A DNA stretch of 64,000 nucleotides, taken from Paraspadella gotoi. Taxonomy: Eukaryota; Animalia; Chaetognatha. The stretch spans positions 6,805,545 through 6,869,544 of the forward strand of contig JBJCIZ010000239.1 in assembly GCA_051294375.1 (NCBI GenBank), read 5' to 3'. The notes beneath the pieces were generated by a model that saw only the letters and a program-made list of their open reading frames with translations, made no database searches and was not told the origin of the DNA. Shown here piece after piece: positions 1 through 64,000 of this stretch. The stretch's first letter is position 1. Every line of letters begins with the position of its first letter. The translations under genes were made by a program, and so were the position numbers.

Positions 1-435
1 ATTTATATTTATTATAATATATATAATATAATTTGTAATTATTATATACAGTTTATACACCAAACCAAAACCTGTCCAAAGTCAAGGACAAGATAACTTA
101 TTTATTAAATGAATGGATTGAATAATTTCTATATTGGTTCAACCAATTTCATACAGTATACTTACTCTTTTCTCTCTTCCTTCTCTTTTTCTTCCTCCCC
201 CTTTCTCCTTCCCTCCACTTTCTCTCCTTTCCTCCATTTTCTTTTCTCACGCTGTGACGACTCGCTTCCCTTCTGTCTCACCGTCTCCTCCGATCTCACT
301 TGTCACTTTTCACTCTTCAGTGACTCGGAACTTTTTGATCCCTTTCCTGTTCATTCGTGACTTGACTTGCAACTCAACTCGCTCTCTCTTTTTCTCTCCC
401 TCTCTCTCTCAGTCTTTGTTCTTACTATGAGTATA

Positions 436-473
<38 letters not shown>

Positions 474-2187
474 GAATCAAAACACATTCGAAGCAGAGTA
501 AACAGTTGATCTTTCGTGACATTTTCAAATTCACTTTTTAGTTTTTGAACCGAGAGATTCTTAATCTTTCATCATATTTAAAATTTAATATCTAATTTAA
601 ATTTAAAAAAATATAATCTAATCCTTTACCATAATCCCTAACATAATACCTAACTTGAATCCATAACTCTATAATAACCTTATTTTCTAACAAACCCTTA
701 TCCTTAACTCTAATATCTAACAAAACTTTAACCACATCTCAAATCAAATTAAATTCCGGTTTAAAGTTGATTGAGGCGCTATCGGAAAGAGGCAACGTCT
801 GCTACTTTCATCTATCTCGGACTCGCGCTGCATCGACGCTTTTCTTCTCTCGAAAAAAAAGGGGGCGGTGGGGTGGCAGGTAGGGGGCGGCGGGCGTGCG
901 GGCAGGGGTGGTGGGAGGACGGGTAAGGCGGGTGGGAGGGACGGGCAGGGGGCGCGAGAGATAAGCAGCATGGGCAAGCTTCAAACTGCTTGAAATAAAT
1001 CGTTAAGGACAAACGCACAAATAATTCATCCCGCGGAAATAAAAGAATAAACAAATACAAGACGAAAAGGATCGAACCCGGCGACCACAACGAAAAAAAC
1101 CGGCCGATTTATCTACTGAGCCACAGTTCAGCAAAATGAGGAGGAGCGCCAGGGAAAAGGAGAAGGGGGGGAAGCGTAAGATGAAGGGAAATGCGGTTCG
1201 TCCTAGTTTCACCGGCATTCGTCACTGTCGACCATTGCAGATCTCTCTTTCGCTCTATCTCTCTTTCGCTCTATCTCTCTCTCTCTCTCTCTCTCCTTAA
1301 TGACACGCCGCGTATTGCTATTGGTTAAATTTGAGAGGATATTGCCTTTTTCTCTCTCTCTCTCTTTCCCTCTCTCTTTCTCTCTACGTCGTTTTTTCGC
1401 GCTTACTTTTTCTGTCCGTCTCGCTCTCTCTCGTTCTCCCTCTTTCCCTCTCTCCTTCTCTTTAAATATTTGCTCAGATTCTGAATATTTTTCAATTAAT
1501 CATTCTTATCTTACGCCTCTACTAACTTACTAAGCCGCCTCAGCTAATAGGATCTTTCTCAACCCTACTTTTAAAAAGGCCTCTCAGCTGCCTTTCCGTC
1601 TTCCCTAGTTCATCCACGGCTACTTTTACTATATAAAATATACTATATCTAAAAATAACTTGCGTAGATTTTTAAAATTCCCAAAAATGATCGACTGCTT
1701 GGTTGTTGTTTCGATGAATTTTGTCTTGGTTGAAAATTGAAAATTGAAATTCAATATTCGCTCATGAACCTGCACACCAGCGACAATTGTAATGAATAAT
1801 ATACTAGAAATATACTAGAAATAACTTTACATATTGCGAGAATTTTTCTTAAATCTTAACAATGTAACATCCTCCGGGTTTATAAATAGAAATGATCCGT
1901 CGCTTTTATGACGTCATTTATCGTCTCTTTGCAGATGCGCGACACACACACACGCTCTCTCTCTCTCTCTCTCTCTCTCTCACAGTACATTAAAGGCCTT
2001 CCCCCCACATCGCGCCCGCGAGCAAAGAGTGAATAAAACATTTAGCTTTTTGTTTTAAAAATTTAAGAGAAAAAACGAAACGAAAAAAGCCATAAAGAAA
2101 ACAAGTAATCATGTTTTTTCGCAAAATCTATTCTCATTCTACTTAAATAAAATTTAAAGCTTAAAATTTACATAAAACTTAATACCA
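1..2187. repeat. Copy A of a ~2.2 kb direct duplication (copy B ~7880-10048, in NDRG intron 1)
   Basis: The two copies are collinear and near-identical, differing mostly by 1-2 bp indels. Confidence 0.95.
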
Positions 2188-3396
2188 AATATATTCCATT
2201 TTTAACAAAAAAGATTCAAACTGACGATTTTGAGATTTCAATATGCTTCATAAAATTTCATAGAATACATAGAAAGAATGGCAGCGATTTTATTAGTGCC
2301 ATTCGTTTCTGGCTCACGGGGTAAAACGGGACGTAAAATAAGTAGATTTGATTCACGTGTCACTATTAAGCTACAATTTGTTACGTACTAATTATTTTCA
2401 ACTTGTTCGCAAATTATCTGGTCTTGTTTATGGCCAAAGATTATATTCTGCTTATAAGTTTATGTAAGAGCAACTTTTCGATAAATTTGGACTATTTATT
2501 TTAATCACCTTAAGTACCAAAGACGAAAAATTAGCAATAAAATAACTCCGAATTTTTAGCTACTATATGAGAAATTCGATTTTTAAAAATAACGAATGAA
2601 TGAAATCGTTTTTAGAAAAAAAATGAAGGATTGAAATAAAACAAAGAGTCGTCATCTAGATAATTTGTGCTCAAAGTTTTAGTATAACGACTCGAAAATG
2701 CCCAACTATATAGTTGCTATCATTATAGGAAGATAGAAGTAACTTTTTTTACAAAATTAATCATGCGGAAAACATTTTATGAGTGGGCGATATCTACTAA
2801 GTTGTGAAAAATTATTATGTAAACATTTTGACGAAAACAGTAGCTATTGGACTAGACGAAATTTTTTGAAAATTGTTAAGAAAAGATAAAAACGACGAAA
2901 AATTAAAAAGAGTCACTGATAAAAATTATATTATGTGATAAACGACATTGCAAGTGAGAGAAAAAGCTAATTCAATGTCAAATTATATGTTAATGATAAA
3001 CAAACAGACGTATACGCAATCATTACTGAATCGTTTTAATATCCCCCGAGTAATATTTTTTTTTCTAGATAAAAATGATCAAAGTTTGACAATTTTTTTG
3101 ACACCATTTTCTAAAAGCGCTAAATCTATTGTCACTAATCCCAAACTTAAGTCCTAACCGACTTTTTATCCTCAACCCTAATTCTAAACCTTAGTCCTCA
3201 ACTTTAAAATTACAATTAATTATTTAGCTTAATCATTAACCCAAATCAACTTTAATAATTGAATATAAAATTGAAAATGGTAATTTTTTTTAAATTTTTT
3301 TGTCTCGGTAATCGGTATAATTTTTTTTTCCCCCCGACATTCATTGATGTCTCGAAAAATGAATCAAGTTTGGACTCGTCCGCGCCAGATATAAGA

Positions 3397-4139
3397 TTAA
3401 TTTTTGGGCGTGTCGGCCGCTCCCATGCTGCTGATTCCTTTGCCGATGTCCGTCCCTGTTTTTGGGCAGTGGAAGCGACGGAACCAAAACCGATTCCCTG
3501 AGAAGTTTGGAAGAAAAATTCATTTTTAATTTTGATTTAAGACAATGAGCTCCTTGACGAAAGGCAGGTTGCGTGACAGAAGAAACTTTGAGTTTGACAA
3601 TATTCCCTTTCATCCGAAATTGCTACTTTCGGATATATAATTCTTTCCCTCGTTCGAATAATATTGCAGGTTTCTTCGAAACTATTGCCCGTTTATCTTA
3701 ACTTGCTTTTTCGCTGTTAACAATACTGACTAACTTTTCCAAAAAGAGCATCTGAATTTAATTTTAACCCAAATCTGTTTAAAAAACTAAAAACCAAATC
3801 TAACCTTAATTCTTAACCCTGATCTCTAAACTAATCTTTAAAACTTAAACTTTATTCCGAATTTGTAATGAAATGGGACGTTTGGGGAAAATAAGGCCAA
3901 AATACTTTTGTTTCCCCTCAGACTTATCTGCAAGAAATACTGCAATCTCTCTTACGTACCTGCAAGAAATACTGTAATCCTTCGGCGAGCTTGACAGGAG
4001 CTTCAGCCAAAATATTGGCCACGTCCGAAATTTCTAGGAGAGTCGCCTTCTGTTTGTTGTCCAACTTGTTGTACATTGTGTGGACCTAAGGGATAAAAAA
4101 AAAACGAAAATTACGTCCTGCACCTCGAAAATTTTAAAC

Positions 4140-4225
<86 letters not shown>

Positions 4226-7200
4226 CGAGGGAGCGAGCGCGCGCAAAGAATCTTCGTCCAAAATAGATCATAATTTTAACGTTTTTCATTTACTTTTTGT
4301 AAAGTATGCGCCATTTGATTCGTGATCTGAAAATAGCGCCGACTCTAACGCATGTTTAAAATATAACCAATTTTAACAATAAACTTAAAAATTTAATTAA
4401 AAGTAATTTTTGTTGTTGTTTTAATAGCGTTAGCCTTATCAATTCACAGTCACAACCGTCCCTCCGTCTCACCGTGTGATTGAAGGATGCTTCCTTTCCC
4501 GTGACCAGCAAGACGTTGGCCCTCATCCCGTTCAACTCGGCGGGCCGTGAGTTCCGTTCGACGCTTGAAGGATTCGACGAACGCGCGGAGGTTGTGCGCG
4601 TTGCGTTTGTGGTAGAGTCGATCAGTGAAGTTCTTGATGACGGCGTCGATCTCGCCAGTAGTTTTTGGCGCCTGACGACAAAGGACTCGCCTCTCAATTC
4701 TTCTATATATATCTATCTTTCCCATCTTTAAATTCTTTTTTTCCCCTTGACTCAGTTTTGCTCTCTTTCTGTATCCTTTTCCTTTCTTTTTTCGCCTCTC
4801 TTCTCCCTTTTCTCCCTTTTCAAATTCCCCCTCCGCCCCACCACCTTGGATCTGATGCGTGCCGAACCGGTGAAGCACCAAGTAGCTCTCAACCGAAGGG
4901 TCCATCCCGATGTGATCCAACTTCCAGGTTAGTACGGGAGTCTCTCGCAACTTCCATGAATCCCGCCGTCGTGGAGGTGCAATGGATGAGGCAGAGGCCG
5001 AGGCACCTGTCGGGTGCAACAGGCCGAACCGAGCCAGGATGTTGGCACCTGGAAAAAATAAAGGGAATTCAAATCCTTCGTCGCGCAGCGTATTTTCGAT
5101 TCGCGCGGCATTTGAAATCGTCTTTTTTTCTTTATACTTTTTTTAAACACAAAAGGTAGCGCTGGTCGTCGTTTAGATTGGAATCGGCGAAAATAACAAA
5201 AGAGCAACCAAATTTAAACGCATTTAAATTAATTTAATTTAAATAATTTACGTTATACTTCCGTAGTTTCTACGACCATAGTTTTGGCGAAATGTGTCCG
5301 AAAAAAAATAATTAGAGTTGTTCCCTTTTGAAACTATTGTATTTTTGACTGTCGTAATTATTTGTAATTTGCGACCCATGGCCTTCCGGCCCGTCTTAAA
5401 GAAATAAAACCAAACCTAACCTAAATTTATGGTCTTGATATCGCTTTTTAAGTATTAATCTACAGACCGACCGACCGACAAGTGACTTATTGAGGTTGCT
5501 ATTTAAGTTTATTTGAGTATTAGTGGCGCAACTAAAAATAAAGTTATACGATTTCTGAAGATTATATTTTTATCTCTTACGCTTCGTTCGATTCCTTTAG
5601 GGCCCAAAGTAATTAGGAAGAAAAGAAAAGTGGGGGAAAAATAATCAATATTGAAATATAAAAATATTTACTTCAAGTGATACTGGTAGGGAAGCCTGGT
5701 ACTCTGGAGTGAATAAACGAGACTGTGAGAGAGTCTTAATTGAAAACTTGCATTATTTAGTGATAGAGGCCTTAGACCACCAAAGCCAGTCCAAAATCAG
5801 GGGCAATATAGCTTATTTATTAAAGGAATGGATAATTTTGTATCAGTTGTACAAAATTTTATTAAATATTCATTAATATCTAATGTCTAATGATATAATT
5901 ATATAATAATATATATATATAATTATATAATATATATATTTAATCAACGTTTACGAGACAATGAGACATCCACAGAGAGTTGCCTCACCCAATTTATTTT
6001 ACAAAATCTACACGTTTCTTTTTCTTTGCAAATGCCTCCCCTTTCTCTTCACCCGTTCATCGTAAAGCCGCTCCCCCCAATTTACCCTCCCTAACTACCC
6101 CTCCCCCAACCCCGTCCCCGCCTCACCTGCTCCTTCCCCCAACCCGACCGGCGCGGCGACATTGAAATAGTCTAGGACATCCTTGATGGCTCCGCCAACT
6201 TCGGTGATGGACGGGAATCGGTGAACGTCGGGGGCGTCTTCTTCCTGCCGGGCACGTCCACGTGGATTGAAGGTGACTCGTTGGCGGATGCCCGTCATGC
6301 AATCGTGATCCGTGAACCACTTCACGCTGGCCGGGGGAGGGAGCGAAGGAGGGGGAGAGTCAAGAAGTTGGGAATATTGAACAATTTTTCAAAATATTTA
6401 AAAACATTTCGTATTTAACTATTAGTGATCAAACGGGTAGCCTGTGATGCTCACGGAAATGGCACGAAAGAAAGAGCATTCAAGGTTCCACCCGATATCA
6501 ATCTTTATGGGTCGAAAAGACCATTTTCTACGAATAGCTTTTCTTTTTTCCTTTTCTTCTCCTTTCATTTCATTTTTCTTTTTTTTCCTTTCATTTCATT
6601 TTTATTTCCTTTTCCTTTCCTTTCATTTCATTTTTCTTTCATTTTCCTTTCCTCTTTCCATTTCCCCTTTTTCATTCCTTTTATTTTCTTTTCCTCTCTC
6701 AAGACACTTTGGCTTCCTCTCAAGTTCGACCAAATAAGACTTGTGTCATTGAGCGGAGAGAGAGAGAGAGAGGAGAGAGAAAGAGAGAGGGAAGAGAGAG
6801 GTCGAATTTCATTCAAGTGACACGAGCTTCTGCCATTTCGTCACGTCTTTCCTCCCCCGGATGTGGATTGAAGAATCCAGGATGTAATTGAAGTGAAGAG
6901 GCATAGCGCGGAAACTGTCAAACAACTGCGACTAATGCGGTAGAGGTGAGAGGGGGAGAGAGAGGGGGAGAGAGAGGGGGAGGAGAGAGGGGGAGAGAGG
7001 GGGGAGAGAGAGGGGAGAGAGAGGGGAAAGAGAGGGGGAAAGAGAGGGGAAAAGAGAGAGGGGGAAAGAGAGAGGGGGAAAAGAGAGAGGGGGAAAAGAG
7101 AGAGGGGGAAAGAGAGGGAGAGGGGGAGAGAGGGAGAGGGAGGTGAAGTGACTGAACAAGGGTGGAAGGAATGGACTGAAGAAGATTTAAAAAGAAGATA

Positions 7201-9817
7201 AACCTGAGAAAAAGGTGCATATGAAGCGGGCATTACCCACGTTCACGCTGCAATTAATCATCGTTCCCTTCGACGTGACCCGGTAGCTTATTGAGTAAAA
7301 GCTTCCGCTCATGACCACTAGGTACCGGGTTCAATCCCAACTCGCCACGAGAAGAAAATATAGTAAACTGTGGAGCAGGAAATGTGTAGGGGATGGATTA
7401 AAGTACGGACGGAAAAAGTAAGTTTAAATAATGAAAAGAAGCAGAAATATAAAGTAGGATGGAGAGTGAAGAAAAAGTATATCGGGGATTAAGAGGGGTT
7501 TAAATAAAGTTGGGCAGCGGGGAAGAGGGATAGAAGATGGGAGAAGATAGATAAGAGAGAAAAAAAAGTTCGCTCTACATTTTACATCGATTTTCGAAGT
7601 CGTTTGTCGACGTCGTTCTTCGCAGAGATAAAGTGACGCTGATGATTGAGCGAAAATTCGGTCAACTCGGTTTTGTGAAGCGAGGTTAAAAGAGAAAAAA
7701 AAACATAAGCATTCTGTTGAGAGAAATATCGAAATTTGACTTATATTTTTATGTTTAACGCGAAGATGATAATGGATAAAAAAAGGTTCATTGATTTGGT
7801 CGAAACCGATTCGGGGCCTGTAAATAGATATTATATATCATATTATATTTATTATTATTTATTTAATATTAAATTTATATTATATTTATTTATAATATAT
7901 ATAATATAATTTGTAATTATTATATACAGTTTATACACCAACCAAAACCTGTCCAAAGTCAAGGACAAGATAACTTATTTATTAATGAATGGATTGAATA
8001 ATTTCTATATTGGTTCAACCAATTTCATTACAGTATACTTACTCTTTTCTCTCTTCCTTCTCTTTTTCTTCCTCCCCCTTTCTCCTTCCCTCCACTTTCT
8101 CTCCTTTCCTCCATTTTCTTTTCTCACGCTGTGACGACTCGCTTCCCTTCTGTCTCACGTCTCCTCCGATCTCAACTTGTCACTTTTCACTCTTCAGTGA
8201 CTCGGAAACTTTTGATCCCTTTCCTGTTCATTCGTGACTGACTTGCAACTCAACTCGCTCTCTTTTTTTCTCCTCTCCCTCAGTCTTAGTTCTTACTATG
8301 AGTATATCTGTCTGTCCTCTTCTCTCTCTCTCTCTCTTTTAAGAATCAAAACACATTTCGAAGCAGAGTAAACAGTTACGATCTTTCGTGACATTTTTCA
8401 AATTCACTTTTTAGTTTTGAACCGAGAGATTTCTTAATCTTTCATCATATTTAAAATTTAATATCTAATTTAAATTTAAAAAAAATATAATCTAATCCTT
8501 TACCATAATCCCTAACATAATACCTAACTTGAATCCATAACTCTATAATAACCTTATTTTCTAACAAACCCTTATCCTTAACTCTAATATCTAATCAAAA
8601 CTTAACCACATCTCAAATCAAATTAAATTCCGGTTTAAAGTTGATTGAGGCGCTATCGGAAAGAGGCAACGTCTGCTACTTATCTATCTCGGACTCGCGC
8701 TGCATCGACGCTTTTCTCTCTCGAAAAAAAAGGGGGCGGTGGGGTGGCAGGTAGGGGCGGCGGGCGTATGCGGGCAGGGGGTGGTGGGAGGACGGGTAAG
8801 GCGGGTGGGAGGGACGGGCAGGGGGCGCGAGAGATAAGCAGCATGGCAAGCTCAAACTGCTTGAAATAAATCGTAAAGGACAAACGCACAAATAATTCAT
8901 CCCGCGGAAATAAAAGAATAAAACAAATACAAGACGAAAAGGATCGAACCCGCGACCACAACGAAAAAACCGGCCGATTTATCTACTGAGCCACAGTTCA
9001 GCAAAAATGAGGAGGAGCGCCAGGGAAAAGGGAAGGGGGGGGAAGCGTAAGATGAAGGGAAATGCGGTTCGTCCTAGTTTCACCGGCATTCGTCACTGTC
9101 GACCATTGCAGATCTCTCTTTCGCTCTATCTCTCTTTCGCTCTACTCCTCTCTCTCTCTCTCTCTCTCCTTAATGACACGCCGCGTATTGCTATTGGTTA
9201 AATTTGAGAGGATATTGCCTTTTTCTCTCTCTCTCTCTTTCCCTACTCTCTTTCTTCTACGTCGTTTTTTTCGCGCTACTTTTTCTGTCCGTCTCGCTCT
9301 CTCTCGTTCTCCTCTTTCCCTCTCTCCTTCTCTTTAAATATTGCTCAGATTCTGATATTTTTCAATTAATCATTCTTATCTTACGCCTCTACTAACTTAC
9401 TAAGCCGCCCTCAGCTAATAGGATCTTCTCAACCCTACTTTTAAAAAGGCCTCTCAGCTGCCTTTCCTTCTTCCCTAGTTCATCCACGGCTACTTTTACT
9501 ATATAATTATACTATATCTAAAAATAACTTGCGTAGATTTTTTAAAATTCCCAAAATGATCTACTGCTTGGTTGTTGTTTCGATGAATTTTGTCTTGGTT
9601 GAAAATTGAAATTCAATATTCGCTCATGAACCTGCACACCAGCGACAATTGTAATGAATAATATACTAGAAATATACTAGAAATAACTTTACATATTGCG
9701 AGAATTTTTCTTAAATCTTAACAATGTAACATCCTCCGGGTTTATAAATAGAAAATGATCCGTCGCTTTTATGACGTCATTTATCGTCTCTTTGCAGATG
9801 CGCGACACACACACACG

Positions 9818-9851
<34 letters not shown>

Positions 9852-10354
9852 GTACATTAAAGGCCTTCCCCCACATCGCGCCCGCGAGCAAGAGTGAATA
9901 AAACATTTAGCTTTTTGTTTTAAAAATTTAAGAGAAAAAACGAAACGAAAAAAGCCATAAAGAAACAAGTAATCATGTTTTTTCGCAAAATCTATTCTCA
10001 TTCTACTTAATAAAATTTAAGCTTAAAATTTACATAAAACTTAATACCTATACCATTTACAAAATCTATATTTTCAGTCCCACGAGCCTTTCTCGGTCCC
10101 TCGCTCCCACAAGAAAGGGATCCTCCCTGCGCCCCCACTCTCCTTCTACCCCCTCATTCCCTCCCTCCCCCCCAAACCCCAACAACTCACGTCTTGTGCG
10201 AACACCCCAATCGTGAACGGTGACGATCACGGGCCGTTTTCCGTCCAATTCTCCCTGGACGTAAACGTTGACGTCANNNNNNNNNNNNNNNNNNNNNNNN
10301 NACGTCACCGACTCCCTCCACCGCGATCACGTGCTGCGTCTCCGAGGTCGACAT
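3397..10354 (-). CDS. NDRG: NDRG-family (Ndr) alpha/beta-hydrolase-like protein, resembling the invertebrate ZK1073.1/CG2082-type branch. Six exons: 10354-10191, 6326-6127, 5048-4845, ~4700-4473, 4085-3960, ~3497-3397
   Basis: GT-AG bounded exons translate, after correcting a few 1-bp indels, to MSTSETQHVIAVEGVGDVNVYVQGELDGKRPVIVTVHD(LG)CSHK, HVDVPGQEE, VGLGEGAGANILARFG, CLGLCLIHCTST, NLRAFVESF, NVLLVTG and KLAEGLQYFLQG. These are the NDRG motifs in the expected order. Confidence 0.9.
7275..7349 (+). mobile_element. tRNA-derived sequence (SINE head or tRNA pseudogene, CAT in the anticodon position)
   Basis: A-box-like TAGCTTATTGAG and B-box GGTTCAATCCC with imperfect stems. A related copy lies on the minus strand at ~51767-51835. 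Confidence 0.6.
7880..10048. repeat. Copy B of the ~2.2 kb direct duplication
   Basis: Matches 1-2187. Confidence 0.95.
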
Positions 10355-11424
10355 CTTTCTTTTCCTTTGTTTTGTGTTTTGTTTTGTGTTTTCGTTCCTC
10401 TCTGTCTGGATGATTCTGTTTTGTTTTTTTTAAGTTCGGGCGGGAAAGAAAGGCGAGAATTGAAAAAATTAAATTTAATTCAATTAGCATTTTTTTTAGA
10501 GACATTGATCTACGACAATGGCGAGACTTTATGCTGAAGCATACATACTATGTACTACTTGCATATAATACAATTTGGCAAATTTTCATACATATTTTTT
10601 TGGGGAGGCAAATTAAGTTAAATTGTTCTGTAATTTTTTATTTTATTTTCAAAATACAATTAAGAGAATTTGGAATAAAAGAAATAATCCATTTGTCGAT
10701 GGTAAACTTAAAACTATTTAAAATTTTTAAAATATTTAAATTCTATTCAAATATTTTTTTAACGACGATACATATTTAGGAGTCACCCGTTTTTTTTGTT
10801 AAATCGATAAAACATTCACTCAAAATGTAAACTTAAAACATTTTCGAAATAAAAACTTTCTTATCGAAGCTTCATCTCGTAAAGTTTGAACGAATAATTT
10901 GAAATAAATTCTATTTTTTCTATACATCCCATGTAGTGAGCACAACAATTTCTCAAGTATAACACAAACGCAAACAGTGACTCATTGTACAGCACCTATT
11001 TATCTAACAAGTATTTATCCATATGATTAAGTTATTAAATTCGTACGCAAGTATTTAAAACGTAAGTGAAACATCGACCGACAGACTGACCGACAGACTG
11101 ACAGACCAACCGACTCGAACGACAGTCTTTGTGATTCCTCGCAATTTAAAAAAAACTTACCCTTCAGTTGTTTTCCTCGTGAGGATCTTATTCCGTTGAT
11201 CCAGGGACTTGAGATCGAAACTCGAGTTTTCTTCCTCAATTTCAAGTCGTTTTTTTTTTTAATTTTTCTCCTCTTTTTTGTTTAAGTTTGAAGTTCAAGT
11301 CGTTGATTCGAATAGGAACCGTTTTTTTTTATACAGAATCGCTGAAATGAAATCGAGTCAACATCGAAAAAAGTTGTTTAATTCAGGAAAATAATAATAA
11401 TAATAAATAATAATAATAATAAAA

Positions 11425-11488
<64 letters not shown>

Positions 11489-11811
11489 TCTTCCCCCGGA
11501 ATTGATCCTGCCACACGCACAATTCTTTTACAAAATTCTTTTATTTTTTATAGCAGAAGAATGTTTAAAGATTTTTCTGTCTTTTGGATTGTATTTAATT
11601 TTGCCATGTCGAAAAACAAAGGAAGGTATGCTTCATAAATAAGTAGCTGACACAAGCTAAACATGAAGTAAAATGACCAATCAAATATTTGATAAAACAA
11701 AATTTTTCAGATATATCATTAAGTACTAATTATCGAAGGAATCATAATATTTCCGATGGGGGGGGGTAAGTCCGAACCCTTTAAAAATAAATTTAATAAT
11801 TTAATAATTTG

Positions 11812-11852
11812 CTGATGGAAGACTCTAACTTTGTAAGGAGTCGAAACATGTT
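11812..11852 (+). ncRNA. Degenerate minimal hammerhead ribozyme motif (Penelope-like-element type)
   Basis: CTGATGGAA-GACTC...GAGTC-GAAA-CATG-TT, followed by the A-rich tail shared with other copies. Confidence 0.5.
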
Positions 11853-13225
11853 CCGACTACTTGTCAAAAAAAAATTCGTTGCCACAATTAAAAACTGTTT
11901 TCCTAAACCTAAACAACAAGAAATCGAAAGTCTATACATAATAATTTAATAACATTCGAGAGCCGTGACAGTTGCAAATAAAAATTCAATAATTTGGGGT
12001 TGACGTAATTATTAATTATCCGAGGATTTCTCATAAAAAACTGGAGATGTTTTTGACTAGAGAAAAAATTGATGTAATGAATCAGAAACGAAGGTTCGAA
12101 ACAAATCAATTTTACAAACAAAGTTTCACAAAAACAATAATAAACGTCTACGATAACAATTTAAAAAATAGAAATGGTCAGACACAATCCCAGTTGTGTG
12201 GCCCAGCTTTTTTGCTCACGGGTTTGTAGAAGTAAGATGAGTTCGTTGTCGTATTCGTCTTTTTCGTGGTCGTTGTCGTCATATTTTTTGTCGTCTTTTT
12301 CCGTCATATTTTTCGTCATCTTTTGTCATTGTCTTCGTATTTTTTTATTTACGCCCTGGTACAAGATATTTGAGCTCCTAAAAAATAGGCCCTATTTTCC
12401 CAAAGCCCCCCATTTCTTTTAAAGCTCGAATCCAATTTATTTTCTCATTTTAAAAATTAGGTTGAAGGTTGAAGGTTGAAGGTCCTCTCACGCACAAAAA
12501 AAAAAGAAAAAAAGATAAAACAAGTAGCTTGACGTTTTGAAACGAGGCTGTAACTAGGCGACGCGTTTCTGTAGCATTTCTACAGCATCGACCCCCGGCA
12601 TTTCCCTCGTTTGAAGAAGTTATCGGTCATCGATGCGAGGAAAAAAAAAATATTCGGCCGTAAGAGTGAATCGATGTCAGGCGCGAAAAAATGCTTTTAC
12701 GCGAATCGGCATTTTTTTCGTCGTCGTCGTCGCTTTCATGAATTCAATAGTGAGTTAATAGTTATATATTGTTGTTGTTGTTGTTGTTGACGTTGTCGTT
12801 ATCGTTTCAGAATTTTAGTTCCGTGACAAAAAAGGTCATTTTTTTTCCTTTTTCGATTTTAGAGAATATAAAAACCGGTTGATCGTGGAGGACCCTGGGA
12901 ACGACGGCCACTTTTGCCGGAAGGAGCGAGTGGCACGACTCGATAAAATTAAAACTTTGGTCAGATTTACTCGATCAAAATATTAACCCATTCCATCGTT
13001 TTCTCTCTCTCTCTCTCTCTCTCTCTCGGTCTCCTCTCATCATACTCACTCTCATTCATACTCTCTCATAATTACTAGAGCGACTAAAAAATGTTTAAAA
13101 TTTAATAACATAAAAATGAAGTGTTTATAACTACTTTATATGTTTGTAAATTTGCACTACATGAAAATTTCGAAAGTAAAATCGATGAGGATTCTGCGAG
13201 ATTGTTGTTTCGTGCGCTGGGGAGC

Positions 13226-13275
<50 letters not shown>

Positions 13276-13784
13276 AAAATGAGAAATAGGAGTGAGTATG
13301 AGAGAGAGAAAGAGTTAAAGAGGGAAAGAGAGAGAGATGGATTAAGTGAGAAAGAGAGAGATTGAGTGAGAGAGAAAAAGAGTAAGAGAGAGAGTGAGAG
13401 AAAGAAAAGGAGAGAGGAATAGGTAGAAAAGAAGAGAGTGAGAAAAGGAAAGAGAGAAAAGGAGTGAGAGAGAGCAAACGAAATAGAGAGAGAGCTCCTA
13501 GTAAAAAAGGGAAGAATCTTGTCTCAGCGTGAAGGTCAACTGGATGAGGAAGAGAAGGCGAGCGAACGCGAGCAGGAGGAAGAGGAAAAAGAAACGGAAA
13601 AAAAGGAGGAGGAGGAGGAGGAAGAGAAAAAACCGGGTTTAAGGAGATCAAGTGACCTTGGAGGATAAAAAGCTGAAAGCATAACATTTGATCCTTTAAA
13701 TTAAGCTAGTTCTGATCATAGAATTCTTTATACTTTAGTTATTTGGGAAAATAGTTAAAAAAATTTAATATAATCAGCTCACCT

Positions 13785-13818
13785 ATGATGAAGGCTTGAA
13801 ATGAAGCCGAAACATGTC
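13785..13818 (+). ncRNA. Degenerate minimal hammerhead ribozyme motif (Penelope-like-element type)
   Basis: ATGATGA-A-GGCTT(gaaatg)AAGCC-GAAA-CATG-TC, then AATAAA and the family tail. Confidence 0.55.
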
Positions 13819-16311
13819 TGTTTTTGAATTAAATAAAATCGTTGTCAAAACTAAACTCAAACTGTCTCTAATCGTCCCAAACAACGAAAAGAAAGGATTT
13901 ATATAACAAAGTTTTAAATAAAAAAAATAAAGATCTTATTTTAAAATTTATTTATTTAAAAAAATATATTTATAATAAAAAAATTAAATTATTAAAAATT
14001 TCTGGTATTAAAGCATTATATTAATTAAATAAAATTATTTTTTTAAAAATAATATATATATAAAAAAGTTTAATATTTTTATTAAATTTTAAATTATTAT
14101 AATTAAAACTTAAGAGTTTATTAATATTTTTAAAAGCTGAATATAAATATTAATTAATTATTTTTTAATTTTGTTTTTACAAGAATATATTTTAAATTTA
14201 ATTTTTCTGCTTTTAAACATATAAAAAAATTTTGTAAAGCCTTTATTGAATAAGGCCTAAACCAAAAATGTTTATTTTATATAACAAAACAATTTTATAA
14301 AAATAATTTTTATTATAAAAATAAAAGAATAGAAGTATAAATATTTAAAAAAGATTAATTAAAATTTTTCGTTAATAATTATCAAAATTTTATTTCCGCT
14401 ATAATAAAAAATAATTTTTTTTTAAACTTTCTCCTATAAAAAAGATTAATAATTATTACCATTCAAATTCCTTTGATGATATCAATTTTATGCCTGGGTC
14501 CCCTTAAGCGACAATCGCAAGAGCTGCGCCTCTGTAATTTCCTTTCCATAATTTCACTTGATAAAAGAGGAGAGAGGAAGGGTTTAGAGAAAGAGACCGG
14601 TGGTAAGTCGCCTCACAATATATAAATCATCCATTCATTTAATAAATAAGCTGTTTTGTCTGCTGATTTTGGACAGGCGATATTAACGATAATAACATAG
14701 TGGTCTTTTCTTACAATTGAAACATTCTTTGAACTATTATACCTCTTCATTGATAGGGAATCCAGGTACTCTGGGAGTGAATAAACGAGACGGTGAAGGG
14801 AGTGAATAAACGAGACTGTGAGAGAGTCTTGATTGAAAGCTTGGAGGGACCTGTTATGCCATTAGCTTGTAAGAGTGATGGAGGCCTTAAACCACCAAAG
14901 CCTTTCCAAAGTCAGGGGAAAGATATTTTAGTTATTAAATGAATAATTTTATATTGGTTGTACCAATTTCATTGCAAGATTCACTCACAGTCCAGTTGAT
15001 TCACTGTTCACTAGCGAACACGCGATAGAGTGACCCCTGGGATGGACTTTGTACAGGCTAAATGTATTATAATTAATTTGTACCAATAAATCCCTAAAAA
15101 CTACTGTAAAAATCAAATTGTTAAAGAACCCAATCAATGAATCATATAAAAATTAGTATTTACCCAAAATAAAAATTATTTATTCATTTAATTTGATAAA
15201 ATAACTACCTCGCTCCTGACTTTGAACTTTATACTTTGAGAATTTCAATTAAAGACATCAATACCATAAACGCCAAGGGTCTTGTAAACGCCCATCAGGA
15301 ATTCCTCAGGGTTTTCATCCGCGCGGCGTTTCTCTAACTTAACGTCGGAAGCTTTGGCGGCCACAACTACGTGGGACGGCGACCCTGGGACCGTTTTTTT
15401 GAATTTGAATTAGAATTTTTTACTCCGCATTAGTGTTCAATGTGATAGTAAAAACAAGAAGGTATGAATTGTTACGAGGCTAGGGATCTCGCCCCTGCTC
15501 AGCTTCCTAAAGTTAGGAAGGAAGAGAGAGGTACCTGAGCAAGCTTTCTCGTCACTCCTTTGCTATGTCAGCTATCTCAGCATAGATCATCAAATGAGAA
15601 GTTGGCGGGAAAACAGAAGAACCAAGAGAGATCTCGGGTACCACAGTTCCCATCCAATAGGAAAGAAAGGTTTATTTTAAAGTTTTAGTCCCAAACGCTT
15701 CTCAGATCGCTACTAGGGTTCAATGTCATTTTCCTTTCACTCCTTGCTCCAGACTTGCTCCTCTCTCATCATCATCAGGAGCAAGCGCTTCCTCCTCCTA
15801 TTCTCCTTCATGCATCGATTGCTCTTCAGTGTTTCGATCGTCGTGAGCGTTGGCTGTCTGTTGATTGTTGTCGTTGTTGTTGCATAATTGTCTTTGTTGT
15901 CGTTGTCGTTACTATGGAATAATGACAACGCACTTCTCGCCGATTCGTTAAAATTATCCGCCTGAGAATTATTTCGTCTTGAATTGATCCTTAAAATTAA
16001 GTTTTAACTTCGTCCGCTTCTCGAGTCATAATTTCAAAGATAAAATGGAGATGAACAAAAGGCGAACAAGTGTCGCCTTCGGCGGGAAGAAGCGAAGGAA
16101 GCGACGAAGCCTCCTGGCGAGAACCGTGAAAATCGCGATCGAAGAAACAAAAGACGTCAGGAACAAAATCTGGGTATATGACGATAAAGATACGATAAGA
16201 AAAAGAGGAAAGATGAAAATAAAAAAATGACATAATAAAGATATAAATAAAACGTTTTCTAGAGTTCCTTAACTCTTGGCCCATGAAAAAAAGTTAATTT
16301 ATTTAACATAT

Positions 16312-16958
16312 TATGGTGGACTAAAATCCACCAACCGTTCATCACGGCCATTGGTGCCGGAGGCAAGTCATTCGTCTCCCAACCCAAAGGTCCGGGGTTC
16401 TAGCCCGGTGTCGTCTGGCAGTTAGAGGGACGGGGCGCTTAACCCGCCTGTAACATGGTGTTACAGCCTGATCCGAAGCTCAGGGACTGCTTATATTGAA
16501 CGGTTCTGTCATTAACACTTATCAATAATTACTGTCTCTTCATTGGTGAGCCCGACTTCCGAACACAACAGCAACAACAACACTTTCCAGGCGACATGCC
16601 TCAACCTGGCGATGCACTTTCCGCCCACAACATATCAGCGACATGCCTCAACTTGGTGACGAACTTTCCACCAACAACAATTCACTTAAGAGACGCAACA
16701 GACTTCTCCCTACGGAGGGGGGATGTATGGTGGACTAAAATCCACCAACCGTTCATCAGCGGCCATTGTGCCGGAGGCAAGTCATTCGCCTCCCAACCCA
16801 AAGGTCCGGGGTTCTAGCCCGGTGGTCGTCTGGCAGTTAAGAGGGACGGGGCGCTTAACCCGCCTGTAACATGGTGTTACAGCCTGATCCGAAGCTCAGG
16901 GACTGCTTATATTGAACGGTTCTGTCATTAACACTTATCAATAATTACTGTCTCTTCA
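16312..16958 (+). mobile_element. TRIM (miniature non-autonomous LTR retrotransposon) with a tRNA-like sequence in both LTRs (Helenus-like)
   Basis: LTRs at 16312-16542 and 16724-16958; LTR2 has TG...CA ends, LTR1 lacks the initial TG. PBS TGGTGAGCCCGAC at 16544, PPT GGAGGGGGGA at 16714-16723, ATAT on both flanks, ~180 bp non-coding interior. Confidence 0.9.
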
Positions 16959-17258
16959 ATATGTTACAATGCTTAACTGTAAAACATGCATATTGTAGGC
17001 TTGCTGAATAGAATAATAATAATTATTATTATTATTATTATTATTAAAGTTATATGATAACTTAATACTTAATAGTAATTTGGAACGATGTTGAAAATAT
17101 GATAATCCCGTCCTTGACTTTGGTTCGTCCAGGCGGTTGATTTCTTAGAAATGCTTTGGACTCTCGTCCCCGACTCGACGCTGAGAAAAATCGAGGAAAC
17201 TTTTACTGGGTGAGCCGAGAAATTCACTTCTCGGGATTTGGAAGGGGTTGGGCGAAGT

Positions 17259-17400
17259 GACAAGGCCAAGGGGGTTTAGACAAGGCAAGGGGTTTAGACA
17301 CGGACAAGGGGGTTTAGACAAGGCCAAGGGGATTTAGACAAGGCAAGGAGGTTTTAGACAAGGCCAAGGGTATTTAGACAAGGCCAAGGGGTTTAGATAA
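17259..17400. repeat. ~20 bp minisatellite (GACAAGGCCAAGGGGTTTA), about 7 units
   Basis: Tandem units are directly visible. Confidence 0.9.
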
Positions 17401-18092
17401 CCAAGGTTATAAATCAAAAGCGACTTTTTTTGTTCTTTACTTAATCTTATCCCTAAATACTAACTTAATCTTTAAAACTAAACTAAACTTTTAATTTATC
17501 AACTCCTTTCGTGATAATCGAATTCAGAATTAATAATTTAATACATTGAGAATGAGAGTATTTCATATTCAATTACGCGATGTTCCTTTATTCGTCAGCG
17601 CAGAGCAGCCGTCGGAAGTAAGTCTCGTGGCGGCCTCTTTCCTCACTTGTTGTCGACCGAATTCACCGCAGTATTTTTTGCGCTACGCTGAGGTGAGGAG
17701 AGCGGAAACAGAGGGAGAAGGCTCTTTCTTCTTTCTTCTTTCTTCCTCTTTCTTTATTTCTCTCTTTCTCTCTTTCCTTCTGTCTTAATATAGTTTCTCT
17801 CTGTCGTTGGAAAAATACTTTTTGTTTAGAAATAAGGAGATGATTATTTATTAATTCTATTTTAACTATTATTTTAACTATTTTAACTACTATGCTATAC
17901 GAAATATAGGACATACAAAATTGTATCGCTCATTTGACAATAATACAACTTATTTTTGTTTGGCTTACATCTAAAAAGTAAATTAAATTCCCCTCTTATT
18001 TTTTTAAACACAATACACATCACGAGACTGAATATACATCGAAAAACAGAAACAAACAAAGTAACAAAACTAAAGTTTGATATCGAACGATT

Positions 18093-19112
18093 TTACGGAT
18101 TTCTTGGTTCAGTGCAAACGTCTTCTACCAACTGAGTTTGAATCGTCGTAGCTAATTCTTCTTTACTGTCGAGTTTCTTGTAGTTATTTGGCGATATGAG
18201 TTTCAGTCCTGTAAAAAAATTATAACACCAAATAACAAAAATTAATAAAAAAAACAAACAAATGAAGCATGTATTATTATTATTATTATTATTTATTATT
18301 ATTATTATTATTATATTATTATTATATTATTATTATTATTATATATTATTATTATTATTAATTTTTTTTTTTATTGTTATTTTATATTCACTGCGGCGAA
18401 AAAAAGTGCTGATAAAGACTTGTACCAAAGTCGAAACGTGTCCATTAATAATAAACAAATTGTTGTTCTAAATTAAAATCAAACTTTCTCTAAGTACAAA
18501 ACACAACGAAAGAAATGATTTATACAAAATATTTTCTCAAAATTAAAAAAAAATAGTGGAGTATTTAAAGCTAACAAGTGCTACTTTTTTTTTGCGCAGT
18601 GTATATGTATCTAAATAAAAAATTATAACAAATTGACAAAGTTTGAAGAGAGATTTAACAACGATTTTTATTTCATAGTGAAACGGACATGTTTCGACTC
18701 ACATACGAGTCTTGTGAGTATGTGAGTCGAAACATGTCCGTTTCACTATGAAATAAAAATCGTTGTTAAATCTCTCTTCAAACTTTGTTCTAAATCAAAT
18801 CACAACGAAACAGAAAGGAAAAATCTTAAAAGCATAAGGAATCGAGCCTACTTTTGATGATAACCAAATATTGATGCGATGATAACCAAATATTGATGCG
18901 ATGATAACCGAAGGATTGATGCGATGATAACCAAATGATGGATGCGATGATAGTCATTCATTGATGCGATGATAAATCATTCATTGATGCGATGATAGTC
19001 CTTCATTGATCGGATGATAATCATTCATTGATGCGATGATAGTCATTCATTGATGCGATGATAGTCATTCATTGATGCGATGCTAGTCATTCATTGACGT
19101 GATGAGTTAATT

Positions 19113-19174
<62 letters not shown>

Positions 19175-20421
19175 CGACATAGTGTTGATTGAGAGAGAAA
19201 TATAGAGAGAATAATAAAATAATAATAAAAGTTTTTAGAAGGAAAAAAATAAAATCCACGAAAATCTCGGAAATAAATTTGGATTTTGTATTAAGAAAAA
19301 AGTGGCGTGATAAAAATAAAATTGTTTTATTAGAGTGTGATTAAGCATCAATTAACTTTCAATTTTTTTTTTCAATTGAAATAAGACTGAAGTCTTTTGT
19401 TCATCTAGTTCAAATGAGGTTGAAAACCTTATTTTTTTGCATATTATTGAAAATTAATGAGATTGATATTGATTGTATGAAATGAAAACTCGTCGCTATA
19501 AGGCTAAACTATTTTCAATAATAACGGTCAAAAAAATTATAATCTCTTTTAACAAAATATATAGTTGAAAATACTCAGTTAACGACTATGATATTTTTGA
19601 CTTCCAAATATTTTTTTTACTTATCAAAAAAAATTTTATTTCCTCATTTTAAAAAATTTAATCTTGAATGAAATTTTAGATTGTTCTTTATTAAAGAAGA
19701 TATTGCTTACCTCTCACATTAGCAGAACTCATGTGACATTGATGGCATATAAGTTATTATTATTCACTTTTCTCAAATGAATCCGAAAATCTCGAATGTA
19801 AATTTGGGATTTTGTATCGAGAATAAATGGCGATAATAAAAGTTTTTAGAAGTAAAAAAAATAATCATAATTTTTAAAAAAAACGAACGATCAACGCAAA
19901 GAGAGAAAGAGACAGAAAGAGAGAGAGAGAGAGAAAAGCTGAACAGACGCTGCAGAGGCGGAACTCGTTTACCTCGTTTACTCGTCGCCAAGTGACGGTG
20001 GTGAAAAAAAAGTGACTAAAAAAAAAATAGGAGAGAGAGAAAGGGAGAGAGAGAGAGAGAAGAGAGAGAGAAAGATAGAGAGAGGAGAGAAGAGAAAGAG
20101 AGAGAAAAGAGAGAGAGAGAGAGAGAAAGAAGCTGAACAGACCGCTGCAGAGGCGGAACTCGTTATAAGTTATTCTTCACTTTTTCTAAATTGTATCCAG
20201 GAAAATCTCGGATGTAAATTTAGGATTTTGTATTGAAAAAAAAAGCGCGGAATAATTGGCGATAATAAAAGTTTAAGAAGGAAAAAATAATAGAATTTTT
20301 CAAAAAATGAACGATCAGGATGAGATCGTACAGAAGAAAAAGAGAGAAAGAGAGACAAAGCTGGACAGCTGCTGGAAGGCCGCTGTACAGTCACTGCAGA
20401 GCCTGAACTCGTCTTTCTAAA

Positions 20422-20460
<39 letters not shown>

Positions 20461-23400
20461 ATAAAACAACATGAGACGCTAACAGAAATAAAAAACACTA
20501 TATCACGTAAGTGTAAGATACTAATTAAAACAGACAAAGAGACGCAAAAAAGAAAAAAGAAAAAAAAAGAAAAAAAAGAAAATTTTTTTTTTTTTATAAT
20601 AGACCAAAACAGTATTGACAAAAATCCAAAAAACAGTAATCAGTGTAAAAAACAGAAACAGTAAAACAAGTAAAACTAAACTATTAAAATTCAAGCAAGA
20701 AAAAAAAAGACACTAAACGTTTAAAATTGACCATAATTAAATGTTATGAACATAATTCAATAGAAACTATAAAATATAACGTTCAAGAACGTTCAAATTC
20801 AAATTTAAATCAAAAAAACACCCTTGATCTAAAAACAAAAACACATAACGTTTAAAATGGACTCCAAGACAAAAACAAAAACAAAAACAAAAAATATATA
20901 AGCATAAACGAAAAACAACGTTAAATAAACACAGTAACAAACAAAACAAAAATTATGAAAAAGAACAAATAGAAAATATAAAGCATAAATGAAATATACC
21001 ATAAAATGTATAATTATAAAATGTGTTAAAGTAAAGGGCAAAACTAGGATTTTTTTTAAAATAATTTTATACTCGTAAAAAAACCGGAAAAAGAAAAAAG
21101 TTGTTTTAAAGTAAAAAACAAAAATGTCTAGTTAAAAAGTGTTTAATCGTAAAGTAAAACGAAAAAACGTAAAAGCGTCATGGTTTTAATTTTTATAAAA
21201 CGTCATTATAAGTATTTAATGCATAGTGATAACATATACCCAAATTTATAATTACAGATGTGTTAAAAGTAAGGGGCAGAGGGACCACAACGCTATTAAT
21301 AGAAATAAAAAACTAACAATGTCAATATATATATATATAGGTATATAACACACATACTACATATTTTTAAATAATAATCATACATAAAAAGAAAGACAGC
21401 TAAATATAAAACAAAAGACGCCTAAAAACAGAAGACACTATAAAAGACAAAGACGCTAAAACATAAAGACACTAATAACATAACAGAACGCTATAAAACG
21501 CTAAATAAAACGATAAAAAACAGAAGAAACATAATAAAAAAAAAGACGCCTAATTAAAACAAAGGAGACCTAAAAAACAAAATGAGACGCTAATGAAATA
21601 CTATCTCAACCTATATTAAATAATAACAAACAAGACGCTAATAAAACAAAGATATAGATATGTGGTCGCCCTCAATACCTGAAATAGGCCAAATACCCAA
21701 TCGGAGATACCCTCATTGATGTAAATAATTCCATAGCCATTTTAACACCGTTTAAGTTAAAAAAAAAAGAAAAAAAATATATATAATTAATTTAAAGAAA
21801 TAAAAGAAAGGCAAAAATATGTTACAATTGTTTACAATTGGAAATTTTTCCAATTTTTTCCAATCGCAGCTTGTAAAAATTTTATTTTTATTGTATTAAA
21901 ATTAAGATATAGCTTCTCATTAAAAAAAATCCTTTGAGTTCCCATTTTTAGTATTAAAATTTAAAAAAAAAATTTTTGAATTTCATCTTCAATATTATAT
22001 ACTGCAATATGTAAATTAGATATAAAGCATTTCTATATTACTAATTTGGATATTATAATGAGTACTTTAATCTCATTTGCATATTGCAGTAAATCATAAT
22101 GAAGTGGAAATTCAAACAAAAATACTTAAATCCAATGTAATATGAAAAATATCACAGCTATTTCAAGATGAACAAGCCATATTTAAAATTTTTAACTTAC
22201 ATATGATCGCACACTTTCTAAAAACTTTATCATAATTCATAATAGATTTTTATTTTAAAAAAAACGGTAAGTCACAGCCAAACCTATAAAGCGTAGTAGT
22301 TTTTATTATATGAAAGAGCAGCTGACGGACGACGACGACGACGACGAGACGACGTCACCACAAAGAAGCAACCCTAAAACATTTATAGAGCCTGACCCGG
22401 CTTCGCCGATCAAGGCTCGATAAAAAAACACAATAACAAATTGACAATAATATTATCGCGGGGGGAAAATTTTTTTTTCGCTTAAAAGTCCGATTATCAA
22501 TTATTTCAAGGCCTTATTTTCCTTGAGCGCCCTGTTTCATCTTAAAGTAGAAAACAAAATATTTTAGTTTAACGAATATTTTAAAGGTTTAAAGATGAGG
22601 TGATGGATTTGGTTAAGGATTAAGTTTAGAAATTAGTGATTAGGGTGAAGGATTAGGGTAAGGAAATAAAGTTTAGGGTTTAGGTCCAATCGTCTTTTCC
22701 ATTTGTGTCGGGTCGCTCTCGATCAGGTCCGATCCTCCTTTTCCACTTCTTTATATTCACCATCTTCGTCGATGTCGCCAATTCCAAGGGCGACGATCCT
22801 CGCACCGGCGTCTCTCCAAAGTTTTGCCGCGCTGGCGACGTCCTGACCAGAGGGCGCTGGTCCGTTTAGGATCACCACTAGAATCTAAATTAATCTAATG
22901 TTGATTAATTGATCGATCAATCAATCAATGGAATTAAACAATTAACCAATCAATCTCTCGATTTAATCGACAATCGACCCTTAATGAAGTAATTAATGAA
23001 TGACTGAATGAATAAATAAATGAATGAATGAATGAATAAATGAATGAATAAATCGTTCATAAATAAATAAATAAATAAATGAACGAAAGAATGATTGAAT
23101 CAAAGAATGAATGAATGAATAAATGAATGAAATAATCAATCACCTTTGGGACTTCGGCCTGATTCCACCTGGCCTGCGCACTGAAGCGGTGAAAAGTCTC
23201 CGTGAGAACCTCGCCAGTTTTCGCTTCTCCCATTTTTTCCATTTCGTACTTTGGGTGATTAAAGGAGGACGGGCTGACGAAACTTAAGTCTCTGGGGGAG
23301 GGAGAGATGAGAGAGAGAGGGGGAGAGAGGGAGAGAGAGAGCAGAGAAGAGAGAGAGAAGAGAGAAGAGAGAGGAGATAAAAAACGATGATTTCTTTTTT

Positions 23401-23461
23401 TTGGATTGATCATTGAATGATGGCCTTTAGTCTCCCCCCACCGCCCCGGCGCCGAGTCTTC

Positions 23462-23513
<52 letters not shown>

Positions 23514-23893
23514 TCTCTCTCTCTAACCTCTTAAATGCCATCCACAGTATCTCCGTATTCTCGCGAGCGACGCTCTGGACCCGTCCGCGCATAATTAAAT
23601 CCACGAAGATTTTTCAGGGCCTCGATGACGACCGTCCAAACGTCTCTCGTGACGGCCGTTGGAGGAATCCAGGAGGAGTTGGAGGTCCAGTCGATATCCG
23701 ACCGGGCAGCCTAGGGGGGAGGTGTGGTCCGGGGGGGAAAGACGGGGGAGTGGGGGGGGGTTCAAGGAGTTTGATCGATATCCAGATGATATTATTTTAT
23801 TCTCTCTTCTTTCTTTCTTTCCATTTTCTTTCTTTCTTTTCTTCTTTTCTTTCTTTCTTTCTCTTTTCTCTCTCTCTCTCTCTCTCTCCTCTT

Positions 23894-23955
<62 letters not shown>

Positions 23956-25551
23956 TGTGCACTTGAGTTCCGGACATTGACATTCGTCGTAAACCAATTT
24001 GCGTTTCTGTCCATTGACTTTGCATTCGCTCGTCGAGAGGAGATCGGCGGAACAAGGCAACTTTTCATACCTGATCGTTTAATTCTAAAGAAATTAATTT
24101 ACGATACGCGTAAGTTGACAGTTATAACTAATATATCCCCTCCTCACGTTTTCACGTCGCATCCGCCCAAAAAGTTAACGTTCCCAACTCGGAAACACCT
24201 CCTCGGCAAAGTGGGCGCGGCCACTGGGAACCAGGCGGCGCAATCGAGGCACGCGTCTCGGTCTTCGCCGCAACCCGACTTGAGGGTGACCTTGACCGTG
24301 CCGGTCGGGCACTCTTCGAACTGTTCCTCGCAGACGTGGGCGTTCTTCTTGCACTTAGTGACCAGCTGACCGCAACGAGTCTTCTCGGTGTAGTCGGAAT
24401 AGCAAGATCGAGGGAGGGAGTCGTGCTCGCAGATTCGCTCGTGCTCGAAAACCTTTTTTAAAGAAGAAAACGGAAAACTGTGGCGGTTTATTCACACCGC
24501 CTCACGTNNNNNNNNNNNNNNNNNNNNNNNNNNNNNNNNNNNNNNNNNNNNNNNNNNNNNNNNNNNNNNNNNNNNNNNNNNNNNNNNNNNNNNNNNNNNN
24601 NNNNNNNNNNNNNNNNNNNNNNNNNNNNNNNNNNNNNNNNNNNNNNNNNNNNNNNNNNNNNNNNNNNNNNNNNNNNNNNNNNNNNNNNNNNNNNNCTAAC
24701 CCGTTATCTCCTCTACGGAAAGAAAGAGGACGGCCGTAAGGCGTCTTGAAGGAGTAGCAACCCCTCTAGCCCAGGTTCCAAGCCCAGGACCCTTTCATTA
24801 GCTGCTAAAGCGGGTTAAAGAAGTTTGAGAGCGGCCTTTTCCAGCAGACTTCGCGCTTTATCCACTCTGGTCAGCCGTTCCTGTTGCGTTTCTCGGACCA
24901 TGTACTTGCTGGAGATTTCTAACCTCCCTTCACTGGAACCAATCGAGGGTGGGTTACAAGCTTACGACCCCCACCTCCCGCCCTAAACCTTTCAATCCTC
25001 ACCTTTGGCCTCTGCGTCCAATGATAACATCGGACGCACATTTTTCCTTCCTCCTCGTAAGAGGAATTCCGGAAAAGGTCATTTCCGGTTCCTCGCTAGC
25101 AAGACGGTCCACTTCCGGTTTGGGCGGAGACGGGGACAGTTTTGTCACCACCTCGCTCTCGCAGACCGATCTCTGTGCAGCCGCAGCGGAACGTTCGCGG
25201 CTCACGGCTTTCTGGCAGTCGGTGAGCACTCCTTTATTTTTGGGTGGGGTGAAGGTGGGCGGGGGGTTATGGGGGGGCAAGAGAAGGGTTGTGGTGTAAC
25301 ATGCAGTGAATGAACTGAATAAGAATAACTGGTATGAATTTGATAGTTGAATGATATATGTTGATTAACAGGAAAATGGTTAAATGAATAAAGGTAAAAC
25401 AATTGGTCAGTATAGCAAGGTACGAAAGGCTGAGGAACAAACGTTGAATTACTTAATACATAATTTAATAAATAAATACATAATTAAATTATATTAATCA
25501 ATCAAAGGAATCGAATAAACAAAAAATAAATAAATTAAATAAATAAACAAA

Positions 25552-25594
<43 letters not shown>

Positions 25595-25686
25595 ACAAAT
25601 AAATAAATAAATAAATAAATAATTAAATAATTAAATAAACAAAAAAATAAAAAAATAATTAAAGAAATAAATAAATAAATAAATAA

Positions 25687-25762
<76 letters not shown>

Positions 25763-26742
25763 ATTAATTAATTAATCAATGCATTTTCAAACCGGCTTCT
25801 TCTTCGACTTTTCGCACGGTCGCTTCTTGAATCGCCACGACCAACACTGAAGGCAACGGGGTCGTCGTCGTCGTTGTTGTTGTTGTTGTTGTAATCTCAG
25901 CCGTCGTCCCGGTCCGGCTTCCTCCAACTCTTCGTGGCACATGAAGGACCCGTTGATCATCTCCTGACGCGCGACGTAGCAGTCGAGCTCGGGCGGTCGC
26001 TGCGGGCGGCATTCCGACGAAGTCTTCGAGTTGCATTCGCATCGATGCACGATGCCGCAATCCTGCATCACGGGGACTTTGTGCATGCAATCTCGGTCGC
26101 AGTGCTGTGGAGGGGGGGGGAAGACGGAGTGAAAAACTGCGGGAATTAAAAAAAAACCAAATTAGAGATTATGTATAAATCCTTAGAAAACTAGACTATT
26201 AGTGAATATTAATCGGTATTTTTTAGTAGTTTTTAGCGGACAACATACTCGTCGGCTTCTCTCACTCACCACTTCGTTCTCTTCCTCCGATTTTTTCAAT
26301 TTCATCTCCCATCGATAACAAGGGAGGCAAGCGGTTCCATTCTCGGCGCAGGCGAAGGACCCGCCCCTCCAAACCTTTACCGCGACGTGACAAGGCGGGG
26401 GCGAGGGGGAAGCGAGCGGGCGACAGTCGGCGGGTGTTAAGCATTCGCAGGTCTTGGTGTAGTTGCCGCATTCGCCGTATGTCATTTTGGTTGTTTGGCA
26501 GGGAGAGAGACACTGGATGCAAGAGAGAGTGGGAGAGGGCGAAAGTGGAGGAGGGGGGAGAGAGAGAGAGAGAGACAGGAGAAAAGGGGAAAGGAGCGGA
26601 GAGAGAGAGAGAGACTAAATAGAATCGATAATATGGGCAACATAGTCTCCCACCCTCAACCCAAAGTTTCCTTTTCTCATTACCCCACCTTCCCTTTCCC
26701 TACAAATCCACTCTTACTTCATTGCCCTCCCCATTTTTCTCT

Positions 26743-26812
<70 letters not shown>

Positions 26813-28124
26813 ACTTTGGGTCCGTCGTCGTTGACGATCGGTTTGACCACGAATTTCCACGAGACGCACTCTCGACACTTTCGTTCGCCTCCTTCGAGAA
26901 CGACGCATTCGGAGAGACCCTCCACGGGCTCCTCCACCAGCTCGTGACATCCGTCGACGTCCGGTCGCGGGGGTCTGCATCCGGGAACTTCCTGACAGGC
27001 GCATTCCTCCTTGTGGAATCCGCAGTCGTCCGTGGATTTGAAGGGGCGCTCGCAGGGTTGGCATTCCTGTGAGGGAAAGGGGATGGGATACGGGATATAG
27101 GATAGGATATAGGATAGGATATAGGGTAAGATATAGGATAGGATATAGGATAAGATATAGGATAGGATATAGGATAAGATATGATATAGTATAGGATAGG
27201 AGATAGGATAGGATAGGGGATAGGATAGGAGATAGGATATAGGATAGGGGATAGAATAGGATAAGGGATAGGATAGGATAGAATATAGGATAGGATATAG
27301 GAGAGAATATAGGATAAGATATGATATCATTTAAAGAAAAACTCATGGATTTGATTCTGGTGGCTTGATACTCCTATGATGATATAGGATATAGGATAGG
27401 AGATAGGAGATAGGAGATGGGATAGGATATAGGATAGGATAGGATATAGGATATGATAGGATACAGGATAGGATATAGATATGGCCTATGTTTTAAAAAA
27501 ATCTTAAAATATTTTTCAAAATTTCAAAAAAATTAAAATAACACTTAAAAAACATTTATTTTTTTCTAAATGGAAAGTAAGTTAAATTTTTTTTTTGGGG
27601 GGGGCGGGCCCAGGGCTCCCTTGAAAGCCCAGCTCATCATTCTACAATAAACTTTACAAGTTTACAACATTTTCAACTTATACGAAAGTATTTTACATAA
27701 AATAGAATCTAATTTAACTAATTCTTTCCTAGTTCAAGGAATGAGGGAACAGAGGGCCGCTTGTTTTTTTGATTTTTTTAAAGAAAAAATATTTCGGAAT
27801 TCCTTACTTTCTTCTCGTATCCCGGGTCGGGTTTCCGCGCGCAGTATTTCTCAGCGCATCGAGTAAGTTCGTTCTTTCGTTCGGCGACGACGTCGCACGG
27901 ATTGTTGCATCCGAAGTCGACGAAGGAGGGACAAGGGCGACACGCCCACTCCGGACAGTCGCAACAGTCCGTGATTTTGTGGGGATATTTGCGGCCTTGA
28001 AAGGCGAGGGGAGGGGAGGGGGGCGGTGGAGGTCGAAAGGGGGGAGAGAGAGGGAAGGAAGATCTTAACTTCATCTGCCATCATTGTCCGTCTGTCTCTC
28101 TCTACCTTTGTCAGTTCGAGACGT

Positions 28125-28172
<48 letters not shown>

Positions 28173-31100
28173 CCTTGTGTTCTGCCCAACACTGCTTCAT
28201 GACCTCGTCGTCGGCAGAGCCACATTTCTCCGGACAGCATTCGTAACTCGCGATGCAGCTGCACTTTTGTTTATTTTTCTCGGAGCGTTTGGCCGCCGCA
28301 TCGACGGTAGCGCCCCTCGCTGCATTCTCTTTCCTTATGTCGGGGAAAAACAATTCTATTTGAGCTTCCAAAACATATAGTTATAATTATAGTCATTATA
28401 CACAAAGAATTAATAGATTTTAAAGACATATTAATTCCGGTATTTTTTAAGTTTTGACGAAACAAATTATTCATTTAATACAAAATAATAATAATAATAA
28501 TAATAATAATAATTATAATAATAATAATTATTATTAATAATAATAGCTGATGAAGTCAATATTGACATGCAAAAAAGAAAACCTTTTTGAAATTAAGAAT
28601 AAAANNNNNNNNNNNNNNNNNNNNNNNNNAAAAGAGAGAGATTAAATTATAAACCGCATTTATTTTATGATCATATAACCACATTTCTAATAGTTGTATG
28701 ATTACACAGGGTGAAACGTATGCAAAAATGACGGTTAATGATATTTTACCTTTCATGAAAAATATTTCTATTAATACTGAATTTAACATAAATAATTACA
28801 TTTTTCCATGATAACAAAACAAAGTATTATATGAAAGATGATAACTTAAGTTTCTGATGGTGCCAAAAAATTTTAAAAAAAATATTATCTAAAATAATAC
28901 AAAATGTAGCTAAGGTTATAAATATTTAAAACCTAAATCTATTAAAACATCTATTAAACTGGACCGACCTAACTATTGTACGACCGACCGACGAAAATTG
29001 GCTCCCCGAGTACTCGCTGTGGCAACAAAAAAAAACGTAGCAAAAAAAAATCTTAAGCAAAATGTTGACGAAATGAACGTCAAAGTTGTTGTTTTTGTTT
29101 TTACATTAGTTGAATCTTTCATTGCGCATCGCGCGAAAAAATGAAACTTAAAAAAGAGCGCAAAATTTATTGCATCGATGATTGACCGCCTTTCGTACTT
29201 TTTTTTAGTTTTCTCCTCCGCACATTCATTGTGTCTAATTTGCTTTTTTTTTTGCTTTGTTTCGAAACCAAGTGGCCGCGGCCACCAGCATTCGACTTCG
29301 TTAACGCTTCGAACGAAGGAAAACCAGGAGAAAACTGAGACGCGGAATATTTGCCATATATTTTTTTTTTTTAATTCTTAAATTTTTTCCCGATTTTCTC
29401 CGGAAGCAATACCTAATCTAAATTGATTAATAATATTCTTTAACCTCTATTTCGTCGAGAGATACCATATAGAGACATGTCCCGCTTGGCTATTCGTCCG
29501 GGTGTCTTCGCTGCCTGGTTATCGACCTCACCTCAGGCAGTAGACATTCCTGGTCAAAAACTAACGCTTTCCCAAAATGAAAGGTAAGTTTCTAGTTTTA
29601 TCCTTTTGAGGGAGAAGTGACGGAATGATCACCCCCCGGCAATTGTAGGGGTCTGTATGAGGATAACGACCAGAGAAGAAACAGAATAAAAATTGTAAAA
29701 GGAACATTATGAATGTAGTGTCAGCGTCGCTGAGTTAGATTATTTTAAGATCGAGAACGAACCTGCTAAAGAATAAGTACGATTTAAACGCTTTCTCTTT
29801 CTTTTTAATTCCTCGTTGACCTTTGATCGCTATTTACTTAATTTCGGACTTGGGGCAATTTTTAATGACCTTATAAATATGTTCTCAAAGTAAGACATTT
29901 GGAATGCGTTTTTTAGTTTCTATAAAGAACGTCAGTTGAATACGTCTGTCCAACCGCTTTGGAAATGCTGTTTTTTCTCGTTTCCTTTGAATAATTTTTT
30001 GATAATAAAAGTTTCCTGGAAAAATAAACTATGATTCTCTTTTTCATTTCTATTTTATTCAATTTAAATTTAATTCAATCCAAGCGGACGACGAATGCCT
30101 ATTCTCTGCTGGCAGTGAAAGGAAGAAACATTTTCACAGTCAAAAACAGGGTTTCACAAAAGCATCAATTCCATGACCCCCAATTGGAACGTGATAACCG
30201 CGGTAGAGTCTTAGAATATCGATTCCATTCATCACTGACGGCTACAAAGCATTGAATTTTTAGCGAACATAAAACGCCATGTATAAATGTAATAAATGAT
30301 AATATAAAGAATCCGAAGTCACGAAATGATTTCGATAGATGAATAGGATGATGAGCCGAAAGTCAATATATTTCTTATTGGGAGCAGAAGAGCATCTCGA
30401 AGTTTAACATAGTTCGTCTGGTCTTTTCCAAAACAATGATAATAACAATTATTTAATCCGTCATCACTGAGCATTCTTTTAATGGACGCCTATTTATTAA
30501 TTTAATGAATAAAATATAATTAAAACATCGAAAAAATGTTTTAAAAACGTTGCCATCGACCAGATTCTCGAAGGTCAGACCGGAATCAATTTTGTCCGAA
30601 GCAAAACTTCGTCTTTCGCCAGAGGATTCAGGTAAATAAAATAAATACATTATTTAGTTTAGAAAATGTGATAATTAGGCATGAATTGATGCTTTTATGA
30701 CCTATAAGATGCCCTGGACAATGAGGCATATCCGCCACAGCTGGCGATGAGGGCTTTTGGACCCTGCAGTTATCACCCCAGTCACTGTGACGTGTTGATA
30801 CAAACAGAGACAAACCTGTGTAAGGGGATTTGGAACCGCGGACTGACGGTTGACAAGCAAGATAACTGAGCTGGACCACAGTTCAGTGAACGGCTGTGAA
30901 TAAACCTCTCTACTACCTTTTCCTTTGGGCTTCTTCCCCCCCCTTTTATCTTTTTTCTCTCTCGCTCTCCCTCGCACCGTCCCACCTCCCCCCTCAAAAA
31001 AAGGCCGCTTCTGGATCGTCGAGAATTTCAGGTGGCGGCACTGCGGCCCCTGCAGGTCTGCGCGGTCGCCGACGATGCCTGCGGAAGGCTGCGTCCGTGG

Positions 31101-34100
31101 ATTCAAGCCTACTTTTGAAGAGCGGCCTGGAAGGACGTTGTTGGTTCGTCACGCGCAGAGGACGGAACTTTTTTTTAGTTTCGGCGCGAATACTCGCGGG
31201 CGACTCAAAAGTCAATTTGTTGCGGTCAGGCGGTCTGTCCGCATAAGCTCATATAAAAAAGCTCAATAAAGTTCATATGTAGTAAGAACTTTTAGAGGGT
31301 ATAAGTAACCGATAAAAATTTTAATGCGCATAATATAATATTTATGCAGTCAGGATCACTCGATGAGAAAGAATCAAAGGATAAAATTCAAAAATACTGA
31401 ATCTGTTTTATTTGACTCTTGGCAATCGATAATGTATTTATTAATAATCGATAATGTATTATTAATAATCGATAATGCAATTATTAAACGCTTCTCGTGC
31501 AGGAGCGGCGAGAGAGAGGCTCAACCTCCGCCTCAGGTGAGGGGCCCGGGAAGCCTCCAGGGGGCCCGGGATGGCCCCTGAAGAAGAGAGGTAAAAAAAG
31601 AAAAAAAGAAGAAAAAAAGGGAAGAATTACAGAGAAGTTTGAGCAGCTGGAGCAATTCTCAAAGCAGAAAGTCCGGTAATCGAAAAACTAAAAACCTAAA
31701 ATTAATGGAGAGCGGGAGGGGGACGGGCCAGGGGGTCAGTGGAGGGGCCCCCGCCATTTCTCTCCGCCGCCCTGTTCTCGTGCATATGTTTCATACTTGT
31801 CTAGTCAATAGTCTCACCTATAGTCTAGACTATGTCATTGGTCAGTGACCATTGGTCACATTATCATCGAAAAAATGCATTGACGAAGAAGAAAGTTACA
31901 GGGCGGCAACGCTGTGAAATAGGCGCTTTAAACCGATTAACAGTTAACCGATAATCTGGTAAAAATTTAACCGGTTAATTTTAAAAATTGACTAATTTAA
32001 AACTTTTATTTGTTTTAAATACTATGGTTTGCCTTTGCAAGGCTGTCACCTATTTCTCAAAACTTTTCTCCCTATTTTAGATAATATATGTAAAGTATTA
32101 AAAGTGAAAAATAATTTTTAATTTCAAAACTATGAATTTATTTTAATTAAAAAAAATCACATGTTTCGCGCGAGGTTGTGAGCCTTCTTCAGTGCAAATT
32201 TGGTTTGTGAAATTTCCACATATATGATAATGAGAGAGAGAGACAAGAGAGAGAGAGCTCTTTCTTCTTCTTATTATTTTACCATATTGAAAAAATAAAC
32301 TATCAACTTTATATTTTCAACTTCACTTTCATTTATTTCAATGTTTATTATTTAACAATGTAGTTTATTTATTACTTTCGCAGTTTTCAAAAGTTTCTTC
32401 TTACTTATTTACATTGCTAAATGTTATTTACTAATACTAACTAAATTCAATTTCCTTTTAATTTCCTTTTCTCAATCTAACTGACCTTAACATGTAATCA
32501 AACATTCTCTTCTCTCTCTCCTCTTCTTTTTTCTCTCTTTTCTCTCTTTCTGTCTCATTGAAGAAGGGCTAACATTTGCATAAAAAGAGCATAATATGTC
32601 CCTCTTTTAAAATGATGGGAACCGACCATTTTAATTTAATATAAAAAGTTAATTCCGCTTAGATCACTTTACCACCTCCAACATTAGTTGATTTTTTTTA
32701 TGTTTTTTTTTATTATTACAATTTTTTCTTTGATGAATTCCTTTTAATTTATTTTCATTGAAAATAAAAAAAATTGTTGTTACTTAGTTTTATCATTATA
32801 TGATAGTTAGCAATTAATTAACATTTTAGCATTTTAATCGATAAATTAAAATTTTTTAAATTAAACCGTTTTTTTTCACGCCTAGCTGTGAACTAGCCGG
32901 TTCTTATTAACTTTTAATTTTAGCGTGAAAAAAACGGTTAATTTAAAAAATTTTAATTATCGATTAAAATGCTAAAATGTTAATTAATTTGCTAACTATC
33001 ATTATAATGATAAAACTAAGTAACAACCAATTTTTTTTATTTTCAATGAAAAATAAATTAAAAGGGAATTCAATTCAAAGAAAAATTGTTAATAATATAA
33101 AAAAAACATAAAAAAAATCCAAAACTTAATGTTGGAGGTGGTAAAGTGATCTAAGCGGAATTAACTTTTTATAATTAAAATTGTCGGTTCCCCATCATTT
33201 TAAAGAGGGACATATTATGCTCTTTTTATGCAAAATGTTAGCCTTCTTCAATGAGACAGAAAGAGAGAAAGAGAGAAAAAGAGAGAGAGAGAAAGAGAAA
33301 ATGTTTGATTACATGTTAAGGTCAGTTAGATTGAGAAAAGGAAATTAAAAGGAAATTGAAATTTAGTTAGTATAGTAAAATACATTTAGCAATGTAAATA
33401 AGTAAGAAACTTTGAAAACTGCGAAAGTAATAAATAACTACATTGTTAAATAATAAACATTGAAATAAATGAAAGTGAAGTTGAAAATATAAAGTTGATA
33501 GTTTATTTTTTCAATATGGTAAAATAATAAGAAGAAGAAAGAGCTCTCTCTCTCTGTCTCTCTCTCTCATTATCATATATTGTGAAATTTCACAAACCAA
33601 ATTTGCACTGAAGAAGGCTCACAACCTCGCCGAAACATGTGATTTTTTTAATTAAAATAAATTCATAGTTTGAAATTAAAAATTATTTTTCACTTTTAAT
33701 ACTTACATATATTATCTAAAATAGGGGAGAAAAGTTTTGAGAAATAGTTGACAGCCTTGCAAAGGAAAACCATAGTATTTAAAACAAATAAAAGTTTAAA
33801 TTAGTCAATTTTAAAATTAACCGGTTAATTTTACCAGATTATCGGTTAACTGTTAATCGGTTAAAGCGCCTATTCACAGCGTTGCGCCCCTGTAACTTTC
33901 TTTCGTCAATGCATTTTTCGATGATAATGTGACCAATGGTCACTGACCAATGACCATAGTCTAGACTATAGTTGAGACTATTGACTAGACAAGTATGAAA
34001 CATATGCACGAGAACAGGGGCGGCGAGAGAAATGGCGGGCCCCTCCACTGACCCCCTGGCCGTCCCCCCTCCGCTCTCCATAATTTTAGTTTTTAGTTTT

Positions 34101-36189
34101 CGATTACCGACTTTCTGCTTTGAGAATTTCTCCAGTGCTCAAACTTCTCTTAATTCTTCCCTTTTTTTCTTCTTTTTTCTTCTTTTTTTCTCTCTTCTCA
34201 GGGGCCATCCCGGGCCCCCCTGGAGCTCTCCCGGGCCCCTCACCTGAGGCGAGGTTGAGCCTCTCTCTCGCCGCTCCTGCACGAGAAGCGTTTAATAATG
34301 CATTATCGATTATTAATAATACATTATCGATTATTAATAATACATTATCGATCTGCCAAGAGTCAAATAAACAGATTCAGTATTTCTTGAATTTTATCCT
34401 TTTGATCTTCTCATCGAGTGATCACGTGACTGCATAAATATTATACTTATGCGCATTAAAATTTTTATGGTACTATACCCTCTAAAGTTCTTACTACATA
34501 TGAACTTATGAGCTTTTTTATGAGCTTATGGGACAGACCGCCTGACCGAAAAAGTGACTTATTGAGTCGCTCCGCGAGTATTCGCGCCGAAACTAAAAAA
34601 AAGTTCCGTCCTCTGGCGACGAACCATACAACGTCCTCCAGCCGCTCTTCAAAAGTAGGCTTGAATCCACGGACGCAGCCTTCCGCAGGCATCGTCGGCG
34701 CCGCGCAGACCCTGCAGGGCCGCAGCTGCCGCACCTGAAATTCTCGACGATCCAGAGCGGCCTTTTTTTTAGGGGGGGAGGTGGGAGGTGGCGAGGGGAA
34801 GAGCGAGAGAGAAAAAGATAAAAGGGGGGAGAAGCCAAAGGGGGAAAAGGTAGAGAGGGTTTATTTCACAGCTCGTTTCACTGACTTGGTCAGCTCAGTT
34901 CTTGCTTGTCAACCGTCAGTTCCGGGTTCAAATCCCCTCACGGTGTCTCGTTTGTATCAACACGTCAGTGACATGGGGTGATAACTGCAGGTCCAAAGCC
35001 CTCATCGCCAGCTGTCGGGATATGCCTCATGTCCCGGGCATCTTAGTCATAAAAGCATAATTTCACTGCCTATTATCACAATTCTAAACTAAATAATTTA
35101 TTTATTTATTTTACCTGAATCTCTCTGCGAAAGACGAAGTTTTGCTCGGACAAAATTGATTCCGTCTGACTTCGAGAATCTGGTCGATGGAACGTTTAAA
35201 ACATTTTTTCGATGTTTAATTATAATTATCATTAAATTAATAAATGGGTCCATTAAAAGAATGCTCGTGATGACGATTAAATAATTGTTATTATCATTGT
35301 TTGGAAAGACCAGACGACTATGTGTAACTCAGATGCTCTTTCTGTCTCCCAATTAAGAGAGATATATTGACTTTCGGCTCATCATCTATTCATCTATCGA
35401 AATCATTCGTGATTCGGGATTCGTTATATTATCATTTATACATTTATACATGCGTTTTATGTTCGCTAACAATCAATGCTTTGTAGCGTCAGTGATGAAT
35501 GGAATCGATATCTAAGACTCTACCGGGTTATCACGTCAATTGGGGTCATGGAATTGATGCTTTGGAAACCCTGTTTTTACTGTGAAAATGTTTCTTCCTT
35601 TCACGCCAGCAGAGAATAGCATTCGTCGTCCGCTTGGATTGAATTAAATTAAATTGAATAAAATAGAATGAAAAAGAGAATCATAGTATTTTCCAGAAAC
35701 TTTATTATCAAAAATTATTCAAAGGAAACGAGAAAAAACAGCATTTCCAAAGCGGGTGGACAGACGTATCAACTGAGTTCTTTATAGAAACTAAAAACGA
35801 TTCCAAATGTCTTACTTTGAGAACATATTTATAAGGTCATTAAAAATTGGCCCAATGTCCGAAATAAGTAAATACGATCAAGGTCAACGAGGGATTAAAA
35901 AGAAAGAGAAAGCGTTTAAATCGTACTATTCTTTGCAGGTCGTTCTCGACTTAAAATAATCTAACTCAGCGACGCTGACACTCATTAATGTTCCTTTACA
36001 ATTTTATCTGTTTTTGCTCTCGTTACTCATAAGACCCCTACAATTCCGGTGATCATTCCGTCCTTCTCCCTCAGGATAAACTAGAAACTTACCTTCATTG
36101 GAAAGGTTAGTTTTTTGCAGGAATGTTCCTCTGCCTGAGGTGAGGTCGATAAACCAGGCAGCGAAGACCACGAATAGCCAAGCGGACAT
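18093..36189 (-). CDS. Secreted cysteine-rich repeat protein with a C-terminal von Willebrand factor A domain. Exons: 36189-36093 (signal peptide), probable ~35180-35115 and ~34760-34600, then 28333-28173, 27995-27808, 27066-26815, 26512-26270, 26104-25793, 25231-25003, 24452-24148, 24070-23955, 23710-23528, 23291-23144, 22884-22761, 18208-18093
   Basis: GT-AG exons are mostly phase-compatible. VWA motifs: CPVGYRLDLQLLLDSS, AKTGEVL...ARWNQAEVPKILVVILNG, DVASAAKLWRDAGARIVALGIG, LVEDVC*. Upstream exons are Cys-dense. The first exon is MSAWLFVVFAAWFIDLTSG|GTAAGT. Linking the 5' exons across the gap at ~28605-28629 is inferred. Confidence 0.75.
18409..18442 (+). ncRNA. Degenerate minimal hammerhead ribozyme motif (Penelope-like-element type)
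   Basis: AGTG-CTGATAA-A-GACTT..AAGTC-GAAA-CGTG-TC-CATT; a stem I pairing AGTG/CATT is possible. Confidence 0.55.
18636..18788. repeat. Perfect 71 bp-arm inverted repeat (11 nt spacer) made of two head-to-head truncated hammerhead/PLE-tail copies
   Basis: 18636-18706 is the reverse complement of 18718-18788. Confidence 0.9.
18856..19105. repeat. 22 bp minisatellite (ATTGATGCGATGATAGTCATTC and variants), about 11 units
   Basis: Tandem units are directly visible, with a gradient of unit variants. Confidence 0.9.
27085..27480. repeat. GGATA/GATAT simple repeat in an intron
   Basis: Directly visible. Confidence 0.9.
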
Positions 36190-36996
36190 TGTCTCTTTAT
36201 ATGGTATTCCTCTGAAATAAGTTATTATTATTAATCAATTAGATTAGGTATTGCTTTCCGGAAAATCGGGAAAAATTTTAAGATTAAAAAAAAAAATAAT
36301 ATGGCAAATTCCGCGTCTCAGTTTTTCTCCTGGTTTCCTCGTCGAAGCGTAACGAAGTCGACTGCTGGTGGCCGCAGCCACTTGGGTTTCGAAAGCAAAG
36401 CAAAAAAAAAAGCAAATTAGACACAATGAAAGTGGGAGGAGAAAACTAAAAAAAGTCGAAAGGCGGTCAATCAATCGATGCATAAATTTTGCGCTCTTTT
36501 AAGTTTCATTTTTCGCGCATGCGCAATGAAGATTCAACTAATGTAAAAACAAAAACAACAACTTTGCGTTCATTCGTCACAATTTTGCTTAAGATTTTTT
36601 TTGCTACGTTTTTTTTGTTGCACAGCGAGTACTCGGGGAGCCAATTTTCGGTCGGTCGGTCAGTCAATAGTTAGGTCGGTCAGTTTTAATAGATGTTTTA
36701 ATAGATTTAGGTTTTAAATATTTATAACTTAGTACATTTTGTATTATTTTAGATAATATTTTTTTAAAATTTTTGGCACCATCAGAAACTTAAGTTATAT
36801 CTTTCATATTAATACTGTTTTGTTATCATGGAAAAATGTAATTATTTTATGTTAAAATTAGTAATTATAGTAAATATTTTCATGAAAGGTAAAATATCAT
36901 TAACCGTCATTTTTGCATACGTTTCACCCTTGTGTAATCATACAACTATATAGAAATGTGGTTATATGATCATAAAATAAATGCGGTATAATTTAA
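28642..36996. repeat. Giant inverted repeat, arms ~28642-32884 and ~32921-36996, spacer ~36 bp
   Basis: The arms are reverse complements along their whole length, with many small indels. The left arm starts next to an N-gap. Confidence 0.95.
33608..33641 (+). ncRNA. Degenerate minimal hammerhead motif (mirror copy at ~32159-32193, minus)
   Basis: CTGAAGA-A-GGC...GCC-GAAA-CATG-TG. The cleavage-site nucleotide is G, so it is likely inactive. Confidence 0.45.
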
Positions 36997-38343
36997 GTAA
37001 TATTCTTGGTTATTTTAATTAATACTAAAAGAAAAAAAAATTACTTGATAATCTGGAAGTCAAACCCACTCAACCCCTTAAACTTACCTTCTTTTTTTTC
37101 TGTTCCTTTTGCAAGAAAAAAAAAATAACGATGCCAATTAATTAAACAAATTTGACACAACCTTTTTGTTTGTTTATTGTTTCTTAAGACGGAGGGTCAC
37201 CTTCGTTTTAATTGTTCCTCCTTAAGCGAGTCAGTCTAGTATTCATAGTTTCAAGTGCTTTAATGTTTATACTAGATCAAAAATGCTCTTTTTTGTCTGA
37301 GTCTGTGTGAACTACTTAAGGGGAGTGAAAAAAAAAAAAACAAAACAAAATAACAAACCATTTGAGACAAACGTCTATGTATATCGAGTCAGATTTTTCT
37401 TCCGGAAAATATCAAGTCCGCTTCCTTTTGAAAAATGAAGAACTACAGGGTGTTTATAGCTAACTATTTAATTTAAAGCTTGATATATTTATTATAAGCG
37501 TATATATATACAAATATGTATGTACAGAGTTAGTAAGAGAGAAGTCAAGAAAGAAAAGAGAAAGAAAAAGACAAAGAGTTGATTTGTAATAATAATAATC
37601 ACTAACCCTAACCTTTAATTTTTATACTTGAATATTAATTTGATTTTAAATTTAAGTTGAAATGTGTCTTTTTGGAAAATAAGGCCAATATGGAGAAAAG
37701 AAGATAAAAAATTTCCATTTTCACATTTTTCCTGCCGCAACAAAATGCCAGGAGCTTATTTATTTCACAAAAATTAATTTTTTTTATTCTTTGAATATTT
37801 TTAATATTGATTTGGTTTTTACTGTATTGGTGCTGTGATATATGATTTTGAAAAATATCAGTCTGCAAAAAAAAAAACACTTAGTAGTTTCAAGAGTAAT
37901 TATATTGGGCGGCATTTTGTTTCATTTGTTTAACCAAATGTATACATACAACCGATCGAACGACGACCTAGTATCTATTTATGGATCCTATATCTCATTT
38001 GCATATTGCAAAATGGAAATTGTTAAAATTTATAATGACCTTTTCTGTTTTTTAACTATTTTTTTTAAAGTCGGATTCATTGGAAAATCTAGACAGACAG
38101 ACGGGGGCGGGGGAAAAAGAAAACTTGTTTCAAGCTTTTAAGTGACAGACTATTTTTTTTCAGAGGTTAATTAATTCGGAATGAGTCTATTCACTGAGCT
38201 TCCGTTTGCCAACAAAACAAATGTCCAAGTCTGTGTAACGGTCCACAGAGTTTTTACTATTCAAGTATTTTATGGTCTTCTTTCCGCTTTACTCCCTTTT
38301 CCCCTCTCCGTCTTTCTGTCTCTCTATCCTTTCTCTTCTTTCT

Positions 38344-38377
<34 letters not shown>

Positions 38378-38379
38378 AG

Positions 38380-39586
38380 ATGGCCCTCTCCGCCTCACTT
38401 CCTTCCGTTTCGTTCGTCGTCCTTCAAGTCGCTGCTTTCCTCGCGGGAAACAACAACAACAACAACAACGACGAAATCGACGACAACAACAACGACGAAA
38501 TATTCACTAAAATCGAGAAACTTGGACGGCGACTCTGGGAATTAGACGAGAACGCCGAAGCAGGAAACCGTAATCCGCAGCCGCCGCTGCAGGAGCCGCG
38601 TCTGGAATTGAGAATGCGACAACAACAACAACAACAACAACAGCCTTTTCCTAAAAATAACGTCAAAGCCTCGACGTTTATTTCCCGTCAAAATTCCAAG
38701 TTTCCGGTGAAAACAAAAGATCCTCGATTTCAGTCGACGATTGCAGCGCTCTGCCATCTGTCGGTGGCGACGGCGAAACTTTGCTTTGAGATCAACTGTT
38801 CGTTCAAATCCGCCGCCTTCGCCGCTTTCGGAATCTTGTTGGCCGGAGCGAGGCGAGACGACTGTTGTTTGTCTGTCTGTCTATCTGTCTGTCTGTCTGT
38901 CTCACGTTTTAACTCATAACTCGGGTAATACTGCAATTATTTGGTTAATACTTTCAAGTAGGTTTCATACTTGTGCGATCAGGTTATCGCCGGAAAAATT
39001 AGTCACGATACTAGATTTACTAAAGAATTAGGACAACCAATAGAAAAATTATTCATTCATTTAATAAGCTATCTTGCCCCGGACTTTGCTCACAATTCCA
39101 TCTTAAATTTAATGTTACATTATTATTTTTAGTTAAAAATTAGGTTAAAAGTTAGGGTTAAGAATTAGGTTATGGAATCTGTTAATGATTAAGCCTTATG
39201 TTAGTGATTTAGGTTCGGGCTTAGGATAAGAGACTTAAGTTTAAGGTTATAGGTTAAAGTTAGAAATTAAGAATAAGGTTTTACAGTTATGGTTTAAAAT
39301 TAGGTTATTGCTCAGGATTAGGTTTATGAATAAAAGTTAAACTTAAGGGCTGTGTTATAAATTCCATAATATTCTTAAAATAAATATTGGGGTTAAAATT
39401 AAAATCCGGGATAAAGGCTCATAAGATATCACGTAAGATATTAAAAGTTGCATCAAATTTGCGTCGACTCATTTTTTTTTTCAACATGGTATCACTTTCA
39501 GTCGTCGGCGTCGACGAAGCGCTGCGTACCTGGCTGCGAGGGCGTTGATCTTCGCCGGGATGTCGAGGGAAGCGGTGGAGAGGCTT

Positions 39587-39619
<33 letters not shown>

Positions 39620-40518
39620 GGAGGAAGGGGTGAGAGAGGGAGAGTTGATGGAGAAAAGGAGGAGAGAGAGGAAGAAGGAAAGGAGAGAGAGAGGAAGAAG
39701 GCGAGGAAGAAGAAATGGAAGAGGAAGAGGAGGAGGAGGAAGAGGAGGAGAAAGAGGAGGAGGAGAAGGGGTGAGAGAGGGAGAGTTATGGAGAAAGGAG
39801 GAGAGAGAGGAAGAAGGCGAGGAAGAAGAAGAAGAAATGGGAGGAGGAAGAGGAGGAGGAGGAAGAGGGGAAGTGGAAAAGTGGAAATTATTTTCGTTGA
39901 CAAAAACTCAACGAAAAAAATTGATGGAATTCGAAAAACGTGAGTTTTGTTAGATCTAGACATTTTGACATAAATTGAACTTAAATTAGCCATTAGCCAT
40001 TATCTATCTTTTTCTCCCTTACTTTGGAGAGGCTATTGCATTGGGAGTTAACGTTTCCATCCCTTTGTACAAGATAATAACACAGCCGAGTTTATTAACT
40101 TCCAAAGAGAGAGAGTCATGATTGAAAGCTTGCACGGACCTGCTATGGGTTTATCTTAGATAAATGGACCTTAAGTATGAGATCGGAAAATACAATATTT
40201 TCCGTTGACTTTAAATTTTTAATATTTGTCTTATTTAATAAGTTACATCATTTGACATTTCCCGGTCCCCTTAGGGCGTTGAATTGTACACGAATGTAAT
40301 ATTTTTGTAATAAATAGGGATAGTAGGGAAAGACTAAGATAGCAAAAAAAATAGCAAAGTCGGAGTGATTAGTTGGAGAAAGAACAAAGAAAAAGCGTGA
40401 AGGGAAAAAAAATAGCAAAGAACTTTATAAAGCTGAATGAGGGGGGAATCAGAGGGAAAATGTTTAGAGACGGCGAAGCAGTATCTCTCTCTCCCTCTTT
40501 CTCTCTCTCTCTCTCTCC

Positions 40519-40557
<39 letters not shown>

Positions 40558-43125
40558 CTCTCCCCCCCCACTCTCTCCCCTCTCCAGAGTCCCGGGGCCA
40601 TTACGACTGGCCGGCCATCAACCGTCGTTGCCTCGCCGATCCGGATTGCTCCTTTGTTCTCAACGAGTTTTTCGCCGAGGGACTGAGGGCGACCCTGGTG
40701 GACGGAAAGGGAATCGGTCTTCGAACCGACAAAAGACTAACGCGCGGCCAACTCGTTCACGTGGGGAGGCCCGTGGTTTTGGTGGAGGAAGTGGACGTCG
40801 GTACCGAGGGTGAGATTAAATGTGAGATTAAATGTGAGATTAAATGTGAGATTAAATGTGAGATTAAATGTGAGATTAAATGTGAGATTAAATGTGAGAT
40901 TAAATGTGAGATTAAATGTGAGATTAAATGTGAGATTAAATGTGAGATTAAATGTGAGATTAAATGTGAGATTAAATGTGAGATTAAATGTGAGATTAAA
41001 TGTGAGATTAAATGTGAGATTAAATGTGAGATTAAATGTGAGATTAAATGTGAGATTAAATGTGAGATTAAATGTGAGAGGAGCGACTCTATAAGTCGCT
41101 TTTCGGTCGGTCGGTCGGTAGGCCTGAGTGTCTCTCTCTCTGTTTAAATACTGGGTCATTTTTGCTAATCCTAATAAGATATTAATAAGGTAATAAGTAA
41201 CTAGTAACGAAAACTGAAATACTGAGTCATTTTTGTTAATACTAGTGAAGTATTAATAAATGGTTTTTACGCCAGTTTCATATTTGTATTATTGAGTAAA
41301 TATGCCAAACTAATTTTATGTGATTAGAAAATAAATGCGGCATGTATCGGGTCATATTTCATTTGCGCTGATGAAGACTTGAGTAAGAGTTGAAACATGT
41401 CCCTATTTGCTATTATTGTAAATAAAACTTTGCCATTAGTTAGTGTAATATTTCATATTTGATTGTTTTACTTAATAATTAACAGACAAGTCATAAACTA
41501 TAAGATGTTTTAATTTTATATTCTTGCTTTTACTCTGTCAATTCCCTCCTCCCATTTTTTTCATTATTCAACACCCCTCCATATCCCTCCACCCCCCTTC
41601 TCCCCCCCTCCATCCTCCTTCTCCCCCTCCCCCCCTTTCTCCCCCCCAGATTCTCCCTCTTCCTCGCCTTCTCCCTCCCCATCCTCTTCTTCATTGGCCG
41701 ACGAGAGTCAGAGGGCGTTGGCGCGTCGGTTGGCGTCGCTGTGCAACGCCAACGCGGATTGGCGTCACCGGATCTCCTTCTTGGCGACGGGCGAGGCGGC
41801 GAGGGACGGCGCTAGGCGTCCGCCCACTATGGACGAGCTGGAAGGTAAGTGAAAGAGGGGGGCGTGAGTGGGTTGAACGGGGTTAGTGAGGTGAGGAATT
41901 AGACGAATAGAGAAGTGATGCGAATTATGATTGGATCAGGGAAGCAAAGCAAGTGAGAAATTAAGTTGGAAAGAAATAAATAAAAAAAAAGAAAGGAAAA
42001 AAGAAATATAGAAAGAAAGCGGGAGATAAAGTAAATGAAGAGAAGAGAAAAAAATGAGAAGAGAGAAAGAAAGAAAAATAGAGAGATAGAAAAATAGAAA
42101 GATAGAAAATGTATAAAAGTAAGAAAACAAGGAAAATAAAAAAAAAGAAGATATTATGAGTCATGGGGCGTTTTAGTAAAATGGAGAGAAGAAAAGGGAC
42201 TGATCTCTGATCATTTTAAATGATAATATTATGTAAAATATAATAATATCATACATAAAATAGGTACAACCAATATAAAAATTATCCATTCATTTATTAA
42301 ATAAGCTATCTGGCCCCTAAGGAAAGGCTATGGTGGGTGAAGGACTCCGTCTCGTTTACAAGATAATAACATTTCAGTATTATTATATTATTAAAGTATT
42401 ATGATAACTCATATAACTTTATGTACAATATGATAAATCAATTATCATGGAAAACAAAAAACTTATTCAAGATATACTGAAAAATTTCGAAAATCTCATT
42501 TACATATTGAAGTATGATCTAGTAGCCAAATAAGAATGGTATATTTCCCAATATCTCGATTCGTTCATTAATTTCGGCTATAATTAAAATTCGTAATTTT
42601 AAAAAAATATATTAATGCAAAAATATTTATCATGCTTTATATTTAATCTAAATAAAAAGATACATATACGATCACCGATCTAAAATAATTGAGTCAATTG
42701 TGTTCAACAAATAAGTATTCAAGATTTAAAGATTTCTTCGTGTTACTCTATCTCACAGATCCATACATTAACTTTATGAGGCTCTGCCAAGAGCATATAT
42801 CATCTTTATCGTGTTCTCGCTGAATGATGCATTAGGTTTCGTTGTCATCTTTCTCGTCAGCAGTTAACAGTTAACGGGGACGACTGTTGCACTGCTGATT
42901 CTTTTTTATTTTTTTCCGCGACGAGTTTTTCACATCTCGATTTCTTTTTTCAGAAGCAAAGACGAATTTTGAAGAACAAATTTTAGAAATAAAATTTTGC
43001 TCGGAAAGGAGGTTTTATTTTTTATCGGGGAAAAAAGAAAATATATAAAAAAAGAAATTTTAGAGAATTTATCTTTAGAAAAAGTTATTGAATGAATAAA
43101 AATAATCATTACATGGTTTTTAGAG

Positions 43126-43206
<81 letters not shown>

Positions 43207-44184
43207 AGAGAGAGAGGATGGAAAAAAAATTATTAGAAGACAATTTTTCTTCTTTCCTTATTTTTAAGCCTTATTTCTGTTCCTTAACGCCTCGATCTTA
43301 CTTTAACTTTAATATTAAAGCTTAATCTTGTATCAAATTTTAAACCTAGTGATTGTAATAATCTTAATCCTTTACCCTAATATAATTCGAAACCATAATT
43401 TCTGACCCTTACTCGTAACCGAATCCCTTAACCAGACAACCCTAAATCACTAACTCTTATCCTTTATCCTAATCCTTATCCTAATCCTTATCCTAATCCT
43501 TATCCTTTATCCTAATCCTTAAATCCAAATCCCTAACCTTAACCCATAACCTAATCGATGCTAATTAATTTTTTTACTTTAACATCCGTTAATTTTTCTG
43601 GTTTTAGCTTAAATTTAACCAAAAAATGACCAAATTTTATTAAGAAAATGCAATATTTCGAAGATAAATGAATTACCAAAATGATTACTTTAAAAAGACT
43701 TTTAACTGAATCAATTTTGAATTTAAGCTGAAATGGGCGCTTTTTAGATAATATGCGCCCTCCACCTTCATTCCAGGCAAACCCCCAATTTATCTTCCCC
43801 ACCTCCCTCAACAATTTCTCCGCCTTCAATCTCTATTGTTCTACTTTTCGCCGCTTCCGCCGCCGCCGACGCCGCAGCCGCCGCCGCCGCAGCCGACGCC
43901 GACGCCGCTGTCTTCTCCGTCTCCGCAATCGTCGTCGTCGTTTCCGTTGCCATGGCAACCGAGGATGACATTCGAAGAGTCTCTTTCTATGGTCCTAGTT
44001 TCCGGTTTCGACGCGAGAAGGTTTACTTGGTTTCTTTTTGTCCTTGAGTTGGTTAATATTAATAATGAAATAAAGTTCAGTGATTAATTAGCAGAAAAGG
44101 GGCGCTTTTGGAAAAAAGAGCCGATATTACATTTAGAAACCCTCAAAAAAAAGGTCTCTGGATCTTTCAGCATCTGGCACGTTC

Positions 44185-44218
<34 letters not shown>

Positions 44219-44390
44219 TCCTCTCGAATCGCTCGTCGACAAGACGGGACAGTGGCTTCTTCCGAGTCTCTTCAATCACGCCTTCAAGCCCAATCTGGTC
44301 TGGACTATCGTCGGGAACAATTACGTCGTCAGGTGCGTAGAGAGAGAGAGAGTGAGAGAGAGGAGCAGGAGAGAAGAGAGAGGAGAGAGT

Positions 44391-44454
<64 letters not shown>

Positions 44455-45534
44455 AGAGAGAGAGAGAGAGAGAAAGAGGAAGAGAAATTCTCCCATTCAT
44501 TAATATATGAGCGCCCTTTTGATCAGAGCCTCGCGCGACGTCGAACCAGGAGAGGAGCTTCTCATTTGTTATTTTTTGCCGGATAAGTTAAAGGTAAAGG
44601 ATAAGTTAAAGGATAAGTTAAAGGTAAGGGATCTCTCTTTATCTCTTTCTTTTTCCGGTCCCTCATGCCTGGTTCCAAGCCATTACTGTTGAGGGGGCAC
44701 TAAGCATCTCTTCCTTATCTCCTCTATATTTTCCCTCCCTCCCTCTCTTCTCCTCCTTTCCTCTTCGTTCTCCCTCCCTATTCCTCCTCCTCTACCTCCC
44801 TTTCTTCCTCCTCCTCTCTTCTCCCTCTCTTCTCCCCTTTCTCTTCGTTCTCCCTCCCTATTCCTCCTCCTCTACCTCTCTCTCTTCCTCCCCTCTCTCC
44901 TTCCCCTTTCCTCCTCTTCCGTTTCCTCTTCCTCCTCCTCTACTCCCTTTCTTCCTCCCTCTCCTCTCTCCTCTTCCTTTCCTACTCTTCTTCCGTCCCT
45001 CTTCCTCCTCCTCTACATCCTCTCTCTTCCCCTTTCCTTCTTCTTTCTCCCTCCCTCCCCCCCCAAAGGACCGCGCTGCATACTCCTCCTGGAAGGGAAT
45101 CCCTTCAGAGATTCCTCTTCCTCTTCGGCGAAAGAGAGAAGTCGTCGACGAAGAATTGGAGGCTGCGATTCGATTGAAGGCGGACGCGAGGTTTGCTGGC
45201 GCTGCTGTGGCTGCTGGTGTTGCTGCTGATGTTTTGAGCCCTCTCCCCATCAATATTAAATTTAATATATTATCAATAAAATAAAATAAACTAAGGACTC
45301 TACCACTATCCTCGCCAATGCACTGTTAGTCCTGAAACTAATCATTAGCGAATATCCTTAGGCCTAAATTATTACAATAATCTAACATTAACATAGAAGT
45401 TATTCCAATTTATATCGAATCCTGGAATATGCAAATAAGATTAAATGAATCGATATCTTTACATCCTTTACATCCTTTATAGTTCTTTGTTTTTGTTAAT
45501 TATTGGTTTTATATTATGTTGTTATTTGTTAATA

Positions 45535-45566
<32 letters not shown>

Positions 45567-46198
45567 NNNNNNNNNNNNNNNNNNNNNNNNNNNNNNNNNN
45601 NNNNNNNNNNNNNNNNNNNNNNNNNNNNNNNNNNNNNNNNNNNNNNNNNNNNNNNNNNNNNNNNNNNNNNNNNNNNNNNNNNNNNNNNNNNNNNNNNNNN
45701 NNNNNNNNNNNNNNNNNNNNNNNNNNNNNNNNNNNNNNNNNNNNNNNNNNNNNNNNNNNNNNNNNNNNNNNNNNNNNNNNNNNNNNNNNNNNNNNNAGAG
45801 AGAGAGAGAGAGCGAGATATCGATAATGGTAGACATAAAAACAAAGCTTTTTTTCACGACTGCTTCATGTGTTTCTCCTCTTTTTTGGGTCGTGAGTAAT
45901 TGAGTATAAAACGGTCGGCTTGACTGTCTGTCTGTCTGTCTATATGTCTATCTGACTGTCTGTTTGTCTGTTTGTCTCATTGTCAATCTGTCTCATCTTT
46001 GTTATCAATGTTTTCAATGTTTTCTTACACAGATAAATAGCTAAATCTTTTTCAACTATTTCTTTAAATAATTTGCATAATTTCTGTATTTGATTGGTTT
46101 AGACAATATTTGGCTTAAAAATAATCAGACTTTGTTTTCCCTTTACGTTTCTGTTCTCCTCCAAACTTTGCTTTTTTCTTTTTTTGCTTTCTTCACTC

Positions 46199-46279
<81 letters not shown>

Positions 46280-46636
46280 ATGTTTATTTTCCACTTATTC
46301 GAAACTACACCACTCTGCAACCCCTTTATATTTTTCTCTCACCCCCTTTTTATCTCTCTTTCCTCTCCTCCCCCTTTCCTTTCCTCCCCATTCCTTTTCT
46401 CCAGCTTTCTTTTCCTCGTTCTTTCCTTTTCTCCCCCTTTCCATTCTTCACCATTCCTTTCCTCCACCTCCTTTCCTTTTCTCCCTTTTTCATTTCGTCC
46501 TCCTTTCTTTGCCTCTCGCTTTCTTTTCCTCCCCATTCCTTTTCTCCTCCTTTCCTTTCCTCATCATTTCCTTGAAGTCGAGAGGATTTTACTGTCGGCG
46601 CTGTTGTGGCGGCACGAGGCGGAAATATGCGCGGGT

Positions 46637-46704
<68 letters not shown>

Positions 46705-46730
46705 GGAGAGAGAGAGAGGGAGAGAGAGAG

Positions 46731-46766
<36 letters not shown>

Positions 46767-47199
46767 GGAGATGAGAAGAGAGAGGAGAGGAGAGAGAGAG
46801 AGAGAGAGAGAGCGAGATATCGATAATGGTAGACATAAAAACAAAGCTTTTTTCACGACTGCTTCATGTGTTTCTCCTCTTTTTTGGGTCGTGAGAATTG
46901 AGTATAAATACGGTGGCTTGACTGTCTGTCTGTCTGTCTATATGTCTATCTGACTGTCTGTTTGTCTGTTTGTCTCATTGTCAATCTGTCTCATCTTGTT
47001 ATCAATGTTTTCAATGTTTTCTTACACAGATAAATAGCTAAATCTTTTTCAACTATTTCTTTTAAATAATTTGCATAATTTCTGTATTTGATTGGTTTAG
47101 ACAATATTTGGCTTAAAATAATCAGACTTTTGTTTTCCCTTTACGTTTCTGTTCTCCTCCAAACTTTGCTTTTTCTTTTTTTTCTTTCTTCACTCCCCA

Positions 47200-47267
<68 letters not shown>

Positions 47268-48503
47268 ATGTTTATTTTCCACTTATTCGAAACTACACCA
47301 CTCTGCAACCCCTTTATATTTTTCTCTCACCCCCTTTTTATCTCTCTTTCCTCTCCTCCCCTTTCCTTTCTCCCCATTCCTTTTCTCCAGCTTTCTTTTC
47401 CTCGTTCTTTCCCTTTTCTCCCCCTTTCCATTCTTCACCATTCCTTTCCTCCACCTCTTTCCTTTTTCTCCCTTTTTCATTTCGTCCTCCTTTCTTTGCC
47501 TCTCGCTTTCTTTTCCTCCCCATTCCTTTTCTCCTCCTTTCCTTCCTCATCATTTCTTTTTCCCCTTTGCTTTCCTCCCCCTTTCTTTCCTCCACCTCTT
47601 TTCCTTTCCTCCTTTTTCATCTCGTCCTCCTTTCTTGCCTCTCGGCTTTCTATTTCCTCCCTCATTCCTTTTCTCCTCCTTTCCTTTCCTCATCCTTTCC
47701 TTTCCTCATCCTTTCTTTTCCTCCCCCTTTCCTTTCCTCCACCTCCTTTCCTTTCCTCCCTCTTTCATTTCGTCGTTCCTTTCTNNNNNNNNNNNNNNNN
47801 NNNNNNNNNCTTTCTTTTCCTCCCCATTCCTTTTCTCCTCCTTTCCTCCCCCTTTCCTTTCCTCCCCCACTCCTCCCCTCTCTCGTAATCCCGTGTTTAT
47901 TCTTTCTTTCTCCCCTCTCATAAATCTGGATTTCCTGCGGTCGGCTCCGCAAACAATTCTCACTAAAAGAGACTCAATTCTCGTGCGGCGCTTTGAGGGA
48001 TAAAAAAAATGATCAGACCCGGCTTGGGACGTGGCTCCGTCATTTTGGGTCCGTCTGTCTGCGAACATTACCTGGATATTTTTTTAAATACTGGGCGTAC
48101 TAAATCAAGTTTATAAAAATACACGTACGCAAAAGACTCAAAATCTAAACTTAATCTAAACTTAATCTAAACAAAATCTAAACTTAATCCTAAACATTCA
48201 TTCTAAAACAGAAGATCTAATCTCTAATCCTTACCCTGGGACGGTCTCGCTTTGCCAACGCAGAGGGAAGTCGTTAGGACTGTGAATGGGACACTACGCC
48301 TGGGATGGTGTGTTCCCCCTCTGAGTCAATGGTATTGGCTGAACGATGGTGGACGTGAGGCGGTGTGAATATACCGCCACAATTCGACCTAAAAAGCTAA
48401 TTTAATTTCCGAGTTTTAGAGGACAAGGGGCGGTAATTTGGGAGTGTATAAACGAAACTGTGAGAGAGTCTGGATTGAATACTTGCAGGGTCCAGCTCTG
48501 AGA

Positions 48504-48570
<67 letters not shown>

Positions 48571-48698
48571 CGAGAAAGTAATTAGGACAGAAAGAAGAAA
48601 GAGACAAATAGAGATCCCTTACCTTTAACTTTTCCTGGTTCGACGTCGCGCGAGGCTCTGATCAAAAAGCGCTCATATATTAATGAATGGGAGAAAAG

Positions 48699-48764
<66 letters not shown>

Positions 48765-49403
48765 AAGAAGAGAGAGAGAGTCTTACTTACCCCTTTCTCT
48801 TACTTACCCTCTCTACACAGGACTTGGAAAGACTCGGCGGAGCGTCGAGTCGCTGGCCAAATCGGCGGAGATAGAGGCTAAGACGTTCAGCAGCCCGAAC
48901 GTCGTACGGAGGTAGAGTCAAGCAAAATAGCGAAACGAGCAATCATTGAAGCAAGCAAATAAACTTTGAGAGGGACGATCGGAATCAAATCAAATCATAT
49001 CAAAATCAAATCAAATCAAATAAATCAATCAAATCAAATCAAATAAATCAATCAAATCAAATCAAATAAATCAATCAAATAAATAAAAAAAAATCAAATC
49101 AAATCAAATAAATCAAATCAAATCAAATAAATCAAATAAATCAAATAAATCAAATAAATCAAATCAAATCAAATCAAATCAAATCAAATCAAATCAAATC
49201 AAATCAAATCAAAATGATATGAAATGAAGTGAAATCAATCCAATCAATCAAAACAATCCGAACCTTCATTCCTCTATTCACCTCATCTTCCTCTCAGCCT
49301 CTCTCGATGGACGAAGGCCTTCGAGTCTTGGAGGCGCTGGAGGCTCGACGGCGGCAATCTTCCATCGAGGGTGTTGACGAACCATTTCGGGCTGGAGGAA
49401 TAA
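38380..49403 (+). CDS. TPR- and SET-domain protein (SMYD-related TPR-SET type). Exons: ~38380-38870 (uncertain), 39502-39629, 40588-40809, 41650-41844, 43777-44020, 44171-44332, 44527-44593, 45069-~45216, 46578-46634, 48821-48911, 49298-49403
   Basis: Phase-compatible GT-AG exons give AAYLAARALIFAGMSREA (TPR-like), ESRGHYDW...DGKGIGLRTDKRLTRGQLVHVGRP (SET N-half) and GQWLLPSLFNHAFKPN...VVRASRDVEPGEELLICY (SET C-half). Confidence 0.85.
40810..41078 (+). repeat. Perfect 12 bp tandem repeat (GTGAGATTAAAT)x22 starting exactly at a splice donor
   Basis: Directly visible; the first GTGAG is the donor of exon 40588-40809. Confidence 0.95.
41368..41401 (+). ncRNA. Minimal hammerhead ribozyme motif with intact core (Penelope-like-element type)
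   Basis: CTGATGA-A-GACT...AGTT-GAAA-CATG-TC, then AATAAA; stem I is weak. Confidence 0.55.
45797..47545. repeat. Direct duplication of ~770 bp (45797-46570 vs ~46800-47545)
   Basis: Near-identical copies; the first begins at an N-gap. Confidence 0.9.
48620..48692 (-). pseudogene. Inverted, internally deleted copy of the SET exon at 44490-44635
   Basis: The reverse complement reads cccattcattaatatatgagcgc-ttttgatcagagcctcgcgcgacgtcgaaccagga...aagttaaaggtaagggatctc. Confidence 0.85.
48980..49215. repeat. (AAATC)n microsatellite
   Basis: Directly visible. Confidence 0.9.
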
Positions 49404-49566
49404 TTATTGGGAAAGGAAACTCTTTTGGATTGTCATCACCTGATAATTTATATTGACCTTGAATATGGATAATCGTTTAGAAAATAATAAAAAACATTTT
49501 GTCAAAGTTTGCTATTCCTCGATCATTCATTCATTAATTCATTCATTCATTCATTCATTCATTCAT

Positions 49567-49665
<99 letters not shown>

Positions 49666-49930
49666 TTAATTTATTAATTTATTTATTAATTTATTTATTA
49701 ATTTATTAATTAACTAATTAATTAATTAATTAATTAATTAATCGTTGATCGTGATTTTTGGTTTTTTAACTTAAACAAATTAAGTTTTTGGTTTTAAAAC
49801 GCGGAAAATATTAAATATTAAATATTAAATATTAAATATTTTTTTATGTTATCTCCACGCTTAACTTCTTTACTTTTTTTTTCGTTGTAAATCGCCAGGT
49901 CATTCCCCCTGTGCCCTCTAATTAGCCGCC

Positions 49931-50029
<99 letters not shown>

Positions 50030-50910
50030 AGTCAGACTCCTATCGTGCTTCTCTCCTTTCCCTTCTCTATATTTCCTTGACTCAGCTGAACAGAAATGCA
50101 GGACTTTCTCTCGCTTTTCTTCGGCCCCAACGTCGATCCGTCCGTCCGTCCGTCCGTCCATCTGTAGGTCTGTCTTTCCTTCTTATCTTTCTCTCTCTTT
50201 TATTTCTTCACTGTCTACGACTATCTTCTTCATACTCTCATATTCTTTTTATTTTCTCTCTCTCTCTCTCTCTCCATCTCTCTCTCCTCTCTCTTCTCTC
50301 TCTCTCTCTTCTCATCTCTTAACCCTTCTCCCTTTTGTTCTTTTTTACTTCCTTTTCTTTTCTTTTCTTTCTTCCTCCCTTTCCTCCCCTCCACATCTTT
50401 CCTTTTCTTTTCTTTCTTTCTTCCTCCCTTTCCTCCCCCTCCACATCTTTCCTTTTCTTCTCCGCCGTTACCTCTTTCCTTTCATTGGCCCAGGGGGGGA
50501 AGAACCGAAGCCCGGTTTCGGCCACGCGGCGACGCTCCTTCTCGCCTTCTCATTGGCTCCGACGTCCAGTTTTACTCGGCGCCCCCGATTGCTCATTGGC
50601 CGATGCCTACGCCTCGCCACGTGATTGGTCGACGCTTGTTTTTTTTTATTTTACCTAGAATTCCAGATCGCTGATTGGTCGATGCTCACCCGGGCGACGA
50701 CGATTGGTCGACTTGGCATCGTTCTCGGCGCTGACGTCACGTACGCTCTTTTTCTTTCTTTTCTTTTCTTCCTCTCTCTCTCTTCTCTCTTCTCTCTCTC
50801 CTCTCGTCTCTCTCATCTCATCTCTCTCTCTCGTCTCTTCTCTCTCTCTTTTTTCAGATTTCGACTCTCTTGCCTTCTGGAATAAACAAACAGGGAACCT
50901 CGTCGTGTCT

Positions 50911-50973
<63 letters not shown>

Positions 50974-51604
50974 AGAAGAGAGCAGAGAGAGAGAGAGAGA
51001 CGTTTCTTAATCCCGTCACGAGTCCCAGAGTCGAAACCGGAAACAAGGATCGCTTCGTCAGCGTCTTCGCCGATTCGACATGGACCTACAGTCACTGCGT
51101 CACAATGATTGCGTCACTGCGTAACTGTCATTTCGTCAGCGTCATTGCGTCAATATAATTGCGTCACAATATCAACGTCGACGTCATTACGTCACAATCT
51201 GTACTTTAGCGTCATTGTTTCACCGTATTGCGTCACAGTCATAGCTTCTTATAAGCGTCAACGTCACCGCGCCAACGTCTTTACGTCACGGCGTCACCAA
51301 AATAAATTCGCGAAGCCGTGGCCAACGTCAAAACGTCAATTTTTAAAATTGTTTTAGGTTTTTTTCTCCGATAAAACTTAATCAGTTAATTTCCCGTTCC
51401 CCGACTTTTCAAAAATTAAAAAGAAAACAAAATCGACGGCCGAGCTATAAAAAGTGGGTGGGGGGGGGGTGGACTAGGATGATAGCACGACAATGTGGAC
51501 GATCACACCATTTCCATACTTAATAGAAACTTAATTTTCCGAAATTAGTCAAATTACATTTTTTTACCGAAATTTTGGGTCATCAAGTTATTTTCTTGCT
51601 AATT

Positions 51605-51880
51605 CGGTGCCCAGTGGGCTTAAGAGCGCTATTCGCAATTCTTTCTGGCAGTGGCAGACATGGGCTTGGAACCAGGCTTAAAGATTTGAAAATTTAGAGG
51701 CTCCCAAGGCGGTTAACGGCCGTCCTCACGCTTCCCGCAGGGTGGGTATAATTGGGGATCGCTCACGGTACCTAATGGTCATGAGCTGATGGTATTACTC
51801 AATGAGCCACCGGTTCACGACCGAAGGTATCGTGCTCAGAAGCGGGATCCGCTCACGATCATTTAGCAGCTAATGAGATA
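51605..51880 (-). mobile_element. Probable tRNA-derived SINE (tRNA-like head, body with GAGGACGGCCGT and CCTGGTTCCAAGCCC)
   Basis: The head matches 7261-7335. Body motifs recur at 24725-24815 and 44665-44685. Confidence 0.55.
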
Positions 51881-52419
51881 ATTCATTAATTAATTAATCT
51901 CTCACTTCGGCGGACGAGCAACTCGAAGAACTCGGTGCCATCACATTCAGGAAAAGATTCATGCATTTCTTGGAGCGAAATTTAGATAAGATTTTATTCT
52001 GAGTAGTAGTCTTGATCAAAGCTAATCATGAGGCGAATAGGTTAAGTCTATTTATAGCTAAGGAAGAGGATCAGAGAAAAGAGTGATTTGGAGAATTCCA
52101 TTGTTATCACAAGCTGATTGTTCCTATACGTGAAAATTTTTGTTGAATTTTTGACAAAACTAATCGGAGAATGTTTTTTTGAAAAATTCATTTTTAAATT
52201 TTTACTATTTCTACAGATGTTTAAACTGAGATACAAAATTACTATTCTTATAAAGTATGTTTCATTTAAAATATTTATAATTTAAATTTTATAACGCAAC
52301 AATTACTTCACTCTACTACTTAGCGTTGTCGATCCTTAAAACTTGGACGCGTCTTTAAGAATCCCGGCCTTAAAAATCCAAAACGTAATCGTGCAACAGT
52401 TGCTTTTTGGGTCGATGTC

Positions 52420-52550
52420 ATAAACGGCATCAGCGGCATCATTAACAGCATCGGCGGCATCATTAACAGCATTAACGGCATCATTAACAGCATCGCCGGC
52501 AGCATTAACAGTATCAGCGGCATCATTAACAGCATCGGAAACGCCATTAA
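52420..52550. repeat. 21 bp minisatellite (CGGCATCATTAACAGCATYRR)
   Basis: About 5-6 visible units. Confidence 0.85.
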
Positions 52551-53894
52551 TTACATCGGCAGCAACAGTAATAATCTTTTGGTCGCTGGATACAACAACA
52601 ACAACAATTTCTCGATCAATGATCTTTTTTCTCTTTTTTTTTTCCGGAGAATTAATTTGGAGAAGATTATTTTAATTTGCGGAACCAAAAAAAGACCCCA
52701 AAAAAACGCACTTGTTTTTTTGGTTTTCTTTATATTTTCTGTTTTTGTTTTTTGCCCTTTTTTTTAATGTACTGGAAGTGACTCTTCCTCTTCCTCCTCC
52801 TATTTCTTTTCTCATCCTCCTCTTCATCCTCATTCAACTTTATTCCACCAACAAATTTACTCATTGAATTTTGGCGAAAAAAAAATTTTTCTTTAGTTTT
52901 TTTTGTCGTCGTGGGTTTTTTTATTCTTTTTATCTTTTCTATCGATTGATATATTAATATTAATATAATTAATCTACATCGATTGATTTACAATACATAA
53001 TAATTTTTTTCCAACAAAAAAATTAAAAGATTTCAATCTGAGAGATTTTAAAAATTGATTAGTAAGGCGTAGTAAAATTTCTAAATTTAACTTTAATTAA
53101 AATTCTAAAAGTGAGGAACGAACAATATTATACTAATAAACATTTATGTAATAAAAAAATTTATAATAAATTTTACAATTTACGCAGTAGGCCATATTTA
53201 TACTAGTATTAAACCAATAAATGTTAAAATTTCATAACAGTTTTTTCTCAGATTTTTTTGCAGATTTGGATTCGTCATAAAAAGTTGATAAAAAGAAATA
53301 TAACTCTTTTTGAAAAATTTCTTCATTAAGTGGGTCAAAAATTTGAAAAAGCTATATTTTAAGCTGAGAATTAACTTTTTATATATTAAATATAGTTTTT
53401 TTAATTTTAACCCACTTAATGAAAGAATTTTTAAAAATGATTTATATTTTCTTTTATCAACTTTTGACGAGGAATTCAAATCTGCAATCAAAATTAAGAA
53501 AAGCCTATTATGAAATTTTTCGATTTTATAAGGATAGTACTATAGTACTATATATAAATATAGCCTACTGTGAAAATTAAAAAAAACATAAAATTAATTT
53601 TTTTACAAATTAATGTTCACTGATGGTATGTTGTTCATAATTGACTTTTAGAATTTTCGTATGTAACTTTCACTACGCCTTATTGATTAGCGGCACAAAA
53701 GTATTCAAATACTTTATGAAAATATTTAATGATGCTGCAGATACTGAAACGACGACGACGACGACGACGACGAAGACGACGACCACAAGCCACTGATAAT
53801 CCTCGTGCGTGGGTGGAAAATTCCCGCTGCGGTAAAACGGAAGATTTGAGATTGGAAGAAATATGATTGGAGAACTTGACGAATATCTTCATAT

Positions 53895-53996
<102 letters not shown>

Positions 53997-55323
53997 CAGA
54001 GAGAGAGAGAGCGAAAAAAGAAAGAAAGAATAAAAGTACGAAAGAGAGAGAGAGGGAGTAAGAAAGAGAGAGAGATAGAAATAGAGAGAGAGGGAGTCAG
54101 AAAGAGAGAGAGATAGAAAAAAAGAGAAAGAGGGAGTCAGAAAGAGAGAGAGATAAAAAAAGAGAGACGCTCCAAAAGAAAGAAAGAATGAAAAGAGGAA
54201 GAGTAAAAGGCATTAAATCTTACTTGGCTTCTTTTTAAGCGGATTTGTTTTTTTTTACTAAATACAATTTTATCGGAAACTCGAAAGGAAACGTAGCTTG
54301 CAATGGCCGCCTTAATAGTTTTAGATTAAGGAGAAAATTAAAATTTAAAAAAAAAAGGAATGCGTTGCCAACTGTTTTTTCTTCTTCCACTGATTAAAAA
54401 GTTAACAAAAATAAGAGGAAAAACAAAAGAAGCCAAAAGTTGAAAAAAAACCCCAAATAAACCGGCACTATTTTCTGAAAGCGCCTCATTTCTGCTCCTT
54501 TGAATTGATTTCATTATTTATCATTTTCTCTCTCTCTTTTTTTCTCTCTCACTCCGTCTCCCTCCCCCCTTTCTCTCTCTCTCTATCTTTCTACAGAACG
54601 TTTTTAATCCCGTATCGGTCGGCTTCCGTCTCTTCGCACGTCAATAGTTCATCACATATCAACAAAACTTAAAAAAATTGTTAAAAAACTTTAGTGGAAT
54701 GCATATAAGACAATTTAACTCTCGACACTTTTGAAACAATTCTCGTCTTCGCTTCGCAGGCGGTTTTGAACTTCCCTACTTTTATCTCTCTCTCTCCCTC
54801 TCCCTCTCTTTCATTCTCTCTCTCTAACCCTCGTCTTTACTGTCGCATGCATATTAAAAAAGAGCAATATATATAAATACATTTAAATCTATATTCGAGA
54901 AAACCTAGGTGCTATTCATAGGATTGAAACTATTTATCTATCTGTCGTATTTTTTTATACTACGAATCGAAGTACTTGTAAAAAAAAAGAAAAAAATAAC
55001 GAAACTACAAATACGTTAAAAAATTAATCGTTTTTTCCTCGCATTTAAAAAATATCAAAAAAAGGGGAAAAAAACCGCGTGAAAACAACATATGATATTA
55101 AACTGAACTCTTGTTTACAAAAATTAGGACAAAAACGTTTAAAAATTTTTATTTTTTAAAAATCATTTCACACAACCATTGTGTGTTTATGAAAAAAACT
55201 ACATCATGAATAAATAAAAAACCAAACCAAATTAAATTTAAAAAAATGAAACCTATTTAACAAAAAAAAATCTTAAAGTTTTAAAAAACTTGCCAAGTTT
55301 GCATAAAAGTTTATAAAAATAAT

Positions 55324-55654
55324 GGCTCTCCTTTTCAAAAGCGACCCATTTCTATTTCTTAATCATAAATTTTAACCTTAATAATCGACCCTATTCTATT
55401 ACAAATCTTATATCCCAATCTCTAACCTTTAATGTTAATTATAACTTAATCACTAAACTTAAACCTTAATCTCTAACCCAAATATTTAACCCTAATGCTT
55501 CACCTTCACCCTAATCCCAAACCCTAGTCATTAATCTAATCTTTAACCTAATCCCTAGCATTAATTTTTAACCCGATCTTCGAAACCTTAAAACTAACCT
55601 AAGATTTAAGATGAAATTAGAAAATGTAACAGGACGTTTTTGGAAAATGAGGCC
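55324..55654. mobile_element. MITE-like element with ~22 bp imperfect TIRs and a degenerate (CCCTAA/TAACCT) interior
   Basis: Ends are GGCTCTCCTTTTCAAAAGCGACC and GGACGTTTTTGGAAAATGAGGCC. The same end motif recurs at ~3875, 12388, 22510, 37665, 43735, 44100 and 61892, often beside CCTAA-rich tracts. Confidence 0.6.
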
Positions 55655-55701
55655 AAAATAATTTCTTGCCAAAAAAAAAACAAAAAAACAAAAAGGGGAT
55701 C

Positions 55702-56310
55702 ATGTTCGCCCAACTCCGTCGTCGTCGTCGTCGTCGTCGTCGCATTTTGTTTGTTTACGTTTTCGTTGTTTACATTTTCGTCGTCGTCGACGGAATCGGA
55801 GACGACGTTTCGCGCCGCAGGCCGTCGCTGCAGGATCCGCAGCAGCTTCCGTATCGACGCGCGGAGCCGCCTCATCGTTTGGCGGCGTCGAAAAAATGGA
55901 CTCGATCCGATTCGATCCCGGCGTCGTGGGAGGAGAGCGCCACGCCCTCTCCGCGCGAAACGACGCTACGTCAAACGACGCCCAGTCAAATGACGCCGCG
56001 TCAAACGACGCCTCATCGAACGATGCTGGGTCAAACTACGCCGCGCCAAAAGACGCCGTATCAAAAAACGCCGCGCAAAAAGACGCCGCTCAAAAATACG
56101 ACACGCCAAACGACTCCGCGTCGAACGACGGCGAGACAAATGACGCCGCTTCAAACGACGCCAAGTCAAAGGACGCCGCGTCAAACAGTACCGCGTCAGA
56201 AAAATTGGCGCGAGCGAAGGAATCAGCCTCAAACTGCGTCACTGAAAGAGGAGGAAAAAACTACGCCACGGAGAGGAGATTGGAGTGGCGGGGGAACTAG
56301 GACCGAAAAA
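55702..56310 (+). CDS. Putative first coding exon: Arg-rich N-terminus, hydrophobic signal/anchor segment, then Thr-Pro pentapeptide repeats
   Basis: Open frame MFAQLRRRRRRRRILFVYVFVVYIFVVV...(RQTTP)-like x~15 ending at a GTAAG donor (56311). No recognisable family. Confidence 0.45.
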
Positions 56311-56549
56311 GTAAGAAAGAAAGAAAGTAATAATTTGAGTAATAATTAGAGAATGAAAAAGAGACAGAATGTAGACAAAGAAAGAAATATGTATTTAGAG
56401 AAAAACGGGAAAGAATCAAAGAGAGAAATAAATAAATAAATAAAAAAAAGAAAGAAAAAAGAAAAATGTTTGAAATGGAAATTTGAGATTTTGCGATGGA
56501 ACGACAAAGTCACGAACAAAAAGAGTTTATTAGTCTTAGAAAGAACAAA

Positions 56550-56607
<58 letters not shown>

Positions 56608-57547
56608 GTAATTTGCATCCAAAAAGCAAAACAAATTCCTCCCCAAACTTCTTTCTTTATTTATTCTTTAATAATTCTTTAATAATTCTAATAATTCTGT
56701 AATAATTCTTTAATGATTCTTTAATAATTCTGTAATAAATCTGTAATAATTCTGTAATAATTCTTTAATAATTCTATTGAATAATTACTTTTTTTCCCCA
56801 AATTTTATATCTGACTCATATCTACAAGCAAAAAACCTTTACCAACACTTATCTTTACAAATCACTTTTCTTCTTGAATTTTAAATTTTAAATTTTAAAC
56901 GCACGTTATGAACTTCAGAAAACAGGGAATTTTATATTCAAAATCGTTGTTTTAACTATTATTTCTCTTAACTATTATTATTATTATTATTATTATTATC
57001 ATTATTATTATTATTAAAAATTTATTATTATTAATTATTAAAATTAATTAACCTGTCATTACTGTGAGAGTCTTGATTGTCGTCGTCGTCGTGTTTCTTT
57101 CATTATTAAAATCATGGAAATTAGTTCCTTAAAAATTACTACTATTCGATAAATGAAGAAAAATACGACAACAAAACTGTCGATTGCTTCTCCAAATGGC
57201 GCCAGAGGGCGAAACCTGATCCTTGTCGTCGTTGCTAACGTCTTCCTCGTCGTCGGCAAAATTTTCTGTTATCTTATAGTCGTCAACTTTGCGGGTATTA
57301 CGCCGTCCGAAAACTCTCTAAGAGTTGGCCCGCCTAATATCTCCAACTTAGTCGTTTAACTTCATTTTTTTCGTTTTCGTCGTCGTCGTCGTCTTTGGCG
57401 CAAAACATTTTCCCCTTCATCTTTCATCTTGTACAGAATCTGCCTCGACCATTGATGCCGGTTCATCGACGCCTGCGAAGGCAACGGCGGCGTTTGACTC
57501 TGACGACGAAGAAAAAAACACTTGACTAATGGCGAAAGCGATCCCCT

Positions 57548-57671
<124 letters not shown>

Positions 57672-58161
57672 ACGAAACTACATGAATGACACAAAACAGA
57701 ACAAAACAAAAACACATTTTTAAAGATTCGTTTGATTCGAGGGTTTTTACTTTCGCGGTCTGTCTGTCTGTCTGTCTGTCCGTCTGTCTAAAGTTTTAAA
57801 TGATCATAACTTGGGTGAAACTGAATACAGTTTATATTTGGTAAAGACCAATACAGTGCATAAATACTAAATTGACTTGTTCAGTTTATTACAATATAAA
57901 ATCAATAAAATTACATGAAATTTAAAACTTAAAAGAGTAAAACAAATAATTTTTCGATTTTCAAGATTATATATAGCTTAATTAATAAAAGATATGTTAG
58001 TACACCACATTCTGTATGTGCAATAAAAAAAAATTATACTTTGTAGTCAGGCACGCATTCAGAACTACGGTAACGTATAATATTAAATTCGGTAAAGTTT
58101 TTAGTTATTGTTTTTGATTCTATCATTTAAGGAAAAACTCATGCTATATTTTCGTTGCTTA

Positions 58162-59133
58162 CCATCTTGGAAAATGAATAAGTCGCCAAACTTCTTGATC
58201 ATTTTTAAACACTTTCCTAACATAATCGAAAGAAAAAAATTATATTTCCAGAAAGCTTGGCGATTTTCGATCAAATGGAGCCGGTTTATGTTAGATTATG
58301 ATTAAAATTACCGTCAGGGCAGAGGAAAGAAAAGAAGGAGATCGAAAAAAATTTGCTTTCTTTGGCGTATTTCAGATTTTAATAATTTTTTTCCTTCATT
58401 TTTTTAAATTTTAAACTGTATTTTTTTATTATGCCTCAACGTTGGCATTTTACAAGTGATCAACGTACATCTATAATTGAATTGCACAAAGCGAGTATCA
58501 AGAATACTTCCATATCTAAGCAGCTAAGAGTGAATCTTCGAAGTGTGCAGCGGCGTCGGCGAAGCATTGCATCCTAATTGCATATTGCAGATGGTTAAGC
58601 AGCAACCAAAGGTCATGGTGTTCGGTGCAATCTCTTCCCGTGCCAAGTCAAAGTTAATCTTCATTTCGGGACGCGTTGATGGCGCCAAATACAGAGAAAT
58701 TATGGAGGAAGCAAAGATAAAGGAATTCGTCCGAGGTGGAGTTTTTATGGAAGATAACGCCCCTCCGCATCGAGGCAAGGAGACAAAAGAGTGGCATCGC
58801 CGAAATGAGGTTAAACTTCTACCTGACTGGCCTGGGAACTCTCCGGATCTCAATCCGATCGAAAATGTTTGGTCAGAGATGAAAAATCGACTGAAAAACG
58901 AACGTCCAACATCTCTGCAAGCCATGAAACGACTTATCAAAAAAGTTTGGGATAACCTCTCCTTGGAATAACTGCAGTCGCTCTATGAGTCAATGCCGAA
59001 CAGAATAAATGAAGTTGTGAAGAGCAAGGGAGTTCACACTACATATTGATACCCATTTTTTCTGTTATATTTAAATTTTAATATACAATTAACTAACTTT
59101 AAAATTTGGCGACTTATTCATTTTCCAAGATGG
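58162..59133 (+). mobile_element. Internally deleted Tc1/mariner DNA transposon (972 bp)
   Basis: Perfect 29 bp TIRs CCATCTTGGAAAATGAATAAGTCGCCAAA, TA on both flanks, transposase remnant inside. Confidence 0.95.
58431..59049 (+). pseudogene. Tc1-like transposase pseudogene: N-terminal HTH fused out of frame to the C-terminal DDE half, with an in-frame TAA at 58969
   Basis: MPQRWHFTSDQRTSIIELHKA...ISKQLRVNLRSVQR, then VMVFGAIS...FMEDNAPPH...WPGNSPDLNPIENVW...SMPNRINEVVKSKGVHTTY*. Confidence 0.92.
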
Positions 59134-60482
59134 TATGTTCGTTTTTTATGATAATAAAAATAAATACGTTGTCTGCAAACAAAACCAATTTTTCTCAGAA
59201 AATAATGGTTAATTTAGAGTAATATTTGTTTGTAAAAAAACATAAGATGATTTTTCGGGTTATATTGCATAGTAATATAATATTTAGTAATATGGTCCTC
59301 TGAAAATGTTCACACACATGAAAGTTTCTGTGGGCGCAATCGTCGAACTTCACAGTTCTGGTTTTTTTGTTGTCCTCTCGAGATAATTGCCTCCTGAGAA
59401 TATATAAAGCCGCGCCGCAGACTTAAACGACAGGGACGCGTCCGCCGCCGCCGCCGCCGCCGCAGCCGCCGCCGCCGCAGCCGACGCCGCAAAACCTCGG
59501 AAATATAGCTCAGTGGCCAAAAAGGTTCCTCTCGAAGGCAATTAAAGAGAGACGGCGTCAACAACCATTGATGACGACGTCAAATACGCCATTGATTATT
59601 ATTAATTATCGTCACAACAACAACATCTGTGAGAAACGTGAGAAACGACGACGACATTTTTTATCACCTAAATGGCAGAGCCTTTTGTCGCTAACGTTAC
59701 TGTTCTCTCTGTCTGAACTTTATGTTTAAAGACTTCAGAATAAGAAAAAAACCGTCAGTCCAATCCTGAGTATTTTCGACACGCAATGAATATAAATATA
59801 GTTTTTGAAATTTATACAACCAATGTTATGATGTTTCTTTAAAAACAAAAGTCGGCGCGAGCAGATGATGTGATGCTTTTGCTTTTTAAGATGATCACGA
59901 AATTTCACAGGGATGACCTCACTTTCAAAACAAATATGAACATTTTTAACATAAGTGAGATAGACCGACGGACAGAAAAGCGACTTATTGAAAATAATTA
60001 TAAAGATAAAATGATTTTAATAATTATTAAATTAGTTATTTTTATAAGCAGAAAGAGNNNNNNNNNNNNNNNNNNNNNNNNNNNNNNNNNNNNNNNNNNN
60101 NNNNNNNNNNNNNNNNNNNNNNNNNNNNNNNNNNNNNNNNNNNNNNNNNNNNNNNNNNNNNNNNNNNNNNNNNNNNNNNNNNNNNNNNNNNNNNNNNNNN
60201 NNNNNNNNNNNNNNNNNNNNNNNNNNNNNNNNNNNNNNNNNNNNNNNNNNNNNNNNNNNNNNNNNNNNNNNNNNNNNNNNNNNNNNNNNNNNNNNNNNNN
60301 NNNNNNNNNNNNNNNNNNNNNNNNNNNNNNNNNNNNNNNNNNTGTCATCCCTAATTCGCCGTCACCCAACAAATTATCTCTTCCCTTAAATTTGACTTTC
60401 TTTGCTCTCAACTCTTAACCCCGGCGCGGGTGGGGGGAGAAAAAGAGGGAGGGAGAAAGAGAGATAGAGAGAGAGAGGGAAT

Positions 60483-60516
<34 letters not shown>

Positions 60517-61931
60517 NNNNNNNNNNNNNNNNNNNNNNNNNNNNNNNNNNNNNNNNNNNNNNNNNNNNNNNNNNNNNNNNNNNNNNNNNNNNNNNNNNNN
60601 NNNNNNNNNNNNNNNNNNNNNNNNNNNNNNNNNNNNNNNNNNNNNNNNNNNNNNNNNNNNNNNNNNNNNNNNNNNNNNNNNNNNNNNNNNNNNNNNNNNN
60701 NNNNNNNNNNNNNNNNNNNNNNNNNNNNNNNNNNNNNNNNNNNNNNNNNNNNNNNNNNNNNNNNNNNNNNNNNNNNNNNNNNNNNNNNNNNNNNNNNNNN
60801 NGAGAGAGAGAGAGAGAGATACAAGGGGGACTACTCAAAAATTCTACCAAAAAGCGTTTGACCCGAGAGTCAACTTCTTGAAAGGAAGAAGGAGAAATAT
60901 GAGGAGGAGGAAGAGGAAGAGGAGGAGGAGGAGGAAGAGGATAAGGAAGGAAAAAGATGGAATTATGAAATAATCTTCCTTCCGGATCTGGAAGACTGAG
61001 GACGCGATGTTATCGAGTGGATTCCGTCTTTCGGTCAAATAGAGATAAGAGGCGTCAGCAGAGATGAGCAGAGAGAGCGGGAGAGAGTGAGAGAGAGAGA
61101 TGAGGCGAGAGAGTGAGAGAGAGAGGAGAGAAGGAGGGAAAAGAGGGCGTGATAGAGAGAGGAGAAAAAGGATGAGAGAGCAGGGAAGGCTGAGAGAGAT
61201 GGCGCCGGAAATGAGGGAGAAGTGAGAGAGCAGAGGCACAGCGAGGGCGAGAGAGGAAGATATATAGCGGAGAGAGGGATGAGAGAGAGGCAGAGAGAGG
61301 GAAGAGAGTGGAGAGTAGATAGAAGCGAAAGAGTGGATGAGAGAGGAGAAGAGAGGGAGAGGGAGAGGGAGAGAGAAACAGAGAGAGAAAGGAAGAAAAA
61401 GAGAGAGAGGAAGAAAGAGAGAGAAAGCGAGAGAGAGAGAGAAAGAGTTAGAGAGAGAGAGAGAGTCAGAGAGACTAATTGATTTGTCGACGTAGTTCAT
61501 TTAGTTGTACGACAGAAGGATGAAAAAAGCTAATTACTTATTTGCACGAAAAGCTATTTTCGTCTAAACTGTAGTGCCGTGATTATCACTAGAAAATACT
61601 CATCATCAGTACTTGATTAGTACAATGAACAAACCTTTTCCCTAATATTTAACATATTTAACATATTTAACATATTTTTAAACTTTAATACTAATCCATA
61701 AGATTAATCCCAAACATTAACTCTGAAGCCAAATCTTTAATTTCTAACACTAATCCCCAACCTAAAATATAATCACTTACCAAACCCCTAACCTTCATCA
61801 CTAACCTATTCCCTAACCTTAACCCTAACGCAAAACTCCAACCTAATCTTTTATTTTAAAAAATTACTTAATCACAAATTTTAAATCAAATGGGGCGTTC
61901 TTGGAAAATAAGGCCAAACTTAAAATATTCA

Positions 61932-61995
61932 GATAGACGGAGAGACAGACAGACCGAAAAGTCGCTTAAATGTGAAGTGAGTCACGACTAAAAAG
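61932..61995 (+). mobile_element. Helentron/DINE-1-like non-autonomous element end ((GACA/GACC)n + AAAAGTCGCTTA...GACTAAAAA)
   Basis: Related ends at ~5462-5540, 28963-29035, 41080-41120 (minus) and 59960-59990. The family assignment is by architecture only. Confidence 0.45.
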
Positions 61996-62116
61996 ATTTG
62001 TCCGTCGGCGGCGAAAATCATATCCTCATTGAGGAACAAAAGATCAAAAGAAAAAAAGAGAAAGAAATTGGGAGAAAAATCGATGACAAAGACAATGACG
62101 ACGACGATAATGACAA

Positions 62117-62165
<49 letters not shown>

Positions 62166-62213
62166 TCGGTTTGCTGAAACCAATCGAATATCTGAAACAT
62201 TGAATCCGTGATC

Positions 62214-62400
62214 ATTGACAGGGAGTGAATAAACAAGACTGTGAGAAAATCTTGATTGAAAGCTTGCAGGGACCTGCTATGTCATTATCTTGTAAGAGGC
62301 ATTAAACCACCAAAGCCTGACCAAAGTCAGGGGCTAGATAGCGTATTTATTAAATGAATAGATAATTTTTATATAGACTATAGTCGTACTAATTTCATGC
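62214..62400 (+). mobile_element. Unclassified ~200 bp dispersed repeat (best copy)
   Basis: GGGAGTGAATAAACGAGACTGTGAGAG...CCACCAAAGCC...CCAAAGTCAGGGG...CCAATTTCAT recurs at ~60, 5690, 7935, 14755, 39030(-), 40070, 42262(-) and 48420. Confidence 0.8.
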
Positions 62401-62419
62401 AATATTATTTTATTCCCAG

Positions 62420-63013
62420 ACGGCTCCGTCGGCCGTTTCCTCGCCTTCTCCTCCTCTTCCTCGTTCACCTCCTCTTCCTCGTTCACTTCCTCTCTCCGAC
62501 GAATCTCTTTCACCGCGAGAACCGACGTCTTCACACCGAATCGCCGTCTACGAGGTGAGCAGGGGGGGAGGGTGAGAGGGCTCACGGGGTGATCTAGAAA
62601 AGTCACCGAGGATCGAAAATCAAAAATTGAAGAAGTGCGGTTGATTTGTTTACTTTAGTAGTTTAAAATTCATTAGCCATTTCTATTTGTTACTATACGA
62701 GGTCATGTCTTTAATGTCGTCATGTTGATAATGTTATTTTAATTTTGTATTTGATTTTAGTCTCATTTACTGTCATTTACTGAGGCAAAAAAAATTCTGC
62801 CACTAGTTATACACTGAAAGTAAAATAACTTTTCTCAATTTTTTAAAATTAGTTCATATTGAATAATATCTTAATCTCAATTCATTTTTTTTTACCGCGC
62901 AGACAATCGACTCGGCCTCGCGAGAAGAAATTTTCGTCAAAGAAGTTAAAGACAATCCGTTACGCGATTTGGTTCGGAAAATTGAAAAGTCGAACCGGGC
63001 CAAGCGGAGAAAG
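62420..63013 (+). CDS. Two putative internal exons (62420-62554, 62903-63013) of an unidentified gene
   Basis: Both are AG...GT bounded, phase 0-0, open and GC-richer than the flanks: ...SHRIAVYE|TIDSASREEIFVKEVKDNPLRDLVRKIEK. Confidence 0.4.
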
Positions 63014-64000
63014 GTGACCAAAAAATGAGCTATGGAGAGAGTAGGATATGTTCAATCGACTGCAGTCAAGGGACGCGCGTCAACAGTTACTCCTCAAGCA
63101 GCCGATTGAGTCGTTCTCATTCTGATTAGTTCCCTGCGTTGCGTCAGGAGACACATTGGCGCGCGCCGCGGAGCGGAGAGCCAGACGGCCCACAGCGCGA
63201 GCTGGCGAAGCGGAGGAGCACAGCACACACGAGAGCGACGCGAGCCGCCGCCGTCGAGGTATCGTCCGAGGTGGCGCGGGCAGACTAGGTACGGCTTCAT
63301 CTGCACACGACGAGCACAGAGAGTAGGACACGACAGGAATCTCAGTCTGAGATGTTTCGAGCTGAGATTGAAGAGAGAATAGTGAAAGAGACAGTGTTAG
63401 ACAAGAGCACACGAGATAATTTATACGAGAACACGAGAGGATAGAAGGATCAGAGGAGAGAGAGGAAGATCACGCAACTAATTAACCATAATAAACAGAA
63501 AAGAGAAGGAGAAACAGCTTACAATATATATCGTTGTTGAATAACGGAAATTTGGCAGATTTGGCGATTGGGAAAGAACCAAGTCAGAGAGTCAAAAAAG
63601 AGTTTATTAAGTCTAGAAAAGAAAACCAGAGTATTCGATATATTATTATGACTTATTCACTTGATATTTTAGCGATTATCTAATCAATTTTTATAATATG
63701 TATTATTATTTTAATTTCTAAATTACTTCTATATTATTAGATATGCCTTAATTTATTTTTTATTCACATTCATTTATTTTGCTAAATAATTTGAACAAAT
63801 TCCTTAATAACAAAATTATGCTTTCATTTTAATTAATCACACTTATTATCAGAAATGCTTATATAAAACTATTAAACTCCTCTATAACAATAAGTCTTGT
63901 GTGAGGAGAGAATTCTATGTACACATTGTACGAAACGAGAGATCGACGTTGCCGGTGCTTTTTTCAGTAAAAAAATAGATCATAAGAGAGTATTAATATA

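Follow-up and report, generated by a model that had tools for sequence, protein, structure and literature searches.

A high-copy miniature LTR element of the chaetognath Paraspadella gotoi with a twister-type motif in each LTR

The element and its host locus

The window analysed here, a 64-kb stretch of the Paraspadella gotoi genome, holds by self-comparison only one copy of a protein-free miniature LTR element, which lies in sense orientation within an intron of a host gene (Table 1). The intron is joined out in a contig of run X9, a run guessed to be RNA, in which the exons are covered at a depth of 222 and the intronic flanks at 0. The same contig carries 23 bases before 16026, right after an AG, that are absent from the window and are possibly an upstream exon or leader.

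Table 1. Positions in the window of the element, its host intron and the second twister-type family
Feature	Position	Strand	Basis or remark
Host-gene exons flanking the element's intron	16026-16173 and 17133-17210	+	
GT-AG intron holding the element in sense orientation	16174-17132	+	Joint 16172->17132 in X9; splice sites
Left target-site duplication ATAT	16308-16311	.	Sequence; element end set by contig loose ends
Miniature LTR element	16312-16958	+	647 bp, protein-free
5' LTR	16312-16542	+	231 bp, termini TA...CA
tRNA-like head, 5' LTR	16345-16414	+	A-box-like from 16352, B-box-like 16396-16406
P5-permuted twister-type motif, 5' LTR	16418-16490	+	Descriptor and pairing
Self-complementary hexamer in place of P1, 5' LTR	16434-16439	+	Predicted cut 16440/16441
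Non-coding interior	16543-16725	+	183 bp
Primer-binding site (PBS)	16544-16556	+	Complementary to tRNA-Trp 3' end, 12/13 bases
Diverged 47-bp tandem pair inside interior	16591-16684	+	
Polypurine tract (16714-16723), then TG	16714-16725	+	Sequence; contig ends at 16726
3' LTR	16726-16958	+	233 bp
tRNA-like head, 3' LTR	16759-16829	+	B-box-like 16810-16820
P5-permuted twister-type motif, 3' LTR	16833-16906	+	Descriptor and pairing
P5, 3' LTR motif	16833-38/16901-06	+	
G-A, 3' LTR motif	16845-46	+	
T1, 3' LTR motif	16847-49/16889-91	+	
Hexamer, 3' LTR motif	16850-55	+	Predicted cut 16856/16857
T2, 3' LTR motif	16862-63/16894-95	+	
P3, 3' LTR motif	16864-82	+	
P4, 3' LTR motif	16883-87/16896-900	+	
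Right target-site duplication ATAT	16959-16962	.	Sequence
Second family: decayed twister-type motif	24708-24795	+	G-A at 24726; beside N gap
Second family: tRNA-like segment, then decayed twister-type motif	51655-51827	-	Segment 51827-51755; G-A at 51727

A first-pass annotation of this DNA had described a Helenus-like miniature element with two near-identical LTRs, a PBS, a polypurine tract (PPT), a 4-bp duplication and about 180 bp of non-coding interior, and this anatomy is borne out in every part. At 97.9% identity, the LTRs differ from each other by four one-base indels and a single substitution, the PPT is a purine run, and the open reading frame that spans the interior (16500-16814) has no Pfam match. 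The ATAT duplication is exactly 4 bp long, the fifth base differing, and is the one full target-site duplication (TSD) pair seen; one contig likewise reads from an LTR end through 4 bases into an LTR start. Integrases of retroelements trim two bases at LTR ends, and such trimming is consistent with the TG that follows the purine tract and the T that precedes the PBS. The PBS was matched by eye to the tRNA-Trp 3' end in Fig. S2 of Kojima (2024, PMC10886601; here and below, statements on published work refer to the portions of each source that were drawn on). With two LTRs, no coding capacity and a length below 1000 bp, the element has the size and layout of a Helenus TRIM, which supports its assignment as a non-autonomous miniature LTR element. 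No reverse transcriptase was detected by Pfam among 85 ORFs of the window (130 filtered, less some, plus one added), and no Gypsy helper was found within it.

Elsewhere in the window, an NDRG/ZK1073.1-like gene lies on the minus strand at about 3400-6340, with one-base frameshifts within an exon that point to assembly errors. Its closest protein relatives share 80-93% identity with it over one exon; sequences from named animals reach no more than 49% against one such protein, and in a tree of this one gene the group stands on a long branch separate from named molluscs and arthropods. The ESM Atlas contains neither of the homologues looked up. An 8.4-kb region beginning beside an N gap (28642-36996) is 90% identical to its own reverse complement and is possibly a long-read fold-back artefact, and direct duplications of 96% identity near N gaps (3-2210 with 7880-10064; 45797-46573 with 46797-47559) may be uncollapsed assembly overlaps. 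Pieces of a Tc1/mariner-type transposase occur at 58386-58968 on the plus strand (DDE_3, E 8e-16; weak HTH). Several cysteine-rich, exon-like reading frames at about 24147-28080 on the minus strand look like one gene and have no Pfam match, and a repeat of about 190 bases is dispersed at 72-79% identity (5706-5872, 14797-14981, 42237-42372 and 62220-62406).

The tRNA-like head

Each LTR carries a tRNA-like head which, read by hand, has tRNA spacing and a 7-bp acceptor-like stem, two of whose pairs are G.U; its anticodon position reads CCC, and its A- and B-box-like motifs each show one mismatch to the consensus. The GGTTC of box B is present, the TRGCY of box A is matched at three of five positions, and the tRNA-like segments fold only marginally better than their shuffles (z -2.0 and -1.0). 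The earlier likening of the segment to tRNA-Gly(CCC) holds for the acceptor-like stem, the box-like motifs and the CCC, whereas only three of five pairs form in the anticodon stem, ARAGORN reports no tRNA gene in the window, and the covariance-model similarity on which that reading had been made to depend failed to appear, Rfam giving no tRNA match for the LTR at E<=10. Because both programs miss the head, the tRNA-Gly label is unproven; judged from its sequence, the head is likely a decayed tRNA-derived promoter. Anticodon and isotype often disagree in Helenus (Kojima 2024, PMC10886601).

A twister-type motif in both LTRs

Directly behind the tRNA-like head, both LTRs contain a P5-permuted twister-type motif that was absent from the first reading. 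The descriptor used to define it was built in P5 order on the published layout (PMC8501958) and written after the motifs had been seen; in the window it matches in the two LTRs only. In its strict form it matched none of 20,000 LTR shuffles and no site in 30 window shuffles, and in its loose form 51 of 20,000 LTR shuffles and 34 sites in 30 window shuffles. Set against the table of PMC8501958, the catalytic G and A, the second A, the U and A of L4 and the pseudoknots T1 and T2 are all present, and in the predicted local fold of the LTR, P3, P4 and P5 are well supported. P4 forms all five pairs with an A-U closure, while P2 forms two of three, with a C.A mismatch. Instead of a closed P1 hairpin the motif has a 6-nt linker: what is left of P1 is one G.U pair that a palindromic tetraloop caps, and the resulting hexamer is confirmed to be self-complementary. 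The Rfam twister models, including RF02684 (Twister-P5), gave no match at E<=10 for a 106-base stretch, and no hammerhead core is found on either strand of the element.

A relaxed descriptor scan of the window located two further motifs, which belong to a second family; the tRNA-like segment of the minus-strand copy near 51.7 kb is 81% identical to 7267-7338. Relative to the element, the second-family motifs change two of the three T1 pairs, the closing pair of P4 and the hexamer, with complementarity retained throughout, and all four motifs carry a self-complementary hexamer in place of helix P1. When the two LTRs and the two second-family motifs are aligned in a four-row pairing table, 87.5% of its 64 cells are paired, T1, T2 and the hexamer at 100% and P2 at only 50%. 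P2 is defective in both motifs of the second family, one of which has a further defect, either at the cleavage site or in T2. The relaxed motif arises by chance at 42 sites in 300 block shuffles, falling to 1 in 300 under the added demand for a self-complementary hexamer, which 4 of 4 real matches carry. The covariation rests on two families, not on four independent sequences, and the descriptors were tuned post hoc, so these numbers overstate certainty. A third family may be represented at 34860-35000 on the plus strand, mirrored near 30550-30860 on the minus strand, where a twister-like L4 loop stands about 65 bases behind a B-box-like motif; this weak candidate fails the descriptors.

These comparisons bear on the idea that the twister resemblance is a chance product of a GC-rich LTR. 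The loose descriptor finds about one site per shuffled window, the descriptors were fitted after the fact, and 12 nt around the cleavage motif recur in Ajax LTRs that lack a twister loop (PMC10886601), all of which a coincidence would explain. It would explain far less readily the failure of the strict descriptor in all 20,000 LTR shuffles or the two further motifs with covarying pairs, a configuration found at one site in 300 shuffles. On the evidence of shuffles and covarying motifs a chance origin appears unlikely and largely refuted, and it is rated as highly improbable.

Comparison with natural type-P5 twisters

Of a collection of 241 loci, 20 passed the twister descriptor. Twenty phage loci were submitted to Rfam, 19 of them descriptor-positive, and 18 of these 19 matched twister models (17 Twister-P5 above the gathering score, one twister-P1 below it); the descriptor thus picks true twisters. 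Two of the phage loci, L155 and L212, carry the element's own T1 variant and pass the Rfam gathering score. These two, L273 and other phage loci are P5-type twisters with an alternative T1 pseudoknot.

The element departs from the 50 natural P5 twisters collected in several respects. Its P1 segment is 6 nt long, against 14-30 nt in 50 of 50; its P4 closes with A-U, against G-C in 49 of 50, a pair that the search pattern forced in about 31 of them; and two of three P2 pairs form, against full pairing in 47 of 50. The active-like nested fold is less stable than a competing hairpin by 7.5 kcal/mol, a difference that is at most 3.8 in 47 of 50 natural P5 twisters. Over the whole transcript, the computed energies are -174.7 for a swapped dimer, -176.9 for two monomers and -194.4 for the free minimum; the dimer gains nothing over the monomers, and both lie well above the minimum. 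The probability of hexamer-hexamer pairing is 0 in this energy model, which excludes pseudoknots, and the predicted 416-nt circle is not unusually stable (z -1.0).

Departures of this kind would be expected of an ordinary Helenus-type TRIM whose twister is inactive or vestigial, and whose uncut, terminally redundant RNA undergoes normal strand transfer. The short P1, the weak P2, the favoured blocking hairpin and the missing Rfam twister match all agree with such an element; uncut RNA meets every need of the classical pathway, and the host intron is spliced in X9, the individual of which may or may not carry the insertion. Nevertheless, T1, the P4 closure and hexamer complementarity have been kept by compensatory changes between the two families, a pattern difficult to account for unless the fold was at one time under selection. 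The common variants among copies also avoid the core, a point that is weak alone (about 8% by chance, by a hand estimate). An inactive twister is, on this evidence, unlikely.

Dispersal and variation among copies

The inference in the first-pass annotation that the element belongs to a family was upheld by public contigs. The element stretch, or part of it, is contained in 11 of 13 listed public runs; two matching contigs come from run X10 (organism B) and one from run X11 (biofilm). In run X5, contigs that exit the LTR number 116 before 16726, compared with 13 before 16724; a further 72 + 29 exit behind 16958/16959, with a flank agreement of only 0.42-0.47. More than 100 unrelated flanks at sharp ends identify a dispersed high-copy family and rule out a single-copy locus, and the exit positions indicate that integrated copies start with TA (not TG) and end with CA. 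Among 15 of 40 joints listed, none was an empty-site joint. A metagenome match of 21 bases, in a contig with bacterial-looking ABC-transporter genes, was rejected as chance.

In runs X1, X5 and X9, summed depth on the element exceeds that on its flanks by factors in the thousands, although depth does not equal copy number. The LTR-to-interior ratio of summed depths is roughly tenfold in X9, similar to the DNA run X5, and hints at many solo LTRs, with the same reservation that depth is not copy number. No dominant unit-length RNA is seen in the X9 depth ratio; contigs cannot show RNA level or ends, and a ligated RNA circle would leave no junction visible in them.

Among copies, the contigs show the G insertions behind 16344 and 16767 and the C at 16375 as common or majority states. 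These common states, together with the one-base frameshifts in the nearby NDRG exon, suggest that several of the LTR-LTR differences may be assembly errors, and the differences cannot date this copy. All seven common variants miss the twister core: two, the C at 16826 and at 16829 in other copies, preserve both acceptor-like pairs, a third maintains a pair at the P5 end, a fourth falls in the P3 loop and the other three in the LTR tail. Minor variants occur in T1, at 16847 (about 1%) and 16891 (3-4%), both CpG and with no visible linkage. Many of the minor variants at 16760-16917 are C>T or G>A changes at CpG sites, which suggests host methylation of the repeat.

A proposed mechanism of spread

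The locus is best read as a Helenus-like TRIM that probably functions like an LTR retrozyme. With slightly better than even confidence, this high-copy non-coding TRIM is proposed to spread in the manner of an LTR retrozyme, by way of a 416-nt circle. Transcription would start at the tRNA-like head by Pol III, or arise by read-through, and cross the whole element. No T4 terminator occurs on the element's sense strand, the first T4 run standing at 17201, which suits a Pol III transcript reaching from LTR to LTR. The RNA would then be cut at 16440/16441 and 16856/16857 to release a 416-nt unit. Since all that remains of P1 is one G.U pair, pairing of the two LTR motifs by way of their hexamers may be required for cutting, and under such a dimer requirement solo LTRs would be mostly inactive. 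A host tRNA ligase would next close the unit into a circle with one whole LTR, a step that would be needed because RNA cut at both sites lacks the terminal repeat on which strand transfer depends. Finally, priming by tRNA-Trp would allow a helper to copy and integrate the element, trimming two bases per end and making the 4-bp duplication. The helper is presumed to be of Gypsy type, since the element has a 4-bp TSD and shares its Trp PBS with a Gypsy family of Kojima.

Several of these steps have published counterparts. In tests on P1-type ribozymes, P1 is dispensable and defects in P2 and P4 are tolerated (PMC11662667). Axolotl hammerheads with a one-pair helix and a palindromic tetraloop, which the hexamer of the element parallels, cleave as dimers, and RtcB circularises their RNAs (PMC7229834). 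For retrozymes, copying from a circle with one whole LTR is the proposed model (PMC7761336/PMC4918200).

The same lack of a terminator lends itself to a different role, in which an active twister only trims ends: slow or partial cutting in the 3' LTR would replace the Pol III terminator, giving a linear RNA with a terminal repeat of about 97 nt and no circle. Many published Helenus LTRs have, by eye, a T-run behind the tRNA part, the place occupied here by the twister. However, both motifs share sequence and local context, so that selective cutting needs an extra mechanism, and the conserved self-complementary hexamer suggests that the two motifs act jointly; end-trimming is accordingly considered decidedly unlikely. 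The retrozyme-like reading can also be taken further, to an animal LTR retrozyme equipped with a Pol III promoter of its own and with a twister that acts only as a dimer: cutting and circularisation would be confined to transcripts containing both LTRs, and the many solo LTRs in host introns would do no harm. This extension is tentative and, on balance, doubtful.

Relationship to known elements

Helenus elements are TRIMs/TRIMp3 of less than 1 kb with a tRNA-like segment in the LTRs and, in animals, a 4-bp TSD (Kojima 2024, PMC10886601). Most families have TRGCY together with YGG in their box A and show GGTTC in box B; tRNA origin of the LTR segments was judged by Censor/tRNAscan-SE, and Pol III transcription was expected, not demonstrated (PMC10886601). 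The element shares with them its two LTRs, tRNA-like segment, GGTTC B box, PBS, PPT and 4-bp TSD; its tRNA-Trp PBS type is that of Helenus-2_SyJa and Gypsy-32_NVi, and CCC at the anticodon position also occurs in Helenus fish families (PMC10886601). Unlike Helenus, it lacks the TRGCY of box A and has a twister-type motif behind the head. A motif search, in which line breaks can hide motifs, found none of six element motifs in the published Helenus/Ajax data file, and in the main text of PMC10886601, as far as drawn on, ribozymes are named in one reference title only. In Ajax-1 LTRs, the 12-base stretch shared around the predicted cut is followed by a hairpin and no twister loop, and is either chance or a relic. 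By eye, the LTRs of Helenus-2_SyJa and Helenus-2_SyUm, which have a tRNA-Trp PBS, contain a hammerhead-like core behind the tRNA-like part.

Plant LTR retrozymes contain type III hammerheads and a tRNA-Met PBS, and their circles have been demonstrated (PMC4918200; PMC7761336), whereas animal retrozymes are tandem, non-LTR elements with type I hammerheads and without PBS or PPT (PMC4918200; PMC7761336; PMC7229834). Like the plant elements, the one described here is non-coding, with a ribozyme-type motif per LTR, a PBS, a PPT, a 4-bp TSD, a likely Gypsy helper and a unit RNA, here predicted, that runs from ribozyme to ribozyme. It is smaller, however, and differs in its animal host, twister-type motif and tRNA-Trp PBS. 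Having no hammerhead, it is not a retrozyme by definition, but by analogy it likely works like one.

With type-P5 twisters (RF02684; PMC5408937) the motif shares the order of its elements, the catalytic G and A, T1, T2, L4, P3, P4 and P5, and differs in the 6-nt self-complementary linker that stands for P1, the A-U closure of P4 and the C.A in P2. Twister variants of Schistosoma Perere-3 (PMC8501958) resemble it in their weak P1, retroelement setting and similar P3 stem; those are, in contrast, P1-type, belong to a non-LTR element and define a 5' end. SINE-like hammerhead repeats of Schistosoma (PMC6765202) likewise combine a Pol III promoter with a ribozyme, but are non-LTR. The open full-text literature, to which the search was confined, yielded no twister within an LTR element.

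As described so far, LTR retrozymes occur in plants and carry hammerheads, animal retrozymes are non-LTR and tandem, and Helenus elements have no ribozyme. These groups would be linked by a twister placed in the LTRs of an animal TRIM with a tRNA-like head. If this proves true, the twister would gain a second role in retrotransposition and a natural dimer-dependent twister would exist, which suggests that Helenus and other TRIMs be re-screened for ribozymes.
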